From an uncultured Chloroflexia bacterium (lineage in GTDB: Bacteria; Chloroflexota; Limnocylindria; Limnocylindrales; CSP1-4): 64,000 nt of DNA. Made by a program: the position numbers and the translations under genes. Shown here piece by piece: positions 1 to 64,000 of this stretch (position 1 is its first letter; the number at the start of each line of letters is the position of its first letter). The notes beneath the pieces are model-generated. The model ran no database searches and was not told the origin of the DNA. It saw only the letters and a list, made by a program, of their open reading frames with translations. The stretch lies in NCBI GenBank assembly GCA_963800275.1, contig CAWDAI010000014.1, positions 46,745 to 110,744 on the forward strand, in the 5' to 3' direction.

Positions 1-285
1 CCCATCGACCCCGCCACCGACACGCTCGTGGAGGGCGACGTGGCGGTCCAGACGGAGCGCACGATGGAGAACATCAAGGGCCTGCTCGGTGCGCTCGGCC
101 TCGACCTCTCCGACGTCGTCAAGACGACCTGCTACCTCGCGGACATGGACGACTTCAAGGCCTTCAACGCGGTCTACGCCGCGCACATGCCCGAGCCCTT
201 CCCGGCACGCACGACCATCGAGGCCGCCCGTCTACCGCTGGACATCCTCGTCGAGATCGAGGTCATCGCCCGCCAGCGTGCCTGA
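1..285 (+). CDS. RidA/YjgF/TdcF family reactive-intermediate deaminase, 5' end outside the window
   Basis: The translation ...GDVAVQTERTMENIKGLLGALGLDLSDVVKTTCYLADMDDFKAFNAVYAAHM...ARTTIEAARLP is a typical RidA C-terminus. The in-frame ORF reaches coordinate 1. Confidence 0.8.
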   Translation, partial: PIDPATDTLVEGDVAVQTERTMENIKGLLGALGLDLSDVVKTTCYLADMDDFKAFNAVYAAHMPEPFPARTTIEAARLPLDILVEIEVIARQRA

Positions 286-385
286 CCGAGCCCCAGGGGG
301 TTTGACACCACTGCGGGCCGACCCTAGATTCACCTGACCTGATGCCCGAACAGCCCCCATCAGCGAAGGGCGGTAGCGCCGCTTC

Positions 386-1831
386 GTGAACACCCACCAA
401 CCTCAGCCCTTGCGGGCGGTCGTGATGGCCGCCGGGCTGGGCACCCGAATGCGTTCGAGCACCCCCAAGGTGCTCCACCCCCTCTGCGGACGGCCCGTGC
501 TGGCCTATGTCCTCGATGCGGCCGAGGCCGTGACCGGCGCCCGGCCGCTGGTGGTCATCTCGCCGGCGGTGGCGGCCATCGCGGAGGTCTTCGCTGACCG
601 GGCCGACTTCGCCACCCAGGCCCAGCCGCGGGGCACGGCCGACGCCGTGGCCGCCGCCCTCGAGGCGCTGCCGCCCAAGGTCGCGGAGGTGCTCGTGCTC
701 AGCGGGGACGTGCCGCTGGTGGACGTGGACCTGCTGGCCGACCTGGTCGGGGCCCGCCGTGAGGCCGACGCCGCGATCGCACTCATCAGCGTGGACATGG
801 ACGATCCGGCCGCACTCGGCCGCGTGGCCCGGGGCCCGGATGGGCGCATCACCGGCGTGGTCGAGTTCAAGGACGCCTCGCCGGCACAGCGCGACCTCAC
901 CGAGATCAACGCCGGCCTCTACGCCTTCGACGTCGCCTGGCTGCGTCGGCGGATCGGCGACATCGAGCCCAGCCCGGTCACCGGCGAGCTCTATCTGCCG
1001 GAGCTGATCCCGTTGGCCCGCGCCGACGACCGTCCCGTGGCCACGTTGGAGGTGGAGGATGACGGCACCCTCCTGGGCATCAACGACCGCAGCCAGCTCG
1101 CCGATGCGGAGCTGGACATGCGCCTGCGCATCAACGAGGGCCACATGCGCGCCGGCGTCACCATCGTGGACCCGACCACGGCCTACATCGAGGGCAGCGT
1201 GCGCATCGCCGAAGATGTGACCATCGAGCCCAACGTCATCCTGCGTGGCGACACCGTCATCGAGCGCGACGTGGTCATCCGTGCCGGGTCGCAGATCTTC
1301 GACTGCCACATCGGCGAGCGCAGCGTGGTCTGGGCCAGCGTGCTCGAGGGCTCCACCATCGAGACCGACGTCACCATCGGGCCCTTCAGCCACGTGCGCA
1401 AGGGCGCCACCATCGGTCCCGGCGTCGAGCTGGGCAACTACGCCGAGGTCAAGAACAGCCACATCGGCGCCGGCACCAAGAGCCACCACTTCAGCTACCT
1501 TGGCGATGCCGACGTGGGCCAGAAGGTGAACATCGGCGCGGGCTCCATCACCGCCAACTACGACGGCCGCAACAAGCATCGCACGCGCATCGGCGACGGC
1601 GCCTTCATCGGCTCGGACACGATCATGCGCGCACCGGTCGAGATCGGCGAGGGCGCGTTCACCGGCGCGGCGTCGCTGGTCACACACGACGTGCCCCCAG
1701 GCCAGACCGTGCTGGGCGTACCCGCCCGCCCCAGGACGCCCGGGGCGAAAGCGGCCCCCCCCGGCGAGGCTGAGACGGCCACCACCAGCGACGAGGCCCG
1801 GTCCCGCAGCGAGGATCCAGCGAAGCACTGA
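386..1831 (+). CDS. glmU: bifunctional UDP-N-acetylglucosamine pyrophosphorylase / glucosamine-1-phosphate N-acetyltransferase
   Basis: The N-terminus has the nucleotidyltransferase motif AVVMAAGLGTRMRSSTPKVLHPL. The C-terminus has left-handed beta-helix hexapeptide repeats. At 481 aa the length is typical of GlmU. Confidence 0.9.
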   Translation: MNTHQPQPLRAVVMAAGLGTRMRSSTPKVLHPLCGRPVLAYVLDAAEAVTGARPLVVISPAVAAIAEVFADRADFATQAQPRGTADAVAAALEALPPKVAEVLVLSGDVPLVDVDLLADLVGARREADAAIALISVDMDDPAALGRVARGPDGRITGVVEFKDASPAQRDLTEINAGLYAFDVAWLRRRIGDIEPSPVTGELYLPELIPLARADDRPVATLEVEDDGTLLGINDRSQLADAELDMRLRINEGHMRAGVTIVDPTTAYIEGSVRIAEDVTIEPNVILRGDTVIERDVVIRAGSQIFDCHIGERSVVWASVLEGSTIETDVTIGPFSHVRKGATIGPGVELGNYAEVKNSHIGAGTKSHHFSYLGDADVGQKVNIGAGSITANYDGRNKHRTRIGDGAFIGSDTIMRAPVEIGEGAFTGAASLVTHDVPPGQTVLGVPARPRTPGAKAAPPGEAETATTSDEARSRSEDPAKH

Positions 1832-3162
1832 TGGACTCCCTCTTCGAGCTCATCGTGATCGCGGTCCTCATCGCGCTCAACGGGGTCTTCGTGGCCGCGG
1901 AGATCGCGCTGGTGACCGTTCGTCGTAGTCGCATCCGCCAACTCAGCGACGACGGCGATGTGCGCGCCAAGCGCGTGGCCCACATGGTGGAGGAGCCGGC
2001 CGGGCTCCTCGCCACCATCCAGATCGGCATCACCTTCATCGGTTTCCTGGCGGCCGCCTTCGCCGGGGCCAGCATCGCCGGGACCGTGGCCGACTGGCTG
2101 CGCAGCCTCGGCCTGGCCGCCTCGGCCGACCTGCTGGCGCTGCTCCTCGTCACGACCGGCGTCAGTGTGGTGACCATCGTCTTCGGCGAGCTCGTGCCCA
2201 AGACGCTCGCCCTGGCCCACGCCGAACGCTACGCCCTGACCCTCTCCCGGCCGGTCCAGCTGCTCGGTCGCCTGCTCGGTCCGGTCGTCTGGTTCCTGAC
2301 GACCCTGACGCGGGCGGTGACCCGCATGCTGGGCGTGCGCGACGTGAGCAGCGACGACGCCATCACCAGCGAGGAGCTGCTCATCCTCGTCGAGCGTGGC
2401 TCGGAGCAGGGCACGATCGAGGCCGAGGAGGAGCAGATGATCGGCGGCGTGCTCGAGCTCGGCGAGCAGCGGGCGCACGAGGTCATGGTCGCGCGCGTGG
2501 ACATGGTCACGCTCGAGGCCGACGCCTCGCTCGACCAGATCGTGCAGGTCATCGTCAGCGGCGGGCACTCGCGCATCCCCGTCTACGAGGACAACGTGGA
2601 CAACATCATCGGCATGCTCTACGCCAAGGACCTGCTGCCCTACCTCGTCGGCGACGATCGGCCGCCGACCATCCGGGACCTGTTGCGTACGCCACTCTTC
2701 GTGCCCGAGTCGATGCTCGTCGACGACCTGCTGCGCAGCCTGCAGCGCCGCCGCGTCCACATCGCGGTCGTGCTCGACGAACACGGTGGCACGGCCGGCC
2801 TCGTGACCATCGAGGACCTGCTCGAGGAGATCGTGGGCGAGATCCAGGACGAGTACGACGTGGAGGACCCCATGATCGTGCCCTTGGGTGACCACGAGGC
2901 GCGCATCGATGGGCGCGCTGACGTGGACGACATGCTCGAGCACTTCGACACCGAGCTCGACGGGGATGACAAGGAGGAGTTCGACACGGTCGGCGGTCTC
3001 GTCTACCACTACGTCGGCGGTGTGCCCTCGGTCGGCGACACGGTCGAGGTGGATGGGCTCAAGATCACCGTGGAGGCTACGGACGGGCGCCGGGTGCGCA
3101 CGGTCCACGTGCTCTACATACCGCCCGAACCGGAGACGGGCGAGGAACCTCGGGAAGGCTGA
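1831..3162 (+). CDS. CNNM/HlyC-CorC family membrane protein (DUF21 - CBS pair - CorC_HlyC)
   Basis: N-terminal TM helices, a CBS-domain middle region and a transporter-associated C-terminus (GLVTIEDLLEEIVGEIQDE). The start overlaps the glmU stop (TGATG). Confidence 0.85.
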   Translation: MDSLFELIVIAVLIALNGVFVAAEIALVTVRRSRIRQLSDDGDVRAKRVAHMVEEPAGLLATIQIGITFIGFLAAAFAGASIAGTVADWLRSLGLAASADLLALLLVTTGVSVVTIVFGELVPKTLALAHAERYALTLSRPVQLLGRLLGPVVWFLTTLTRAVTRMLGVRDVSSDDAITSEELLILVERGSEQGTIEAEEEQMIGGVLELGEQRAHEVMVARVDMVTLEADASLDQIVQVIVSGGHSRIPVYEDNVDNIIGMLYAKDLLPYLVGDDRPPTIRDLLRTPLFVPESMLVDDLLRSLQRRRVHIAVVLDEHGGTAGLVTIEDLLEEIVGEIQDEYDVEDPMIVPLGDHEARIDGRADVDDMLEHFDTELDGDDKEEFDTVGGLVYHYVGGVPSVGDTVEVDGLKITVEATDGRRVRTVHVLYIPPEPETGEEPREG

Positions 3163-3192
3163 GGGCCGCCACCTCGCGAGGGCGTCGTCGCG

Positions 3193-4251
3193 TCAGGCGC
3201 TGATGACGCTGCGCACGACCTCCGCCAGGCGCTCCATGGCAGCTGGCTCCACGGTGCCTACCGAGCCCAGTTCTGCGAGCGCCCGGTCGCGGTGCGCGCG
3301 AGCCTGGTCGCGGGTGTAGTCCCGAGCGCCGACGCGCTCGAGGATCGCGAGCACGTCGCCCACCTCGGCAGGAGCAGGCTCCACCTCGTCCTGGGCCAGC
3401 ATCGTCCGCAGCCGTCGCTGGTCATCGCCGGTAGCCTCGGCGAGGGCGTAGATCAGGGGCAGCGTCTTCTTGCGCGTGGTGATGTCCGAGGTCGCCTTGC
3501 CGGTGGCCGCGACATCACCCCAGATCCCGAGCAGGTCGTCGTTGACCTGGAAGGCCAGGCCGAGCGCCCAACCGAAGCGCCGATAGGCGCCGATGACGGC
3601 CTCGTCGTCGGTCGCCAGCACGGCCCCCGCCTCCGCTGACCCGGCGATGAGCGAGGCGGTCTTGCGCCCGATCATGTCGAAGTAGTAGTCGACGGACATC
3701 CACTCGTCGTGCTCGGAGGTCCAGATGTCCATGAACTGGCCTTCGCACAGGGCCAGACAGGTCTCGTCGTAGAGGCGCATCAGGCGCAGGATCCGGGCAT
3801 CGTCGAAGCCCTCCTCCTGCAGGCGATAGAGGGCCATGCGGCTGAGCGTGAAGAGGGTGTCGCCGGTGTTGATGGCCTGCGCCGTGCCCCACACCGTCCA
3901 CAGCGCCGGTCGGTGGCGCCGCTCAGCGCCCCTGTCCTCGATGTCGTCGTGGACGAGGCTGAAGTTGTGGCCCATCTCCACCGCCGCCGCACCGGGCAGG
4001 GCCGCGGCGTGGTCGCCCGCGATCGACTGGTAGGCGAGCAGCCCGATGAGCGGTCGCATGCGCTTGCCGCGAGGGGCATCGCCGTCGAGCCCCATGTGGT
4101 AGCGCACCATCTCGTAGAGCTCGCGCGTGCGCTCATCCTGCACACGCGCGATCAGCCCGAGCATCTCCTGCTCGGTGTCGGCGATGAGGCGGTCGAGGTC
4201 GATGGCGGTGAGCACAGAGAAATGATACCGCCTCGTAGCATATTCCCTCAT
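3193..4251 (-). CDS. polyprenyl diphosphate synthase (trans-isoprenyl diphosphate synthase family)
   Basis: Contains the first Asp-rich motif LVHDDIEDRGAERRHRP and the second motif FQVNDDLLGIWGD. Confidence 0.85.
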   Translation of the reverse strand: MREYATRRYHFSVLTAIDLDRLIADTEQEMLGLIARVQDERTRELYEMVRYHMGLDGDAPRGKRMRPLIGLLAYQSIAGDHAAALPGAAAVEMGHNFSLVHDDIEDRGAERRHRPALWTVWGTAQAINTGDTLFTLSRMALYRLQEEGFDDARILRLMRLYDETCLALCEGQFMDIWTSEHDEWMSVDYYFDMIGRKTASLIAGSAEAGAVLATDDEAVIGAYRRFGWALGLAFQVNDDLLGIWGDVAATGKATSDITTRKKTLPLIYALAEATGDDQRRLRTMLAQDEVEPAPAEVGDVLAILERVGARDYTRDQARAHRDRALAELGSVGTVEPAAMERLAEVVRSVISA

Positions 4252-5077
4252 GCTCGGGGCAGATGCGCTGCGTCTCGTGCGGCTCGACCCCGCCCGCGAT
4301 ACGCTCGCTCGCGTGCCGCGTCCCCGGACCTACAAGACCCGCGCCATCGTGCTCGCCCACTTCGACCTGGGTGAAGCCGATCGTATCGTCACGCTGCTCA
4401 CGCCCCAGGACGGCAAGATCCGCGCCGTGGCCAAGGGCGTGCGCCGTCCCCGCAGCCGGATCGGCGGATCGGTCGAGCCCTTCGCCGAGCTGGAGGTGGC
4501 GCTGGCCCGGGGCCGCAACCTCGACGTCATCACCCAGGTCAGCGTGAGCCATGCCTGGCTCCGCCTGCGCGACCGTCTGGAATCGACGGCCACGGCCTGG
4601 TACCTCGGCGAGCTGGCCGATCGGGCGGTGGAGGAACGCGCCGGCGAGCACCCGGTCTACGGGCTGTTGCGCCGGGCCTGCCAACTGCTCGACGACGGCA
4701 TGGAGCCCGGTCGCGTGGCCCGCTGGTACGAATCGGGCCTGGCTGACACGCTCGGTGTGCGCCCCGAGCTCGACCGCTGCGTCGAGTGCGACCGCGTCCT
4801 GGCGGAGACCGACAGCTTCCGCTGGGTGCCGGCGCTCGGTGGCGTGCTGTGCCCGTCGCACCCCGGGCCGCCGGCCGAGTGGGTGCGGCTCTCGCTCGAT
4901 GCCCTGAAGCTGTTGCGGGCCTATCGCCGTTTCGACGTGGAGGCGCTCGCCGCGCTGCGCGTGCCCCCCGCCGTCGAGTCGGAGGTGGAGGCGGCCATGC
5001 GCCGCTACACGCGCTTCATCCTCGAGCGCGAGGCACGCTCGCTCTCGTTCATCGACGAGGTCCGGCACAGCGGGTGA
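4250..5077 (+). CDS. recO: DNA repair protein RecO
   Basis: RecO N-terminal OB fold ([39 protein letters not shown]) and a C-terminal zinc-finger region (CVECDR...CPSH). A later GTG at 4313 is a plausible real start. Confidence 0.85.
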
Positions 5078-5216
5078 CCAGGAGCGTCAGTTCCGGGAGT
5101 CGCTTGACGCGCCGGGCCCTGACCCATCCGGGCGCGTCGCTCCGTTCCCTGCCACAATCTGGCTCCAACGTCCGGCACTGCCATCGCCGGCGCCGCCATC
5201 CAGGGAGATCCCACAC

Positions 5217-6644
5217 GTGACCGACCAGCCCTCTACCCCCATGCCCCTCGTCGAGACCGACCCCGGTCCCTCCGTGGCCAGGCTCGAGACCATCGTCTCG
5301 CTGGCCAAGCGCCGCGGGTTCGTCTACCCCAGCTCGGAGATCTACGGCGGCATCAACGCGGTGTGGGACTACGGACCCCTCGGCGTGGAGCTCAAGAACA
5401 ACGTCAAGCGAGCGTGGTGGCGTTCGATGGTGCAGGAGCGCGACGACATCGTGGGACTCGATGCGGGCATCCTGATGCACCCGCAGGTGTGGGTCACATC
5501 GGGCCACGTGGGTTCCTTCAGCGACCCGCTCGTGGAGTGCGACAGCTGCCATCGACGCTTCCGCCTCGATGAGCTGCCGGGCGCGGAGGGACTGAGCGCG
5601 ACCGAGCTGCAGGACGAGGGCATCGTGGAGCGGCTGGGCCTCGTCTGCCCGGTGGACCAGGGCCCGCTGTCCGCGCCGCGGCGCTTCAACCTCATGTTCA
5701 AGACCCACATGGGTCCGGTCGAGGATGAGGGCGCGGTCATCTATCTGCGCCCCGAGACCGCCCAGGGCTCGTACGTCAACTTCAAGAACGTGCAGATGTC
5801 CAGCCGCAAGAAGGTGCCCTTCGGCATCGCCCAGATCGGCAAGTCCTTCCGCAACGAGATCAGTCCTGGCAACTTCGTCTTCCGCATGCGCGAGTTCGAA
5901 CAGATGGAGATGCAGTACTTCGTGCGCCCGGGCGAGGCGGCGACCCTCGCCTTCGACGAGTGGCTGCCCGCGCGCAAGGCCTGGTACGAGCGCTATGGCG
6001 TGACGCCCGCACGACTGCGCTTCCGCGAGCACGCACCCGACGAGCTGGCCCACTACGCCAAGAAGGCCATCGATGTGGAGTACCGCTTCCCCTTCGGCTG
6101 GAAGGAATTGGAGGGCGTCCACAACCGTGGTGACTTCGACCTCGGCTCGCATGCAGGGGCCAGCGGGGAGAACATGGAGTACTTCGACCCGGTCGCGGAG
6201 GAGCACTTCATCCCCTGGGTCGTGGAGGCCGCTGCCGGCGCCGACCGCGCCGCCTTCACCTTCCTCATCGACGCCTACCGAGAAGAGGAGCTGGAGAAGG
6301 GCACCCGCGTGGTGCTGCGGCTGCACCCGGACATCGCACCCTACAAGGTGGCGGTCCTGCCGCTGCTCAAGAAGCGGCCGGAGATCGTGGAGCTGTGCCA
6401 CAGGATCAAGAGCGACCTGCAGAAGGACATGATGGCTGTGTATGACGACACGGCCGCGATCGGCAAGCTCTACCGACGGCAGGACGAGATCGGCACGCCC
6501 TGGTGCGTGACCGTGGACGTCGACTCGCTCGAGGACGGGGCGGTCACGGTGCGTGACCGCGACAGCATGACCCAGGAGCGCGTGCCCGTCGAGACCGTCA
6601 AGCGCCTGCTCATGGACCGCATGGCGGCTGCGCGCGAGGCATAG
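5217..6644 (+). CDS. glyQS: glycine--tRNA ligase (dimeric alpha2 form)
   Basis: Strong family match throughout ([32 protein letters not shown], class II motifs, C-terminal anticodon-binding domain). The stop is TAG at 6642-6644. Confidence 0.9.
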
Positions 6645-7030
6645 CCGCGCACGAGCCTACCCGCCCGCATGGCACAGCCGCGCGCGGCCGAGCCGGCGCA
6701 CGGGGCGTGGCTGCCCGCGAAGCATAGCCGCGCACGAGGTGGCCCCGCGCACGAGGCGTGGCTGCCCGCGAAGCATAGCCGTGCACGAGGTGGCATAGCC
6801 GCGCACGAGGCGTGGCTGCCCGCGAGGCATAGCCGGCGCACCGCGCAGCCACCAACGAGGCGTGGCCCCGCGCGCATGGCGCTGCCGCGCAGCCACCAAC
6901 GAGGCGTGGCCCCGCGAGGCATAGCCGGCGCACCGCGCAGCCACCAACGAGGCGTGGCCCCGCGAGGCATAGCCGGCGCACCGCGCAGCCACCAACGAGG
7001 CGTGGCCCTGCGCGCATGGCGCTGCCGCCA
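6645..7030. repeat. degenerate tandem repeats (~45-50 bp units) built from copies of the glyQS 3' end
   Basis: The strings gcatagccgcgcacgagg and gaggcgtggctgcccgcgaagcatagccg recur. The unit matches the last ~25 nt of glyQS, including its TAG stop codon. Confidence 0.7.
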
Positions 7031-7267
7031 GCAAACGCGTGTTTCGTCTGTCTCCCCGGCGGAGCCACTCGACCGCGGAGACACCGATCCTCGGTCGTTC
7101 GTCTCATGGTTGGCGCCACTCGTCGCCGGAGCGCGCTCCCAGCGCCCTGTAGCACCGGCTCGCCGGCCGAGTGGCGCTCGTAGTGAGACAGGCGGCAGGG
7201 CAGCGGGGCCCTGGACATGCAACGTGCCGCGCGACCAGGCGTGAGCCATGCAATAGAGGGCGCCGCC

Positions 7268-7480
7268 CGACCACCGTGCCGCCAGCCGCCCGATCACCGT
7301 GCCGCCAGCCGCCCGACCACCGTGCCGCCAGCCGCCCGACCACCGTGCCGCCAGCCGCCCGATCACCGTGCCGCCAGCCGCCCGACCACCGTGCCGCGCG
7401 CCCGACACCGTGCCGCCAGCCGCCGATCACCGTGCCGCCAGATGCTCGACCACCGTGCCGCCAGATGCCAGTCACCAAGG
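7268..7480. repeat. 23-bp tandem repeat array (about 9 copies, unit ccgcccgaYcaccgtgccgccag)
   Basis: Head-to-tail copies can be read directly. The period is not a multiple of 3. The array lies between convergent glyQS and the GltD-like gene. Confidence 0.75.
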
Positions 7481-7583
7481 TCCCGGCGTCGCAGTATCGG
7501 GGCGCCAACCCCGTGGCCAACCTCGGCCAGGTAACTTGCCAGCGCTGATCCGCGCCTCGGCCGGGGCCGCCGAGCCGACTCCC

Positions 7584-9062
7584 TCAGGCGCGGGTGGCGG
7601 TCCCCGTGTCGCCGGCCTGGACCTCGGCGGCCACGCTGGGCAGCATCTCGTTGACCTTGTCGAGGTATCTCTCGATGGCGCGGGCGGCGCGCTTGCCATC
7701 GCCCATGGCCAGGATGACCGTGGCCGCGCCGCGCACGATGTCGCCACCGGCGAAGATGCCAGGCACCGAGGTCATGCCGTCCTCGTCCACCACGAGGTAG
7801 CCCCACTCGTTGATCTTGAGGTCGGGCTCGGACGCGGTGAGCATGGGATTGCTGCGCGTGCCGATGGCGATCACCACCATGTCGCAGTCCACGATGTACT
7901 CCGAATCGGGGATGGGCTGCGGCTTGCGTCGACCGGAGGCATCCGGCTCACCCAGCTCCATCATCTGGCACTCGATGCCGGTGACCCAGTTCTCATCGTT
8001 GCCGATGATGCGCACCGGGGAAGCCATCAGCTCGAACTTGACACCCTCCTCCTCGGCATGCTGGATCTCCTCGGCTCGAGCAGGCAGCTCGTCCTTGCCC
8101 CGGCGATAGGCGATGGTGGCTTCCTTCGCGCCCAGCCGTCGTGCCGTGCGCACCGCGTCCATGGCCACGTTGCCACCGCCGACCACGACGACCTTCTGGC
8201 CCTGCAGGACCGGCGTGTCGGTGTCCTTGCGGAAGGCCCCCATGAGGTTGACGCGGGTGAGGTACTCGTTGGCCGAGTAGACGCCCTTGAGCTCCTCGCC
8301 GGGGATGTTCATGAACACCGGCAGGCCGGCCCCGACCGCGATGAAGACCGCGTCGAAATCCTGCCGCAGCTCGCGCAGGGTCCAGGTCTTGCCGACGATG
8401 GCGTTGACCTCGATGTTGACGCCCAGCGCCTTGAGGCGATCGACCTCCTTCTGGACGATGTCCTTGGGCAGTCGGAACTCGGGGATGCCATAGATGAGCA
8501 CGCCGCCCGGGGCGTGGAAGGCCTCGAAGACGGTGACCGTGTGGCCGGTCTTGGCCAGCTCACCCGCGGCCGTCAGACCGGCCGGACCGGAGCCCACGAT
8601 GGCGACGCGCCGGCCGGTGTCAGGGGCTACGTTGGTCTTGAGCTCGTCGAGGTGGTCCTGGGCCCAGTCGGCGACGAAGCGCTCCAGAGCGCCCACGGCC
8701 ACCGGCGCGCCCTTCTTGCCGCGGATGCACAGGCCCTCGCACTGGGTCTCCTGGGGGCACACCCGGCCGGTGACGCAGGGGAGAGCGTTGTCCCCCAGCA
8801 GCGACTCGGCCGCGCTGTGGAGATCGCCCGCTGCGAGGTGACCGATGAAGTTGGGGATGTTGACGCGCACGGGGCAGCCGTCGATACAGCGCGGATTGCG
8901 GCAATCCAGGCAGCGCTCGGCCTCTTCCATGGCCAGCACCTGGGAATAGCCGAGGTTGACTTCGTTGAAGTCCATCGAGCGGATGACCGCCGAACGGGCG
9001 GGAACCTCGTGTCGCTCGATCTGCATCCTTTCCTTGGGGGAGAGGTCGGGACGCTCTGTCAT
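7584..9062 (-). CDS. GltD-family NAD(P)H-dependent FAD/Fe-S oxidoreductase, large subunit of an NfnAB / sulfide dehydrogenase (SudA)-like pair
   Basis: Cys clusters CLDCRNPRCIDGCPV and CPQETQCEGLC, followed by a Rossmann fold VAIVGSGPAGLTAAGELAK and a second nucleotide-binding fold VVVVGGGNVAMD. Confidence 0.8.
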   Translation of the reverse strand: MTERPDLSPKERMQIERHEVPARSAVIRSMDFNEVNLGYSQVLAMEEAERCLDCRNPRCIDGCPVRVNIPNFIGHLAAGDLHSAAESLLGDNALPCVTGRVCPQETQCEGLCIRGKKGAPVAVGALERFVADWAQDHLDELKTNVAPDTGRRVAIVGSGPAGLTAAGELAKTGHTVTVFEAFHAPGGVLIYGIPEFRLPKDIVQKEVDRLKALGVNIEVNAIVGKTWTLRELRQDFDAVFIAVGAGLPVFMNIPGEELKGVYSANEYLTRVNLMGAFRKDTDTPVLQGQKVVVVGGGNVAMDAVRTARRLGAKEATIAYRRGKDELPARAEEIQHAEEEGVKFELMASPVRIIGNDENWVTGIECQMMELGEPDASGRRKPQPIPDSEYIVDCDMVVIAIGTRSNPMLTASEPDLKINEWGYLVVDEDGMTSVPGIFAGGDIVRGAATVILAMGDGKRAARAIERYLDKVNEMLPSVAAEVQAGDTGTATRA

Positions 9063-9066
9063 GGGG

Positions 9067-9915
9067 CTAATCTCCTGCGACTTCGGCGAGGGTCTCGATC
9101 ATGCACTGCGAGGCCGGATACGCCTGTTGCTCTGTGGACCGGTACATGGCCAGCCGGTCTGCCAGCTGCTTGAAGTCGACGGTGTGGGCGTCGAACTCGG
9201 GCCCGTCGACACAGGCATAGAGGGTCTGGCCGGCGACGCTGACGCGGCAGCCGCCGCACATGCCCGTGCCGTCGACCATGATGGCGTTGAGCGAGACCGT
9301 GGTCGGGACGTCGTACTCGCGGGTCACCTTGGCCACGGCACCCATCATGGGCACCGGTCCGACCGCGTAGACATGGTCCACGCCGCCCGCTTCGAGCATG
9401 TCGCGCAGCTCGTCGGTGACGAAGCCGTGGCGCCCGTAGGAGCCATCGTCGGTGCACACGCGCACGTCGCCGTACCGCCTGAGCTCATCCTCGAAGATGA
9501 CCCACTCCCTGGCGCGGCCACCGATGATGCTGGTGACCTGCACGCCCTTTTCGGCGAGGCCCTGGGCCATGGGATGCACCACGGCGGTGCCGACGCCACC
9601 GCCGACGCAGACCGCGTGACCGGCCTCGATGAGATCGGTGGGCTCACCGAGGGGGCCGGCCACGTCCTGGATGCCATCGCCCACCTGCAGCATGCACAGG
9701 TCGCAGCTGGTCTTGCCCACGGCCTGGATGGTGAGGGTGATGGTGCCGGCCTCCGGATCGGCATCGGCGATGGTCAAGGGAACGCGTTCCGCGCCTTCAC
9801 CGATGCGGACGATGACGAACTGACCGGGACGGCGCACCTTGGCGACGCGCTCGGCCTCGATCTCGAGCCTGGTGACGTTGGGGGAGAGGACCTCCCGCTT
9901 CACGATCTGGTGCAT
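9067..9915 (-). CDS. PyrK/SudB-like FAD/NAD-binding 2Fe-2S electron-transfer subunit (NfnA-like), partner of the preceding gene
   Basis: Ferredoxin-reductase-type FAD-binding N-terminus (PGQFVIVRIGEGAERVPLTIADAD). The C-terminal Cys cluster GMCGGCRV is typical of the PyrK family. The stop lies 2 nt before the GltD-like start. Confidence 0.75.
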   Translation of the reverse strand: MHQIVKREVLSPNVTRLEIEAERVAKVRRPGQFVIVRIGEGAERVPLTIADADPEAGTITLTIQAVGKTSCDLCMLQVGDGIQDVAGPLGEPTDLIEAGHAVCVGGGVGTAVVHPMAQGLAEKGVQVTSIIGGRAREWVIFEDELRRYGDVRVCTDDGSYGRHGFVTDELRDMLEAGGVDHVYAVGPVPMMGAVAKVTREYDVPTTVSLNAIMVDGTGMCGGCRVSVAGQTLYACVDGPEFDAHTVDFKQLADRLAMYRSTEQQAYPASQCMIETLAEVAGD

Positions 9916-10042
9916 ATGGCCTCTGCGGATGGGGGGAACGCGAACAGCGCCGTTACCAGCATGCCCCCGCCCAGCCTAAATGAATACCTACATGAGAGCC
10001 ATTCGAGGGGGCCGAACGTCACGACTCGGTCGCGTCGGGGCC

Positions 10043-10843
10043 TCAGGCGGCGGGCTTCTTGCCCTTGGGCCAGTAGAGCTCCTTCTTGACGTGGAACTCG
10101 GGGAAGCCCAGCTCCATGAGCCTGCCTTCGGCCTTGATGATCATCTCCGGGTTGCCGCAGAGGTACACCACCGTGTTGTCCGGGTCGAGGCCCTGTTCGG
10201 CGCAGACATCGGCGACCACGGTCTCGGCTCGCCCGCTCTTGCCGGTCCAGCCATCGTTGCGGCCCTCGCGCGGCCGCGAGATGGTAGGCACGTAGGTCAT
10301 GGGGTACGAGCCGTCACGCTCCATGGCCTCGAGCTCCTCGCGGTAGCCCAGCTCGTCCTGGTAGCTGCAACCGTGGATCATCACGGTCTTGCGCGGCTGC
10401 TCGTCGTGTTGCAGCTGCCTGGTCATGGCGATGAACGGCGCGATGCCGGTGCCGGTGGCGATGAAGAGGTGCGTGCGATCGTCGTCGGGCTCGAGCATGA
10501 AGCGGCCCTTGGGCCCGATCATGCGCATCTGGTGATCGACCGGCAGCCGCCAGAGCAGGGTGGTGAAACGCAGCACAGGCACCAGGCGCACGTAGAACTC
10601 GAAGCCCTCCTCGCCGGTGGCCTTGGGCGCGGACGCCACTGAGTACGGGCGCTGGTAGAGCTTGTCATCGGCGTAGACGCCGATGGTCATGTACTGGCCG
10701 GGCTCGAAGTCGGGCATGGGGCCGTCGGTGCGCACCCAGAAGCGGGCGAGCGAGTCGTTGTCGTCTTCGCGCTTCACAAGGGTGGCGTTGTACTTCTCCG
10801 CCGTTGGCTCGATGACGCGCGTGTCATGGAGTTGGTCGGTCAT
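10043..10843 (-). CDS. ferredoxin--NADP(+) reductase (FNR-type FAD/NAD(P)-binding oxidoreductase)
   Basis: Motifs RPYSVAS, GTGIAPF and CGNPEMI. The annotated start is MTDQLHD at 10843; the 5' extension of the tracked ORF is Pro/Arg-rich junk. Confidence 0.8.
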   Translation of the reverse strand: MTDQLHDTRVIEPTAEKYNATLVKREDDNDSLARFWVRTDGPMPDFEPGQYMTIGVYADDKLYQRPYSVASAPKATGEEGFEFYVRLVPVLRFTTLLWRLPVDHQMRMIGPKGRFMLEPDDDRTHLFIATGTGIAPFIAMTRQLQHDEQPRKTVMIHGCSYQDELGYREELEAMERDGSYPMTYVPTISRPREGRNDGWTGKSGRAETVVADVCAEQGLDPDNTVVYLCGNPEMIIKAEGRLMELGFPEFHVKKELYWPKGKKPAA

Positions 10844-11073
10844 GACCCTGAGTGTACGAGCCTGCGTCGGAAACGGTGCCGCCGGGACGGCAGGACGGGT
10901 AGGGGAGCGGGGTTCGGGGCCTGCCCGCCAGGGCCCCCTCGGCCACAGGGACTGCCCTCCGGGGGGCCGGATGGCAGTAGCCGAGCCCGGGGAGTGCTCT
11001 ATCATGCGAGATGTCCAGATACCGACGCTGCGGCACCCCATGCCCGGCACTCAACCCCGAGGTCATCTCTTCC

Positions 11074-13824
<2,751 letters not shown>

Positions 13825-13841
13825 CCCCCACCGACCTCGAC

Positions 13842-13872
13842 GGGACCCGGCTGCGATCGCAGCCGGGTCCTG
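13842..13872 (+). terminator. putative intrinsic terminator downstream of ppdK (hairpin gacccggctgc-gatc-gcagccgggtc)
   Basis: A perfect 11-bp inverted repeat 18 nt after the ppdK stop. There is no U-tract, which is common in high-GC genomes. Confidence 0.4.
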
Positions 13873-13972
13873 CTGATTCCTGCTGCACCCGCGTGGTACG
13901 GACGTCATGTATAGTCCGCGTCATGCGAAATGTCCGCACTGACAAAATGGTATCGATAGAGCGTATCGAATC

Positions 13973-14467
13973 GTGAGGCCGGCCCCCGATCACTCTGCGA
14001 CCGATGCCATCCTCGGGCACTTCGCGTCGCTGATGCGCCATGTCGCCGGCTGGCACGCCCCGGATTTCCTGGGCGTGGACGTGACCATGTCCCAGGCCAA
14101 GTGCCTCTACATCGCCTCGGTCCGCCCCGGGATCGGCATGTCGGCCATGGCCGAACAGCTGCGCGTGGGCCTCTCCGCCGTCTCGGGTCTCGTCGATCGG
14201 CTGGTCGAGCACGGCTACCTCGAGCGTCGAGAGGACCCCGCGGACCGCCGCCAGCAGCAGCTCTCGCTGACTCCGGCGGGCGAGCGCGTGGTCGAGCACA
14301 TCCGCGAGCTCAACTCCGAGCACCTGCGCACACTCCTTCGTGGTCTGAGCACGGCTGAGCTCGAAGCGCTCCGCGAGGGTATCGCTGCCCTCGACCGCCA
14401 GGCGCGCGACATCTACGAAAGCGAGCTCGGCGGAAGCGGCCTGAGCGACGAAAGGACATCTGCATGA
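13973..14467 (+). CDS. MarR family transcriptional regulator
   Basis: Winged-helix MarR signature (MSAMAEQLRVGLSAVSGLVDRLVEHGYLERREDPADRR). The stop overlaps the start of the downstream RND gene. Confidence 0.8.
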   Translation: MRPAPDHSATDAILGHFASLMRHVAGWHAPDFLGVDVTMSQAKCLYIASVRPGIGMSAMAEQLRVGLSAVSGLVDRLVEHGYLERREDPADRRQQQLSLTPAGERVVEHIRELNSEHLRTLLRGLSTAELEALREGIAALDRQARDIYESELGGSGLSDERTSA

Positions 14468-17400
14468 TCCGCCTGACCAAGTTCGCGCTCAGGGAGAAGA
14501 GCGTCATCATCCTGCTGGCCGTGGGCATCTTCCTGGCCGGTCTCTACTCCTGGAACCAGCTGCGCCAGGAGCTCATCCCGGATATCGAGCTGCCTTTCGT
14601 CACGGTCATCACGGCGCTCCCGGGCGCGGGCGCCGAGGACGTCTCGACCCAGGTCACGGAGCCCATCGAGCGGGCCATCGAGAACGTACCCCGACTCGAG
14701 ACCGTGCAGTCCAGCTCGGGCAACTCCATCTCGCTGGTCTTCGCCCAGTTCGACTTCGGTACCGACCTCAAGGAGACCCTGGCGGAGGTCGAGAGTGCGG
14801 TCGGGCAGGCGGATCTGCCCGAGAGCACCACGCCGCAGGTCAGCTCGTTCGACTTCAATGCCTCTCCCATCATCATCGCCACGCTCGCGCCGGTCGAAGG
14901 AGCGGATCCGGTCGAGGCGGCGGCCATCGCTCGCCAACAGGTCGTGCCGGCCTTGCTCGGCATCGACGGTGTCGCTACCGCGGAGCTGACCGGTGGCGCG
15001 ACCCCCATCCTGGACATCGTCCTCGATCCCGCCAAGATGGCCGACAAGGGCATCTCGCTGCAACAGGTCCAGGGCCTCCTCGCGGCCAATCAGATCACCC
15101 TGCCCTCCGGATCCATCGATGAGGGCAACCTGCGCCTGCCGGTCTCGACCGAGCACCGCTACACGTCGGTGGCGGAGCTGGAGGCCCAGATCGTGGGCGC
15201 CAGCGGGGCAGGAGCCGGGAGTGGTACCGCGGCAGGCAGTGGGTCAGCACCGGGCGGAGCCCAGCCGGCCGATGGCAGCAGCGACGGCGGCGCCGGGCAG
15301 CCGGAGGCCGGCGGCCTCGCGGCCGCGCTCGCAGCCATCCCCATGCCGGTCACCCTCGGCGAGATCGCCACCATCGAGACGCGCGACGTCAACCTCTCGG
15401 GCTATGCGCGGACCAACGGCCAGCCGTCGTTGACCGTCAGCATCACCAAGAAGTCCGGGGGCAATACCGTGGCCGTGGCTGACGAGGTCCTGGCCGTCTT
15501 CGCCGCCACCGAGAAGGACTACGGTGACGTCGTTGCCGTGTCGGTCATCCAGGACCAGTCCACCTTCATCCGTGACTCGCAGCAGGGACTGGTGCAGGAA
15601 GGCCTCCTGGGCGCCCTCTTCGCCATCTTCGTCATCTACATCTTCCTGCGCAGCGCGCGCACCACGCTGGTGGCTGCCATCAGCATCCCGCTCTCCATCA
15701 TGGGCGCGATCGCCGTCTTCGGGGTCGCCGGGCTGACCATCAACATCCTCACCCTCGGCGGTCTGGCGGTCGCCGTCGGCCGCGTGGTCGATGACTCCAT
15801 CGTGGTGCTGGAGAACATCTTCCGGCATCGCGCCCTCGGAGACGGCAAGTTCGACGCCGTGCTCAACGGCACCCGCGAGGTCGCCGGGGCCATCACCAGC
15901 TCCACCATCACGACCGTGGCCGTGTTCCTGCCCATCGGCTTCGTGGGCGGCATCGTCAGCCAGTTCTTCCTGGACTTCGGACTGGCGGTCACCTTCGCCC
16001 TGCTGGCCTCGCTCATCGTGGCCCTGACGGTCATCCCCGTGCTGGCCTACTGGTTCGTCGACAAGGTCGATCTCAAGCTCGATGAGCATGGCCAACCCGC
16101 GCCCACGATCTGGCAGAAGCTGTATACCCCGGTGCTCATCTTCGCGCTCAGCCGGCGCCTCACCAAGTGGGCCACCCTGGGCATCGCCGGCGTCCTCTTC
16201 CTGGTGGCCGTGTCCCTTGCCAGCCTGCTGCCGACGGCCTTCATCGATGCCGGCGGTGAGAACTTCGTGACGGTCACGGTCTCGCCCCCACAGGGCGCAT
16301 CGACCGCCGGCGTGCAGGAGAAGACGCTCCAGGCCGAGGACATCCTGCTGGCCAACCCCGAGGTCGAGCTGGTCCAGTCGACCATCCCTGGCGAGGCTGA
16401 CACGGGTGCCCAGGCGCAGCAGGCGGCTTTCGCTGGCCGTGCCTCCAACAGCGCAGTGCTCACCGTCAAGCTGGTCGACAGCGTCGACCTCGCGGCCGGG
16501 CGAGAGCAGATCAAGACGGACCTCGAGCCGGTGACCGCGGACGGCTTCGACGTGACCGTCTCGGAGGTCGACTTCACCGGTGCCGGTGGCGGCCTGCGGA
16601 TCGTCGTCAGCGGTCAGGACCCGGCCGAGATCAAGGCTGCCAGCGATGCCATCGCCGTCGCCCTGCAGTCGCTCGATGGCGTGGACAACGTGGCCAGCGA
16701 CGCCGTGGCGGAGGCCCCCCAGGTCACGGTCGCGGTCGATCCCAACAAGGCCGCCATGATCGGTTCGTCCACGGCCCAGATCGGCCAACACATCCGCAGT
16801 GTGCTGGTGGGTCAGCCCATCGGTACCTACGCCCTCGAGGACGGCACGGTCGCGCAGACGATCCTGCGCGTCGATGATGCCGGCATCGACGGCGTCGAGA
16901 GCCTGCGTCAGCTGCCGGTCGCCGGCAGCGTGGGCACGCTACCGCTGGGATCGGTCGCCGACGTCGAGGCCGTGAACGTTCGCGGCACCGTGACCAGGGT
17001 CGATGGCTCGCCCGCCGCGACCGTGTCCGCGGACATCACCTCGGAGGACACCGGCGCCGTCTCCATGGCCGCCCAGGAGGAGGTCGATGGGCTGATCGCC
17101 AGCGGGCAGATCCCCGCCGATACGGTGACGGTCACGTTCTCTGGTGCGACCGCGCAGATGAACCAGGCCTTCGGCAACCTCTTCTTCGCCATGGCCGTGG
17201 CCATCCTCGTGGTCTACATCGTGATGGTGCTGGCCCTGGGCTCGCTGGTGACCCCCTTCATCATCCTGTTCAGCCTGCCGCTCGCGCTCATCGGAGCCAT
17301 CCCGGCACTCCTGGTCACCGGCAACCCGCTGGGTATCAGCGCCATGATCGGCTTCCTGATGCTCATCGGCATCGTCGTGACCAACGCCATCGTGCTGCTC

Positions 17401-17721
17401 GATTTCGTGGAGCAGCTGCGATCGCAGGGGGTGCCGACCCACGCGGCCCTCGTGCGCGGCGCCAACACCCGCGTCCGGCCCATCCTGATGACGGCCACCG
17501 CCACCATCCTGGCCCTGACGCCGGTGGCGCTGGGGTTCTCCCATGGATCGATCATCGCGGCGGAGCTGGCCACGGTCGTGATCGGCGGGCTCTTCAGCTC
17601 GACGTTCCTGACCCTCATCGTGATCCCCGTGCTGTACTCGCTGGTCGACGGTGGCAAGGCCGGGTACCAGCGGCGCTTCATGCGCAGCGCGGGCGACGAG
17701 CCCGCGCCCGAGCCGGCGTAG
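14464..17721 (+). CDS. RND superfamily efflux transporter permease (AcrB/MmpL-like, 12 TM helices, two large periplasmic loops)
   Basis: 1085 aa with N- and C-terminal TM bundles (RVVDDSIVVLENIFRH) and large loops. A Gly/Ser/Ala-rich low-complexity insert lies around 15190-15330. Confidence 0.85.
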   Translation: MIRLTKFALREKSVIILLAVGIFLAGLYSWNQLRQELIPDIELPFVTVITALPGAGAEDVSTQVTEPIERAIENVPRLETVQSSSGNSISLVFAQFDFGTDLKETLAEVESAVGQADLPESTTPQVSSFDFNASPIIIATLAPVEGADPVEAAAIARQQVVPALLGIDGVATAELTGGATPILDIVLDPAKMADKGISLQQVQGLLAANQITLPSGSIDEGNLRLPVSTEHRYTSVAELEAQIVGASGAGAGSGTAAGSGSAPGGAQPADGSSDGGAGQPEAGGLAAALAAIPMPVTLGEIATIETRDVNLSGYARTNGQPSLTVSITKKSGGNTVAVADEVLAVFAATEKDYGDVVAVSVIQDQSTFIRDSQQGLVQEGLLGALFAIFVIYIFLRSARTTLVAAISIPLSIMGAIAVFGVAGLTINILTLGGLAVAVGRVVDDSIVVLENIFRHRALGDGKFDAVLNGTREVAGAITSSTITTVAVFLPIGFVGGIVSQFFLDFGLAVTFALLASLIVALTVIPVLAYWFVDKVDLKLDEHGQPAPTIWQKLYTPVLIFALSRRLTKWATLGIAGVLFLVAVSLASLLPTAFIDAGGENFVTVTVSPPQGASTAGVQEKTLQAEDILLANPEVELVQSTIPGEADTGAQAQQAAFAGRASNSAVLTVKLVDSVDLAAGREQIKTDLEPVTADGFDVTVSEVDFTGAGGGLRIVVSGQDPAEIKAASDAIAVALQSLDGVDNVASDAVAEAPQVTVAVDPNKAAMIGSSTAQIGQHIRSVLVGQPIGTYALEDGTVAQTILRVDDAGIDGVESLRQLPVAGSVGTLPLGSVADVEAVNVRGTVTRVDGSPAATVSADITSEDTGAVSMAAQEEVDGLIASGQIPADTVTVTFSGATAQMNQAFGNLFFAMAVAILVVYIVMVLALGSLVTPFIILFSLPLALIGAIPALLVTGNPLGISAMIGFLMLIGIVVTNAIVLLDFVEQLRSQGVPTHAALVRGANTRVRPILMTATATILALTPVALGFSHGSIIAAELATVVIGGLFSSTFLTLIVIPVLYSLVDGGKAGYQRRFMRSAGDEPAPEPA

Positions 17722-17776
17722 GGGAGGGGCTTTCCGGGCCCTGGCTGGGGCATGTGTCCGACCGGCCCGTCGCGTC

Positions 17777-17989
17777 TCAGCGACCGGCGGGTCGGACCAC
17801 CAGTCCCTCGAGCAGCCGCCTGGTGGCGGCGGCGACCTCGTCGACCGCTGCCTCGAAGACGGCCTCGTTCAGCCGGGAGGGCTGGCGATAGCCACTGAGC
17901 TTGCGGACGTACTGGCGGGCGGCGGCCCGCAGCTCGTCCTCGGTCGCCGGTTCGGGCCGGCCTCGCAGCGTCTTGATCGATCGGCACAT
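17777..17989 (-). CDS. DUF2277 family small protein
   Basis: MCRSIKTLRGRPEPATEDELRAAARQYVRKLSGYRQPSRLNEAVFEAAVDEVAAATRRLLEGL matches the conserved MCRNIKTL... family. It is the only meaningful part of the long tracked ORF 17777..19177. Confidence 0.6.
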   Translation of the reverse strand: MCRSIKTLRGRPEPATEDELRAAARQYVRKLSGYRQPSRLNEAVFEAAVDEVAAATRRLLEGLVVRPAGR

Positions 17990-18163
17990 GGCCGCCATGG
18001 TACCGGCCGCGGCAGTCGGTCGAGGACGCCGGCAGGATGCCCGGCTCGGCGCTAGACTCGGGCCACATCGCACTTCGGCGCGGGGTCCCTCCATGGGAGG
18101 TGTGCCCAGATCCCGTCCGGCCGTGACGAGTCGTCGCACGACCAGATAGGAGCCGTCCCCCGC

Positions 18164-19132
18164 ATGAGCCGAACGCTGGCCGGCCTGGCCGTCCTCTTCC
18201 TCCTCGTCATCATCGTGACCGGCTGCGACCTGGCAGCCGGTGCCCAGGGCGTCATCGACGAGGGCAGCCCGACGAACGCCGCCCGCAACGAGCCCGCGGC
18301 CACGCCGACCCCGCCGCCCGTCCGCCTGGCGGACCTCCTGGGCAGCGACGGCCGGCTGACCGTGCTGGTCCTCGGCAGCGACCAGCGCGACGGCGTCATC
18401 GGCACCCGCACCGATGCCATCATCGTGGCCACCATCGACCCCACCCGCGGCAAGGTGGCCATGGTCAGCCTGCCCCGCGACACCATCAACGTGCCCATCG
18501 CCCCCGGCGTGACCTACCCCGGGCGCATCAACTCGCTCTTCTGGGAATACGAGCGCGAGACGGGCAAGACGAAGAAGGCCCTGCGCAAGTTCAAGGACGC
18601 GTTGGCCTACGCCTTCGGGACGGAGATCGACTACTACGCCCTGGTCCACTTCGACGGGCTCGTCCGCCTCGTCAACAGCATCGGCGGCATCAAGGTCGCG
18701 CTCAAGGAGTCGCTGGTGGACCCGACCATGCACATCGGCAAGAAGGGGCTTCGGCTCAAGGCCGGCACTCGCCAGCTGGACGGCCGCAAGACCCTGGCCT
18801 TCTCTCGCACCCGCCACGCCGACAGCGACTACGGCCGTTCCCGGCGCCAGCAGCAGGTGCTCGTCGCTGCGACCAGCAAGGTCCGCAATCGCGGTGCCGG
18901 GCCGCTGCCCAACCTGGTCGCCATCGCGCGCAAGAAGATCACCACCGACCTGCCCCTCGACGGCGCTCCCGCGCTGCTCGAGCTGGCCGCCAGGGCCAAC
19001 CTCAAGAAGGTCAAGTCGATCGTGTTGGAGCCGGGCCGGTTCGCCCGGATCGTGCCTGGCACCTACACCATCACCCTCAGCGTGATCGAGGTCCAGAAGA
19101 TGTTCGACAAGGTCTTCAAGCCGGTCGGCTGA
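18164..19132 (+). CDS. LytR-CpsA-Psr (LCP) family cell-envelope phosphotransferase
   Basis: N-terminal TM anchor followed by an LCP core (LVLGSDQRDGVIGTRTDAIIVATIDPTRGKVAMVSLPRDT ... RTRHADSDYGRSRRQQQVL). Confidence 0.85.
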   Translation: MSRTLAGLAVLFLLVIIVTGCDLAAGAQGVIDEGSPTNAARNEPAATPTPPPVRLADLLGSDGRLTVLVLGSDQRDGVIGTRTDAIIVATIDPTRGKVAMVSLPRDTINVPIAPGVTYPGRINSLFWEYERETGKTKKALRKFKDALAYAFGTEIDYYALVHFDGLVRLVNSIGGIKVALKESLVDPTMHIGKKGLRLKAGTRQLDGRKTLAFSRTRHADSDYGRSRRQQQVLVAATSKVRNRGAGPLPNLVAIARKKITTDLPLDGAPALLELAARANLKKVKSIVLEPGRFARIVPGTYTITLSVIEVQKMFDKVFKPVG

Positions 19133-19137
19133 CACGA

Positions 19138-19173
19138 GCAAAAGCCGCCGGTCTGTCGACCGACGGCTTTTGC
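19138..19173. terminator. bidirectional intrinsic terminator (gcaaaagccgccgg-tctgtcga-ccgacggcttttgc)
   Basis: A 14-bp stem flanked by an A-tract and a T-tract, lying between the convergent LCP gene and the membrane-protein gene. Confidence 0.5.
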
Positions 19174-19224
19174 ACAAGGGGCGTGCTCGGGGTGAGCCCT
19201 GGTGGGCTCGCCCGTTCGGAGGCC

Positions 19225-19980
19225 CTAGACGGTGGCGGGCTCGTCTTCCTTACGGGCTGCGCCGCCGATCCAGACCATGGCGCCGCCGCTGACCACGAAG
19301 CCGAGGCCCATGAGTGCGGTGATGCCGACGATGCCGAAGGCCATCTGGAGGCTGGTGGCGGTGGTGGCACCGACGCCGAGCTCGGCGAAGAGGCCATGCA
19401 CGGTGCCGTTCCAGGCCAGCTCACGGGCCGGGCCGTCGAGCGGGTGCGTGCGGTTGAAGCCGGTCCAATATCGTTCGTCGACCGGGACGGTGTAGGTGCC
19501 GGCGTTGAAGATCGCGGGCTCGGCGACCGTGGACGGATCCCACTCACCGCCGTTGTAGGTCGTGGCCCCGGCGGGCGGGCTGTCGACGACCGCGCTGCCA
19601 TCCCAGTAGACCGGCTCGGTCAGGACCACGGTCTGCGAGCCGTGCAGGGTGTGGAAGGCGATGGTGGCCATCTGGTACATGTACTCGGTGGCCGTGTTGA
19701 CGATGGGATCATCGGGGTTGAGCTCGCCGTTGTCGATGGGCCACTTCCAGGTGTCACCGAGGAGCGCGAGGATGTCGCCGTCGCCTTCGCCCTGTACGAC
19801 ACCACGGTCGACCAACTTGCCGTCCTCGTTGTAGCTGAGGGTCACATCCTGGGCCTCGCTGAAGCCCTGGAGGGCGTCCGCGCCGCCCTGCATGCGCATG
19901 AACGCGTAGCCCGCTGCGCCCCAGGCGAGCAGGCCGACGATGATGAGCACGACACCGCTGATCCGCAGTCGTGAAGCCAT
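19225..19980 (-). CDS. hypothetical membrane-anchored protein (N- and C-terminal TM helices, extracytoplasmic middle)
   Basis: The ORF shows codon bias. Start is taken at MASRLRISGVVLIIVGLLAW (19980). No recognisable family. Confidence 0.5.
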   Translation of the reverse strand: MASRLRISGVVLIIVGLLAWGAAGYAFMRMQGGADALQGFSEAQDVTLSYNEDGKLVDRGVVQGEGDGDILALLGDTWKWPIDNGELNPDDPIVNTATEYMYQMATIAFHTLHGSQTVVLTEPVYWDGSAVVDSPPAGATTYNGGEWDPSTVAEPAIFNAGTYTVPVDERYWTGFNRTHPLDGPARELAWNGTVHGLFAELGVGATTATSLQMAFGIVGITALMGLGFVVSGGAMVWIGGAARKEDEPATV

Positions 19981-20330
19981 GGGTGGGGGACTCCCTTCTC
20001 TTTCTGGCCGGAGCGGCATGTCGACCGCCGGCCGTTCGTCCCGGCGCTGACTCACCTGTCTGGTGGCAGTCCTCCGGTCACTTCGGTTCTGTTAGCGACA
20101 GGATGCAGGTTCTTCGAACACCGCAGCCGTGCCATTCGGCCCGATCCGGCAGGACCGCCAGACGGTTCGCCTCAGGGTACCCTGACCGCGACGGTCGCCG
20201 TCAGGCGTGCCTGCTGGCCACGACCGCTGCCCGGTCGCCTCGGTCCGGCACAGGCATCCGCGGCGATGGTCGGGCTGGCGGATCAAGCCGGCGGATCAGG
20301 CAGGGCGGCCGCAATGACGACGGCCCTGGC

Positions 20331-20927
20331 CTATCTGACCCTCTTGCCGTAGAAGTCGACGACGATCTGCGTCTTGCGCTTGCCCAGCGAGGCCACGCCC
20401 ACGCCCACGCTGCGGAAATCTCGACTCTTGAGCTGGCGCCAGTGCCAACCGTTGTAGCGCTTCTCGTACTGCCACATGCGGACGACACGGACGATCGTGG
20501 CGCGCGGCTGGCCGTAGAAGCCACAACCCATGTTCTCGCCGTTGACGGTGTGCCTGAGCGCGACCGAGGCGAAGCGGCTGTCCACGGTCGACGCGTTGCG
20601 GGCGTGGCCGATCCAGCAGGTACGGGTGCCGTAGAACCTGACTGACTTGCGGGCCCACGGCCAGGCCACCTTGTTGCCGATCTTGCGGCTGCGCTTGAGT
20701 GGCTTCACGTACTTGGAGAAGCGGCCGCTGCCATGGCCCATGCACTTGCCGGCGCGGGTCACATAGCCACCGGTACGCAGGCAGTTGGTCAGGCGAAAGG
20801 CCAGGTCCTCCGAACCCTGCCGGCGACGCAGGTCGGCACCGTTGGCCGGGACGGCTGCCATCGTCAGCAGCAGCATGGTGAGCAGGCTGGCCACGGCGAG
20901 ATGCACGTGGGCACGGTGTTGGTTCAT
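20331..20927 (-). CDS. secreted CAP/SCP (YkwD-like) domain protein
   Basis: Signal peptide MNQHRAHVHLAVASLLTMLLLTMAAVPA. The C-terminus (GENMGCGF...WQYEKRYNGWHWRQLKSRDFRSVGVGV) resembles the CAP-domain GHY.../VGCG motifs. Confidence 0.5.
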   Translation of the reverse strand: MNQHRAHVHLAVASLLTMLLLTMAAVPANGADLRRRQGSEDLAFRLTNCLRTGGYVTRAGKCMGHGSGRFSKYVKPLKRSRKIGNKVAWPWARKSVRFYGTRTCWIGHARNASTVDSRFASVALRHTVNGENMGCGFYGQPRATIVRVVRMWQYEKRYNGWHWRQLKSRDFRSVGVGVASLGKRKTQIVVDFYGKRVR

Positions 20928-21133
20928 TCCGCAGCGCTCCGCTGCGGCACGGCCTTATTCAAACGGCGGGCCTCCGTTCCTTCCCCCGTCGTCAGGGCGC
21001 TGAGCTGGGGCTCAGTCGGCCGGGCACTGGCCATTCTTCCCTCCCGTCCGGCACGCACTGGGGTGGCTGCCAGACGACGACCCGAACACTCTAGCGCGTC
21101 ACCCCTGCCCTGTCACGCCCCGCTCTCCTGTCC

Positions 21134-22153
21134 TCAGGTCGTGACCTCGGCGACGCGCACCGGACGTCCTTCCGCCTGGCTCTGCGCACAGGCCAGGGCC
21201 AGGCGCAACGTCTCGAGCGCGTCCTCCGCTCCCGGCGTCGGTGGGCGACCCCCGCGCACCGCCTCGATGAACGCTTCCAGCTCAGCCCGGAATGCGGTCG
21301 CGAAGCGATCGGGGAAGGACTCGAAGTGATCGCCGTGGAAGCCGAAGTCGTAGCTGAAGGTGGCGGCGGTCTTTTGGGGGTCCTCGATCACTACCTTGCC
21401 GGCAGCGCCGGCGACCTCGGTGCGGATGTCATAGCCCCAGGGACTGTGGCGCGCGGTCTCGATGACGCCCATGGCCCCGTTCTCGAAGCGCAGCATGGCC
21501 AGGGCCGTGTCGAAGTCGCCGGCCTCGGCGAAGCGCGGCTCCGCGAGCACCGCGGCCCAGGCGCTGACTTCCTCCACCTCGCCCACCAGGAAGCGGGCCA
21601 GGTCCAGGTCGTGCACGGCCATGTCGAGGAAGATGCCGCCGGCACCGTGGAGGAACTCGACCGGCGGCGGGTAGGTGTCACGGGAGAGGGCCCGGAACTG
21701 CTCGATCCGACCCAGCCCGCCGGACTCGATGTGGGCCTTGGCGGCGACGTAGCCGGGGTCGAAGCGGCGCATGAAGCCGAGCTGCAGGGGCACGCCGGTC
21801 TGGCCCACGACTTCCACCACGCGCGCGGTCTCGGCCAGGTCGAGGGCGATGGGCTTCTCGCTCCAGATGGCTTTCCCGGCGCGAGCGGCAAGCTCGATGA
21901 GCTCGGCGTGGGTGCTGGTGGGCGTGACGATGACCACGGCCTCCACGCCAGGGGCAGCGATGGCCTCGCGCGGGTCGAGGAAGGATCGCTCCGCTCCTGC
22001 CAGCGCCCGCCCCGCCTCGGCCGCGGCGGGATCGGGGTCGGCCACGGCCACGATGCGTGCGTCGGGGATGGCCGCGAGGTTGCGGATGTGCGTCTGGCCC
22101 ATGCGTCCGGCGCCGAGCACCGCCACCCCCATGGGCGCTCCCACTCTGCTCAT
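21134..22153 (-). CDS. Gfo/Idh/MocA family NAD(P)-dependent oxidoreductase
   Basis: N-terminal Rossmann fold (GVAVLGAGRMGQTHIRNL) and the family's EKP motif (AIWSEKPIAL). The start is MSRVGAPMG at 22153; the upstream part of the tracked ORF is junk. Confidence 0.8.
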   Translation of the reverse strand: MSRVGAPMGVAVLGAGRMGQTHIRNLAAIPDARIVAVADPDPAAAEAGRALAGAERSFLDPREAIAAPGVEAVVIVTPTSTHAELIELAARAGKAIWSEKPIALDLAETARVVEVVGQTGVPLQLGFMRRFDPGYVAAKAHIESGGLGRIEQFRALSRDTYPPPVEFLHGAGGIFLDMAVHDLDLARFLVGEVEEVSAWAAVLAEPRFAEAGDFDTALAMLRFENGAMGVIETARHSPWGYDIRTEVAGAAGKVVIEDPQKTAATFSYDFGFHGDHFESFPDRFATAFRAELEAFIEAVRGGRPPTPGAEDALETLRLALACAQSQAEGRPVRVAEVTT

Positions 22154-22448
22154 CGCCCCAGTGTGGCGCAGGTCGGGTCCTGCGGTCCGGCGTGCGTGCG
22201 TCCCCGGCCTGCCTCGTGCGGGCCTGAACCCGGTGAATGGTGCCTCGGCGCACCACGACGGTTTCGAACGGGTCACAAACGGGTGCTGGCCACGCTCGCC
22301 ACAGAGGATCGGTGTCGCCGAGCGTGGCGTGGGTTGGTATCCTGCGCCGACGCGGCGCACCGAGGAGGTCGTCGCGCGGGACGTGTCGGGGGCTCCCTGG
22401 TCGGGGTCGCCCGGCGCCCCGTGGAACCAGCAGCAGGAGGACACGATC

Positions 22449-23477
22449 TTGAAGAAAGTCGTACCCGGGCTCGTGATCGGAGCCATGGTCCTGACCTCGA
22501 CGGCCGTGGCGGCCGCCGATGGCGACACGCTCGCGGCCGTGCAGGAACGCGGCCAGCTCGTCTGTGGCGTCAACGGCGGACTGCCGGGCATGAGCGTCCT
22601 CAACGAGGAGACCGGCGCCTTCGAAGGCATGGACGGCGATTACTGCCGGGCCGTGGCCACAGCGGTGCTGGGCGACCCGGACGCCGTGCAGTGGACCACC
22701 CTCACCGCCGACCAGCGCGCGACCGCCATCCAGGGCGGCGAGGTCGACGTCATCTTCCGCAACACCACCGACACCCTCACCCGCGACGCGGCGTGGGGCG
22801 ACTTCGGCCCGACCATCTTCTACGATGGCCAGGGCATGATGGTCCGTGCCGACAGCGGCGTGACCTCGCTCGAGGAGCTCGACGGGGCCAGCATCTGCGT
22901 CACCTCCGGTACCACCACCGAGCAGAACCTGGCCGACCAGATGGCCTTCCGGGGTGTCGACTACACCCCGGTCGTGGCCGCTGAGATCGACACCGTCTAC
23001 GCCCAGTACGAAGAGGGTCGCTGCGACGCCGTCACGTCCGACAAGTCACAGCTCGTCGGACGGCGCACCTCGTTCGCCAACCCCGATGATCACGTCATCC
23101 TCGACGTGACCATGTCCAAGGAGCCCCTCGCCCCGGTCGTGGCCGCCGGTGACAGCCAGTGGGGCGACATCGTCCGCTGGGTGGTCTACGCCACGATGCA
23201 GGCCGAGGAGTTCGGCATCACCTCGGAGAACATCGGTGACTTCGCAGCCACCGACAACCCCGCGATCGCCCGCTTCCTGGGCCAGACCGACGAGCTCGGT
23301 GCGGCGCTGGGGCTGAGCAACGACTTCGTGGCCAACGTCATCTCCGCCGTGGGCAACTACGGCGAGATCTACGACCGCGCCTTCGGTCCCGACACGGCCC
23401 TCGCGCTGAGCCGCGCGGGCACGCTCAATGCCCTCTGGACCAACGGCGGGCTGATCTACTCGCCACCGTTCCGCTAG
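22449..23477 (+). CDS. amino-acid ABC transporter substrate-binding protein (AapJ/BztA-like, type 3 periplasmic binding protein)
   Basis: TTG start 8 nt after AGGAGG. Signal peptide KKVVPGLVIGAMVLTSTAVAAA, then an SBP fold. It is the first gene of a four-gene operon. Confidence 0.8.
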   Translation: MKKVVPGLVIGAMVLTSTAVAAADGDTLAAVQERGQLVCGVNGGLPGMSVLNEETGAFEGMDGDYCRAVATAVLGDPDAVQWTTLTADQRATAIQGGEVDVIFRNTTDTLTRDAAWGDFGPTIFYDGQGMMVRADSGVTSLEELDGASICVTSGTTTEQNLADQMAFRGVDYTPVVAAEIDTVYAQYEEGRCDAVTSDKSQLVGRRTSFANPDDHVILDVTMSKEPLAPVVAAGDSQWGDIVRWVVYATMQAEEFGITSENIGDFAATDNPAIARFLGQTDELGAALGLSNDFVANVISAVGNYGEIYDRAFGPDTALALSRAGTLNALWTNGGLIYSPPFR

Positions 23478-23492
23478 TAGAGCGAATCTCGA

Positions 23493-23530
23493 CCCCGGGC
23501 ACGCCGACAGGCAGTTCCCGGGGTCGATCA
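23493..23530 (+). other. intra-operon hairpin (10-bp perfect stem cgaccccggg...cccggggtcg) between the binding-protein and permease genes
   Basis: An inverted repeat immediately after the binding-protein stop. This is typical of attenuators that let the binding protein be over-expressed relative to the permeases. Confidence 0.35.
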
Positions 23531-23569
23531 TTTGCCAACGTCTTCCATCCGCTGAACGAGCTGGTATAG

Positions 23570-24781
23570 ATGGCCGAACAGCCGAGTGGTGCGCCGGCTG
23601 GCGCACCTGGGGAGAGCTCGGGCGCGTCGGTGCCCTTCTGGCGCGACGTGCGCGTGTTGGCGGTCATCACCCAGGTCGTCGTCCTCGCGGTCATCCTGCT
23701 CGTCCTGGGCTGGTTGCTGGGCAATCTCGCCACCAACTCGGCCACGCGCGGCATCAGCACCTCGCTCGACTGGCTGGACCAGCGCGCGGGCTTCAGCCCG
23801 GCCGAGTCGGTCATCCCCTACTCGCCCGACGACACCTACGCGCACGCCCTGCTGGTCGGCCTGCTCAATACGCTCACCGTCAGCGTGGTGGGCATCGTCC
23901 TGGCCACCCTACTCGGCCTGGTCGTCGGCATCGCCCGGCTCTCGAGCAACTGGCTGGTGGGCAAGGTCGCCCTGACCTACGTCGAGATCTTCCGCAACAC
24001 GCCCATCCTGGTGCAGCTGCTGGTGATCTACTTCGTGGTCTTCCTGCAGATGCCGCCGGTACGCGAATCGATCGTCCTGCCCCTGCAGATGTATCTCAGC
24101 CAGCGTGGCTTCTACCTGCCACGTCCCGAGACCGTGCCCGACAGTGCCATCTGGTTCGCGGCCGTCGTCATCGCCATCGCCGGCTTCGGCGCCATCTGGT
24201 GGCTGGCCGGACGTCGGGAAGCGCAAGGCCGGCCCATCCGGGGCCTGCGCTGGGTGGCGCTGGGGGTCCTGTTCGGACTGCCGCTGGCGATCTGGCTCCT
24301 CATCCCCGATGGCGCCCTCCGCTTCGAGAACCCGGAGCTGGGCAACTTCAACATCAGCGGCGGCCTGCGCTTCACGCCCGAGTTCCTGGCCCTGACCGTG
24401 GGCCTGGCCCTCTTCACCGCGGCCTTCATCGCCGAGATCATCCGCGGTGGTATCCAGGCCGTGAGCAAGGGACAGCTGGAGGCGGCGCGAACGCTCGGGC
24501 TCAAGGAGAGCGAGGTCCTGCGCCTGGTCATCCTGCCGCAGGCGCTGCGCATCATCGTGCCGCCGCTCACCAGCCAGTACCTCAACCTCATCAAGAACTC
24601 GAGCCTGGCCCTGGCCATCGGCTACGCCGACATCTTCAACGTCAGCCGGACGGTCTCGGAGCAGACCGGCCAGCCGGTGGCGGTCATCCTCGTGGTCATG
24701 TCGGTCTACCTCGTCATCAGCCTGCTGACCTCGCTGGTGATGAACGTCTACAACCGCATGGTGCAGATCCATGAGCGCTGA
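23570..24781 (+). CDS. amino-acid ABC transporter permease (AapQ/BztB-like)
   Basis: Multi-TM protein with the ABC permease EAA-like region (EAARTLGLKESEVLRLVILPQALR). Confidence 0.85.
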   Translation: MAEQPSGAPAGAPGESSGASVPFWRDVRVLAVITQVVVLAVILLVLGWLLGNLATNSATRGISTSLDWLDQRAGFSPAESVIPYSPDDTYAHALLVGLLNTLTVSVVGIVLATLLGLVVGIARLSSNWLVGKVALTYVEIFRNTPILVQLLVIYFVVFLQMPPVRESIVLPLQMYLSQRGFYLPRPETVPDSAIWFAAVVIAIAGFGAIWWLAGRREAQGRPIRGLRWVALGVLFGLPLAIWLLIPDGALRFENPELGNFNISGGLRFTPEFLALTVGLALFTAAFIAEIIRGGIQAVSKGQLEAARTLGLKESEVLRLVILPQALRIIVPPLTSQYLNLIKNSSLALAIGYADIFNVSRTVSEQTGQPVAVILVVMSVYLVISLLTSLVMNVYNRMVQIHER

Positions 24782-26006
24782 CCCCACCGGCGGCACGGCG
24801 CTGCCCAACCCCGGCGAGGAGATCCGGCCGCCCGCGACCGAAGTCGGCGTGCAGGGCTGGCTGCGTCACAACCTCTTCAGCACCAAGTTCAACGGCCTAG
24901 TCACGATCGTGCTCCTGCTCGTCGTGGCCTACGTGGTCTGGAGCTTCCTGCAGTGGGCCCTGTTCGGCGCGCGCTGGGGCGTCATCACCGACAACTTGCG
25001 CCTGTTCCTCGTGGGCCAGTACCCCAAGGCTGAGATCTGGCGGGTGTGGGCCACGCTGGTGGTGCTCTCGCTAGCGACCGGCCTGACCGCCGGCTCGTCG
25101 AGCAGCGGCGCGGTCCGCATGCTGGCCATGATGCTCATGGCCGGCCAGCTCATGCTGGCGGCGCTGGTGGTGGTCTCCGGCCTCGGCGTGGTCGGCGCGC
25201 TGGCGCTCATCGCCAGCGCCGGCGTGGTCCTTGCCGCCATGTACCTGGCCCGGCGCTTCCCGCTGCGGCGCGTGTGGATGTCGCTGGCCTGGCTCGTGGC
25301 CGCGATCCTGGGCGTGGCCCTGCTGGCCGGCCTTGGCGAAGCCACGCCGCTGCCCACCGTCTCGACCAACATCTGGGGCGGGCTCCTGCTCACGATGATC
25401 CTCTCCATCGCCGGCATCCTGCTCTCGTTCCCGCTGGGCGTGCTGCTGGCTGTCGGCCGGCGCAGCCGCCTGCCGGTGGTCCGCGTCGCGAGCACCACCT
25501 ACATCGAGCTCATCCGTGCCGTGCCCCTGATCACGGTGCTGTTCATGGCCCAGTTCCTCTTCCCCCTGGTGCTGCCCGACGGGCTGCGCGTCGAGAACGT
25601 CATCCGGGCCATCGGCGGCATCACCCTCTTCAGCGCGGCCTACGTGGCCGAGAACGTGCGCGGAGGCCTCCAGGCCATCCCCGCCGGCCAGCACGAGGCG
25701 GCCTTCGCCATCGGCCTGCGCACCTGGCAGACGACGGTCTACATCGTGCTGCCACAGGCGCTGCGCATCACCATCCCGTCCAACGTCGGCCTCTTCATCA
25801 GCCTGCTCAAGGACACCACGCTGGCCTACATCATCGGCCTCCTCGAGATCCTCGGCATCGGCCGCGCGGTCCTGGCCAACCCCGAGTGGCTGGGCACGCA
25901 GTTCGAGGTCTACTTCTTCATCGCGGTCGTCTTCTTCGTCCTCAGCTACACCCTCAGCCAAGCCAGCTATCGTCTCGAGAAGGAGCTAGGGATCGGTGAA
26001 CGATGA
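24771..26006 (+). CDS. amino-acid ABC transporter permease (AapM/BztC-like)
   Basis: Second permease of the operon ([24 protein letters not shown]). It overlaps the upstream gene by 11 nt. Confidence 0.85.
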
Positions 26007-26830
26007 GTGAGCCACTCGTGACCAACGAGCCCACCGTCAAGGGGGTCTCGACCAAGCCGCGCGACGTCGACCGGACACCCCCGGGCGAGGACGCGCCAGA
26101 CATCATCGTCTGCCGCGACGTCCACAAGTGGTTCGGCGAGCTGCACGTGCTCACGGGCGTCACCATCTCGATCAAGTCGGGCGAGGTGCTCGTGATCGCC
26201 GGGCCCTCGGGCTCGGGCAAGTCGACCTTCATCCGCACCATCAACCGCCTCGAAGAGCACCAGCGCGGCGACATCCTCGTGGACGGCATCGAGCTCACCA
26301 ACGACATCCGCAACATCGCCGCCGTGCGCTCGGAGATCGGCATGGTCTTCCAGCAGTTCAACCTCTTCCCGCATCTGACGGTGCTGCAGAACATCACGCT
26401 CGGCCCGATCCGTGTGCGCAAGACCCGGCGTGAGGAGGCCGAGGAACGGGCCATGCAGCTGCTCAACCGGGTAGGTATCCCCGAGCAGGCCCTGAAGTAC
26501 CCGGCCCAGCTGTCCGGTGGTCAGCAGCAGCGCGTGGCCATCGCGCGCGCCCTGGCCATGGATCCCAAGATCATGCTCTTCGACGAGCCCACCTCGGCGC
26601 TCGACCCGGAGATGATCAGCGAGGTCCTCGATGTCATGCGCGAGCTGGCCGAATCAGGCATGACCATGCTGGTGGTGACACACGAGATGGGCTTCGCCAA
26701 GGCCGCGGCCGACCGCATGGTCTTCTTCGACGCGGGCAACATCGTGGAGCAGGGACCGCCGGAGCAGATCTTCGAGAACCCCCAGCACGACCGTACCAAG
26801 CTCTTCCTGAGCCAGATCCTGACCCACTGA
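26003..26830 (+). CDS. amino-acid ABC transporter ATP-binding protein (AapP/GlnQ-like)
   Basis: Walker [10 protein letters not shown], the signature motif [15 protein letters not shown], and Walker [12 protein letters not shown]. Confidence 0.9.
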
Positions 26831-26870
26831 GGCCGACCCGGGGCCACCGACCCCGGTCCGAGTCGCGACA

Positions 26871-28199
26871 ATGGGGCCGATGGGCTCGACGGATGGACAG
26901 GTCGCTCCAGCGGCTCGTGATGTCGGGCTCTGGGGTGCCGTGGCCATCGGGATCGGGGGCATGGTCGGCGGCGGCATCTTTGCCGTGCTCGGCGTGGCGG
27001 CCATGGACGCCCGCGGCGGAACGGCCCTGGCGCTGTTCGTGGCCGGCTGCATCGCCCTCCTCACCGCGGCCTCGTACGCCAGCCTCTCGGTGCGCTACCA
27101 GAGCCGAGGCGGCAGCATCGTCTTCATCGATCGGGCCTTCCACGTGGGCGTCCTCACCGGCGCGCTCAACAACCTGCTCTGGTTCGGCTACCTGGTCACG
27201 CTGGCGCTCTATGCCACCGCCTTCGCCAACTACGCGGCTACCTTCCTCGATGCGGGCCCCGCGCCCTTCTGGTTGCACCACCTCCTCGTGAGCCTGGCCA
27301 TCCTCCTGCCCACCGGCCTGAACCTGCTCGCTGCCGGCATCGTGGCCCGCACCGAGACGGCCATCGTGGGCCTCAAGCTGGCCATGCTGCTGGTCGTGGT
27401 CCTGGCCGGCTTGACGACCATCGACCCGGACCGGCTGGCACCTGCGACGTGGCCGGCGCTGCCGGCGATCGTGGCCGCGGGCATGCTCGTGTTCGTGGCT
27501 TACGAGGGCTTCGAGCTCATCGCCAACGCCGCCGAGGATGTGCGCCGCCCGGCTCGCAACCTGCCGGCGGCCCTGTTCATCAGCGTCGGCGCCGTCATCG
27601 CCATCTACGTGGCGGTCGCCATCGTGACCGTGGGCTCGCTCGATCCGCGCGAGATCGCCGCCGCGGCGGACTTCGCCCTGGCCCAGGCCGCGGTGCCCAG
27701 CCTGGGGCAGGCCGGCTTCGTGCTCGTGGCCGCGGCCGCCGTGCTGGCCACGTTCTCGGCCATCAACGCCACGCTCTACGGCGCCGCCAGGCTCAGCTAC
27801 GCCATCGCCGCCGAAGGCGAGCTGCCGCCGGCGCTCGAGCAGAAGCTGTGGCATGAGCCGGTGGGCCTGCTGCTGACCGCGGGCGCGGCCCTGGCCCTGG
27901 CCAACCTGCTCGACCTCACGGCCATCGCGGCCGTGGCCAGCGCGGTCTTCCTGGCCGTCTTCGCCGCGGTCAACGTCGCGGCTGCCCGGGTGGACCGGGG
28001 GCTTCGGCGGGCCGTCGCCTCGGTCGGAGCGGTCAGCTGCCTGGGGGCCCTGGTGGTGCTGGTGGTGGACACCGCCTCACGGACGCCGGTCTCGCTGGTG
28101 ATCCTCGTCGTGGCCGGTGTCGTGGCCATCATGGGCGAGCTGGTCTGGCTGCGCCGCCGCCGCCGACTGCGGCTGGCCGATGCGGGCGCCGCTGGCTGA
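26871..28199 (+). CDS. APC superfamily amino-acid/polyamine permease
   Basis: Twelve predicted TM segments. The N-terminal GIGGMVGGGIFAVLG region is characteristic of the family. Confidence 0.8.
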   Translation: MGPMGSTDGQVAPAARDVGLWGAVAIGIGGMVGGGIFAVLGVAAMDARGGTALALFVAGCIALLTAASYASLSVRYQSRGGSIVFIDRAFHVGVLTGALNNLLWFGYLVTLALYATAFANYAATFLDAGPAPFWLHHLLVSLAILLPTGLNLLAAGIVARTETAIVGLKLAMLLVVVLAGLTTIDPDRLAPATWPALPAIVAAGMLVFVAYEGFELIANAAEDVRRPARNLPAALFISVGAVIAIYVAVAIVTVGSLDPREIAAAADFALAQAAVPSLGQAGFVLVAAAAVLATFSAINATLYGAARLSYAIAAEGELPPALEQKLWHEPVGLLLTAGAALALANLLDLTAIAAVASAVFLAVFAAVNVAAARVDRGLRRAVASVGAVSCLGALVVLVVDTASRTPVSLVILVVAGVVAIMGELVWLRRRRRLRLADAGAAG

Positions 28200-28235
28200 G
28201 GCGTCGGGCCCCCGGGCCCCCGGGCCCGAGAACGA

Positions 28236-28976
28236 TCAGTCGAAGACCGGCAGCAGCTCCTGCACCAGGCGTGCGGACGACGCCGCGGCGTCGTGGACGA
28301 AGGCGGCGAAGTCAGTCAGCGACTCCTCGCCCGCACGATCGGACAGTGCCCGCACCACCAGCCAGGGCAGCCCGAAGCGCTCGGCCACGTCGCACAGGGC
28401 CGAGCCCTCCATCTCGATGGCCAGGGCGGCCCACTCCCCGGAGAGGGCCTCGCGCACGCGCGGCGAGGCCAGGAACGCGTCGCCGGTGAGGATCGTGCCC
28501 AGCGTCGCCTCGAGCTCGCGCTCGGCGAGGCGCTCTGCGAGGCGGACGGCCAGCGTTCCGGGCAGGCGATAGCCGGGATCGGGCTTCACCTCCGGGATGG
28601 GCAGGGTCCCGGGTCGATAGACGATGCGACCCTCGTCGGTGAGCCGGCCGTAGTCGATATCGATGACGCGGTCAGCGACCACGATGTCGCCGATGCCGAG
28701 CGTGTCGCCGAGGCCGCCGGCCACGCCGCTGAGCACCAGCGCCCGGCAGCCGAAGCGCTCGGCCAGGAGCGTCGCGGCGGTGGCGGCCTTGACCTTGCCC
28801 ACACCGGACGCGGCCACGATCACCTCGTGCCCGGCGAGAATCCCGCGCCGCGCCTCGAGCCCGGGGCCGGGGAGGGGAGGCGGCTCGCCCATCGTCCGCA
28901 CCAGCAGCTCCTGCTCCGCCGGCAGCGCGCACAGGATGCCCACCGGGCCAGCGGCGCTCACGCCCTCCCGAGCCAT
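28236..28976 (-). CDS. MTA/SAH nucleosidase family protein (PNP/UDP phosphorylase fold; could equally be futalosine hydrolase MqnB)
   Basis: Family motifs GILCALPAEQELL, SGVGKVKAATAA and IEMEGSAL (catalytic Glu). Confidence 0.65.
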   Translation of the reverse strand: MAREGVSAAGPVGILCALPAEQELLVRTMGEPPPLPGPGLEARRGILAGHEVIVAASGVGKVKAATAATLLAERFGCRALVLSGVAGGLGDTLGIGDIVVADRVIDIDYGRLTDEGRIVYRPGTLPIPEVKPDPGYRLPGTLAVRLAERLAERELEATLGTILTGDAFLASPRVREALSGEWAALAIEMEGSALCDVAERFGLPWLVVRALSDRAGEESLTDFAAFVHDAAASSARLVQELLPVFD

Positions 28977-30973
28977 CAGGCGGCCGGCTCCAGGGCCTCT
29001 TCGAACTGGCTGGTGTAGAGGTCGTAGTAGAAGCCCCGCGCCTCGATCAGCTCGTCGTGGGTGCCGCGCTCCACGATGCGGCCCTGGTCCATGACCAGGA
29101 TGAGGTGGGCATTGCGGATGGTCGAGAGGCGGTGGGCGATGACGAAGGCGGTCCGCCCGTGCATGAGCCGGTCCATGGCCTTCTGGATGAGCACCTCCGT
29201 GCGCGTGTCCACCGAGGAGGTGGCCTCGTCGAGGATGAGGATGCGCGGGTCGGCCAGGAAGGCGCGGGCGATGGTCAGCAGCTGCTTCTCACCGGCCGAG
29301 ACGTTGGTGGCCTCGTCGTCGACGATCGTGTCGTAGCCACCCGGCAGCGTGCGCACGAAGTGGTCCACGTGCGCAGCTTCGGCCGCCGCCTCCAGGGCCT
29401 CCTCGGTGACCGTGCCATCGTCCGCCCCGTAGGCGATGTTCTCGCGGATGGTGCCGCCGAAGAGCCAGGTGTCCTGCAGCACCATGCCGAAGGTGCGGCG
29501 CAGCTCGTCACGGGTCAGCTCGCGCGTGTCCACGCCGTCCACGGTGATGCGCCCGGCGTCGACGTCGTAGAAGCGCATGAGCAGGTTCACCAGCGTGGTC
29601 TTGCCCGCGCCGGTCGGGCCCACGATGGCGATGGTCTGGCCGGCCTCCACCGCCAGGTCCAGGTCGTCGATGAGCGGCGTGTCCGGCAGGTAGCGGAAGG
29701 AGACCCCCTCGAAGGCCACGCGACCGCTGACCGGACGCGGCAGGTGCGCCGGCTCGACCGGGTCGGCCAGCTCGTCGGGCTCGTCGAGCAGCTCGAACAC
29801 GCGCTCGGCGGAAGCGACCGCGCTCTGCAGGATGTTGACGATGCTGGCCGCCTGGATGATGGGCATGGTGAACTGGCGGGAGTACTGGATGAAGGCCTGG
29901 ACGTCGCCCAGCGAGAGGGTGCCCGTGGCCACCTGCACGCCGCCGATGACCGCGATGGCCACGAAGTTGAGGTTGGAGATGAAGGTCATCGCCGGCTGGA
30001 TGATGCCGCTGATGAACTGGGCCTTGAAGCTGGCCTCGTAGAGGGCCTCGTTGCGGACGTCGAACTCCTCGATGGCCTGTTCCTGGCGCCCGAAGACCTT
30101 GACGATGGCGTGGCCCGAATGCATCTCCTCGACGTGCCCGTTGAGGTCGCCGGTGCGCTCCCACTGGCGTGCGAACTGCTTCTGCGAGCGGCTGGCGATG
30201 AAGGCCGTGACGATGATCGAGAGCGGCACCGCCAGCAGCGAGACGAAGGCCAGGATCGGGCTGATGGTCAGCATCATGATCAACACGCCCACCACCGTGA
30301 GCATCGAGGTCAGCAGCTGGGTCAGGCTCTGCTGCAGCGTCTGGCTGATGTTGTCGATGTCGTTGGTCACGCGCGAGAGGATGTCGCCGCGCGACTCCCG
30401 GTCGAAGTAGCTGAGGGGCAGGCGACCGAGCTTCACGTCCACGCGCCGGCGCAGGCGATAGACCGTGCGCTGGGTGACGCCGGCCATGAGATAGGCCTGG
30501 CCCCAGCTGAAGACGGAGCCCACCATGTAGACGCCAGCGGTGAGCAGCAGGATCTGGGCCAGCTGGCCGAAGTCGATGCCCTTGCCGGGCACCACGTTCA
30601 TGCCCGCGAGCATGTTCGCCTGGTCCGTCTGGCCGGCCGCGCGCAGCCCCGCTTCGACCTGGTCGAGGGGCACGCCGGTGAGGCCGGCGTTGCCCAGCTG
30701 CGTACCCACCGCGCCGTCGAAGATGACGTTGGTGGCGGCGCCCAGGAGACGCGGGCCGATGACCACGAGGGTCACGCTGACGACGGCCAGCACCACCACC
30801 AGGGCGATGATCCGGCGCTCCGGTCGCAGCTCGCGCAGCAGCCGCTTGAACGAGCCGCGGAAGTCCTTGGAGCGCTCGACGGGCAGCTGGCCCAGGGCAG
30901 CGCCGTGCGTGCCCGGACCCATGGGCCGGGGACGGCGTCCGCCTGTCTGCCCGCCGCCGTGGGGGCCGCTCAC
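28976..30973 (-). CDS. ABC exporter, fused permease + ATPase (type I exporter half-transporter, second subunit of a heterodimer)
   Basis: Six TM helices plus a nucleotide-binding domain (Walker A GPTGAGKTT, LSGGQRQ-like motif, Walker B ILDEATSSVD). Likely GTG start at 30973 preceded by AAAGAGGG. Confidence 0.85.
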   Translation of the reverse strand: MSGPHGGGQTGGRRPRPMGPGTHGAALGQLPVERSKDFRGSFKRLLRELRPERRIIALVVVLAVVSVTLVVIGPRLLGAATNVIFDGAVGTQLGNAGLTGVPLDQVEAGLRAAGQTDQANMLAGMNVVPGKGIDFGQLAQILLLTAGVYMVGSVFSWGQAYLMAGVTQRTVYRLRRRVDVKLGRLPLSYFDRESRGDILSRVTNDIDNISQTLQQSLTQLLTSMLTVVGVLIMMLTISPILAFVSLLAVPLSIIVTAFIASRSQKQFARQWERTGDLNGHVEEMHSGHAIVKVFGRQEQAIEEFDVRNEALYEASFKAQFISGIIQPAMTFISNLNFVAIAVIGGVQVATGTLSLGDVQAFIQYSRQFTMPIIQAASIVNILQSAVASAERVFELLDEPDELADPVEPAHLPRPVSGRVAFEGVSFRYLPDTPLIDDLDLAVEAGQTIAIVGPTGAGKTTLVNLLMRFYDVDAGRITVDGVDTRELTRDELRRTFGMVLQDTWLFGGTIRENIAYGADDGTVTEEALEAAAEAAHVDHFVRTLPGGYDTIVDDEATNVSAGEKQLLTIARAFLADPRILILDEATSSVDTRTEVLIQKAMDRLMHGRTAFVIAHRLSTIRNAHLILVMDQGRIVERGTHDELIEARGFYYDLYTSQFEEALEPAA

Positions 30974-31075
30974 TGGTGCACCCTCTTTCTGTCGGTAGTC
31001 GCAGATCGACTGCCGATGCACCCGAGGTGCCGTCGGGTCACTGCCCCGCTCGCTCGAACCTTCGAGGTCCAGCAT

Positions 31076-32522
31076 GAGTTCCGCAGGACCCGGCGGTCAC
31101 CCGGGACGCCGTGACCGTCGACAGGGCTGTGCGCCATGGCCATCACCGGCCGGGAGCGCCGATCAGTGAGCTGACAGGCAGATGCGTCCCGGTACCGAGA
31201 TGCGGGTTCCTCCCCACTGGGATCAGCAGCGAGGAGGCTGACATGCAGTCTGCCAGTATCACCCCGGGTCGTGGCTCGTCCGACCAGCCCGTCAGCGTCG
31301 CCGTCAGCGGTGGCGTGGACTGGGCCAGCGCCGATCATGCCGTGGCCGTCGTCGACGACGATGGCCGCCAGCTCGCCCGCGAGCGCGTCGAGCACACCGC
31401 CGCGGGCCTGCGGGCGATGGTGCGGTTCCTGGCCCGGCAGGGCGTGGCCGAGGTCGCCATCGAGCGTGGCGACGGCCCGGTGGTCGAGGCCCTGCTGGAG
31501 GCCGGGCTGACCGTCGTCGTCATCAGCCCCAACCAGCTCAAGGGCCTCCGTTCGCGCTACGGCTCGGCCGGCAACAAGGACGACCGCTTCGACGCCTACG
31601 TGCTCGCGGACACCCTGCGCACCGACCGGGCCCGGCTCCGACCGCTGACCCAGGACACCGAGGCCACCAGGACCCTGCGCGCCACCGTGCGGGCCCGTCG
31701 CGACCTGGTCATGCACCGCGTCGCGGTGTGCAACCAGCTGCGCGCCCACCTGCAGGGCACCTTCCCCGGCGCGGTCGGCCTGTTCCGGGAGCTGGACTCG
31801 CCGATCAGCCTGGCCTTCCTGGCCCGCTTCGATTCCCAGGAACGCGCCGACTGGCTCTCCACCAAGCGGCTGGCGGCCTGGCTGGCGGGCGTCGGCTACT
31901 GCGGCCGCAAGGACCCCGCCGACCTCCATGCCCGACTGCAGGCCGCACCCCGGGGCCCGGTCGGACCCGACGGTGCCGCCCGGGCCCACGTCACTCGCGC
32001 CCTGCTCGCCGTGCTCGGCGGACTGGTCGAGCAGATCGGCATCCTCGAGGCGCAGATCGCCGAGTAGCTCGCCCTCCACGCCGACGCCCATATCTTCCAG
32101 TCCCTGCCCCGGAGCGGCACCGTCCGCGCCGCCCGGCTGCTCGCCGAGATCGGCGACGTCCGCGCCCGGTTCCCCGATGCCGCCTCCCTGGCCTGTCTGG
32201 CCGGCGTCGCCCCCTCGACGAGGCAGTCCGGCAAGCATCGAGCCGTCACGTTCCGCTGGGCGGTCGACAAGGAGCTCCGCGACGCGATCTGCGACTTCGC
32301 CGGCGACTCCAGACGCGCCAACCCCTGGGCCGCGAGGGTCTACGACGACGCCATCGCGAGGGGCAAGGACCACCCCCACGCGACCCGCATCCTGGCTCGC
32401 GCCTGGCTCGGCGTGATCTGGCGCTGCTGGCAGGATGACACCGCCTACGAACCCGCCCGACATCGCGCCCTCCAGGCCACGCTGCCGACTGCCGAAGCAG
32501 CCCAGGGTTGACACAGGGCTAC
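31076..32522 (+). mobile_element. IS110-family insertion sequence sitting between the two ABC exporter genes
   Basis: Carries a single transposase gene of IS110 type. Its boundaries are set by the flanking ABC genes. IS110 elements lack inverted repeats and target duplications, so the exact ends cannot be read from the sequence. Confidence 0.7.
31243..32511 (+). pseudogene. IS110-family (DEDD) transposase interrupted by one in-frame TAG at 32065-32067
   Basis: The N-terminal domain is VAVSGGVDWASADHAVAVVDDDG...; the translation ends ...LEAQIAE at the TAG. The same frame continues directly as LALHADAHIFQSLPRSGTVRAARLLAEIGDVRARFPDAASLACLAGVAPSTRQSGK..., which is the conserved IS110 C-terminal domain. 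ATG at 31243 is preceded by GAGGAGG. Confidence 0.75.
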
Positions 32523-34250
32523 TCATGCGACCTCCTCCTCGGTGGCCTGCGAGAGCACGATCTCGCGGTAGGTCTGGCAGCGCCCCATCAGCTCCTCGTG
32601 GGTGCCGATGCCCACCACGCCGCCCTCGTCGAGCACGACGATGCGGTCGGCCCGCAGGATGGTGCCCACGCGCTGGGCCACGATGATGAGCGTGGCCTCG
32701 GTGAGCTCGCGCTCCAGCGCGGCGCGCAGGCGCGCGTCGGTGCGGAAGTCGAGGGCAGAGAAGCTGTCGTCGAAGATGAAGACGTCAGGCCGGTGGACGA
32801 TGGCGCGCGCGATCGACAGGCGCTGACGCTGACCGCCCGAGACGTTGGTGCCGCCCTGGGAGATCTCCGACTCCAGCTGGTCCGGCATGGCCTCCACGAA
32901 GTCCCTGCCCTGGGCGATCGCGAGCGCCTGCCATAGCTCCGCCTCGGTCGCGTCCTCGTCGCCATAGCGCAGGTTGGAGGCGACGGTGCCGCTGAAGAGG
33001 AAGGCGCGCTGGGGCGTCAGCGTGACCCGCTTCCAGAGCTCGTCCCGCTCCAGCTCGCGCACGTCGACGTCGTCGACGCGCACGCTCCCGCCGGTGACGT
33101 CGTAGAGGCGGGGGATGAGGTTGATGAGCGTGGACTTGCCGCTGCCGGTGGAGCCCACGATGGCCGTGGTCTGGCCCGGCTCGGCGCTGAAGCTGATGCC
33201 CGAGAGGACGGGCTGCTCGGCCCCCGGATAGCGGAACTCGACGTCGCGGAACTCGACTCGGCCGCGCCGCGCCGGGGCGACCGGGGTGAGGGGGTCGAAG
33301 ATCGTGGGCTGGGTGTCAAGGACCTCGCGGATGCGATCGCCGGAGACGGCTGCACGGGGGACCTGCACGAACATGAAGACGGCCATCATCACCGAGAACA
33401 GCACGATCATGATGTACTGCAGGAAGGCCACCAGGTTGCCGATGGGCATGTCGCCGCTGTCTACGCGAAAGGCGCCCACCCAGAGCACGGCCACGCTGGT
33501 CAGGTTCATGACCGCCATGAGCAGGGGCAGGGCCAGCGCGAAGAGCCGCTGCACCCGCAACGACGTATCCAGCAGGTCAGCGTTGGCAGCATCGAAGCGC
33601 TGCTCTTCGTGCCGGGTGCGCACGAAGGCCCGGATCACGCGCACGCCGGAGAGCTTCTCGCGCATGACCAGGTTGATGCGGTCGAGCTTGCGCTGCATGG
33701 CCTGGAAGAGGGGGATGGCCTTGCGCATGAGCAGGGAGATGATGATCACGATCAGCGGCATCACCACCACCAGCAGCCCGGACATCTCGACGTCCTGGCG
33801 GAGGGCCATGATGACCCCGCCCACGACCATGATGGGCGCGGTGATCATGATGTTCAGGCCCAGCACCACGAGCATCTGGACCTGCTGCACGTCGTTGGTG
33901 TTGCGCGTGATGAGGCTGGGGGCGCCGAACTGGCTCATCTCGACCTGGCCGAAGGCCTGCACCCGCCGGAAGATGCCACTGCGCACGTCACGACCGAAGG
34001 CCATGGCCGTGCGGGCGCCGAAGTAGACGCCGATGACCGCGACCACGCCCAGCACCCCGGTCACCAGCAGCATGACGGCGCCGGTCTGCAGGATGTAGTC
34101 GGTGTCACCGGTGACGACGCCGTTGTTGATGATCTCCGCGTTGAGCTCCGGCAGGTAGAGGTTGGCGATGGCCTGCACCAGCAACAGCAGCATGACCAGC
34201 GCGATGGCGCCCTTGTAGGTCGGCAGGTAGCGCCGGAAGAGGGCGGTCAC
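32523..34250 (-). CDS. ABC exporter, fused permease + ATPase (first subunit of the heterodimer)
   Basis: TM domain plus nucleotide-binding domain (Walker A GSTGSGKST, signature motif VSGGQRQRLSIARA, Walker B FIFDDSFSALD). The GTG start at 34250 overlaps the marR stop in a GTGA pattern. Confidence 0.85.
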   Translation of the reverse strand: MTALFRRYLPTYKGAIALVMLLLLVQAIANLYLPELNAEIINNGVVTGDTDYILQTGAVMLLVTGVLGVVAVIGVYFGARTAMAFGRDVRSGIFRRVQAFGQVEMSQFGAPSLITRNTNDVQQVQMLVVLGLNIMITAPIMVVGGVIMALRQDVEMSGLLVVVMPLIVIIISLLMRKAIPLFQAMQRKLDRINLVMREKLSGVRVIRAFVRTRHEEQRFDAANADLLDTSLRVQRLFALALPLLMAVMNLTSVAVLWVGAFRVDSGDMPIGNLVAFLQYIMIVLFSVMMAVFMFVQVPRAAVSGDRIREVLDTQPTIFDPLTPVAPARRGRVEFRDVEFRYPGAEQPVLSGISFSAEPGQTTAIVGSTGSGKSTLINLIPRLYDVTGGSVRVDDVDVRELERDELWKRVTLTPQRAFLFSGTVASNLRYGDEDATEAELWQALAIAQGRDFVEAMPDQLESEISQGGTNVSGGQRQRLSIARAIVHRPDVFIFDDSFSALDFRTDARLRAALERELTEATLIIVAQRVGTILRADRIVVLDEGGVVGIGTHEELMGRCQTYREIVLSQATEEEVA

Positions 34251-34753
34251 GCGCGTGCTCGCGGGCGCGCACCGTGGCCGTGTTCGTCGGCCAGGCATTC
34301 GCGGGCGGCGCGCAGGGCGCGCAGGCCCTGGGTCAGCGCGGCCAGGTCCTCGTCGGTCATGGTCCCGAGCATCTGGGCCAGTCGCTCACGCCGTTCGGTG
34401 GCCAGGTCCGCGATGAGCTCGTGGCCGGCGTCGGTGAGGACCACGTTGACCACGCGCCGATCATCCTCGTCGCGCTCGCGCGTCACGTAGCCCAGCTCCT
34501 CCATGCGGTCGATGATGCCGGTGGTGCTGGCCTGCGACACGTCGAGTGATTCGGCGATCGCGTGCATGGGCAGGGCGCCCTCGTGGGCCAGGGCCATGAG
34601 CACGTGCAGGTTGACCATGCTCAGCCGGCCCGATGACCAGCGCCGGATGGACCGCATCATGCCGCTGGGGCCGTGCTGCACCATCTCCTCGAGGGCATCG
34701 TCGACCAGCTGGCGTCGCGCCACGGGTCGGGATCGCTGGTCAGACCGTTCCAT
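34247..34753 (-). CDS. MarR family transcriptional regulator, first gene of the marR-ABC-ABC operon
   Basis: MarR winged helix (LMALAHEGALPMHAIAESLDVSQASTTGIIDRMEELGYVTRERDEDDRR). Confidence 0.8.
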   Translation of the reverse strand: MERSDQRSRPVARRQLVDDALEEMVQHGPSGMMRSIRRWSSGRLSMVNLHVLMALAHEGALPMHAIAESLDVSQASTTGIIDRMEELGYVTRERDEDDRRVVNVVLTDAGHELIADLATERRERLAQMLGTMTDEDLAALTQGLRALRAARECLADEHGHGARPRARA

Positions 34754-34837
34754 AAGTTCGGCACGATAGTATCTTTAGTCCAGATTGTCAATGTGACCCT
34801 AAGGACCTGTGAATGGCCAGCAGACCACGTCAGCCCG

Positions 34838-34935
34838 CAGCGGCCAGCGACGTCGTCAGCCCGCAGCGACCAGCGACGTCGTCAGCCCGCAGCGACCAGC
34901 GACGTCGTCAGCCCGCAGCGACCAGCGAAGCGACG
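34838..34935. repeat. 26-bp tandem repeat (gtcagcccgcagcgaccagcgacgtc, about 3.5 copies)
   Basis: Copies can be read directly. The period is not a multiple of 3. It lies in the divergent intergenic region. Confidence 0.7.
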
Positions 34936-35032
34936 TCACCCTCGGGTCCATGGAGACGAGGGAGGCGACCAGGTTGGACCAGAGGGGCGCGGCGAGTCAC
35001 GACCTCGTCCGATCCCGGGGCCGCGCCAGGAC

Positions 35033-35275
35033 CACCCAGGCCAGTGCCCCCGCAAGGCCCAGCCACGGCCACGTCCGCGCCAGACAGGGCCACGTCCGCG
35101 CCAGACAGGGCCACGTCCGCGCCATGACCACCCCCAGGCCAATGCCCCCGCAAGGCCCAGACAGGGCCACGACCGCGCCATGCCAGCGCCACGTCCGCGC
35201 CATGACCGCCCCCAGGCCAATGCCCCCGCAAGGCCCAGACAGGGCCACGACCGCGCCAGATGTCAGCCCCGGTGG
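35033..35275. repeat. complex ~80-100-bp tandem repeat (3 copies) with nested ~22-bp sub-repeats (cagacagggccacgtccgcgc)
   Basis: ccaggccaatgcccccgcaaggcccagacagggccacgaccgcgcc recurs three times. The tracked ORFs 34809-35345 across it are repeat artefacts. Confidence 0.7.
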
Positions 35276-35829
35276 CGGTGGGCGCGGATCGACCCGGGGT
35301 ACCGGTCAAGGGCATGCACCGCCTGACGCATCATGCACCGCCTGACGCATATCGATACCGCCCACGCCCCGGTGCTGCATGACGATACAACCGGGCTCGA
35401 CGGCTCGAGGACGGTGTCGCGACGAAGGCCACCCCGCCTGACATCTGGCGCGAAACTGAGGCCGGGCGCGACAGCGAGGCGCTGTGCGGAGGCGGTCGGC
35501 CAGGGCCCCGGCCGCGTGCCTCCTCCATCGACCGGCGGCCGACCACGGTCCCTAACGCCGGCCACGGACCCGCCGCTGGCCACGGTCGCGGGCCGCCCTC
35601 GAGCGGCGGCCGCCCACCCCTGGCGTCGTCAGCCTTGGGGGTGGCGACCGGGACGTACTCGCGGGCCGCCCCAGTGGTCACGCTGGCTGGCCTCGACACC
35701 GCTGCCCCAAGGACATCCGGTCTCGGTCAGATCCCGTCGCGGGAGACCTGCTCGCGCGCGGCACCACATGTCCTGCGGTCGCGTAGGGTTCGGCCATGAC
35801 CGGAACGTGGTACTACGGGCTCATCGCGG

Positions 35830-37092
35830 GTGACGAGACGGTCGTCGTGGTCGCGCACCGTGGCTGAAGACACGCTGCTGACGGGCATCCGCCTGTTCGT
35901 CATCTTCCTCACCGTCGCCGCCGCCGTGGGCCTGGTCATCCGCAAGACGGCCATCCCCTTCACCCTCGCCTTGGTGGCGGTCGGGCTCGTGGCCTCGCTG
36001 TTGCTGCCGGACCTGCAGCTGGAGGTGACGCCAGAGCTGGTCCTCGTCGTGCTCCTGCCCGGACTCGTCTTCGAGGCGGCCATCCACATCGACCTCACGG
36101 CCCTGCGGCGATCGGCCGGGAGCGTGGCGCTGCTGGCAGGACCGGGTGTCATCGTGGTCGCCGTCGTGGTGGCGGCCGCGCTCTTCCTGGGAACGGGACT
36201 GCCCCTCGAGCTCGGCTTCATCGTCGGCGCCATGGTGGCGGCCACCGATCCGGCTGCCGTCATCGCGACCTTCCGCCGGCTGGGCGTTCCGCACCGCCTG
36301 GCTGCTACCGTCGAGGGCGAGAGCCTCTTCAACGACGGCACCGGCCTGGTCCTGTTCGCCCTCGCCGTCTCGGCCATCACCACCACCGTGACCGCCCAGG
36401 ATGTGCTCGCGACGCTGGTAGTCACGGTCGCCGTGAGCATGGCCATCGGCCTGGGCGTGGGTTTCCTCGCCTCGCGCGTCCTGGCCACGGTGGAGGACCA
36501 CCTGCTCGAGCTGATGATCTCGGTATCAGCCGCCTATGGCACCTATCTGCTGGCGGACTTCTTCCACGAGTCGGGGATCATCGCCACCGTCATCGCCGGG
36601 ATCGTCATCGGCAACTACGGCCGCCGCATCGGCATCAGCCGCCGCGCGGCAGAGGCCATGGACACGGTCTGGGAGTTCGTGGCCTTCCTGCTGACTGCCC
36701 TCGTCTTCATGATCGTGGGCCTTTCGATCTCGTTGCCGAGTCTCACCGAGGCCCTGCCCTGGATCGCGTTCTCGCTGGTGGGAGCGCTGGTCGGTCGGGC
36801 CATCGCGGTCTATGGCCTGATGGGTAGCTTCCTCTGGCTCCGTCGCCGGTTCGGCCCGCCCGACCGGGAACCTCACCGCGGCTGGCTCCACGTCCTCAAC
36901 TGGTCCGGTCTGCGCGGGGCCGTGGCCGTGGCCATGGCCTTGTCCCTGCCCATGAACGTGCCCCAGCGGGGCCTGCTGCTCGAGATCACCTTCGGCGTCG
37001 TGCTCTTCACGCTCACCGTGCAGGGCATGACCATCGAACCGCTCGTGCGTCGTTGGCTCCGTCGTGACGAGACCGCCGCCCCAGGGTTGTGA
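35830..37092 (+). CDS. CPA1 family Na+/H+ (cation:proton) antiporter, NhaP-type
   Basis: Twelve to thirteen TM helices and the family's conserved motif LFNDGTGLVLF. The start codon is uncertain (GTG at 35830 or 35860). Confidence 0.8.
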   Translation: MTRRSSWSRTVAEDTLLTGIRLFVIFLTVAAAVGLVIRKTAIPFTLALVAVGLVASLLLPDLQLEVTPELVLVVLLPGLVFEAAIHIDLTALRRSAGSVALLAGPGVIVVAVVVAAALFLGTGLPLELGFIVGAMVAATDPAAVIATFRRLGVPHRLAATVEGESLFNDGTGLVLFALAVSAITTTVTAQDVLATLVVTVAVSMAIGLGVGFLASRVLATVEDHLLELMISVSAAYGTYLLADFFHESGIIATVIAGIVIGNYGRRIGISRRAAEAMDTVWEFVAFLLTALVFMIVGLSISLPSLTEALPWIAFSLVGALVGRAIAVYGLMGSFLWLRRRFGPPDREPHRGWLHVLNWSGLRGAVAVAMALSLPMNVPQRGLLLEITFGVVLFTLTVQGMTIEPLVRRWLRRDETAAPGL

Positions 37093-37188
37093 TGGACAGG
37101 CGGACGGGGCGGGTCACCGGCTGATCGATCGCCCACCCCGTCTTGTTCGATGGGGGCCCACGGATCACCGGGGCCCCGCTGGCCGCCG

Positions 37189-37785
37189 CTAGCCGATCGT
37201 GGCGCCGGCGGACTCGCGGGCCGAGTCCCGCTGGCCCTCGTGCGTGCCCTCGGCGAATTCCTCGAGCATCTTGTCCATGAAGGCCTCAAGGTCATCGGGG
37301 CGACGGCTGGTGACGAGGCCCTGGTCGACTCGGACCTCCTCGTCCACCCAAGTGCCACCGGCGTTACGGATGTCGGTAGCCAGGCTGGGGTAGGACGTCA
37401 GGGTGCGGCCCCCGACCACATCGGCCTCCACCAGCATCCAGGGCCCGTGGCAGATCGCGGCCACCGGCTTGGCCTGGGCGAAGAAGGAACGCACGAAGGA
37501 GACGGCCGTTCGATCCATGCGCAGCTGGTCGGGGTTCTTCACACCACCAGGGATGACCAGGCCGTCGTAGCCATCGGCCGAGGTGTCAGCGACCATACGG
37601 TCGACCTCGAAGGTGTCGGCCTTGTCCATGCCCTTCACCGCCCGGATCGACCCGCTCTCGAGCGAGATGAGTTCCGCTTCAGCGCCCGCCTCGCGGAGCG
37701 CGCGCATGGGCTCGGTCAACTCCACCTGCTCGACGCCGTCGGTGGCCAGGATGGCGATGCGCTTGCCGTTCAGATCGTGAGCCAT
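37189..37785 (-). CDS. DJ-1/PfpI family protein (type 1 glutamine amidotransferase-like; protease I / general stress protein 18 type)
   Basis: Nucleophile elbow AAICHGPWML and the family pattern GYDGLVIPGG. Confidence 0.85.
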   Translation of the reverse strand: MAHDLNGKRIAILATDGVEQVELTEPMRALREAGAEAELISLESGSIRAVKGMDKADTFEVDRMVADTSADGYDGLVIPGGVKNPDQLRMDRTAVSFVRSFFAQAKPVAAICHGPWMLVEADVVGGRTLTSYPSLATDIRNAGGTWVDEEVRVDQGLVTSRRPDDLEAFMDKMLEEFAEGTHEGQRDSARESAGATIG

Positions 37786-38023
37786 ATTCGGCCTCCTTTG
37801 TCACTTCATTCATGCGGTACCGTCGAATCGTCGTCCAGCCACCGACAGGGACGCGCAAAAGCCCGCGCGGCGGCAGGTTGCAGCTATCTGACAGCGGGCC
37901 GGCACGGGCTGGCCGCATGCAAGCGGACGGCGGCTGAGATGCCCGCTCGGCCAGCTGCAACGTTCGTGTAGCCCCCGCGCCGCTAGCCTGCGGTCCATGA
38001 CAGCGAGCAAGCGGAGCTAGCGC

Positions 38024-38773
38024 ATGGACCAGTCACAGCGCGCGGCCCTCAGGGCAGGCGCGGTGGTGGCCGCAGCGGCTGCCCAGGCACTCATCCCCAG
38101 CGTGGTGCCCCTCGTCGGTGTCGACCAAGAGGAGGAACGCCGCGGCGACACGCCTATCACTCCGCCGCCCTACGCCTTCTCCATCTGGGGCCCGATCTTC
38201 GCGGCCAGCATCGCCAACGCAGTGCAACAGGCGCTTCCGGCGCACCGCGGCGAGCCGGTCAACGAGGTCGGTGGGTGGCCCCTCGCGGGTGCGCACGCCC
38301 TGAACGCGACCTGGGCCCTGGCCGCCCAACCGGGACGGTTCGCGACCACGCCCTTCGTGCTGGCCGGCGCGGTGGCCTGCGCTGCTGCCGCCTATCGGCA
38401 GCAGCAGCGGGAGGCGGCCCCGGGCATCTCTCGGCTCGCGCCCGCGAGCACCGGGCTGCTCCTGGGCTGGATCAGCCTGGCCAGCGTGGTCAACACCGCG
38501 TCGGTTGCCCAAGAGCTCGGGGCCGAGCCCGATGCCCCGCTCGTGACGGCCATCTGGACCGCTGCCGCGGTGGCGGTGGCCGGGGTCGCCGGTGCGACCA
38601 TCCTGCGCAGCCGTCATGGCTACCTGCCCCTGGCCGCGTCGGTCGGCTGGGGCCTCGGTACCACCGCGGCCACGAGCGAACGGCCGCGCCTGGCCCGAGC
38701 CGGCGCGCTGGCGGGCACCGCCATGGTGGCTGCGGCCAGCGTGGCACGCCTGCTCCGTGCCCGTCCCTGGTAG
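38024..38773 (+). CDS. hypothetical polytopic membrane protein (weak resemblance to TspO/MBR-like Trp-rich proteins)
   Basis: Ala/Gly-rich TM segments. ITPPPYAFSIWGPIF is reminiscent of TspO, but this is not confirmed. Confidence 0.4.
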   Translation: MDQSQRAALRAGAVVAAAAAQALIPSVVPLVGVDQEEERRGDTPITPPPYAFSIWGPIFAASIANAVQQALPAHRGEPVNEVGGWPLAGAHALNATWALAAQPGRFATTPFVLAGAVACAAAAYRQQQREAAPGISRLAPASTGLLLGWISLASVVNTASVAQELGAEPDAPLVTAIWTAAAVAVAGVAGATILRSRHGYLPLAASVGWGLGTTAATSERPRLARAGALAGTAMVAAASVARLLRARPW

Positions 38774-38962
38774 AGCCGACCAGTCACTCGCGGTCGTGGT
38801 CTATCCGCACGCGGAGGTCGACCGGCCACTGGACTGCGATCACTCCCTGCAGTATGGTCCCGCGGTCGCCTGCGCAGCCAGCGCCGGCTCCTACCGGGGC
38901 GGGCTGGGCTGTGGTTCGGCGGCACGGGGGATCGCACCGGCCACTCGAAAGGATCCGGCGCC

Positions 38963-39628
38963 ATGGATCTGCCAAGGACGGGGAGCACCGTCAAGCGAGT
39001 CCTCGACGTCCTGGTCGCAGGGTGCGGGCTCATCGTGCTCGCTCCGCTCCTTCTGGCCATCGCCTTCGCGATCCGTTTCACGATGGGCGCTCCGGTGCTC
39101 TTCAGGCAGGAGCGGCCGGGACTGCAGGGCCGGCCGTTCACCATCCTGAAGTTTCGTTCCATGACCTCCGCCCGTGACGCGCAGGGACACTTCCTGCCCG
39201 AGGAGCTCCGCCTGACGCGACTTGGATACTGGCTGCGCAAGACCAGCTTCGATGAGATCCCCGAGCTCTGGAACGTCCTCGTCGGCGAGATGAGCCTCGT
39301 CGGGCCCAGACCGCTGCTCATGCGTTACCTGCCCCTGTACAGCCCCGCGCAGATGCGCCGTCACGACATGAGACCGGGGATCACGGGCCTGGCCCAGGTG
39401 CGGGGGCGTCACACGCTCCCCTGGGACACCCGCTTCCGGCTCGACGCCTACTACGTCGAGCATTGGTCCCTGCGACTCGACACCTGGATCATGCGGGAGA
39501 CCCTGGCCGTGCTGTGGCATGGCCAGGCGCACTTCGGTGGTGGCGATGGGGTGCCCTTCACCTGGCCCGGCAACGAGGAGCAGACAGGGCTCGAGGATGC
39601 ACCATCGCGATCGGAGAGCGCCACGTGA
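38963..39628 (+). CDS. bacterial sugar transferase (small PglC/WbaP-type polyprenyl-phosphate hexose-1-phosphate transferase)
   Basis: N-terminal TM helix and a catalytic region (RPFTILKFRSM, DEIPELWNVLVGEMSLVGPRP, PGITGLAQV). This is the first gene of the coupled operon. Confidence 0.8.
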   Translation: MDLPRTGSTVKRVLDVLVAGCGLIVLAPLLLAIAFAIRFTMGAPVLFRQERPGLQGRPFTILKFRSMTSARDAQGHFLPEELRLTRLGYWLRKTSFDEIPELWNVLVGEMSLVGPRPLLMRYLPLYSPAQMRRHDMRPGITGLAQVRGRHTLPWDTRFRLDAYYVEHWSLRLDTWIMRETLAVLWHGQAHFGGGDGVPFTWPGNEEQTGLEDAPSRSESAT

Positions 39629-40648
39629 AGGCGCGGATTCTCGGCGTCGACGCTGCCGAGTGGCGCGAGGTGTTGGTCCGCGATGGCCACGACGTCTATC
39701 ACCTGCCCCGCTATGTCACGCTCATGGCCGCCTACGACAGCGGGTCGCCCGCAGCCCTCTATGTGGAGGACGGACCGGGACGACGACTGCTGTTGCCGGT
39801 GATCCTGCGTGACCTCGGACAGGGGCGACAGGATGCGATCAGCCCGTACGGCTACCCCGGTCCGATCGCGCACCGCGGCGCCGATGCCGAGTTCGTCTCC
39901 GCGGCCATGGCCTGCGCCGTCGAGCTACTGGCACGGGAGCACGTGGTGGCACTCTTCGTTCGTCTGCACCCATTGCTTCCCATCGACGGACTCGACGCCG
40001 TCGGCACCCTCGTGAACCACGGCCAGACTGTGGTCATCGACCTCTCTCTGAGTGAGGAGCAATTGTGGCGCGAGATGCGCAAGAACCACCAGCGCGACAT
40101 CGCGCGCTCCCGACGCGATGGGTGCCGCTTCGCCTTCGAGGGATTCGCCAGCGTCATTCGAGGCCTTCAAGCGCATCTACCGGGAGACGATGGAACGGCG
40201 CGATGCCGATGACTGGTACAAGTTCGATGATGCCTATTTCGATGGACTGCGGGAGGCACTAGGCCACCACCTGCACCTGGCAGTAGCGCGTGTTGACGGG
40301 GAGATCGCGGCTGCAGGGCTCTTCTCCGAGTGCGACGGCATCGTGCAATTACAGCTCTCCGGTTCGGATGAACGATTCCGGAACGCCAGGCCGACCAAGC
40401 TGCTCTACGACGGGGTCCGCAGGTGGGCCAAGCAACGCTCGGCGCGATGGTTCCACCTCGGCGGCGGACTTGGTGCGCAGGAGGATTCGCTCTACCACTT
40501 CAAGTCGGGCTTCTCCCCGCGCCGCTGCGACTTCATGACCCTGCGTCTCATCGTGCGTGACGATGACTATGCGGCCCTGCTGCAAGAGCACGCGATCGAT
40601 GTCGACCCAGCCGACCTGGGCGGGTTCTTCCCGGCATACGCGCGATGA
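39625..40648 (+). pseudogene. FemAB-like / BioF2-like GNAT-fold acyltransferase, frame-disrupted near 40150
   Basis: Frame 1 (GTG 39625, overlapping the upstream stop) gives ...HQRDIARSRRDGCRFAFEGF and then stops. Frame 2 continues with the expected EAFKRIYRETMERRDADDWYKF...HLGGGLGAQEDSLYHFKSGF. The local near-duplicate ttcgccttcgagg / ttcgaggccttcaag marks the indel site. Confidence 0.6.
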
Positions 40649-40865
40649 GCGTCTTGCTACCCACCGTTCCCAAGCGGCCCTCGACGCGCGCGCCCAGGCG
40701 TCGCACCGGGCTCGTGGGTCGGACAGCACCCGGGGCGACGCATCCCGCCGGGCTCCCGGGAAAAGGTGGTGCGCCGCTGCACCGTTCGTGCCTCGAGGCC
40801 TTCACCTGCGGATGCGCATCTGGTACTCATGGCGTTCTTGTCAGCGAACCAGCCATCGGGAGCAC

Positions 40866-43048
40866 ATGCATCCGCCCCATGACCCCCATCCGGCGTCACC
40901 GTTGATGGCAGCCGCCAAGGCGCCCCTTCGCGCGACCGACTGGGCCAGTCAGGTCGATGCCAGCGTGCCCGCGGTGATCCTGACCGCGTCGCCGCGCGCC
41001 CGACGATCGCCACATGGCGGACTCGGCATCATCCGCAGCCTCGGACGGTTGGGTGTGCCCGTCTACACCGTCGACTCGGAATCCGACGCGGACCGGGCTC
41101 GTACTCCAGGTATGTGCGGGAGCGGTTCGTCCTCGAGATCGACACCGATCGTCCCGAGCGGACCATCGACGCCCTCGTCGGCATCGGCCGGAGGCTGGCG
41201 CACCGGCCGCTGCTGATCCCGACCTGGGACGAGGCCTCGATCATGGTCTCGGACCATGCTGGCATCCTGTCGGAGCACTTCCGCTTCCCGCTCCAGCCAC
41301 CCGGACTGGCCCGCTCGCTGGCGAGCAAGCAGTCGATGTATCTGCTCGCCCGGGACCACGGGGTGCCGACGCCCATGGCGTCATTCCCCCGGAACATGGA
41401 CGACGTCGAGGCCTATCTCGCAGCGGCGGCCTTTCCCGTCATGCTCAAGGGCATCACAGGCAATCGCCTGCTCAAGCACGCGGGTCGCAAGATGGCCATC
41501 GTGCAGACGCCCGCGGAGTTGCGCCGGCTGTACGCCGAGATGGAAGATCCCGACGACCCCAATCTCATGCTGCAGGAGTACATCCCCGGCGGCGATGACG
41601 CGGTTTGGATGTTCAACGGCTACTTCGATGCCGATTCTCGATGCCTGCTGGGCATCACGGGCCGCAAGTTGCGGCAGACGCCCGTCTACACCGGCGCTAC
41701 GAGCCTGGGGGTGTGCCTACACAACGAGCAGGTCGATGCCACCACGCGGCGCTGGATGGCGGCGCTGGGCTACCGGGGCATCCTCGATATCGGCTACCGG
41801 TTCGATGCGCGCGACGGCAGCTATAAGGTCCTCGACGTCAACCCCCGTATCGGCGGCACGTTCAGGCTGTTCGTGGCCAGCAACGGCATGGATGTGTCGC
41901 GGGCCCAGTACTTGGACCTCACGGGCCAGCCTGTCCCACCGTCGGTGCCAGTGCGGGGCCGAAAGTGGCTGGACGACCGGGACTTCGGATCGAGTTTGAC
42001 CTACTGGCGGGACGGCCGGCTCACGGCACGCGACTGGCTGGCTTCGCTCGCCGGCATCGAGGAGACGGTCTACTTCGCTCGAGATGACCTCGCGCCCTTC
42101 GTGCAGCACAGCGCCTACCTACTGCGCTCCGCGGTCCCGTCACGCGGCCACAGGCCGGATGGTGGTGCCGTTGCACAGCAGCGCATCGACCACGCCTTCC
42201 ATGCAGCTGCCGACGAGTGGCGCGACCTCTACCGGCAGGAGTCGATACAGGCCCGCATCTACCAGGAACGGCGGGCCCGCGCCCTGGAATGGATCGATTC
42301 CCTCCGACTGCCGCCGGGGTCGCGGGTCCTGGAGGTCGGCTGCGGCGCGGGCCTGACCTCCGTCGATCTGGCCGGACGGGGGTTCGAGGTGACGGCCATG
42401 GATTCGGTCCCGGCCATGGTCGACCAGACCCGGCGTCTGGTCCAAGAGGAAGGTGTCGCCGATCGGGTCAGCGTGCTGTCCGCCGACACGCACGACTTGC
42501 CCTTCCCCGACGAGGCCTTCGAGCTGGTGCTGGCGCTGGGAGTGCTGCCGTGGCTGCATTCGCCGGAGCGCGCGATGGCCGAGATGACGCGGGTGCTGCG
42601 GCCCGGGGGCCATCTGCTCGCCACGACCGACAACGCCTACGGTATGCACTACATCCTCGATCCGCGCATGAATCCGCTGGTCGCGCCGCTCCGGCGGCTG
42701 GCTGCTCGCCTGCTTCGCCTGCTCGGGCTCCGCCGCCGTACCTCGGTCGTGGCCCGTCTGGATCCGCCGCGCCGGTTCCGGCGGCTGGTTCATGGAGCGG
42801 GCCTGCGGCCCCTGCGTGAGTCGACCCTCGGCTTCGGGCCTGTGACCGTCAGGCGTCGGCCGGTCCTGTCGCCGCGGGAGGACCTCCGGTTGCACCGGAC
42901 GCTTCAGGACCTCGCCGACCAGGGAGTGCCCATCGTGCGATCGACCGGAGCGCAGCACATGATCCTCGCCCGGCGCCCGGAGCCAGCCGCGGGGCCCACG
43001 GTGGCGCCGCGCGGACCCTCCGAGCCAACGGAAGGAGACCGAGCGTGA
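40866..43048 (+). pseudogene. ATP-grasp ligase fused to a C-terminal class I SAM-dependent methyltransferase, with a -1 frame break near 41095
   Basis: The pre-ATP-grasp N-terminus (PAVILTASP...HGGLGIIRSLGRLGVPVYTVDSES) is in frame 3. It continues in frame 2 as SRYVRERFVLEID... through the ATP-grasp core (LQEYIPGG, GYRGILDIGYRFDARDGSYKVLDVNPRIGG) and the methyltransferase motif I VLEVGCGAG. The start (40866 or 40905) is uncertain. Confidence 0.6.
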
Positions 43049-43888
43049 AACGACATCCGCCCCTGGAGCGCGAGTTCGAGGTCCCCGACGGCCGACTGCA
43101 CACGGTCGACTACCTCGCCGCCATCGGCGTGGACGCGCTGGAGCCGGCCAGCTGCCCCTTCGATCCCGGCTACGACCCTGCCACTTTCGAAGGCCACCTC
43201 ATCCAGAGCAGCCACCTGATGGAGACGATGAAGATCTCCATGGCCTGCTGGCAGATCGCCGACGAGGCGGCCATGCGCTGGAAGGTGGCGGCCTGTGACC
43301 ACTACGGCGTAGCCACCACGACCGGGGGCGGGCCCTTCGAGGTGGCCGTGCAGCAGGGCCGGCTGGACATGTACCTGGACCTGGTGGCCGACATGGGTAT
43401 CGGCGGGATCGAGGCCGGTGAGGGGTTCACCGAGATGCGGCTGGCGCCGCACCGCGTGGTGGCACGGCAAAGGCCGTGGCCTCAGCGTGCAGGTCGAGCT
43501 GGGCAAGAAGCACGAGGGCACCTTCACCTCAGACGTCACGGGCGCGCTCATCACGCAGGGCCAGGAGTGGTTGGCTGCCGGCGCCGAGCGCGTGGTCATC
43601 GAGGCCCGCGAGAGCGCTCGCGGCATCGGTTGCTTCGACGAGGACGGCCGGTTCCGGGCGGACACGGCCGATCGGTTCGCCGAGGTCCTGGGCCTGGAGA
43701 CCTGTCTGTTCGAGGCGCCCACCAAGCCCAGCCAGTTCGCGCTGCTCGACCACTTCGGTCCCGCCGTCCACCTCTGCAACATCCGGCTCGAGGAGCTGTT
43801 GCGGGTGGAGATCTACCGCCGCGGGCTGCACTCCGACGCCTTCCAGCAGCCGGCCCTGCGCCCGCCGCCCATGACCCCGGAGTCATGA
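43045..43888 (+). pseudogene. comA: (2R)-phospho-3-sulfolactate synthase (ComA/PSL synthase family), frame-disrupted near 43460
   Basis: The N-terminal two-thirds (frame 1) matches the ComA pattern ...GGGPFEVAVQQGRLDMYLDLVADMGIGGIEAGEGF. The C-terminal third lies in frame 2 (...VQVELGKK...ITQGQEWLAAGAERVVIEARESARGIGCFDEDG...FEAPTK...FGPAVHLCNI...RRGL). GTGA overlap with the upstream gene and ATGA overlap with comB. Confidence 0.6.
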
Positions 43889-44650
43889 GCACGATGGAGC
43901 GCTCGGTCGTGATCGACTGCTTTCCGGCCAGCGCTCAGCGCTACACCGCCGACCACGTCGTCGTGGCGGTCGACGTCATCCGGGCCACCACCATGGCCGT
44001 GACGGCGCTGGCTCTGGGACGACGATGTCTGCTGGCCACCGACGTGGATGCTGCCTTCGCTCTCCGCGCACGTCTTGGAGGCGCCACACTCGCGGGCGAG
44101 CTGCACGGCAACATGCCCGACGGCTTCGACCTCAACAATAGCCCGGCCGCTCTCGAAGATCGTCGCGAAGATAGCGGGATCTGATCATGCTTTCCACGTC
44201 CGGGAGCACGCTCATGCTGGCAGCCGGCACCGGCTCGAGCCGGCGCGTTCGCAGCCTGCTTCCGCAATCACACGGCCACGGCCAGGGCCCTGGCCGGACA
44301 CGACGGGCCCATCGCCATCATCGGTGCCGGCAGTCGCAGCGAGTTTCGCGAGGAGGATCAGATGTGCTGCGCCTGGATCGCGGCGGAGTTGCTGGCGCAC
44401 GGCTACTCGGCCGCCGACGCGCGCACGCTCGAGATCGTGGAGCGTTGGCGGGCAGCCCCAGCGGAGGCCTGTGATGTCGGTAACAGCGTCGCCTACCTGC
44501 GACGGAGCGGGCAGCTCGCCGACCGCGACTTCATCGTTTCACACGTCAACGACTTGGAGATGGTCTGTGCGATCGAGGGCAATGAAGTCCGCCCCGCGGG
44601 TCCGCTGCCGGTGGGCGTCCGTGCTGATGCGCGGCGCCGTCGGGCGCCGC
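43885..44650 (+). pseudogene. comB: 2-phosphosulfolactate phosphatase (ComB family) with two frame breaks about 50 nt apart (about 44183 and 44235); 3' end uncertain
   Basis: Frame 1 gives MSTMERSVVIDCFPASAQRYTADHVVVAVDVIRATTMAVTALALG...GFDLNNSPAALEDRREDSGI and then stops. Frame 3 gives IMLSTSGSTLMLAAGTG. Frame 1 resumes with ...FAACFRNHTATARALAGHDGPIAIIGAGSRSEFREEDQMCCAWIAAEL.... All of this follows the ComB pattern. Confidence 0.55.
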
Positions 44651-44727
44651 TGAGCCAGGTCGCCAACGCTCCGCTCGCCCTAAAGCCCGATCAACCGGGG
44701 GGTTCTCACGTCGCCCCCAGGCAAGGC

Positions 44728-44844
44728 CCTTGTCAAGCCCGTCGCCTGCGCTCCGGCAATGTGAAGAAGGCGACACCTCCCTTGTCAACCCCCTTGTCAA
44801 CCCCCTACACTACGGCTCTAGCGCCTTGTCAAGACTTGACAAGG
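44728..44844 (+). promoter_or_regulatory. cluster of four CCTTGTCAA motifs including a perfect palindrome CCTTGTCAAG-a-CTTGACAAGG (44824-44844), upstream of dnaG
   Basis: Direct copies at about 44728, 44780, 44792 and 44824, plus an inverted copy. The motif contains a TTGACA (-35-like) hexamer. It lies about 125 nt upstream of the dnaG TTG start. Confidence 0.45.
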
Positions 44845-44968
44845 CCACACGTGTGTCCGTCATCAGCGCCGACGCACGCGAGCTCGGGACATGGCGGCCG
44901 GCCGTTCGAGGACCGCACCCGGAGCTCGGGGGCGCAGCGGACACCAGGCAGCAAGAGGCACTTCGCGT

Positions 44969-46916
44969 TTGTCAGTCGGCGTCGCCGCATCGGTCAAGGA
45001 GAAACTGGACATCGTCGAGTTCGTCGGCGAGACCGTCCAGCTCAAGAAGGCCGGGACCATCTTCAAGGGGCTCTGCCCGTTCCACGGGGAGAAGACGCCC
45101 TCGTTCACGGTCACGCCTGCGCGTGAGCGCTGGCACTGCTTCGGTTGTGGGCGCGGCGGGGACCTCTTCAACTTCGTCATGGAGCGCGACGGGGTGGACT
45201 TCCCGACCGCTCTGCGCACGCTGGCGGGCCGGGCCGGCGTGGAGCTCAACGAGCGCACCACGCGCGAGGACGCCCAGCGCAAGCGCATCCGCGACGCGCT
45301 CGACGGTGCCATCGCCTTCTACCACACGGTGCTCACGCAGCACGCCACGGGCAAGGCCGCGCTCGAGTACCTGCACGGCCGCGGCTTCAGCGACGAGACC
45401 ATCGAGACCTTCCGGCTGGGCTGGGCGCCGGACGCCTGGGATGCCATGAACACCGCCGTCCGTCGCCACCGCCCGGGCGTCAGCGAGGCGGACCTGGAGG
45501 CCGCCGGTCTGGTCAGCCGGCGCCGCTCGGGCCGGGGCGTGTACGACCGCTTCCGCGCCCGAGTCATCTTCCCCATCCGCGACGCCTCCGGTGGGGCCAC
45601 CGGCATGACCGGCCGCATCCTCGGCGCCCAGGGCCCCGACAGCGGTCCCAAGTACCTCAACACGCCCCAGACGCCGCTCTTCGACAAGGGCCGCACGCTC
45701 TATCTCATCGACCGCGCCAAGTCGGCCATGCGCAAGTCCGGCGTGGCCGTGCTCGTGGAGGGCAACACCGACGCGCTCATGGCCCACCAGGCCGGCTTCG
45801 AGAACGTGGTCTGTTCCATGGGCACCGCGCTGACCGCGGGCCAGGTCGAGCTGCTCACCCGCTACGCCCCGCGCATCGCGCTGGCCTACGACGTGGACGC
45901 GGCAGGACAGGGGGCAGCGGCCTTCGGCGCGACCGAGCTGACCGCGCTGGTGGGCGAGATCGAGCGCTCGCCCTATCGCGGCCGCCTGACCGACGTGGAC
46001 GTGGTGCGCCTGCCCGACGGGCGCGACCCCGACGAGATCATCCGCGACGACCCCGACACCTGGCGCGAGGCCACCGAGCAGCCCCAGCCGATCATGGAGT
46101 TCCTCATCGACCGCGCCGCCTCGCGCCACGACCCCTCCACCGTCCCGGGTCGCGAGAAGCTGGTGGCGGAGGTGCTGCCCACGCTGCGCACCATCGGCGA
46201 CCCGGTCCGCCGTGACGGCTACCTGCAGCTGCTGGCCCGCCGCTCGGGCGTGGAGGAGCGGACCTTGCTGGAAGCGCTGCGGCGCCGCGACGAGCCACTC
46301 CCCGGTGGCGCCCGGGAGGGGGCGCAGGTGGGTGCGCGCATCAACCTCGAAGCCGTCATGGCCCAGCCCGACGCCCTCGACCCGCGCGCCGTGGAACGAG
46401 CCATCGAGCCCGCGGAGGCGACCCTGCTGCGGGTGCTCATGCGCTATCCCAGCTACTACGCCAAGACGGCCGAGTCGCTGTCGGTCGATCCCTTCGTGAC
46501 CACACCCGCGCGCGAGCTGTGGAAAGCGCTCGGGAGTGCGCTCACCCAGCAGGGCACGGACCACTTCGAGCTCAAAGCCTTCATCGAGGCCCAGGAGCCG
46601 ACCACCCGCACGGTGGCCCAGACGCTGATGGCCCGGACCTCCCCGCTGCCCGATGACGAGGGTGCCATCCACCAGGCCATCGACCAGAGCCTGCTGACCC
46701 TCGAGCGAGCCCGACTGGCCGAGCAGATCGAATACACCCGCGCCCGCCTCGCCGACGCCGAGGCTGCGCATGACCAGGCCGAGCTGACACGGCTCCAGGG
46801 CGAGGTCCTGGAGCTGCAGCGGCGGCGCTTGGAGCTCGACCGAGCCGTGAACGACACGTCACTGCTCGCCCGACGACGAATCCAACCCAAGCAAGCGAAG
46901 CAAGTGGAGGTAGCAC

Positions 46917-46927
<11 letters not shown>
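44969..46927 (+). CDS. dnaG: DNA primase
   Basis: Zinc-ribbon [36 protein letters not shown] domain ([24 protein letters not shown]) and a C-terminal helicase-interaction region. Likely TTG start at 44969 after AAGAGG; the tracked ATG at 44891 adds low-complexity sequence. Confidence 0.85.
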
Positions 46928-48782
<1,855 letters not shown>

Positions 48783-49014
48783 CGGCTGGCGGCGGCCGCC
48801 GGAGGGTGGTCGCCAGCGCGATCTTCGAGAGGCCGGCTCCCATGTAGGGGGCCGGCTTCGCTGTTGGGGGCGTTGCGGGTGGGTACCGGGGCGCGCTCGG
48901 GAGCGTGGGCGCGCGCCGAGGACCGGGGGCGCGCTTCAGGCGCTGCCCGCTGTCTCGTGGCGGCAGATCGCTCCGCCCAGGGGCGCCGAGCGGTGCCGCC
49001 TGGAACGTTCCGCC

Positions 49015-49443
49015 GCTGATGGCTGCCGCCCTGAAACCTGCGGGGGCTCAACTCGACGTCCCGGTCTGCGTACTCGCAGGCACCAGCCCTCCGGCGGCTC
49101 AAGGCGGCAGATCCAGCCCTCCGATGGCGCAAATCCGCGGATCGGGTTGCAGTCGCGTTGTGATGAGCCCTCGGACGACTCATCGGTGGCCGTGCGGGCG
49201 CCAGTGTGCCGCCGCCCGAGTCCGTGTCCCGCGGCTGGGGACCACGGCGGGCTTCAGGCGCTGCTGCCCGCCGGCTCGTTGCCGCTGATGGCGGCCGCCC
49301 TGAAACCTGCGGGGGCTCAACTCGACGTCCCGGTCTGCGTACTCGCAGGCACCAGCCCTCCGGCGGCTCAAGGCGGCAGATCCAGCCCTCCGATGGCGCA
49401 AATCCGCGGATCGGGTTGCAGCCGCGTTGTGATGAGCCCTCGG
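49015..49443. repeat. ~160-bp direct repeat, two copies (49015-49174 and 49283-49443, about 97% identical)
   Basis: gctgatggcKgccgccctgaaacctgcgggggctcaactcgacgtcccggtctgcgtactcgcaggcaccagccctccggcggctcaaggcggcagatccagccctccgatggcgcaaatccgcggatcgggttgcag occurs twice in the rpoD 3' intergenic region. Confidence 0.75.
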
Positions 49444-49580
49444 GTGACTCACCCCGGTCAGCCGGGTCCTGATGAGCCCTCGGGTGACTCACCCCGGAAA
49501 CAGCCGGGTGGTGACGAGCCCTCGGGTGACTCACCCCGGACAGCCGGGTGGTGACGAGCCCTCGGGTGACTCATGGGCGG
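49421..49580. repeat. 41-42-bp tandem repeat, about 4 copies (gtgaYgagccctcgggtgactcaccccggNNcagccgggtg)
   Basis: Copies can be read directly. It abuts the second copy of the 160-bp repeat. Confidence 0.7.
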
Positions 49581-49685
49581 GCGTGTGGTTGCGAGTGCGC
49601 CCGGACGACAGCCCAGTCGCCAGCGCGCCAGACGACGCGCACGACCGGGCGTTCGGGTCCGGGATGGTCAGGGCTGCCAGATCCG

Positions 49686-50339
49686 TCAGAGCAGGACGAT
49701 GGCGTTCCCGCCCGGGTCGGCCGGCAGTGCCAGGGCACGCAGTGCCGTTCGGCCGTCGACCGGGAAGGCGGCCCGGAAACCAGTCCCTGCGGCTGCGAGG
49801 AAGCTCCGGTTGTGCCGCGTGTCAGCCAGCAGGAGGATCACGTGATCGACCATGCCGTCCCGCTGCTTCAACGCCAGGCGGCGCTGTAGCTCCTGCGCGT
49901 CGCGGGCTCGTGTCTCGGCCTCCACCCCGATCCGAACCGCTGCGATGCGGATGAGGGCATCCCAGGCCCTGCGGTCGCCGGCGTTCGGGAAGGCCACCTC
50001 CGTGGACCAGGAGGCACCGCTGCCCAGTCGCGCGTGGAGCCGCTCGAGCAGGCGGACGTGCGCCTGGTCACGCAGCGGCGCACCGGCCGGGTACGCGCGG
50101 AGGTGCAGGTCCAGCCCGACGACCGCACATGCCCGAGCCAGCAGGGGCAGTGGCACGGCGTGCGCTTCGGCGCGCTCGAGGCGACCCCAGTGCGTCTGCG
50201 ACAGGCCCGCGCCCGCCGCGGCAGTGCGCTGGCTCAGGTCGTGGTTGAGTCGAGCCAGGCGGATCTCACGCCCGAGGTCCGCGAGTGCGTGCGCCGCGGC
50301 TCGGTCGGCTCGGTCGGTGCGCTTCTCGTGACCAGCCAT
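49686..50339 (-). CDS. XRE-family HTH transcriptional regulator with a C-terminal domain of unknown function
   Basis: N-terminal HTH (EIRLARLNHDLSQRTAAAGAGLSQTHWGRLERAE). Divergent from the deaminase gene. Confidence 0.65.
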   Translation of the reverse strand: MAGHEKRTDRADRAAAHALADLGREIRLARLNHDLSQRTAAAGAGLSQTHWGRLERAEAHAVPLPLLARACAVVGLDLHLRAYPAGAPLRDQAHVRLLERLHARLGSGASWSTEVAFPNAGDRRAWDALIRIAAVRIGVEAETRARDAQELQRRLALKQRDGMVDHVILLLADTRHNRSFLAAAGTGFRAAFPVDGRTALRALALPADPGGNAIVLL

Positions 50340-50388
50340 GCAGCGGATGGTGGCGCCGGCTCATTCACTGCCGCTTATCCTTCGCTGC

Positions 50389-51033
50389 ATGACGCCTGTC
50401 CGCTACCCGACCGACGATGACCTGGCCCGCTTCACCTCGGACCGAAACGCGTTCATCGGCCGTCTGCTCGACGTCATCGAGCACGAGATCGTGCCACGCA
50501 CCCGCGCGGGCGTGGAGAACGGTGACAAGATCTTCGGCGGTGCCGTGCTACGCAAGTCGGACCTCGCGACCGTCGTGGCCGTGACCAACCACGAGAGCGC
50601 CAACCCGCTCAACCACGGCGAGATCGCGACCATCAATGCCTTCTACGCCATCCCGCGGGACCAGCGGCCGGCCGCCGCGGACACCATCTTCCTCAGCACC
50701 CACGAACCCTGTCCGCTTTGCCTCGGTGGCCTGACCTGGGGTGGCTGGGACAACTTCTTCTACCTCTTCAGCTACGAGGACACCACCGACGCCTTCGCCA
50801 TCCCTCATGACGTGCGCATCAACGAGGAGATCTGGCGCGTGCCCGACGGCGAGTACGAGCACAAGAACCGCTACTGGTGCGCCTGGCACATCCCCGAGCT
50901 GATCGCCGGCTGCGAGCCCGAAGTCCGCGCTGGGCTGGCAGCTCGCCGTGCCGCCCTCGTGACCACCTACGACGAACTCTCGGCCACGTATCAGCGCTCG
51001 AAGGGCACGGGTGCGGAGATCCCGCTGCCGTAG
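50389..51033 (+). CDS. CDA-fold nucleoside/nucleotide deaminase family protein (zinc-binding H-x-E ... PCxxC)
   Basis: NHGEIATINAF (H-x-E) and HEPCPLCLGG (PC..C) are spaced as in cytidine/dCMP/tRNA-adenosine deaminases. The start at 50389 is MTPVRYP. Confidence 0.6.
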   Translation: MTPVRYPTDDDLARFTSDRNAFIGRLLDVIEHEIVPRTRAGVENGDKIFGGAVLRKSDLATVVAVTNHESANPLNHGEIATINAFYAIPRDQRPAAADTIFLSTHEPCPLCLGGLTWGGWDNFFYLFSYEDTTDAFAIPHDVRINEEIWRVPDGEYEHKNRYWCAWHIPELIAGCEPEVRAGLAARRAALVTTYDELSATYQRSKGTGAEIPLP

Positions 51034-51078
51034 TTCGCTGCTCGTCTCCACTCGTGGAAGCTATGCGACACTGCGCCG

Positions 51079-51489
51079 ATGTGGAAACGGGTCGATGGCT
51101 TGCGCACGCTCGAGCTCGGCACTCCGGGGCCTTCCCGCGACGAGCTGAACCGCCTGGTGCTGGAGGGCACGAAGTTCGCCACCGCCGGCCTGTGGCGGAC
51201 GGACTACGAAGCTGAGGGCGAGCCGCTCGAGGACATCGGCGAGCGCTTGGTGATGCTCGACAGCGACGGCGAGCCGGTCGCCATGCTGGAGGTCACGCGC
51301 GCGGAGGTCCACGCCTTCCTCGAGGTGCCGTGGGAGCTCGCACGCGACGAAGGGGAGGGCTTCACCTCCATCGATGATTTCCGAGACGGCTATCGGAAGG
51401 AATACCGGTCGGCAGGTGTGACGCTCGCCGATGACGACCCGATGGCCTGCGTTTGGTTCCGACTCCTGGGCCCATACCCGGCGCCATAG
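51079..51489 (+). CDS. ASCH domain protein (PUA-like fold)
   Basis: ASCH signature LEGTKFATAG (GxKxxT). 136 aa. Confidence 0.65.
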   Translation: MWKRVDGLRTLELGTPGPSRDELNRLVLEGTKFATAGLWRTDYEAEGEPLEDIGERLVMLDSDGEPVAMLEVTRAEVHAFLEVPWELARDEGEGFTSIDDFRDGYRKEYRSAGVTLADDDPMACVWFRLLGPYPAP

Positions 51490-51634
51490 GCAGGCGCGAG
51501 AAGAGGCCGGCCCCGCGTCGGACGAGCCACCTTGGAAGTCAGTGCCTGCGGTAGCTGACGCAGCCCCGCGGGTCCGGCGGCACTTGACCCGCGGACCGTA
51601 GCGATGAACATGGAAGGGCACACGGGAGTCTGCC

Positions 51635-52033
51635 TTGAACTTGGTGGTGCTTCAGGCGCTGGCGGCGGCTGGTCTGCTGGGCGTCAGCACGTGGTGGTAC
51701 CGGCGCAGTCGCGCCGAGGCATCGGCCAACGCCGGCTGCGGCTTGTGGCTGGCGTGGATCGTCTTCGGCATCGTCTCGGTGATCGCCCTCGTCCTGATCA
51801 CGCCACGTGGCGACGGTGATCTCAACGCGTTGCTCCTCGGGATCGTGGTGGCCTGGGTCTTCTGTGGCGCCGGGATCGTGCTCGGCCTGCGCCTGCTCAC
51901 GCGAGCGTCACCCGACTTTGCCCAGGAGCTCGTCGGTCTGACCATGCTGCTGGCCATCGGGCTCGCGATGCTGACGTTCATGGCCCTGCTCGCCGAAGCG
52001 CTGGGCCATTCTGACGTCAGCCGGCCGGAGTAG
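51635..52033 (+). CDS. hypothetical small membrane protein (4 TM helices)
   Basis: Hydrophobic profile; TTG start; no family recognised. Confidence 0.4.
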   Translation: MNLVVLQALAAAGLLGVSTWWYRRSRAEASANAGCGLWLAWIVFGIVSVIALVLITPRGDGDLNALLLGIVVAWVFCGAGIVLGLRLLTRASPDFAQELVGLTMLLAIGLAMLTFMALLAEALGHSDVSRPE

Positions 52034-52055
52034 GCTCCAGCGCAAGCTCGAGCCG

Positions 52056-52398
52056 ATGTTCATGACGCGGCTGCCCTACCAGCCCTACATCCGCATCCGC
52101 GGCCGAACGACGGGGCAGCTGCGATCGGTCCCGGTCCGTCCTCTGAGGTCGGTGACGCGTGGAACCTCGTCTCGCTGCCGGGGAACAGCAACTGGGCACG
52201 GAACCTGCGCGCCAGCGGCAGCCCGGACCTCGGCGAGAAGGGCGAGGTGCGCTCGATCACCGTGACCGAGGTCTTCGGGGACGAGCAGGCGCCGCGGTGG
52301 CCGAGTACCTCGCCTCGAGCACCTACCGGCCCACCATCAAGTTGTTGAGCGGGCGCTTGCCGAACCCGGCGGATCACCCTGTCTTCCGCATCGACTGA
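52056..52398 (+). pseudogene. small conserved-family ORF (MFMTRLPYQP... ...ADHPVFRID) broken by two -1 frame breaks
   Basis: The three frame segments read in order as MFMTRLPYQPYIRIRGRTTGQLRSVPV / SLPGNSNWARNLRASGSPDLGEKGEVRSITVTEVFGDEQAP / AVAEYLASSTYRPTIKLLSGRLPNPADHPVFRID. The pattern is recognisable as one small family protein (about 110 aa), but the family is not identified. Confidence 0.35.
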
Positions 52399-52501
52399 CG
52401 GTGCGTCTTCGGGGGCGGCGCGGTGCTGCGCACTTCGTCCTGACCAGTCGCCCGGCGAGGCGCCAGGGCCTTGGGATCGGCGCGATCGTCCCGAACGGTG
52501 A

Positions 52502-53086
52502 CTAGCGGTCCGCCGTGGTCGCGTAGATATCGGCTTCGGGGCGCTCTCGGTCCTCTTCGTCCGCGCTGAACATCTCCACTTCCTTCCAGCCGAAGAGCGG
52601 CCGCACGAGGGCCCCGGGCAAGGTGGTGATGCTCACGTTGTATTGGTAGACCTGGTTGTTGAACAGCTCGCGCCTTCGGGCGATGAGCGTCTCCAGCCGC
52701 TCGATCTCCTCCTGCAGGGCCATGACGTTCTCGTGCGACTTGAGCTCCGGGTAGTTCTCGACGGTGGCGAACAGGGACCGTACGGCCGATGAGGTCTGCT
52801 CGGAGACGACGGCCTGGTCGTGGATCGGCGCCTCTGGTTCGTAGGCCGCTCGAGCCCGCGTGACATCCTCGAGCACCTGCGCCTCGAAGGCCATCACCCC
52901 GCGCACGGCGGAGACCAGGTTGGGCAGCTGGTCGTGGCGCTGCTTGAGCACCACGTCGATGTTGGCCCAGGCCCGCTGGCAACGTCGCTGCAGCGAGACC
53001 ACGTTGTTGTACGTGACCACCACCAGGAACACCAGCAGGATCAGCGCCAGCGCGACACCGATCCCGACCGCGAGCTGCAGACCCAT
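52502..53086 (-). CDS. LemA family protein
   Basis: N-terminal TM helix plus the LemA core (TYNNVVSLQRRCQRAWANIDVVLKQRHDQLPNLV...VENYPELKSHENVMALQEEIERLE). Confidence 0.85.
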   Translation of the reverse strand: MGLQLAVGIGVALALILLVFLVVVTYNNVVSLQRRCQRAWANIDVVLKQRHDQLPNLVSAVRGVMAFEAQVLEDVTRARAAYEPEAPIHDQAVVSEQTSSAVRSLFATVENYPELKSHENVMALQEEIERLETLIARRRELFNNQVYQYNVSITTLPGALVRPLFGWKEVEMFSADEEDRERPEADIYATTADR

Positions 53087-53088
53087 CG

Positions 53089-54228
53089 CTACAGACTACC
53101 GGTCAGCATGCCGCCGAGGGCGAAGGCGCAGAGCACCGTCATCACCGCCCCGAGGAGGCCGACCATGAAGGCGGAGTCGTGATGGCTCGTGGCCTCGGCC
53201 GGGGTGCCCGCGTAGATGGCCATCCCGCCGCGGAGGCCGCGCGAGAGCACGAGCTCCTCGTCGGGGATGTCGTACCTGGCCAGGGCAGCCTCGTGGACAG
53301 CCGGGTCAGCCGGCACCTCCGGGCGTGTGGCCTCGGGGTCGAGCGTCGGTTCGACGGTCGGCAGGCCGATGCCGAAGCCGGGGATGGCGGCATTGCCCCA
53401 GGCCTCCTCCGGGCTCGCGGCGAGCATGCCCATCTCGCGGGCGATGGCGAGGTCGCCGGCGATGTCGCGGTCGATGTTGGAGCCGGTGGCCGAGGCCTGC
53501 ACGACCTCCCGCACGTCGCCCCAGGGCCAGGCCTGTCCGAGCACCGTGATCGTCTGTCCCGGCTCCAGGCGGGCTTCCCGATACCGTCGTCCTTCGGGCC
53601 CCTTTCGGCCGAAGAAGCTGCCGCCACCCTGGTCCCAGTCATCGGTGGTGAGCGGATCGGCCGGCTGGCGCAGGGTGAGCAGGGCCTGGGCCGCCGTGTC
53701 GCGCTCGAGGTCGGTCATCGTCTCGGGGTCGCGCTCGACCCAGCCGTGGTATGCGGTGCCCGAGCGACGATGCAGCCCTGGCGGCTCGTCGCCGGTGATG
53801 CTGGTGCGCTCATCGAAGACGGCGCCGATCTCCCAGCGCGCGCCTCGGGGCACGACGCGGATCGAGCCGGTCTCGCCCTTGAGCCGGAACTCCTGGGCCT
53901 TCTCCTCGTTCAGCAGCACGCGGCTGTTGTCGCCGGTGGTCTCGACCTTGGCGCGGTACCACACGCAGGGACGGGACTGGAGCGGGGAGATGAGCGTCTG
54001 GTCGATGGGCTCGACGACGCCGGTCACGCGCACCTCGCCTGCGGCCAGGCTGTCGAGGGTCGATGTCGCGACCGAGGAGATCTGGCGGTCTCGCCGATAG
54101 GCCTGCAGGCCACGCACGAACAGCACGATGCCACCGACGAGGCCGGCAGCGACGAACAGCATCCAGGGGCCGAACTCGTCGAACGCGCTCACGGGCTCGA
54201 TGCTAGCGGCGCGTCCGCGCACCGGCAC
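53089..54228 (-). CDS. membrane protein partner of LemA (GIDE-like domain; N- and C-terminal TM anchors)
   Basis: TM helices at both ends. The middle beta-rich region (PLQSRPCVWYRAKVE...) resembles GIDE-domain proteins, which are often encoded next to lemA. Ends 2 nt before the lemA start. Confidence 0.5.
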   Translation of the reverse strand: MPVRGRAASIEPVSAFDEFGPWMLFVAAGLVGGIVLFVRGLQAYRRDRQISSVATSTLDSLAAGEVRVTGVVEPIDQTLISPLQSRPCVWYRAKVETTGDNSRVLLNEEKAQEFRLKGETGSIRVVPRGARWEIGAVFDERTSITGDEPPGLHRRSGTAYHGWVERDPETMTDLERDTAAQALLTLRQPADPLTTDDWDQGGGSFFGRKGPEGRRYREARLEPGQTITVLGQAWPWGDVREVVQASATGSNIDRDIAGDLAIAREMGMLAASPEEAWGNAAIPGFGIGLPTVEPTLDPEATRPEVPADPAVHEAALARYDIPDEELVLSRGLRGGMAIYAGTPAEATSHHDSAFMVGLLGAVMTVLCAFALGGMLTGSL

Positions 54229-54374
54229 AGTGACGCGGAAGTACTCCCGACCACGAAGCGGCAGGGCGCCGCGGAGAGGGCAGGCGAGGAGATGCTATCC
54301 TTCGGTCGCACCGCGATTTGTGGTGTTTCGCGTCGTCGCGTCCGGGGCCATTCCCACGCACGAGCGCTGCGCGT

Positions 54375-54449
54375 TCCGGCGTAGCTCAGTGGTAGAGCGG
54401 TCGGCTGTTAACCGATTGGTCGTAGGTTCGAATCCTACCGCCGGAGCCA
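54375..54449 (+). tRNA. tRNA-Asn (anticodon GTT), CCA encoded
   Basis: Cloverleaf readable: acceptor tccggcg/cgccgga, D-arm agctcagtggtagagc, anticodon loop ctGTTaa, T-arm ggttcgaatcc. Confidence 0.85.
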
Positions 54450-54839
54450 TCTTCCCCTCGTGGAACGCCCTCTGTGGGCGACTCCGTCCCACTCCGGACG
54501 ACCCCGTCTTGATGCTGCCTGAAATGCTGCTCATGAGCTCGGTTGCGAGCGCCTCGTGCTATCGAGGCTGGCCAAGCGGACCGAGACACCCATCCCGAGG
54601 TGGCCATGGCGGCCTTCAAGGCGGAGGTGACCGAGGTGCTCCGACAGGCGGATCGCCGCAGCTACACCACGGCCATCGGTTCGCTGCGGCGGATCGAGCG
54701 CATCAGCGTCGCCCTGGGCCGGTAGGGCGAGTTCCGGGCGTACGCGGCGGCGGTCCGCGAGGACAACAAGCGCCGGCCCGCGTTCTGCTCGATGTTCGAC
54801 GCTGCTCGCTTCCCGTAGGGGCGTAGCCTGAGGGTAGCG

Positions 54840-55520
54840 ATGGCTGACTCCGAACCCGCCAAACTCAGGGACATCGCCGTCTTCTGGTCACGCCGCGACT
54901 CGCATTGCGACGGCTGCGACGCCGACCTGGGCCGCGGCAGCACGATCCGGCTCGACGGCGACAAGGCCTTCTGCCTCGCATGCGCGGACATGGAGCACCT
55001 CTGGTTCCTGCCCAGCGGCGATACCGCCCTCACCCGCCGAGCTCGCAAGCACTCGCGCCTCTCGGCCGTGGTCCTGCAGTGGAGCCGCAGCCGCCGGCGG
55101 TACGAGCGGCAGGGTGTGCTGGTGGAGCCGGAGGCGCTGGCGCAAGCGGAAGAGGAATGCCTCGCCGACGCCGACCTACGCGCCGCCCGGCGAGATCGGG
55201 CTGCCGCACGAGGCGAACGATGGGATGAGCGGTTCACCGATGACTTCGCGGCCGCCATCCGCTCGGGCTTCCCAGGCTGCCCTGAAGACGAGGCCCGGGC
55301 GATCGCGCGTCGCGCCTGTGAGCGGGGCAGCGGACGCATCGGACGGACCGAAGCCGGCCGGGCACTCTCGGAGGAAGCCGTCGAGCTAGCGGTCCGGGCC
55401 CACATCCGACACACCCACACCGACTACGACGACTACCTCATGCGCGGCTGTGACCGCGACGGTGCTCGGGACCGGGTGCGCCCACTGGTCGACGGCGTCT
55501 TGGAGAAGTGGGCGATATAG
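54840..55520 (+). CDS. DUF2293 domain protein
   Basis: The C-terminal block GSGRIGRTEAGRALSEEAVELAVRAHIRHTHTDYDDYLMRGCDRDGARDRVRPLVDGVLEKW matches DUF2293. The N-terminus has Cys pairs (CDGCD...CLACAD). Confidence 0.6.
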   Translation: MADSEPAKLRDIAVFWSRRDSHCDGCDADLGRGSTIRLDGDKAFCLACADMEHLWFLPSGDTALTRRARKHSRLSAVVLQWSRSRRRYERQGVLVEPEALAQAEEECLADADLRAARRDRAAARGERWDERFTDDFAAAIRSGFPGCPEDEARAIARRACERGSGRIGRTEAGRALSEEAVELAVRAHIRHTHTDYDDYLMRGCDRDGARDRVRPLVDGVLEKWAI

Positions 55521-55610
55521 AGACCGTCGAGTCCCCGGTTGACTCTGAACACTTCTAGAGATACTTTGTTGGAAGTGTTCAAAGATATGGCACGATCGAA
55601 CGGATAGCTC

Positions 55611-56792
55611 ATGCCGACGACCATCGAACGGATCTGGGCTGCGGACCTGACCGCGATGGGCGGGCGCCGGGACAAGCGCTCGTTCCGCTACCAGGCCTTT
55701 CTGCCGGACCGCATCGCGGACATCGACCCACGCGTCACGTTCGAGGCAGCGGGACTGGCGCTGCGCGCCGAAGACGCGATCCGCGAACTTAACGCACGGG
55801 CCGGAGGCGCCGGTCTCGAAGCGATCGGGCCCCTGTTCCTGCGGTCCGAGGCAGTCGCCTCCTCGCGCATCGAGGGATACCAGGCGACATCCCTGAACGT
55901 GGCCCGTGCACTGCTCGACCCTGCCGCAGCGCGCGGAGCCGCTCGAACGATCGCCCGCAACATCGACGCCATGCAGGCGGCGATCGCCATCGGTGAGCGC
56001 GCGGAGCTCACGGTCGACGGTCTGCTCGACATCCACCGCACGCTGATGCAGGACGAACCAGATGCGCTCCCGGGCGAGTTCCGAGTCACGCAGGGTTGGA
56101 TCGGCGGCCGTGCTACCAGCCCACTCGGAGCGGATTACGTCCCGCCACCTGAGGATGCGGTGCCAGGCCTCATCGATGACCTCGTGGCCTTCCTGGCGCG
56201 CGACGAGATCCCACCGATCGCGATGGCGGCGATCGCGCACGCTCAGCTCGAGACCATCCATCCATTCGCGGATGGCAACGGTCGTGTCGGCCGCTGCCTC
56301 ATCCATGCCATCTTCCGGCGCGCTCGCCTGACGCCGGTGTTCGTGCCGCCCGTTTCGGTCGTGCTCGCCGCGCGGCCACAGAGCTACGTCGGGGGGCTCA
56401 TCGAGTTCCGGAACGGCGGGATCGCGCCGTGGGTGGCCTCCTTCGCCGACGCGGTCGATCAGGCCGCGACCGAAGGTCTGGCGATGGCCACCGACGTGGA
56501 CGAGCTCCGGACTGAGTGGTTCGAGCGCAGCGGCCGGCCGCGCAGGGATTCATCGGCGGCGCGACTACTCGTCATCATCCCGGCCGCTCCCATCCTCTCG
56601 GCTTCGACTGCGAGCAAGCTGATCGGGGCGAGCCCCCAGCGGACGCTCGATGGCCTCAAGCGACTGGAATCCTCGGGCGTCCTGACCCAGATCAGTCGGG
56701 GGACATGGGACCGCCAATACGCAGCTCGGGAGCTGTTCGACCTCGTGGCCGTGTGCGAGGCGAGGATCGCCGGGGTAGCCCGTCGTCGCTAA
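55611..56792 (+). CDS. Fic family protein (Fic/DOC fold; AMPylator-type active site)
   Basis: Canonical Fic motif HPFADGNGRVGR, and a C-terminal winged-helix-like extension. 393 aa, no frame breaks. Confidence 0.85.
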   Translation: MPTTIERIWAADLTAMGGRRDKRSFRYQAFLPDRIADIDPRVTFEAAGLALRAEDAIRELNARAGGAGLEAIGPLFLRSEAVASSRIEGYQATSLNVARALLDPAAARGAARTIARNIDAMQAAIAIGERAELTVDGLLDIHRTLMQDEPDALPGEFRVTQGWIGGRATSPLGADYVPPPEDAVPGLIDDLVAFLARDEIPPIAMAAIAHAQLETIHPFADGNGRVGRCLIHAIFRRARLTPVFVPPVSVVLAARPQSYVGGLIEFRNGGIAPWVASFADAVDQAATEGLAMATDVDELRTEWFERSGRPRRDSSAARLLVIIPAAPILSASTASKLIGASPQRTLDGLKRLESSGVLTQISRGTWDRQYAARELFDLVAVCEARIAGVARRR

Positions 56793-57433
56793 CCGTACGG
56801 ATCTGTACGGGTAGCAGGAATGGAACACCCTTGGCGGAACCCTTCAACAAGTACCGCCCATGTGGTGCCAACCGGCAGCTAGCCGGTTAGCCGCGGGTTA
56901 CAGATCCCACCGCTGGCTTCTTCAATCCGCGCAACCTGTTGAACATCCTGGAGCATCGTCCTGGCTAGTCAGCTGGCTGCGGACGAAGGTCGGCTCCGAG
57001 GGGTAGCTCGGCGATCGGTCATGCGAGTGGCTGGCCTGCGAACCGTCATCGAGCTGCAAGGTGGTGCTCGGACACGCTAGCGCGTCCGCCCCGGAGCTGG
57101 ACCTGAAGCTGATCTTCGAGGACTGGGCCAGCGAGGAGGGTCAGCAGGCTGAGGTCGCCCGGCTGGCGCAGCTGCTGCGCAGCAGCATGTCCTTTCCGGC
57201 ATCAGAGGTGCCTTCCTCGCCGCTGGCCCGCGAGCGGCTCGCCCCGCAATCGGACGCGCCGTCGACGTAGTCGAGCCACGTGTCCGTCTGCCAAGGGCCC
57301 AGCTGGGACGTGCTCGGTTTGGTATCGCCGGATCGGTCAGCTCACCGACTTGTGAAAGCCGTCCTCCCCAATGTGGCCGAGCGGTGACTGACCTGGGTGG
57401 TCGAACAGGCCCGGTTCACGCTCAGGAAGCCCC

Positions 57434-57545
57434 TCGAGCCCGTCGGCTGTTAACCGATTGGTCGTAGGTTCGAATCCTACCGCCGGAGCCACCCTCCCCT
57501 CGTGGGATGCCCTCTTCGGGCGACTCCGTCCCACTCTGGACGGCC
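57434..57545 (+). repeat. direct repeat of the 3' half of tRNA-Asn plus about 55 bp of its downstream flank (att-like remnant)
   Basis: gtcggctgttaaccgattggtcgtaggttcgaatcctaccgccggagcca is identical to 54398-54449. The following ~55 bp match 54450-54505 with about 8 mismatches. The 5' half of the tRNA is absent. Confidence 0.8.
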
Positions 57546-57551
57546 CGAACG

Positions 57552-58152
57552 CTACGGGCAGGTGACCTCGAACGAGCCGGCGACGCTGGACCATTCCCGA
57601 CCGAAGAGGATCGCCTGGACATCAACGAACGACCCCGTCCCGGTCGCGGTCACCGGCCTGCCGTCGGGCACGCTGTAGTCGAGCTGCGTGGAGCCGTCGG
57701 GGATCGAGGTTCCGTTCGGCGGCTGGTCGCCTGCGAACCACACCTGCTCGTCCATACCCGAACCAAGCGAGACCCTGACCTCCGGCGGGCTGAAGACGTC
57801 ACCTTGCGCTTCCCAGCCGGGCGGCGGGAGCACGATCACGACCTCGGGGTCAGCACCGTAGTTGCCTGCCTGGATGTAACCGGCGGTGAAGATGCTGCAC
57901 TCGACGTCGCTGAACTCGTGCCGCTCGGTGCCGATCGTGACGACAGCGGTGTTCAGCTGGCCGACCTCCTGGGCTCGGAGCAGCGGTGGACAGAGCATCC
58001 GCCGTCGGGACCGCGGGGCCCTCCGAGGTGAGCGGCGCAGGGCTCGCGCCCGGCGTCGCCGGTGCATCCGAGGCTGAAGCGCCGCACGCGGCCAAACTGA
58101 TCGCCAACATAGACGTGAACGCGGCCACGCGCGTCATTCCCAACTGGCTCAT
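57552..58152 (-). pseudogene. secreted lipoprotein gene with one frame break (about 58000-58020)
   Basis: GGAGGTG precedes the ATG at 58152. The lipobox signal MSQLGMTRVAAFTSMLAISLAACGASAS is in one frame. The mature-domain C-terminus ...VVTIGTERHEFSDVECSIFTAGYIQAGNYG...GSFEVTCP is in another frame and ends at 57552. Confidence 0.5.
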
Positions 58153-58364
58153 GTGCCACCTCCAAGGTCGGCGACGCAGCGCCAAATCCTGACAGCTCGC
58201 TCGCTGCACGACGGGGTCAGGGTAGGCGCAATCTCGATCCAGCGGGCGGGAAGCGCCCATCCTCGGGGTCGATGAAGGCGAACATCGGGAACCCGATGGC
58301 GTTGGTCTACCCGGAATGTGCGACATCGACGGTTGTCGCGGTTGTGCACGACTCCGTCGGCCCC

Positions 58365-59616
58365 TTACTCGTCGAATGCCGGCGACACCGCCTCGATGTC
58401 CATGCGAGACAGCCCCACGTGGCGCGCGACCGATCGCCACGCTGCGACCGCGGAACGGACCTCGCTCGCGATGTCACGAGCCGCGGTCGGGGTGAGCCGG
58501 CAGAACGGCGCGGTCTCGCTGACGGCAACCTCCACATCGGGACTCTTGGCCGTAAGCCCGACAGCCACTTCGTGTTGCGACATCTCAGGCATCGGGTTGA
58601 GGTCATAGGCGGGAGCGAGGCGCCATCCGGCAGGGGCCCGCAAATCCGTGATTGCGCAGATGGTCGTCGCGATGGCCGGTCACGATATTGAACACGAGCC
58701 GGCGGAAGAGCTGGGCGAGATCCTCTTCGATGTGACCGGGTGCCCCGTTCAGGTCGATGGCCTCGGCGATCTCGGCGTAGGAAGATGGCTCACGGTCCCG
58801 CTTACCGAGCATCGTCATGGCCGACGCGAACAGACGTCGGCCGTTCGCCTCTCGGTCGAAACGACGCGCGAGGAACGTGTGGTACGGGCCGGACAACATC
58901 CGAAGGTCGACCTCCGGGACGTCGATCCCAGCGTTTGCAGCGATGCGATTCAGCACATATTCCCAGCCGCCCATGTCCCTGCGGTCGTTGTGCGATGGGA
59001 ACTTCGCAAACCACAGCGCACCTGCAGTATCAAGGAAGTTCGCCTTGGGACGGGCACCACCCATGGGGCTGCCGGGGGCCAGAAGATGCCGCAGTGCGTC
59101 ACGCATGGCGGACGGATCATTTTGACGTGGGTCGTCGACGATCCGAGCAGCCTGCTCCAGCTCCCGAAGGTCCGCGAGCGGCGGGACGAATCCGGACCGT
59201 CGTCGAGGAACGGAGAACTGCTGCCGGCGCGGAAAACCGTAGCGCGCCCATGCGCAGCGCATCGTTGACGCCGAGCAGATAGTCCCACTCGCCGAGCGGC
59301 CGGGGCCATCGGCCCTCTGCCCTTGCCTGGTCCTGCTCCCGATAGTCGAGCAGCAGTCGCCCCCATCGGTCAGGCGAGGCATCAGTGAACACGGGCGCGA
59401 GTTGGTGCCCCGGCTCCGGATACTGCGGCTCAACGGTCTGTTCGTAGTGGCTCGGGTCGAGCCGGAACGCGGTGGGCTCGGACCACCATTCCGCGGCGTA
59501 TTCGAATCCGATCGGGCTGTCGGTGCACGGCCGGCGGGCCGGAGTGTGCCGACGACGCGGCAGGGACCGAGGTCGTGTGCGTCGAGGAAGACGGTGGCAG
59601 CGTCTAGCCTCGACAT
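58365..59616 (-). pseudogene. hipA: HipA-family Ser/Thr kinase toxin, at least 3 frame breaks
   Basis: N-terminus MSRLDAATVFLDAHDLGPCRVVGTL (frame X). Then FEYAAEWW...RWGRLLLDYREQ...LGVNDALRMGALRF (frame Y). Then GGARPKANFLDTAGALWFAKFPSHNDRRDMGGWEYVLNRIAANAGIDVPEV...YHTFLARRFDR...NIVTGHRDDHLRNHGF (frame X). Then GWRLAPAYDLNPMP... (third frame). Confidence 0.6.
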
Positions 59617-59927
59617 CAGCGCAACGACCGCGAGGGACGCGGCAGGGCAGCGTCCTGAAGCTGGCGGCCAAGGACGTCGTCCCGGGCGACTGCACCGAGA
59701 TCGTCGATCAGCCCGAGAACGCCAAGCACCCGCACGAGCACGCCGAGACTGATACTCGTGTCGCCGCGCTCCAGGCGGTAGATCGTCATCCGAGAGGTGT
59801 CGGCGCGCTCAGCAGCTCCGCTGCGGGCATACGTCGGCGCTCTCGGGCAAGTCGAACCCGTGCGCCCAGCTCTGAAGCGGCGCGCTGTTGCCGTGGGTAG
59901 AGTGGCTTCGACTTCTTCATGTCTCAT
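59616..59927 (-). CDS. hipB: HipB-like XRE-family HTH antitoxin (N-terminal part may also be frame-disturbed)
   Basis: The C-terminal part ...AAERADTSRMTIYRLERGDTSISLGVLVRVLGVLGLIDDL is an XRE helix 3 plus dimerisation tail. It sits immediately upstream of and co-directional with hipA. Its N-terminal 40 aa do not look HTH-like. Confidence 0.45.
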   Translation of the reverse strand: MRHEEVEATLPTATARRFRAGRTGSTCPRAPTYARSGAAERADTSRMTIYRLERGDTSISLGVLVRVLGVLGLIDDLGAVARDDVLGRQLQDAALPRPSRSLR

Positions 59928-59933
59928 AGGTTA

Positions 59934-59954
59934 GACATAACGACTCGTTATGTC
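59934..59954. promoter_or_regulatory. perfect palindrome GACATAACGA-c-TCGTTATGTC in an AT-rich patch upstream of hipB (putative HipB operator)
   Basis: A 10-bp inverted repeat with a 1-nt spacer in a locally AT-rich 50 bp stretch (59910-59965) just upstream of the hipB start. Autoregulated TA operons typically carry such operators. Confidence 0.5.
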
Positions 59955-60077
59955 AATGTTATGATACACGCGCGTAGTCCGCAACGCGCCGGCGTACCTC
60001 CGTGGCCCGCCCGGACGCAGGAGCCGCCTCGCCCGTCCAGGGCGACGGCCGGGCCGAAGTCGGCGGTGCCAACCGTC

Positions 60078-60565
60078 CTACCGGCGACACGCTTTGCATG
60101 GCTGGAAGCCCTCGGCGAGCGCTGCCTCCGTCGGCCACCACTGGCCTTTCTCGCCTTGCGCGTAGATGCCGATGCCGTTCGGAGCCCAGGGCGGGCCGCC
60201 CCAGTCTTCGATCGGCTGGGCTCCATCGCTAACGAGGCGCAGGGGCTCGACGCTGTCGGCCAACAGCGGTTGATCATCATCCGGGTCAGCCAGTAGCGTT
60301 GGCCGTCCGGGGCGTCCCAGTAGCGGTTCGGCGACCGATAGCCGCGGAAGTAGGCGCGGTAGGTATCGGGATTGGCGGCCTTGAGCATGTGTTCGACGAC
60401 GCGGTAGGCGAGCGGATCCGACCTGTTCAGATGGGCGTACTGGTGCGGCATGAGCGGGCAGAGCTGGTCCACCCAGGGAAGCCGCTCGACCGACTCGAAC
60501 ACATCGTGCCTGACGCCATCGACATCGACGACCGTGCGCTCGTCGATGATCTCGAACCGGCTCAT
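60078..60565 (-). pseudogene. hypothetical conserved protein, frame-disrupted (N-terminal part in frame of 59948..60565, C-terminal part in frame of 60078..61376)
   Basis: The N-terminal 95 aa (MSRFEIIDERTVVDVDGVRHDVFESVERLPWVDQLCPLMPHQYAHLNRSDPLAYRVVEHMLKAANPDTYRAYFRGYRSPNRYWDAPDGQRYWLTRM) look protein-like and then turn into junk. A protein-like C-terminus ...IEDWGGPPWAPNGIGIYAQGEKGQWWPTEAALAEGFQPCKACRR ends at 60078 in another frame. Confidence 0.35.
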
Positions 60566-60595
60566 CGCACGCGTTCCGGACAGAGCGGCCCGTAG

Positions 60596-63500
60596 TCACA
60601 GGGCCAGCACACGTTGTTGCCTGGTGTGGCGGCGAAGTCGCCGGATCGGACGCGGGCGACCCACGCCGAGCTCGTCGCGAGCGGCATCGAGCTGCTCGTC
60701 GGTCCGGGTCGTGCTCATGCGGGTCGCCGCCTCGGTGAAGTACAGCGTCACCTTCTCGGGCGTCCCAGCCCCAGCGCGTCGCGGCAGGCGAGGGCGTAGA
60801 TCGACAGCTGCAGGCTCTCCTGGACGCTCTTCTGCGAGCTGGCGCCCGGTCTTGTAGTCGATGACCTCGATGCCACCGGACGGCAGGCGGTCGATGCGGT
60901 CGATCTGCCCGGTGAAGGTCGCCGGCGAGCCGTCGGGCATGCTCGATGGCCAGCTCGAACGGCAGCTCCTCCGGCTCGGCCGGCCGACGGACGCGAGCTC
61001 GCCCTCCCAGAAGTTGTCGAGCAGCGTGCCGACGCTGCCGCGGTAGTTCTCCTCGGCTGTCTTCTCCTCGAACTCGCCGGCTCTCCATTCGGCCTCGAAG
61101 AGCGCGCTCGAGGTCCTCGCGCGTCGGCGGCGGCTCGCCCCGGGCCGTGCGCTCGCGACGCTCCTTGGTGAACGCCTCGAAGGCGGCGTGGGCGGTTGAC
61201 CCGAACGTCAGCGCGCCCGACGGTCCGGCTCGACGGGATGCGGTAGACGTGCCGGAACGCGTACTGGAGCGGGCAGCGCTCGTAGGTGTCGATCTGCGAG
61301 TAGCTGAACGCGCCGGCAGGGGGGCGACCTCGAGCAGGTTCGCGCCGGCCCCGCTGTCGAGCGCGACGACCCGCAAGGTCAGCGGATCGAGTCGATGGGC
61401 GCGCGCCTCGTCGGCGGTGTCGGCGCGCGTCGCGCCAGCGCGGCGAACTCGCGGCCGAAAGTCGGCCGGGCCTGCTCGGCCTCAGGGTCCGTCGGCTCGA
61501 TGCCTTCGAGCAGCTCGAGCAGCTCGTTCGCGCGGACGCGCAGCGCCAGCCGCCGCTCGCGGGCGGTGGGCGTCGGCATGACACTCGCGGAGTGACGAGG
61601 GCGGCTCGGGCTCCTCGTGACGTCGTCGGTCGCGACTCGGCCCAGCCGGGCGTCAGCGTCACGCTCCGGCCGACCCGTCGAGATCCAGCAGCTCCGGACC
61701 GCGCGCCATCGCGCAGCTCGTCGAGGAAGAGCGAGGGGTCCTTCTCGCGGCCGGGCCCGCGATGGTCGTGATGACGAGCCGGTCCTGGGCGCGGGTCAGC
61801 GCGACGTAGAGCAGCCGGCGCTCCTCCTCGGTGTGGATGTCGCCCGCCGGCACGGCCTCCTTGAGCAGGTCCTTGGGGAAGAGGCCCGACGCCGTACTCG
61901 CGGGTGGGCCACTCGTCCTTGAGCAGCTGCGGGACGAAGACGTGGTCGAACTCGAGGCCCTTCGCCTGGTAGAGCGTCATGAGCTGGACGCCGTCGAGGT
62001 CGTCGCTCGCCTCGACGCTCGTCGGGCAGCTCGCCGCCGGCGCTCTGGTAGGCGTCGAGGTAGTCGACGAAGCCCGCCAGCGTGCCGCGCGGATGCTCCG
62101 CCTGCCAGTCGTGGGCGAAGCGCATGAAGTTGGCGATGTTGGCGACGGTCCGCTGGGCCTCGAGCGTGTCGAGCGCGATCAGGTCGAGCACGAGCCCGGT
62201 GCGGTCGACGTACTCCTCGAGCACGGTGAACGGTCCCTCGCGCCAGGTCTTGGCGCCAGCTCCTCGAGGGTGCGAGCAGGCGGCGGAGCTTGGCCCGGGT
62301 GGCCGGGGCGACGGACTCCGCCGCGTCTCGCGCGGCGGCCTGCGGCGCTGCGCCATCGCTCGCGGCAGCACAGGTCCGGCTGGGTGGCTGGAGCGTCAAG
62401 GCCACCGCCGCCGCTGCCGTTCTCGTCGCTCGCGCTCGCGATCAGCCTCGCGCCGGCATCGGCGGACCTCCTCGTCCGTCGGGCGACGCGGTCCACCTCC
62501 ACGCTCGCCGGACTCGACGACCTCGTGGATGACGTCGATGAGGTGGCGGTAGTCGTAGCGGGCCATCCGCGCGATCTGCAGGATCTCCAGCGCATCGAGC
62601 CGCCAGGGTGCCGCCGACATCATGCGGACCAGCGCCACGTCCTGGTGCGGGTCGGCGATCGCCCGCAGGCTCTGCTCGAGGTCGCGGATCTCCGGCGTAT
62701 CGAACAGCGAGAGGCCGCCGACGACGGTGTAGGGGATCGCCTCGTCGCGCAGGCGGGCGACGATGGCCTCGCGGTGGCGGTGTTTGCGATAGAGGACCGC
62801 GAAGTCGGACCAGTCGGGCGGCTCGGCGTCGGGGCGGCGGGGTCCCAGCCAGTCCAGGCCTTGATGCGGTCCACGATCTGGCGCGCCTCGTCGTCGAGGT
62901 CGGTCGGCGACCACGACCTCGACCGGATCGCCGGACCGCGCGTCGGGGCGCAGGACCTTGTCCGGCTCGTAGCGCAGCTGCGTTGCGCTCGATGAGCCGG
63001 TTGGCGACCGTGAGCACGGGCTCGACCGAGCGGAAGTTCTCCTCGAGCCGCAGCCGCGGTCGGCGGCCCGGGGCCGGCGCGCCGCGGGTCATGGGCGGGC
63101 GGTCCGCAGAAGCGCCGGTCGAACTCGACGAAGGCCGCGTAGCTGGCGCCGCGGAAGCGGTAGATCGACTGGTCGTCGTCGCCGACGACCATGACGTTGT
63201 CCGGTCGGTCCGGCGTGCGCCCGAGCAGCTCGATGAGCTCGATCTGGGCGATGTTGGCGTCCTGGAACTCGTCGACCAGGATGTAGCGGAACTGGCGCTG
63301 GTAGCGGCGCAGGACGTTGGGCTTCTGCTTGAACAGGCGCGTGACGAGGCTGATCTGCTCGCCGAAGTCGAGCGCGCCGCGCGTTGCGAGCTCCTCCTGG
63401 TATGCGCGGTAGACGAGGCGCGAGCTCGGACAGGCGCAGCACCTCGAGCGCGGCGCCGTCGGCGACGTAGGTCTCGGCGAGCGGCGTCGATGCGTGGCAG

Positions 63501-64000
63501 GTCGGGCGCGTCGAACTGGCTTCGCGAGGGGCGCGTGCCGTCGCCCGAGATCGTGCGCCGGGCCTCCCGGTCGGCCGACCTTCTCGACGCTCGTGGGGTC
63601 GGCGGCTGGCGTTGTCGTCGCCGGCCTCCTCGGCGCGCTCGCCGCGCCGGAAGTCGGCGTAGGCGCCTCGGACCTCGCGCAGCGGGGCGAGGTTGCCCTG
63701 CGCCTGGACCCGCTCGAGCGCCGCTCGATAGCTCCCGAAGCGCTGCCTCGAACGCCTGGCGCTCGCGATCGACGAAGGCGTCGAAGTCGTCCGGCGTGAC
63801 GAGCTCGTCCTTGGCCCGGTTGATGAAGGCCACGAACTGGTCGAGCCAGTAGTTGGGGTTGCTGCCGCCGGCGTAGTAGAGCAGCGGCAGGTTCGGCCGG
63901 ATGTCGCGCAGGAGCAGAACCTGGCCAATGCCATCGAGCACGTCCGGCTGCGCCGGCAGGCCGGCATCGGCGGCCGACTCGGTGAGGACGCGATGGCAGA
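60596..64000 (-). pseudogene. AdnAB/AddAB-type UvrD-family helicase with C-terminal PD-(D/E)XK (RecB-like) nuclease; multiply frame-disrupted; N-terminus beyond the window
   Basis: Across at least 5 different frames, in gene order: UvrD motif III VVGDDDQSIYRFRGA (~63150), ...IPYTVVGGLSLFDTPEIRDLEQSLRAIADP (~62800), motif VI region TLYQAKGLEFDHVFV (~61950), and nuclease motif GQIDRIDRLPSGGIEVIDYKTG (~60900). Confidence 0.6.

Follow-up and report, generated by a model that had tools for sequence, protein, structure and literature searches.

A translationally coupled Chloroflexota operon links ComA- and ComB-family genes to a putative sulfolactate ligase and glycan enzymes, and contains a cassette conserved across phyla

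A five-gene operon on the forward strand of an uncultured Chloroflexia contig (CAWDAI010000014.1, of which a stretch of 64,000 nucleotides, here called the window, was analysed) combines, at window positions 38963-44683, homologues of the sulfolactate-forming enzymes ComA and ComB with an ATP-grasp ligase/methyltransferase fusion and two genes of glycan type. ComA, ComB and the ATP-grasp protein, often together with a methyltransferase, form a cassette that is conserved across many bacterial phyla and in some archaeal MAGs, and this cassette is mostly embedded in polysaccharide-biosynthesis loci. On balance we favor a reading in which several elements hold jointly, namely that the coupled operon is intact in the organism, that the frame breaks seen in the window are artefacts, that the cassette is a conserved unit, and that sulfolactate is ligated onto an amine of a glycan precursor; a sulfolactate-decorated glycoconjugate is the product that we infer.

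Open reading frames and a Pfam profile search give the gene order, from 5' to 3', as a small Bac_transf sugar-phosphate transferase, a FemAB-like transferase, an ATP-grasp/SAM-methyltransferase fusion, ComA and ComB. Direct reading of the sequence shows start/stop overlaps of GTGA at 39625-39628, of GTGA at 43045-43048, where AAGGAG precedes, and of ATGA at 43885-43888, and the five genes constitute a translationally coupled operon. Overlaps of 4 nt are frequent in operons and unremarkable in themselves. An earlier note on this DNA had all five genes chained in this way, which is correct for these three junctions but not for that between the FemAB-like and fusion genes, where a 217-nt spacer (40649-40865, +), to which no function is assigned, takes the place of an overlap, the gene ends being those of the gene calls on a closely related contig, L082, mapped onto the window. 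An Rfam scan of the window matched tRNA only. Housekeeping genes flank the operon on both sides, the essential genes dnaG and rpoD lie near it and are intact, and no glycosyltransferase, flippase or polymerase gene was found in its vicinity in the window.

The gene families named in the earlier note were all confirmed by profile searches, the ATP-grasp fold being recovered through a structure model and Foldseek. The first gene (38963-39628, +) encodes an intact polyprenyl-phosphate sugar-phosphate transferase of 221 residues, a PglC-like size, which is 100% identical to the L082 protein; it consists of the catalytic domain only, scores 203.6 bits over 177 of the 179 positions of PF02397, and matches TIGR03025 (247.6 bits) through the C-terminal domain of that model only. 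The FemAB/Acetyltransf_6-like gene (39625-40648, +; 340 residues if intact) scores, in its second half, 44.4 bits against PF13480 and 35.7 bits against PF02388, above the respective gathering scores of 22 and 24, and tblastn places its frame switch between residues 172 and 173. It was also considered as the XrtA/PEP-CTERM-associated protein of TIGR03019, an assignment rejected at 29.9 bits against an equivalog cut-off of 260.

The fusion gene (40866-43048, +; 726 residues if intact, as in protein P0121 encoded on L082) has an N-terminal part of about 430 residues that is the ATP-grasp ligase, followed by a class I SAM methyltransferase with the SAM-binding motif VLEVGCGAG and a Methyltransf_11 match of 86 bits on 41114-43048. 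The N-domain is weak by Pfam alone (ATPgrasp_Ter, 19.7 bits, under the cut-off of 29.1), and the fold was checked by a Foldseek search with an AlphaFold model of the homologue P0003 (pLDDT 84.6). The N-domain of the model matched PurK, biotin carboxylase and the L-amino-acid ligases 3VOT and 4WD3 with a probability of 1.0, and the C-domain matched CmoM, RebM and AtmM; at the level of the predicted structure, an ATP-grasp fold akin to those of carboxylate-amine ligases is thus confirmed. Many members of this ATP-grasp family carry the JGI label "D-aspartate ligase", but they were not filed under EC 6.3.1.12, because this is a label of the source only and the genomic context is that of exopolysaccharide (EPS), not of peptidoglycan.

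The ComA-family gene (43045-43888, +; 281 residues if intact) encodes a phosphosulfolactate synthase-like protein, and its match to PF02679 is split over two frames (42.8 and 89.4 bits; cut-off 25.2). Residues 38-268 of the L082 protein align with residues 18-249 of Methanocaldococcus jannaschii ComA (1QWG; E = 5e-28) with retention of the motifs ELGKK, IEARES and FEAPTK, and homology to YitD (1U83) is detected at E = 7e-13, although the archaeal enzyme is closer. The ComB-family gene (43885-44683, +; approximately 263-266 residues if intact) encodes a 2-phosphosulfolactate phosphatase-like protein and is likewise split, with PF04029 (2-ph_phosp) scores of 60.5 and 33.3 bits against a cut-off of 26.4. 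It should be noted that ComA reaches 147.8 bits against the equivalog model TIGR03849 (cut-off 280), which indicates a diverged clade, and that ComB is under the cut-offs of all eight NCBIfam models, the best being 73.6 bits for NF010700 (cut-off 332). Because both proteins score below the equivalog thresholds, their exact substrates can be assigned by inference only, and sulfite and PEP are proposed as the substrates of ComA at the level of the family.

Alignment of the window with L082, a near-identical intact contig of 8.1 kb from another assembly representing the same population (99.57% identity over window positions 36975-45074), locates the indels exactly. The FemAB-like gene has an additional G at 40140, the fusion gene an additional A at 41080 and an additional G at 41085, and the ComA gene lacks one base at each of 43463 and 43474, both positions lying in a stretch of 62 nt with 7 mismatches. 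In the ComB gene the loss of a C at 44172 and the gain of a C at 44230 compensate one another, so that 19 codons are garbled and an in-frame TGA appears at 44182-44184, and 2 nt are missing from the tail at 44659. As the earlier note had stated, the sugar transferase gene alone is thus intact in the window and the other four genes have disrupted frames; the positions that the note gave (about 40150, 41095 and 43460, with 44183 and 44235 in ComB) are each within about 15 nt of a frame-breaking indel, the one at 44659 being absent from its list. A search of related genomes for intact syntenic copies was successful, in that L082 has all five genes uninterrupted (221, 340, 726, 281 and 263 residues), differing from the window by 13 substitutions and 22 gap positions in 16 openings, or about 9 indel events. 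The Logan contig L085 matches L082 at 100% identity along 3051 nt, is free of the three insertions of the window, and likewise has a FemAB-like gene of 340 residues. In the sister strain L083, which is only 89.8% identical to the window across the first two genes, the ComB gene is uninterrupted (266 residues) and the sequence agrees with L082 at every window break site except 40140, where the window has the extra G of L083 without its compensating GG; L083 has frameshifts of its own at other sites. The broken reading frames of the window were not found in any other assembly searched.

Judged from these sequence comparisons, the frame breaks are almost certainly sequencing or assembly errors rather than lesions of pseudogenes, and their likeliest cause is error in the consensus of a long-read metagenome assembly, in a region that varies between strains. 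The suspicion of assembly indels that had been raised before is strongly supported, since near-identical contigs are intact and the breaks are confined to the window, and the occurrence of about 9 indel events against 13 substitutions relative to L082 favors consensus error over decay. The related assemblies were probably Nanopore-only, produced by Flye with one round of Medaka (PMC12313526). A UvrD/PDDEXK helicase gene of the window is also shredded but is intact elsewhere, and a second patch of poor consensus is present at 60-64 kb. True decay to a pseudogene operon was rejected given the intact copies in L082 and L085, the different break sites in L083 and a substitution load that is not raised. 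It is nonetheless conceivable, though improbable, that the frameshifts are real and mark a recently inactivated, decaying copy in this strain while its sister strains remain intact. Indels cluster in the operon, with about 9 events in 4.6 kb compared with 2 in the 7.7-kb control stretch at 49388-57089 and 0 in 3.2 kb upstream, a pattern that is not expected from simple random noise and counts against an artefact; moreover, dnaG and rpoD are unbroken, and the locus is accessory and strain-variable, as the divergence of L083 over the first two genes illustrates. However, a pseudogene should also accumulate substitutions, and the substitution divergence of the operon (0.16%) is below that of the control (0.5%, 41 substitutions and 2 indels), the operon being enriched in indels instead (Fisher p = 5e-4). 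Decay would also have to account for at least 8 independent indels of 1-2 nt, several of them paired 5-58 nt apart, at near-zero divergence, in a copy that keeps every residue invariant in the protein-family alignment, and for similar private breaks at other sites in the L083 assembly; the sequence at 40140 resembles a chimera of two haplotypes.

The association of these genes was surveyed across 80 species-representative genomes that span at least 8 phyla; the hosts are mostly non-methanogenic soil bacteria and include some archaeal MAGs. ComA and ComB share a locus with the ATP-grasp gene in 69 of the 80, and lie within 3 kb of it in 63, usually in polysaccharide loci, which strongly supports the view that the arrangement is not fortuitous. 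A methyltransferase, often fused or adjacent, lies within 3 kb in 47 of the loci, genes for a LarA-type 2-hydroxyacid racemase, which may be inserted between the others, are present in 9, and the gene order differs by lineage while linkage is maintained. In one locus (L086) the fusion, LarA, ComA and ComB genes overlap successively by 4, 4 and 8 nt, and upstream genes encode LarB, LarC and a LarE-like protein. The neighbors of the cassette include Bac_transf, GT4, GT2, Wzy_C, Poly_export, DegT, PIG-L, polysaccharide deacetylase and UDP-glucose dehydrogenase genes, and relatives have PglF-like dehydratases, DegT aminotransferases and hexapeptide acetyltransferases as neighbors. No gene for sulfite supply is conserved beside the cassette in the 80 loci. 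Membership in a coenzyme M pathway was considered and rejected at the level of operon and conserved neighbors, there being no ComC, ComDE or XcbC-E partner in the operon or among the neighbor families common to at least 4 of the 80 loci. In the literature searched, we found no paper linking ComA/ComB to ATP-grasp or glycan genes and no report of a sulfolactate-containing glycan.

A pathway can be proposed in which ComA would join sulfite to PEP to form (2R)-phosphosulfolactate, from which ComB would remove the phosphate to give free (R)-sulfolactate, with possible inversion by the LarA-type racemase in some lineages. The ATP-grasp protein, a putative sulfolactate ligase for which both the acid and the acceptor are assigned from context, would activate the carboxylate as an acyl phosphate and couple it to an amine carried by a sugar precursor. 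This acceptor could be an amino sugar, either formed by DegT-type aminotransferases or uncovered by PIG-L or polysaccharide deacetylases, and in the window operon it may be an amino acid that the FemAB-like enzyme has already attached. The methyltransferase could then cap the unit, for example at the 2-hydroxyl, and the small transferase would place the modified sugar on polyprenyl phosphate, so that it could be exported as a sulfonated exopolysaccharide or envelope glycan. The broader proposal, that ComA, ComB and the ATP-grasp protein, with or without a methyltransferase or LarA-type racemase, represent an undescribed, widespread pathway that places sulfolactyl amides on amino sugars of EPS or envelope glycans, is more tentative; its hosts would be Acidobacteriota, Chloroflexota, Actinomycetota, Bacteroidota and relatives, Gemmatimonadota and Bathyarchaeia.

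Other products must be weighed against this. The product of the cassette might instead be a small, soluble sulfonated compound, for instance a sulfolactyl-amino acid, an osmolyte or a cofactor-like molecule, or a modified peptide, with no glycan being decorated. The conserved core is merely ComA, ComB and ATP-grasp with an optional methyltransferase, polysaccharide genes are not evident in some loci (e.g. L088), L-amino-acid ligases, whose products are free dipeptides, are among the closest structural relatives, and sulfolactate accumulates in free form in Bacillus spores. Most loci, however, lie among the Bac_transf, glycosyltransferase, Wzy, Poly_export, DegT and deacetylase genes listed above, and two of the five coupled genes of the window encode a polyprenyl-phosphate sugar transferase and a FemAB-like enzyme, so that a soluble or peptide product is regarded as unlikely, though it is a serious alternative. 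That the ComA- and ComB-like enzymes make, and the ligase uses, some other 2-hydroxy (phospho)acid would fit with their scores below the equivalog cut-offs, with the lack of a conserved adjacent gene for sulfite supply and with the presence of a LarA-type racemase, which is compatible with any 2-hydroxyacid. This is distinctly unlikely in view of the end-to-end alignment of ComA with the M. jannaschii enzyme, its conserved motifs and the ComA-ComB pairing, which is canonical for phosphosulfolactate; furthermore, to our knowledge, every characterized ComA-family member (ComA, XcbB and YitD) adds sulfite to PEP. Modification of the peptidoglycan stem peptide on lipid II, rather than of a separate glycan, is suggested by the FemAB-family gene of the window operon and by the JGI name given to many of the ATP-grasp proteins, FemAB enzymes and ATP-grasps of the D-aspartate ligase type both acting at that site, but we consider it very improbable: peptidoglycan synthesis does not involve a Bac_transf priming transferase, just 7 of the 80 loci have FemAB-like genes with the cassette, its usual neighbors are EPS genes, and it is found in archaeal MAGs as well.

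It would be a mistake to count the four apparent pseudogenes as decay; they mark a patch of the long-read metagenome assembly in which the consensus is poor, and annotation of the contig requires frameshift-aware handling. The only fates of the ComA/ComB product of which we know are coenzyme M and free spore sulfolactate, and here the pair is tied to a dedicated ATP-grasp protein in polysaccharide loci of many phyla that dominate soils. If the ligation of sulfolactate to a glycan precursor is correct, a sulfolactyl glycan would be a new anionic decoration of microbial exopolysaccharides through a carbon-bonded sulfonate and a new class of sulfonated glycoconjugate, with a bearing on biofilm and soil-aggregate chemistry and on cation binding. 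It would also be a possible microbial source of soil sulfonate sulfur, and might help to explain where the sulfonate part of soil organic sulfur comes from.

The reactions of ComA and ComB are established in methanogens, and that of ComA also for XcbB of Xanthobacter; in PEP-dependent coenzyme M biosynthesis, sulfite and PEP yield phosphosulfolactate, which is dephosphorylated to sulfolactate (PMC9457059). The cassette shares its first two enzyme families, and presumably their chemistry, with the coenzyme M pathway of class I methanogens (ComA, ComB, ComC, ComDE) and with XcbB, but differs from it in being without conserved ComC, ComDE or XcbC-E neighbors and in its coupling to ATP-grasp, methyltransferase and glycan genes. 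From Pgl-type and EPS priming systems it differs in that these, like the PEP-CTERM systems, have been described without a sulfolactate module and that the FemAB-like protein of the window is far below the TIGR03019 cut-off; the small PglC-like Bac_transf enzyme, a FemAB-family protein and the polysaccharide context are shared. The yitC/yitD genes of Bacillus subtilis, which encode a ComB/ComA pair, produce spore sulfolactate outside coenzyme M metabolism and are thus a bacterial counterpart of the sulfolactate module, although their product accumulates free, there are no ligase or glycan genes, and the ComA of the window is closer to the archaeal enzyme. Aslfm of Enterococcus faecium, an ATP-grasp D-aspartate ligase with its own aspartate racemase, resembles the cassette in logic and through the JGI label: in each an ATP-grasp enzyme would place a small acid, supplied by a dedicated neighboring enzyme and sometimes a racemase, on an amine of an envelope precursor, but the acid handled by the cassette would be a hydroxyacid with a sulfonate group, its racemase belongs to the LarA type, and its setting is one of EPS and not of peptidoglycan. 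In the HS:2 capsule of Campylobacter jejuni, the ATP-grasp amidoligase domain of Cj1438 and a phosphatase take part in the amidation of a capsular sugar, so that an amide on a sugar and a small building block from dedicated enzymes, including a phosphatase, are features in common. There the sugar gives the carboxylate and the small molecule the amine, whereas sulfolactate offers a carboxylate only, and the polarity of the proposed ligation must therefore be the reverse.

The operon occupies 38963-44683 of the forward strand, in a window of about 70% G+C, and is flanked upstream by a DJ-1/PfpI gene and a membrane protein gene and downstream by dnaG and rpoD, both of which are intact. Its first gene, from 38963, encodes an intact Bac_transf sugar-phosphate transferase of 221 amino acids (PF02397, 203.6 bits); profile searches identify the four that follow on the same strand as genes for a FemAB/Acetyltransf_6-like protein (39625-40648), an ATP-grasp domain fused to a class I SAM methyltransferase (40866-43048), a ComA-family protein (43045-43888), and a ComB-family protein (43885-44683). 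These searches bear out the five family assignments of the earlier note, and the start/stop overlaps that it quoted are present, as GTGA at 39625, GTGA at 43045, preceded by AAGGAG, and ATGA at 43885; a 217-nt spacer separates the FemAB-like gene from the fusion gene. By three-frame translation and by tblastn with intact homologues, all genes but the transferase gene shift frame, no more than about 15 nt from each indel position proposed in that note.

The window's broken fusion ORF (P0001, 644 amino acids) shares a 90%-identity cluster with an intact protein of 726 amino acids (P0121) encoded on L082, an 8,108-bp contig of another assembly (ENA ERZ25039549). L082 matches 36975-45074 of the window at 99.57% identity, and all of its operon genes are intact, with products of 221, 340, 726, 281, and 263 amino acids. 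The window differs from it by 13 substitutions and by 22 gap positions in 16 openings; those that break frames are an additional G at 40140, an additional A at 41080 and G at 41085, the loss of one nucleotide at each of 43463 and 43474 within a 62-nt patch containing 7 mismatches, the loss of a C at 44172 and gain of a C at 44230, and the loss of two nucleotides at 44659. Over 3,051 nt, L085 (Logan ERR11594398), which was produced by independent k-mer assembly, shows 100% identity to L082 and none of the three insertions found in the window. The contig from a sister strain, L083, is 96.8% identical over most of the operon and 89.8% identical over the first two genes, and sides with L082 at all of the window breaks except 40140, where it has the window's extra G together with a compensating insertion of GG. 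Because the window shares this G and lacks the GG, it looks like a chimera of two haplotypes. L083 has frameshifts of its own in the transferase, FemAB-like, and fusion genes, at sites differing from those in the window; given that L082 is intact and L083 is broken elsewhere, the breaks are private to each long-read assembly and the underlying operon is intact. Exact look-up of the window's broken ORFs (the 644-residue fusion and a run-on ComA of 379 residues) found them in no other assembly, which is weak negative evidence, and exact look-up of DnaG, for extending the comparison downstream, matched no record. A scan of JGI metagenomes for either allele at 44172 gave no match, so that the species appears to be absent from them. 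It should also be noted that at 40374, 41335, and 41633, three positions with CGAT context, G in the window and L083 corresponds to A in L082 and L085; these differences may reflect true SNPs or, in the other assembly, base-calling errors linked to the motif. In L003 (10001-12988), the nearest Chloroflexia MAG in which the gene order is the same, the methyltransferase domain is also out of frame, which again points to frequent frameshifts in these long-read MAGs.

A comparison of a control stretch, 49388-57089, with contigs of the assembly that contains L082 revealed 41 substitutions and 2 indels, whereas the operon part has about 9 indel events and 13 substitutions, an enrichment in indels relative to the control (Fisher p=5e-4) accompanied by a substitution rate of 0.16% as compared with 0.5%. 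Pseudogene decay should add substitutions along with indels, and there are fewer substitutions here than in the control, which indicates that the frames were broken by error and not by recent decay; the window's copy also retains 53 of the 53 invariant columns in an alignment of 23 family members. The suspicion raised previously that these are assembly indels is thus upheld by the intact state of L082 and L085, the private nature of the breaks, and the low substitution rate, and the operon indels are very probably artefacts. Programmed frameshifting is ruled out, since the sites are read straight through in L082, L083, L085, and the homologues from other species. Uniform random sequencing noise is ruled out as the sole cause by the clustering of the indels, which is better fitted by a collapsed strain mixture or by errors at particular sequence motifs. 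Two of the break sites (41080 and 44172) lie within GATC motifs. The most likely explanation of the clustering is a collapsed strain mixture in a hypervariable locus; at the upstream edge of the operon there is a contig break, at 38773/38774, where L083 starts and the Logan contig L092 ends, and this is a hypervariable boundary, by which assembly graphs are probably tangled. The related ENA assemblies carry Flye-style contig names, and one of them encodes a protein identical to that of a long-read MAG from the Microflora Danica project, from which we infer that they belong to this project. In this project, Nanopore reads alone were assembled with Flye, followed by a single round of Medaka (PMC12313526).

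Other irregular regions are present in the window. A UvrD/AddA-like helicase-nuclease gene (UvrD-helicase, UvrD_C, and PDDEXK_1; 60078-64000, reverse strand) is split over at least five frames, and its homologue in the contig L090 is intact (1,269 amino acids), with 86.6% DNA identity and 83 gap openings; this region is a second indel patch, much worse than that of the operon. In an IS110-family transposase (31078-32511, forward strand), the DEDD_Tnp_IS110 and Transposase_20 halves are in one frame and are divided by an in-frame stop at 32065-32067. After a tRNA-Asn (54375-54449) come DUF2293, Fic, and HipA_C genes, the HipA_C profile match ending at position 155 of 213. The contigs L089 and L090 are 99.4% identical to the window as far as 57089, beyond which their genes differ from it (baeRF_family2), so that the segment beside the tRNA, from 54375 to 57089 and beyond, looks like a strain-variable island. 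L089 contains a tandem duplication of about 5.56 kb (3704-7407 and 9268-12971) of a GIDE-DUF2293-Fic segment that is single copy in the window.

More than 3,500 relatives of the fusion protein were found among the candidates scored. The proteins of the intact L082 operon were used as queries in the best 80 of 350 genome hits, from a survey of one genome per GTDB species. All 80 loci are from MAGs, assigned to Chloroflexota, Acidobacteriota, Actinomycetota, Bacteroidota/Ignavibacteria/Chlorobi, Calditrichota, Gemmatimonadota, Proteobacteria/Myxococcota, Bathyarchaeia, and one Methanomicrobiales bin. ComA and ComB are both present in 69 of the 80 loci, several of the 11 exceptions being contig ends, and both lie within 3 kb of the ATP-grasp gene in 63. 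A methyltransferase homologous to the C-terminal domain in the window, fused or within 3 kb, occurs in 47, and its existence as a separate gene was confirmed; Bac_transf is found in 31, a DegT aminotransferase in 10, a LarA-like gene in 9, and a FemAB-like gene in 7. The order is ComA-ComB-ATP-grasp in most lineages and ATP-grasp-ComA-ComB in the Chloroflexia group, the linkage being kept, and the arrangement of the operon genes is therefore not fortuitous. Recurrent neighbours include GT4 and GT2 glycosyltransferases, Wzy_C, Poly_export/SLBB, UDP-glucose dehydrogenase, and beta-helix proteins, together with NusG-like regulators, PEGA/AAA proteins, sigma-54 response regulators, polysaccharide deacetylases, and PIG-L de-N-acetylases; loci with these neighbours are exopolysaccharide loci. 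Among the matches listed, the closest relatives of the operon are in MAGs labelled uncultured Chloroflexia, with 65-73% protein identity. The closest intact relatives (L001 and L002, 65% identical) have the FemAB-like, fusion, ComA, and ComB genes together, adjoining a PglF-like dehydratase, a hexapeptide acetyltransferase, a second FemAB-like gene, and Bac_transf. A plasmid search for cultured hosts yielded only ATP-grasps of 25-28% identity in Priestia, Bacillus, and Deinococcus, which belong to a different family.

ATP-grasp enzymes convert a carboxylate to an acyl phosphate. The AlphaFold model of an intact fusion homologue (pLDDT 84.6) has two domains; in a fold search with this model, the closest folds to the N-terminal ATP-grasp domain are those of PurK, biotin carboxylases, and L-amino-acid ligases, and to the C-terminal methyltransferase domain those of CmoM, RebM, AtmM, and MitM. 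The search assigns the ATP-grasp to its superfamily but does not reveal its substrate. A PDB sequence search with this domain gave no informative match (the best was pyruvate carboxylase, E=8e-4), and NCBIfam has no model for the ATP-grasp of the cassette. The operon ComA aligns end to end with Methanocaldococcus jannaschii ComA (1QWG; E=5e-28) and keeps the motifs ELGKK, IEARES, and FEAPTK. Both proteins score below the NCBIfam equivalog thresholds (147.8 vs 280 bits for ComA and 73.6 vs 332 bits for ComB), so that their substrate identity rests on family membership. In the established chemistry of these families, ComA forms (R)-phosphosulfolactate from sulfite and PEP, ComB then removes the phosphate, and a bacterial ComA homologue, XcbB, catalyzes the first of these steps (PMC9457059). 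In the proposed pathway, ComA and ComB would make sulfolactate from PEP and sulfite. As sulfolactate is a carboxylate with no amine, it is the putative acyl donor and the acceptor would be a sugar-borne amine, to which the ATP-grasp would join the activated carboxylate. DegT aminotransferases could supply this amine, or neighbouring PIG-L or polysaccharide deacetylases could expose it; in the window's operon, the FemAB-like enzyme may provide it by adding an amino acid. Capping of the unit would be the task of the methyltransferase, and the small Bac_transf would load the sugar onto polyprenyl phosphate.

LarA enzymes are racemases and epimerases of 2-hydroxyacids. In L086 (3398-15150), whose fusion protein is 58% identical, the order is FemAB-like, fusion, a 457-amino acid Lar_N (LarA-like) protein, ComA, and ComB, with overlaps of 4, 4, and 8 nt from the fusion through to ComB; LarC (Ni_insertion), LarB (AIRC), a LarE-like PP-loop protein, DegT, and Bac_transf are encoded just upstream. 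The position of the LarA-like gene between those for the ligase and ComA argues that free sulfolactate, the 2-hydroxyacid present after ComB, serves as the intermediate that the ligase receives, and the product of the LarA-like gene is a candidate sulfolactate racemase. In five Chloroflexia loci (L007, 8796-9941, and 4 others), the ATP-grasp occurs without ComA and ComB and adjoins a gene of the ornithine cyclodeaminase/mu-crystallin family, which may represent a swapped substrate-supply module. A PIG-L family de-N-acetylase directly follows the ATP-grasp in L056 (11358-11978) and 6 other loci, from Bathyarchaeia, a layout that recalls mycothiol and bacillithiol synthesis, in which a deacetylase acts before a ligase.

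The impression in the earlier note that this linkage is undescribed stands. In full-text literature, with subscription journals outside its coverage, no paper was found that joins ComA/ComB to an ATP-grasp, mentions a "sulfolactyl" conjugate, links LarA with sulfolactate, or describes an exopolysaccharide locus or biosynthetic gene cluster with phosphosulfolactate genes. The cassette is a glycan-tailoring module composed of known enzyme families in an undescribed combination that is widely conserved, and its predicted product is a sulfolactyl-modified glycan. Its first two steps are common with coenzyme M biosynthesis, but ComC, ComDE, and XcbC-E of the coenzyme M pathways are absent from it; in Bacillus spores sulfolactate stays free, unlike in the ligation proposed here. 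The closest systems are these two, the Pgl-type and PEP-CTERM exopolysaccharide pathways, and two further ligase systems. The amidoligase of the Campylobacter HS:2 capsule has a polarity opposite to that of the proposed ligation, and the D-aspartate ligase and racemase of Enterococcus faecium apply the same combination of racemase and ATP-grasp to an envelope precursor.
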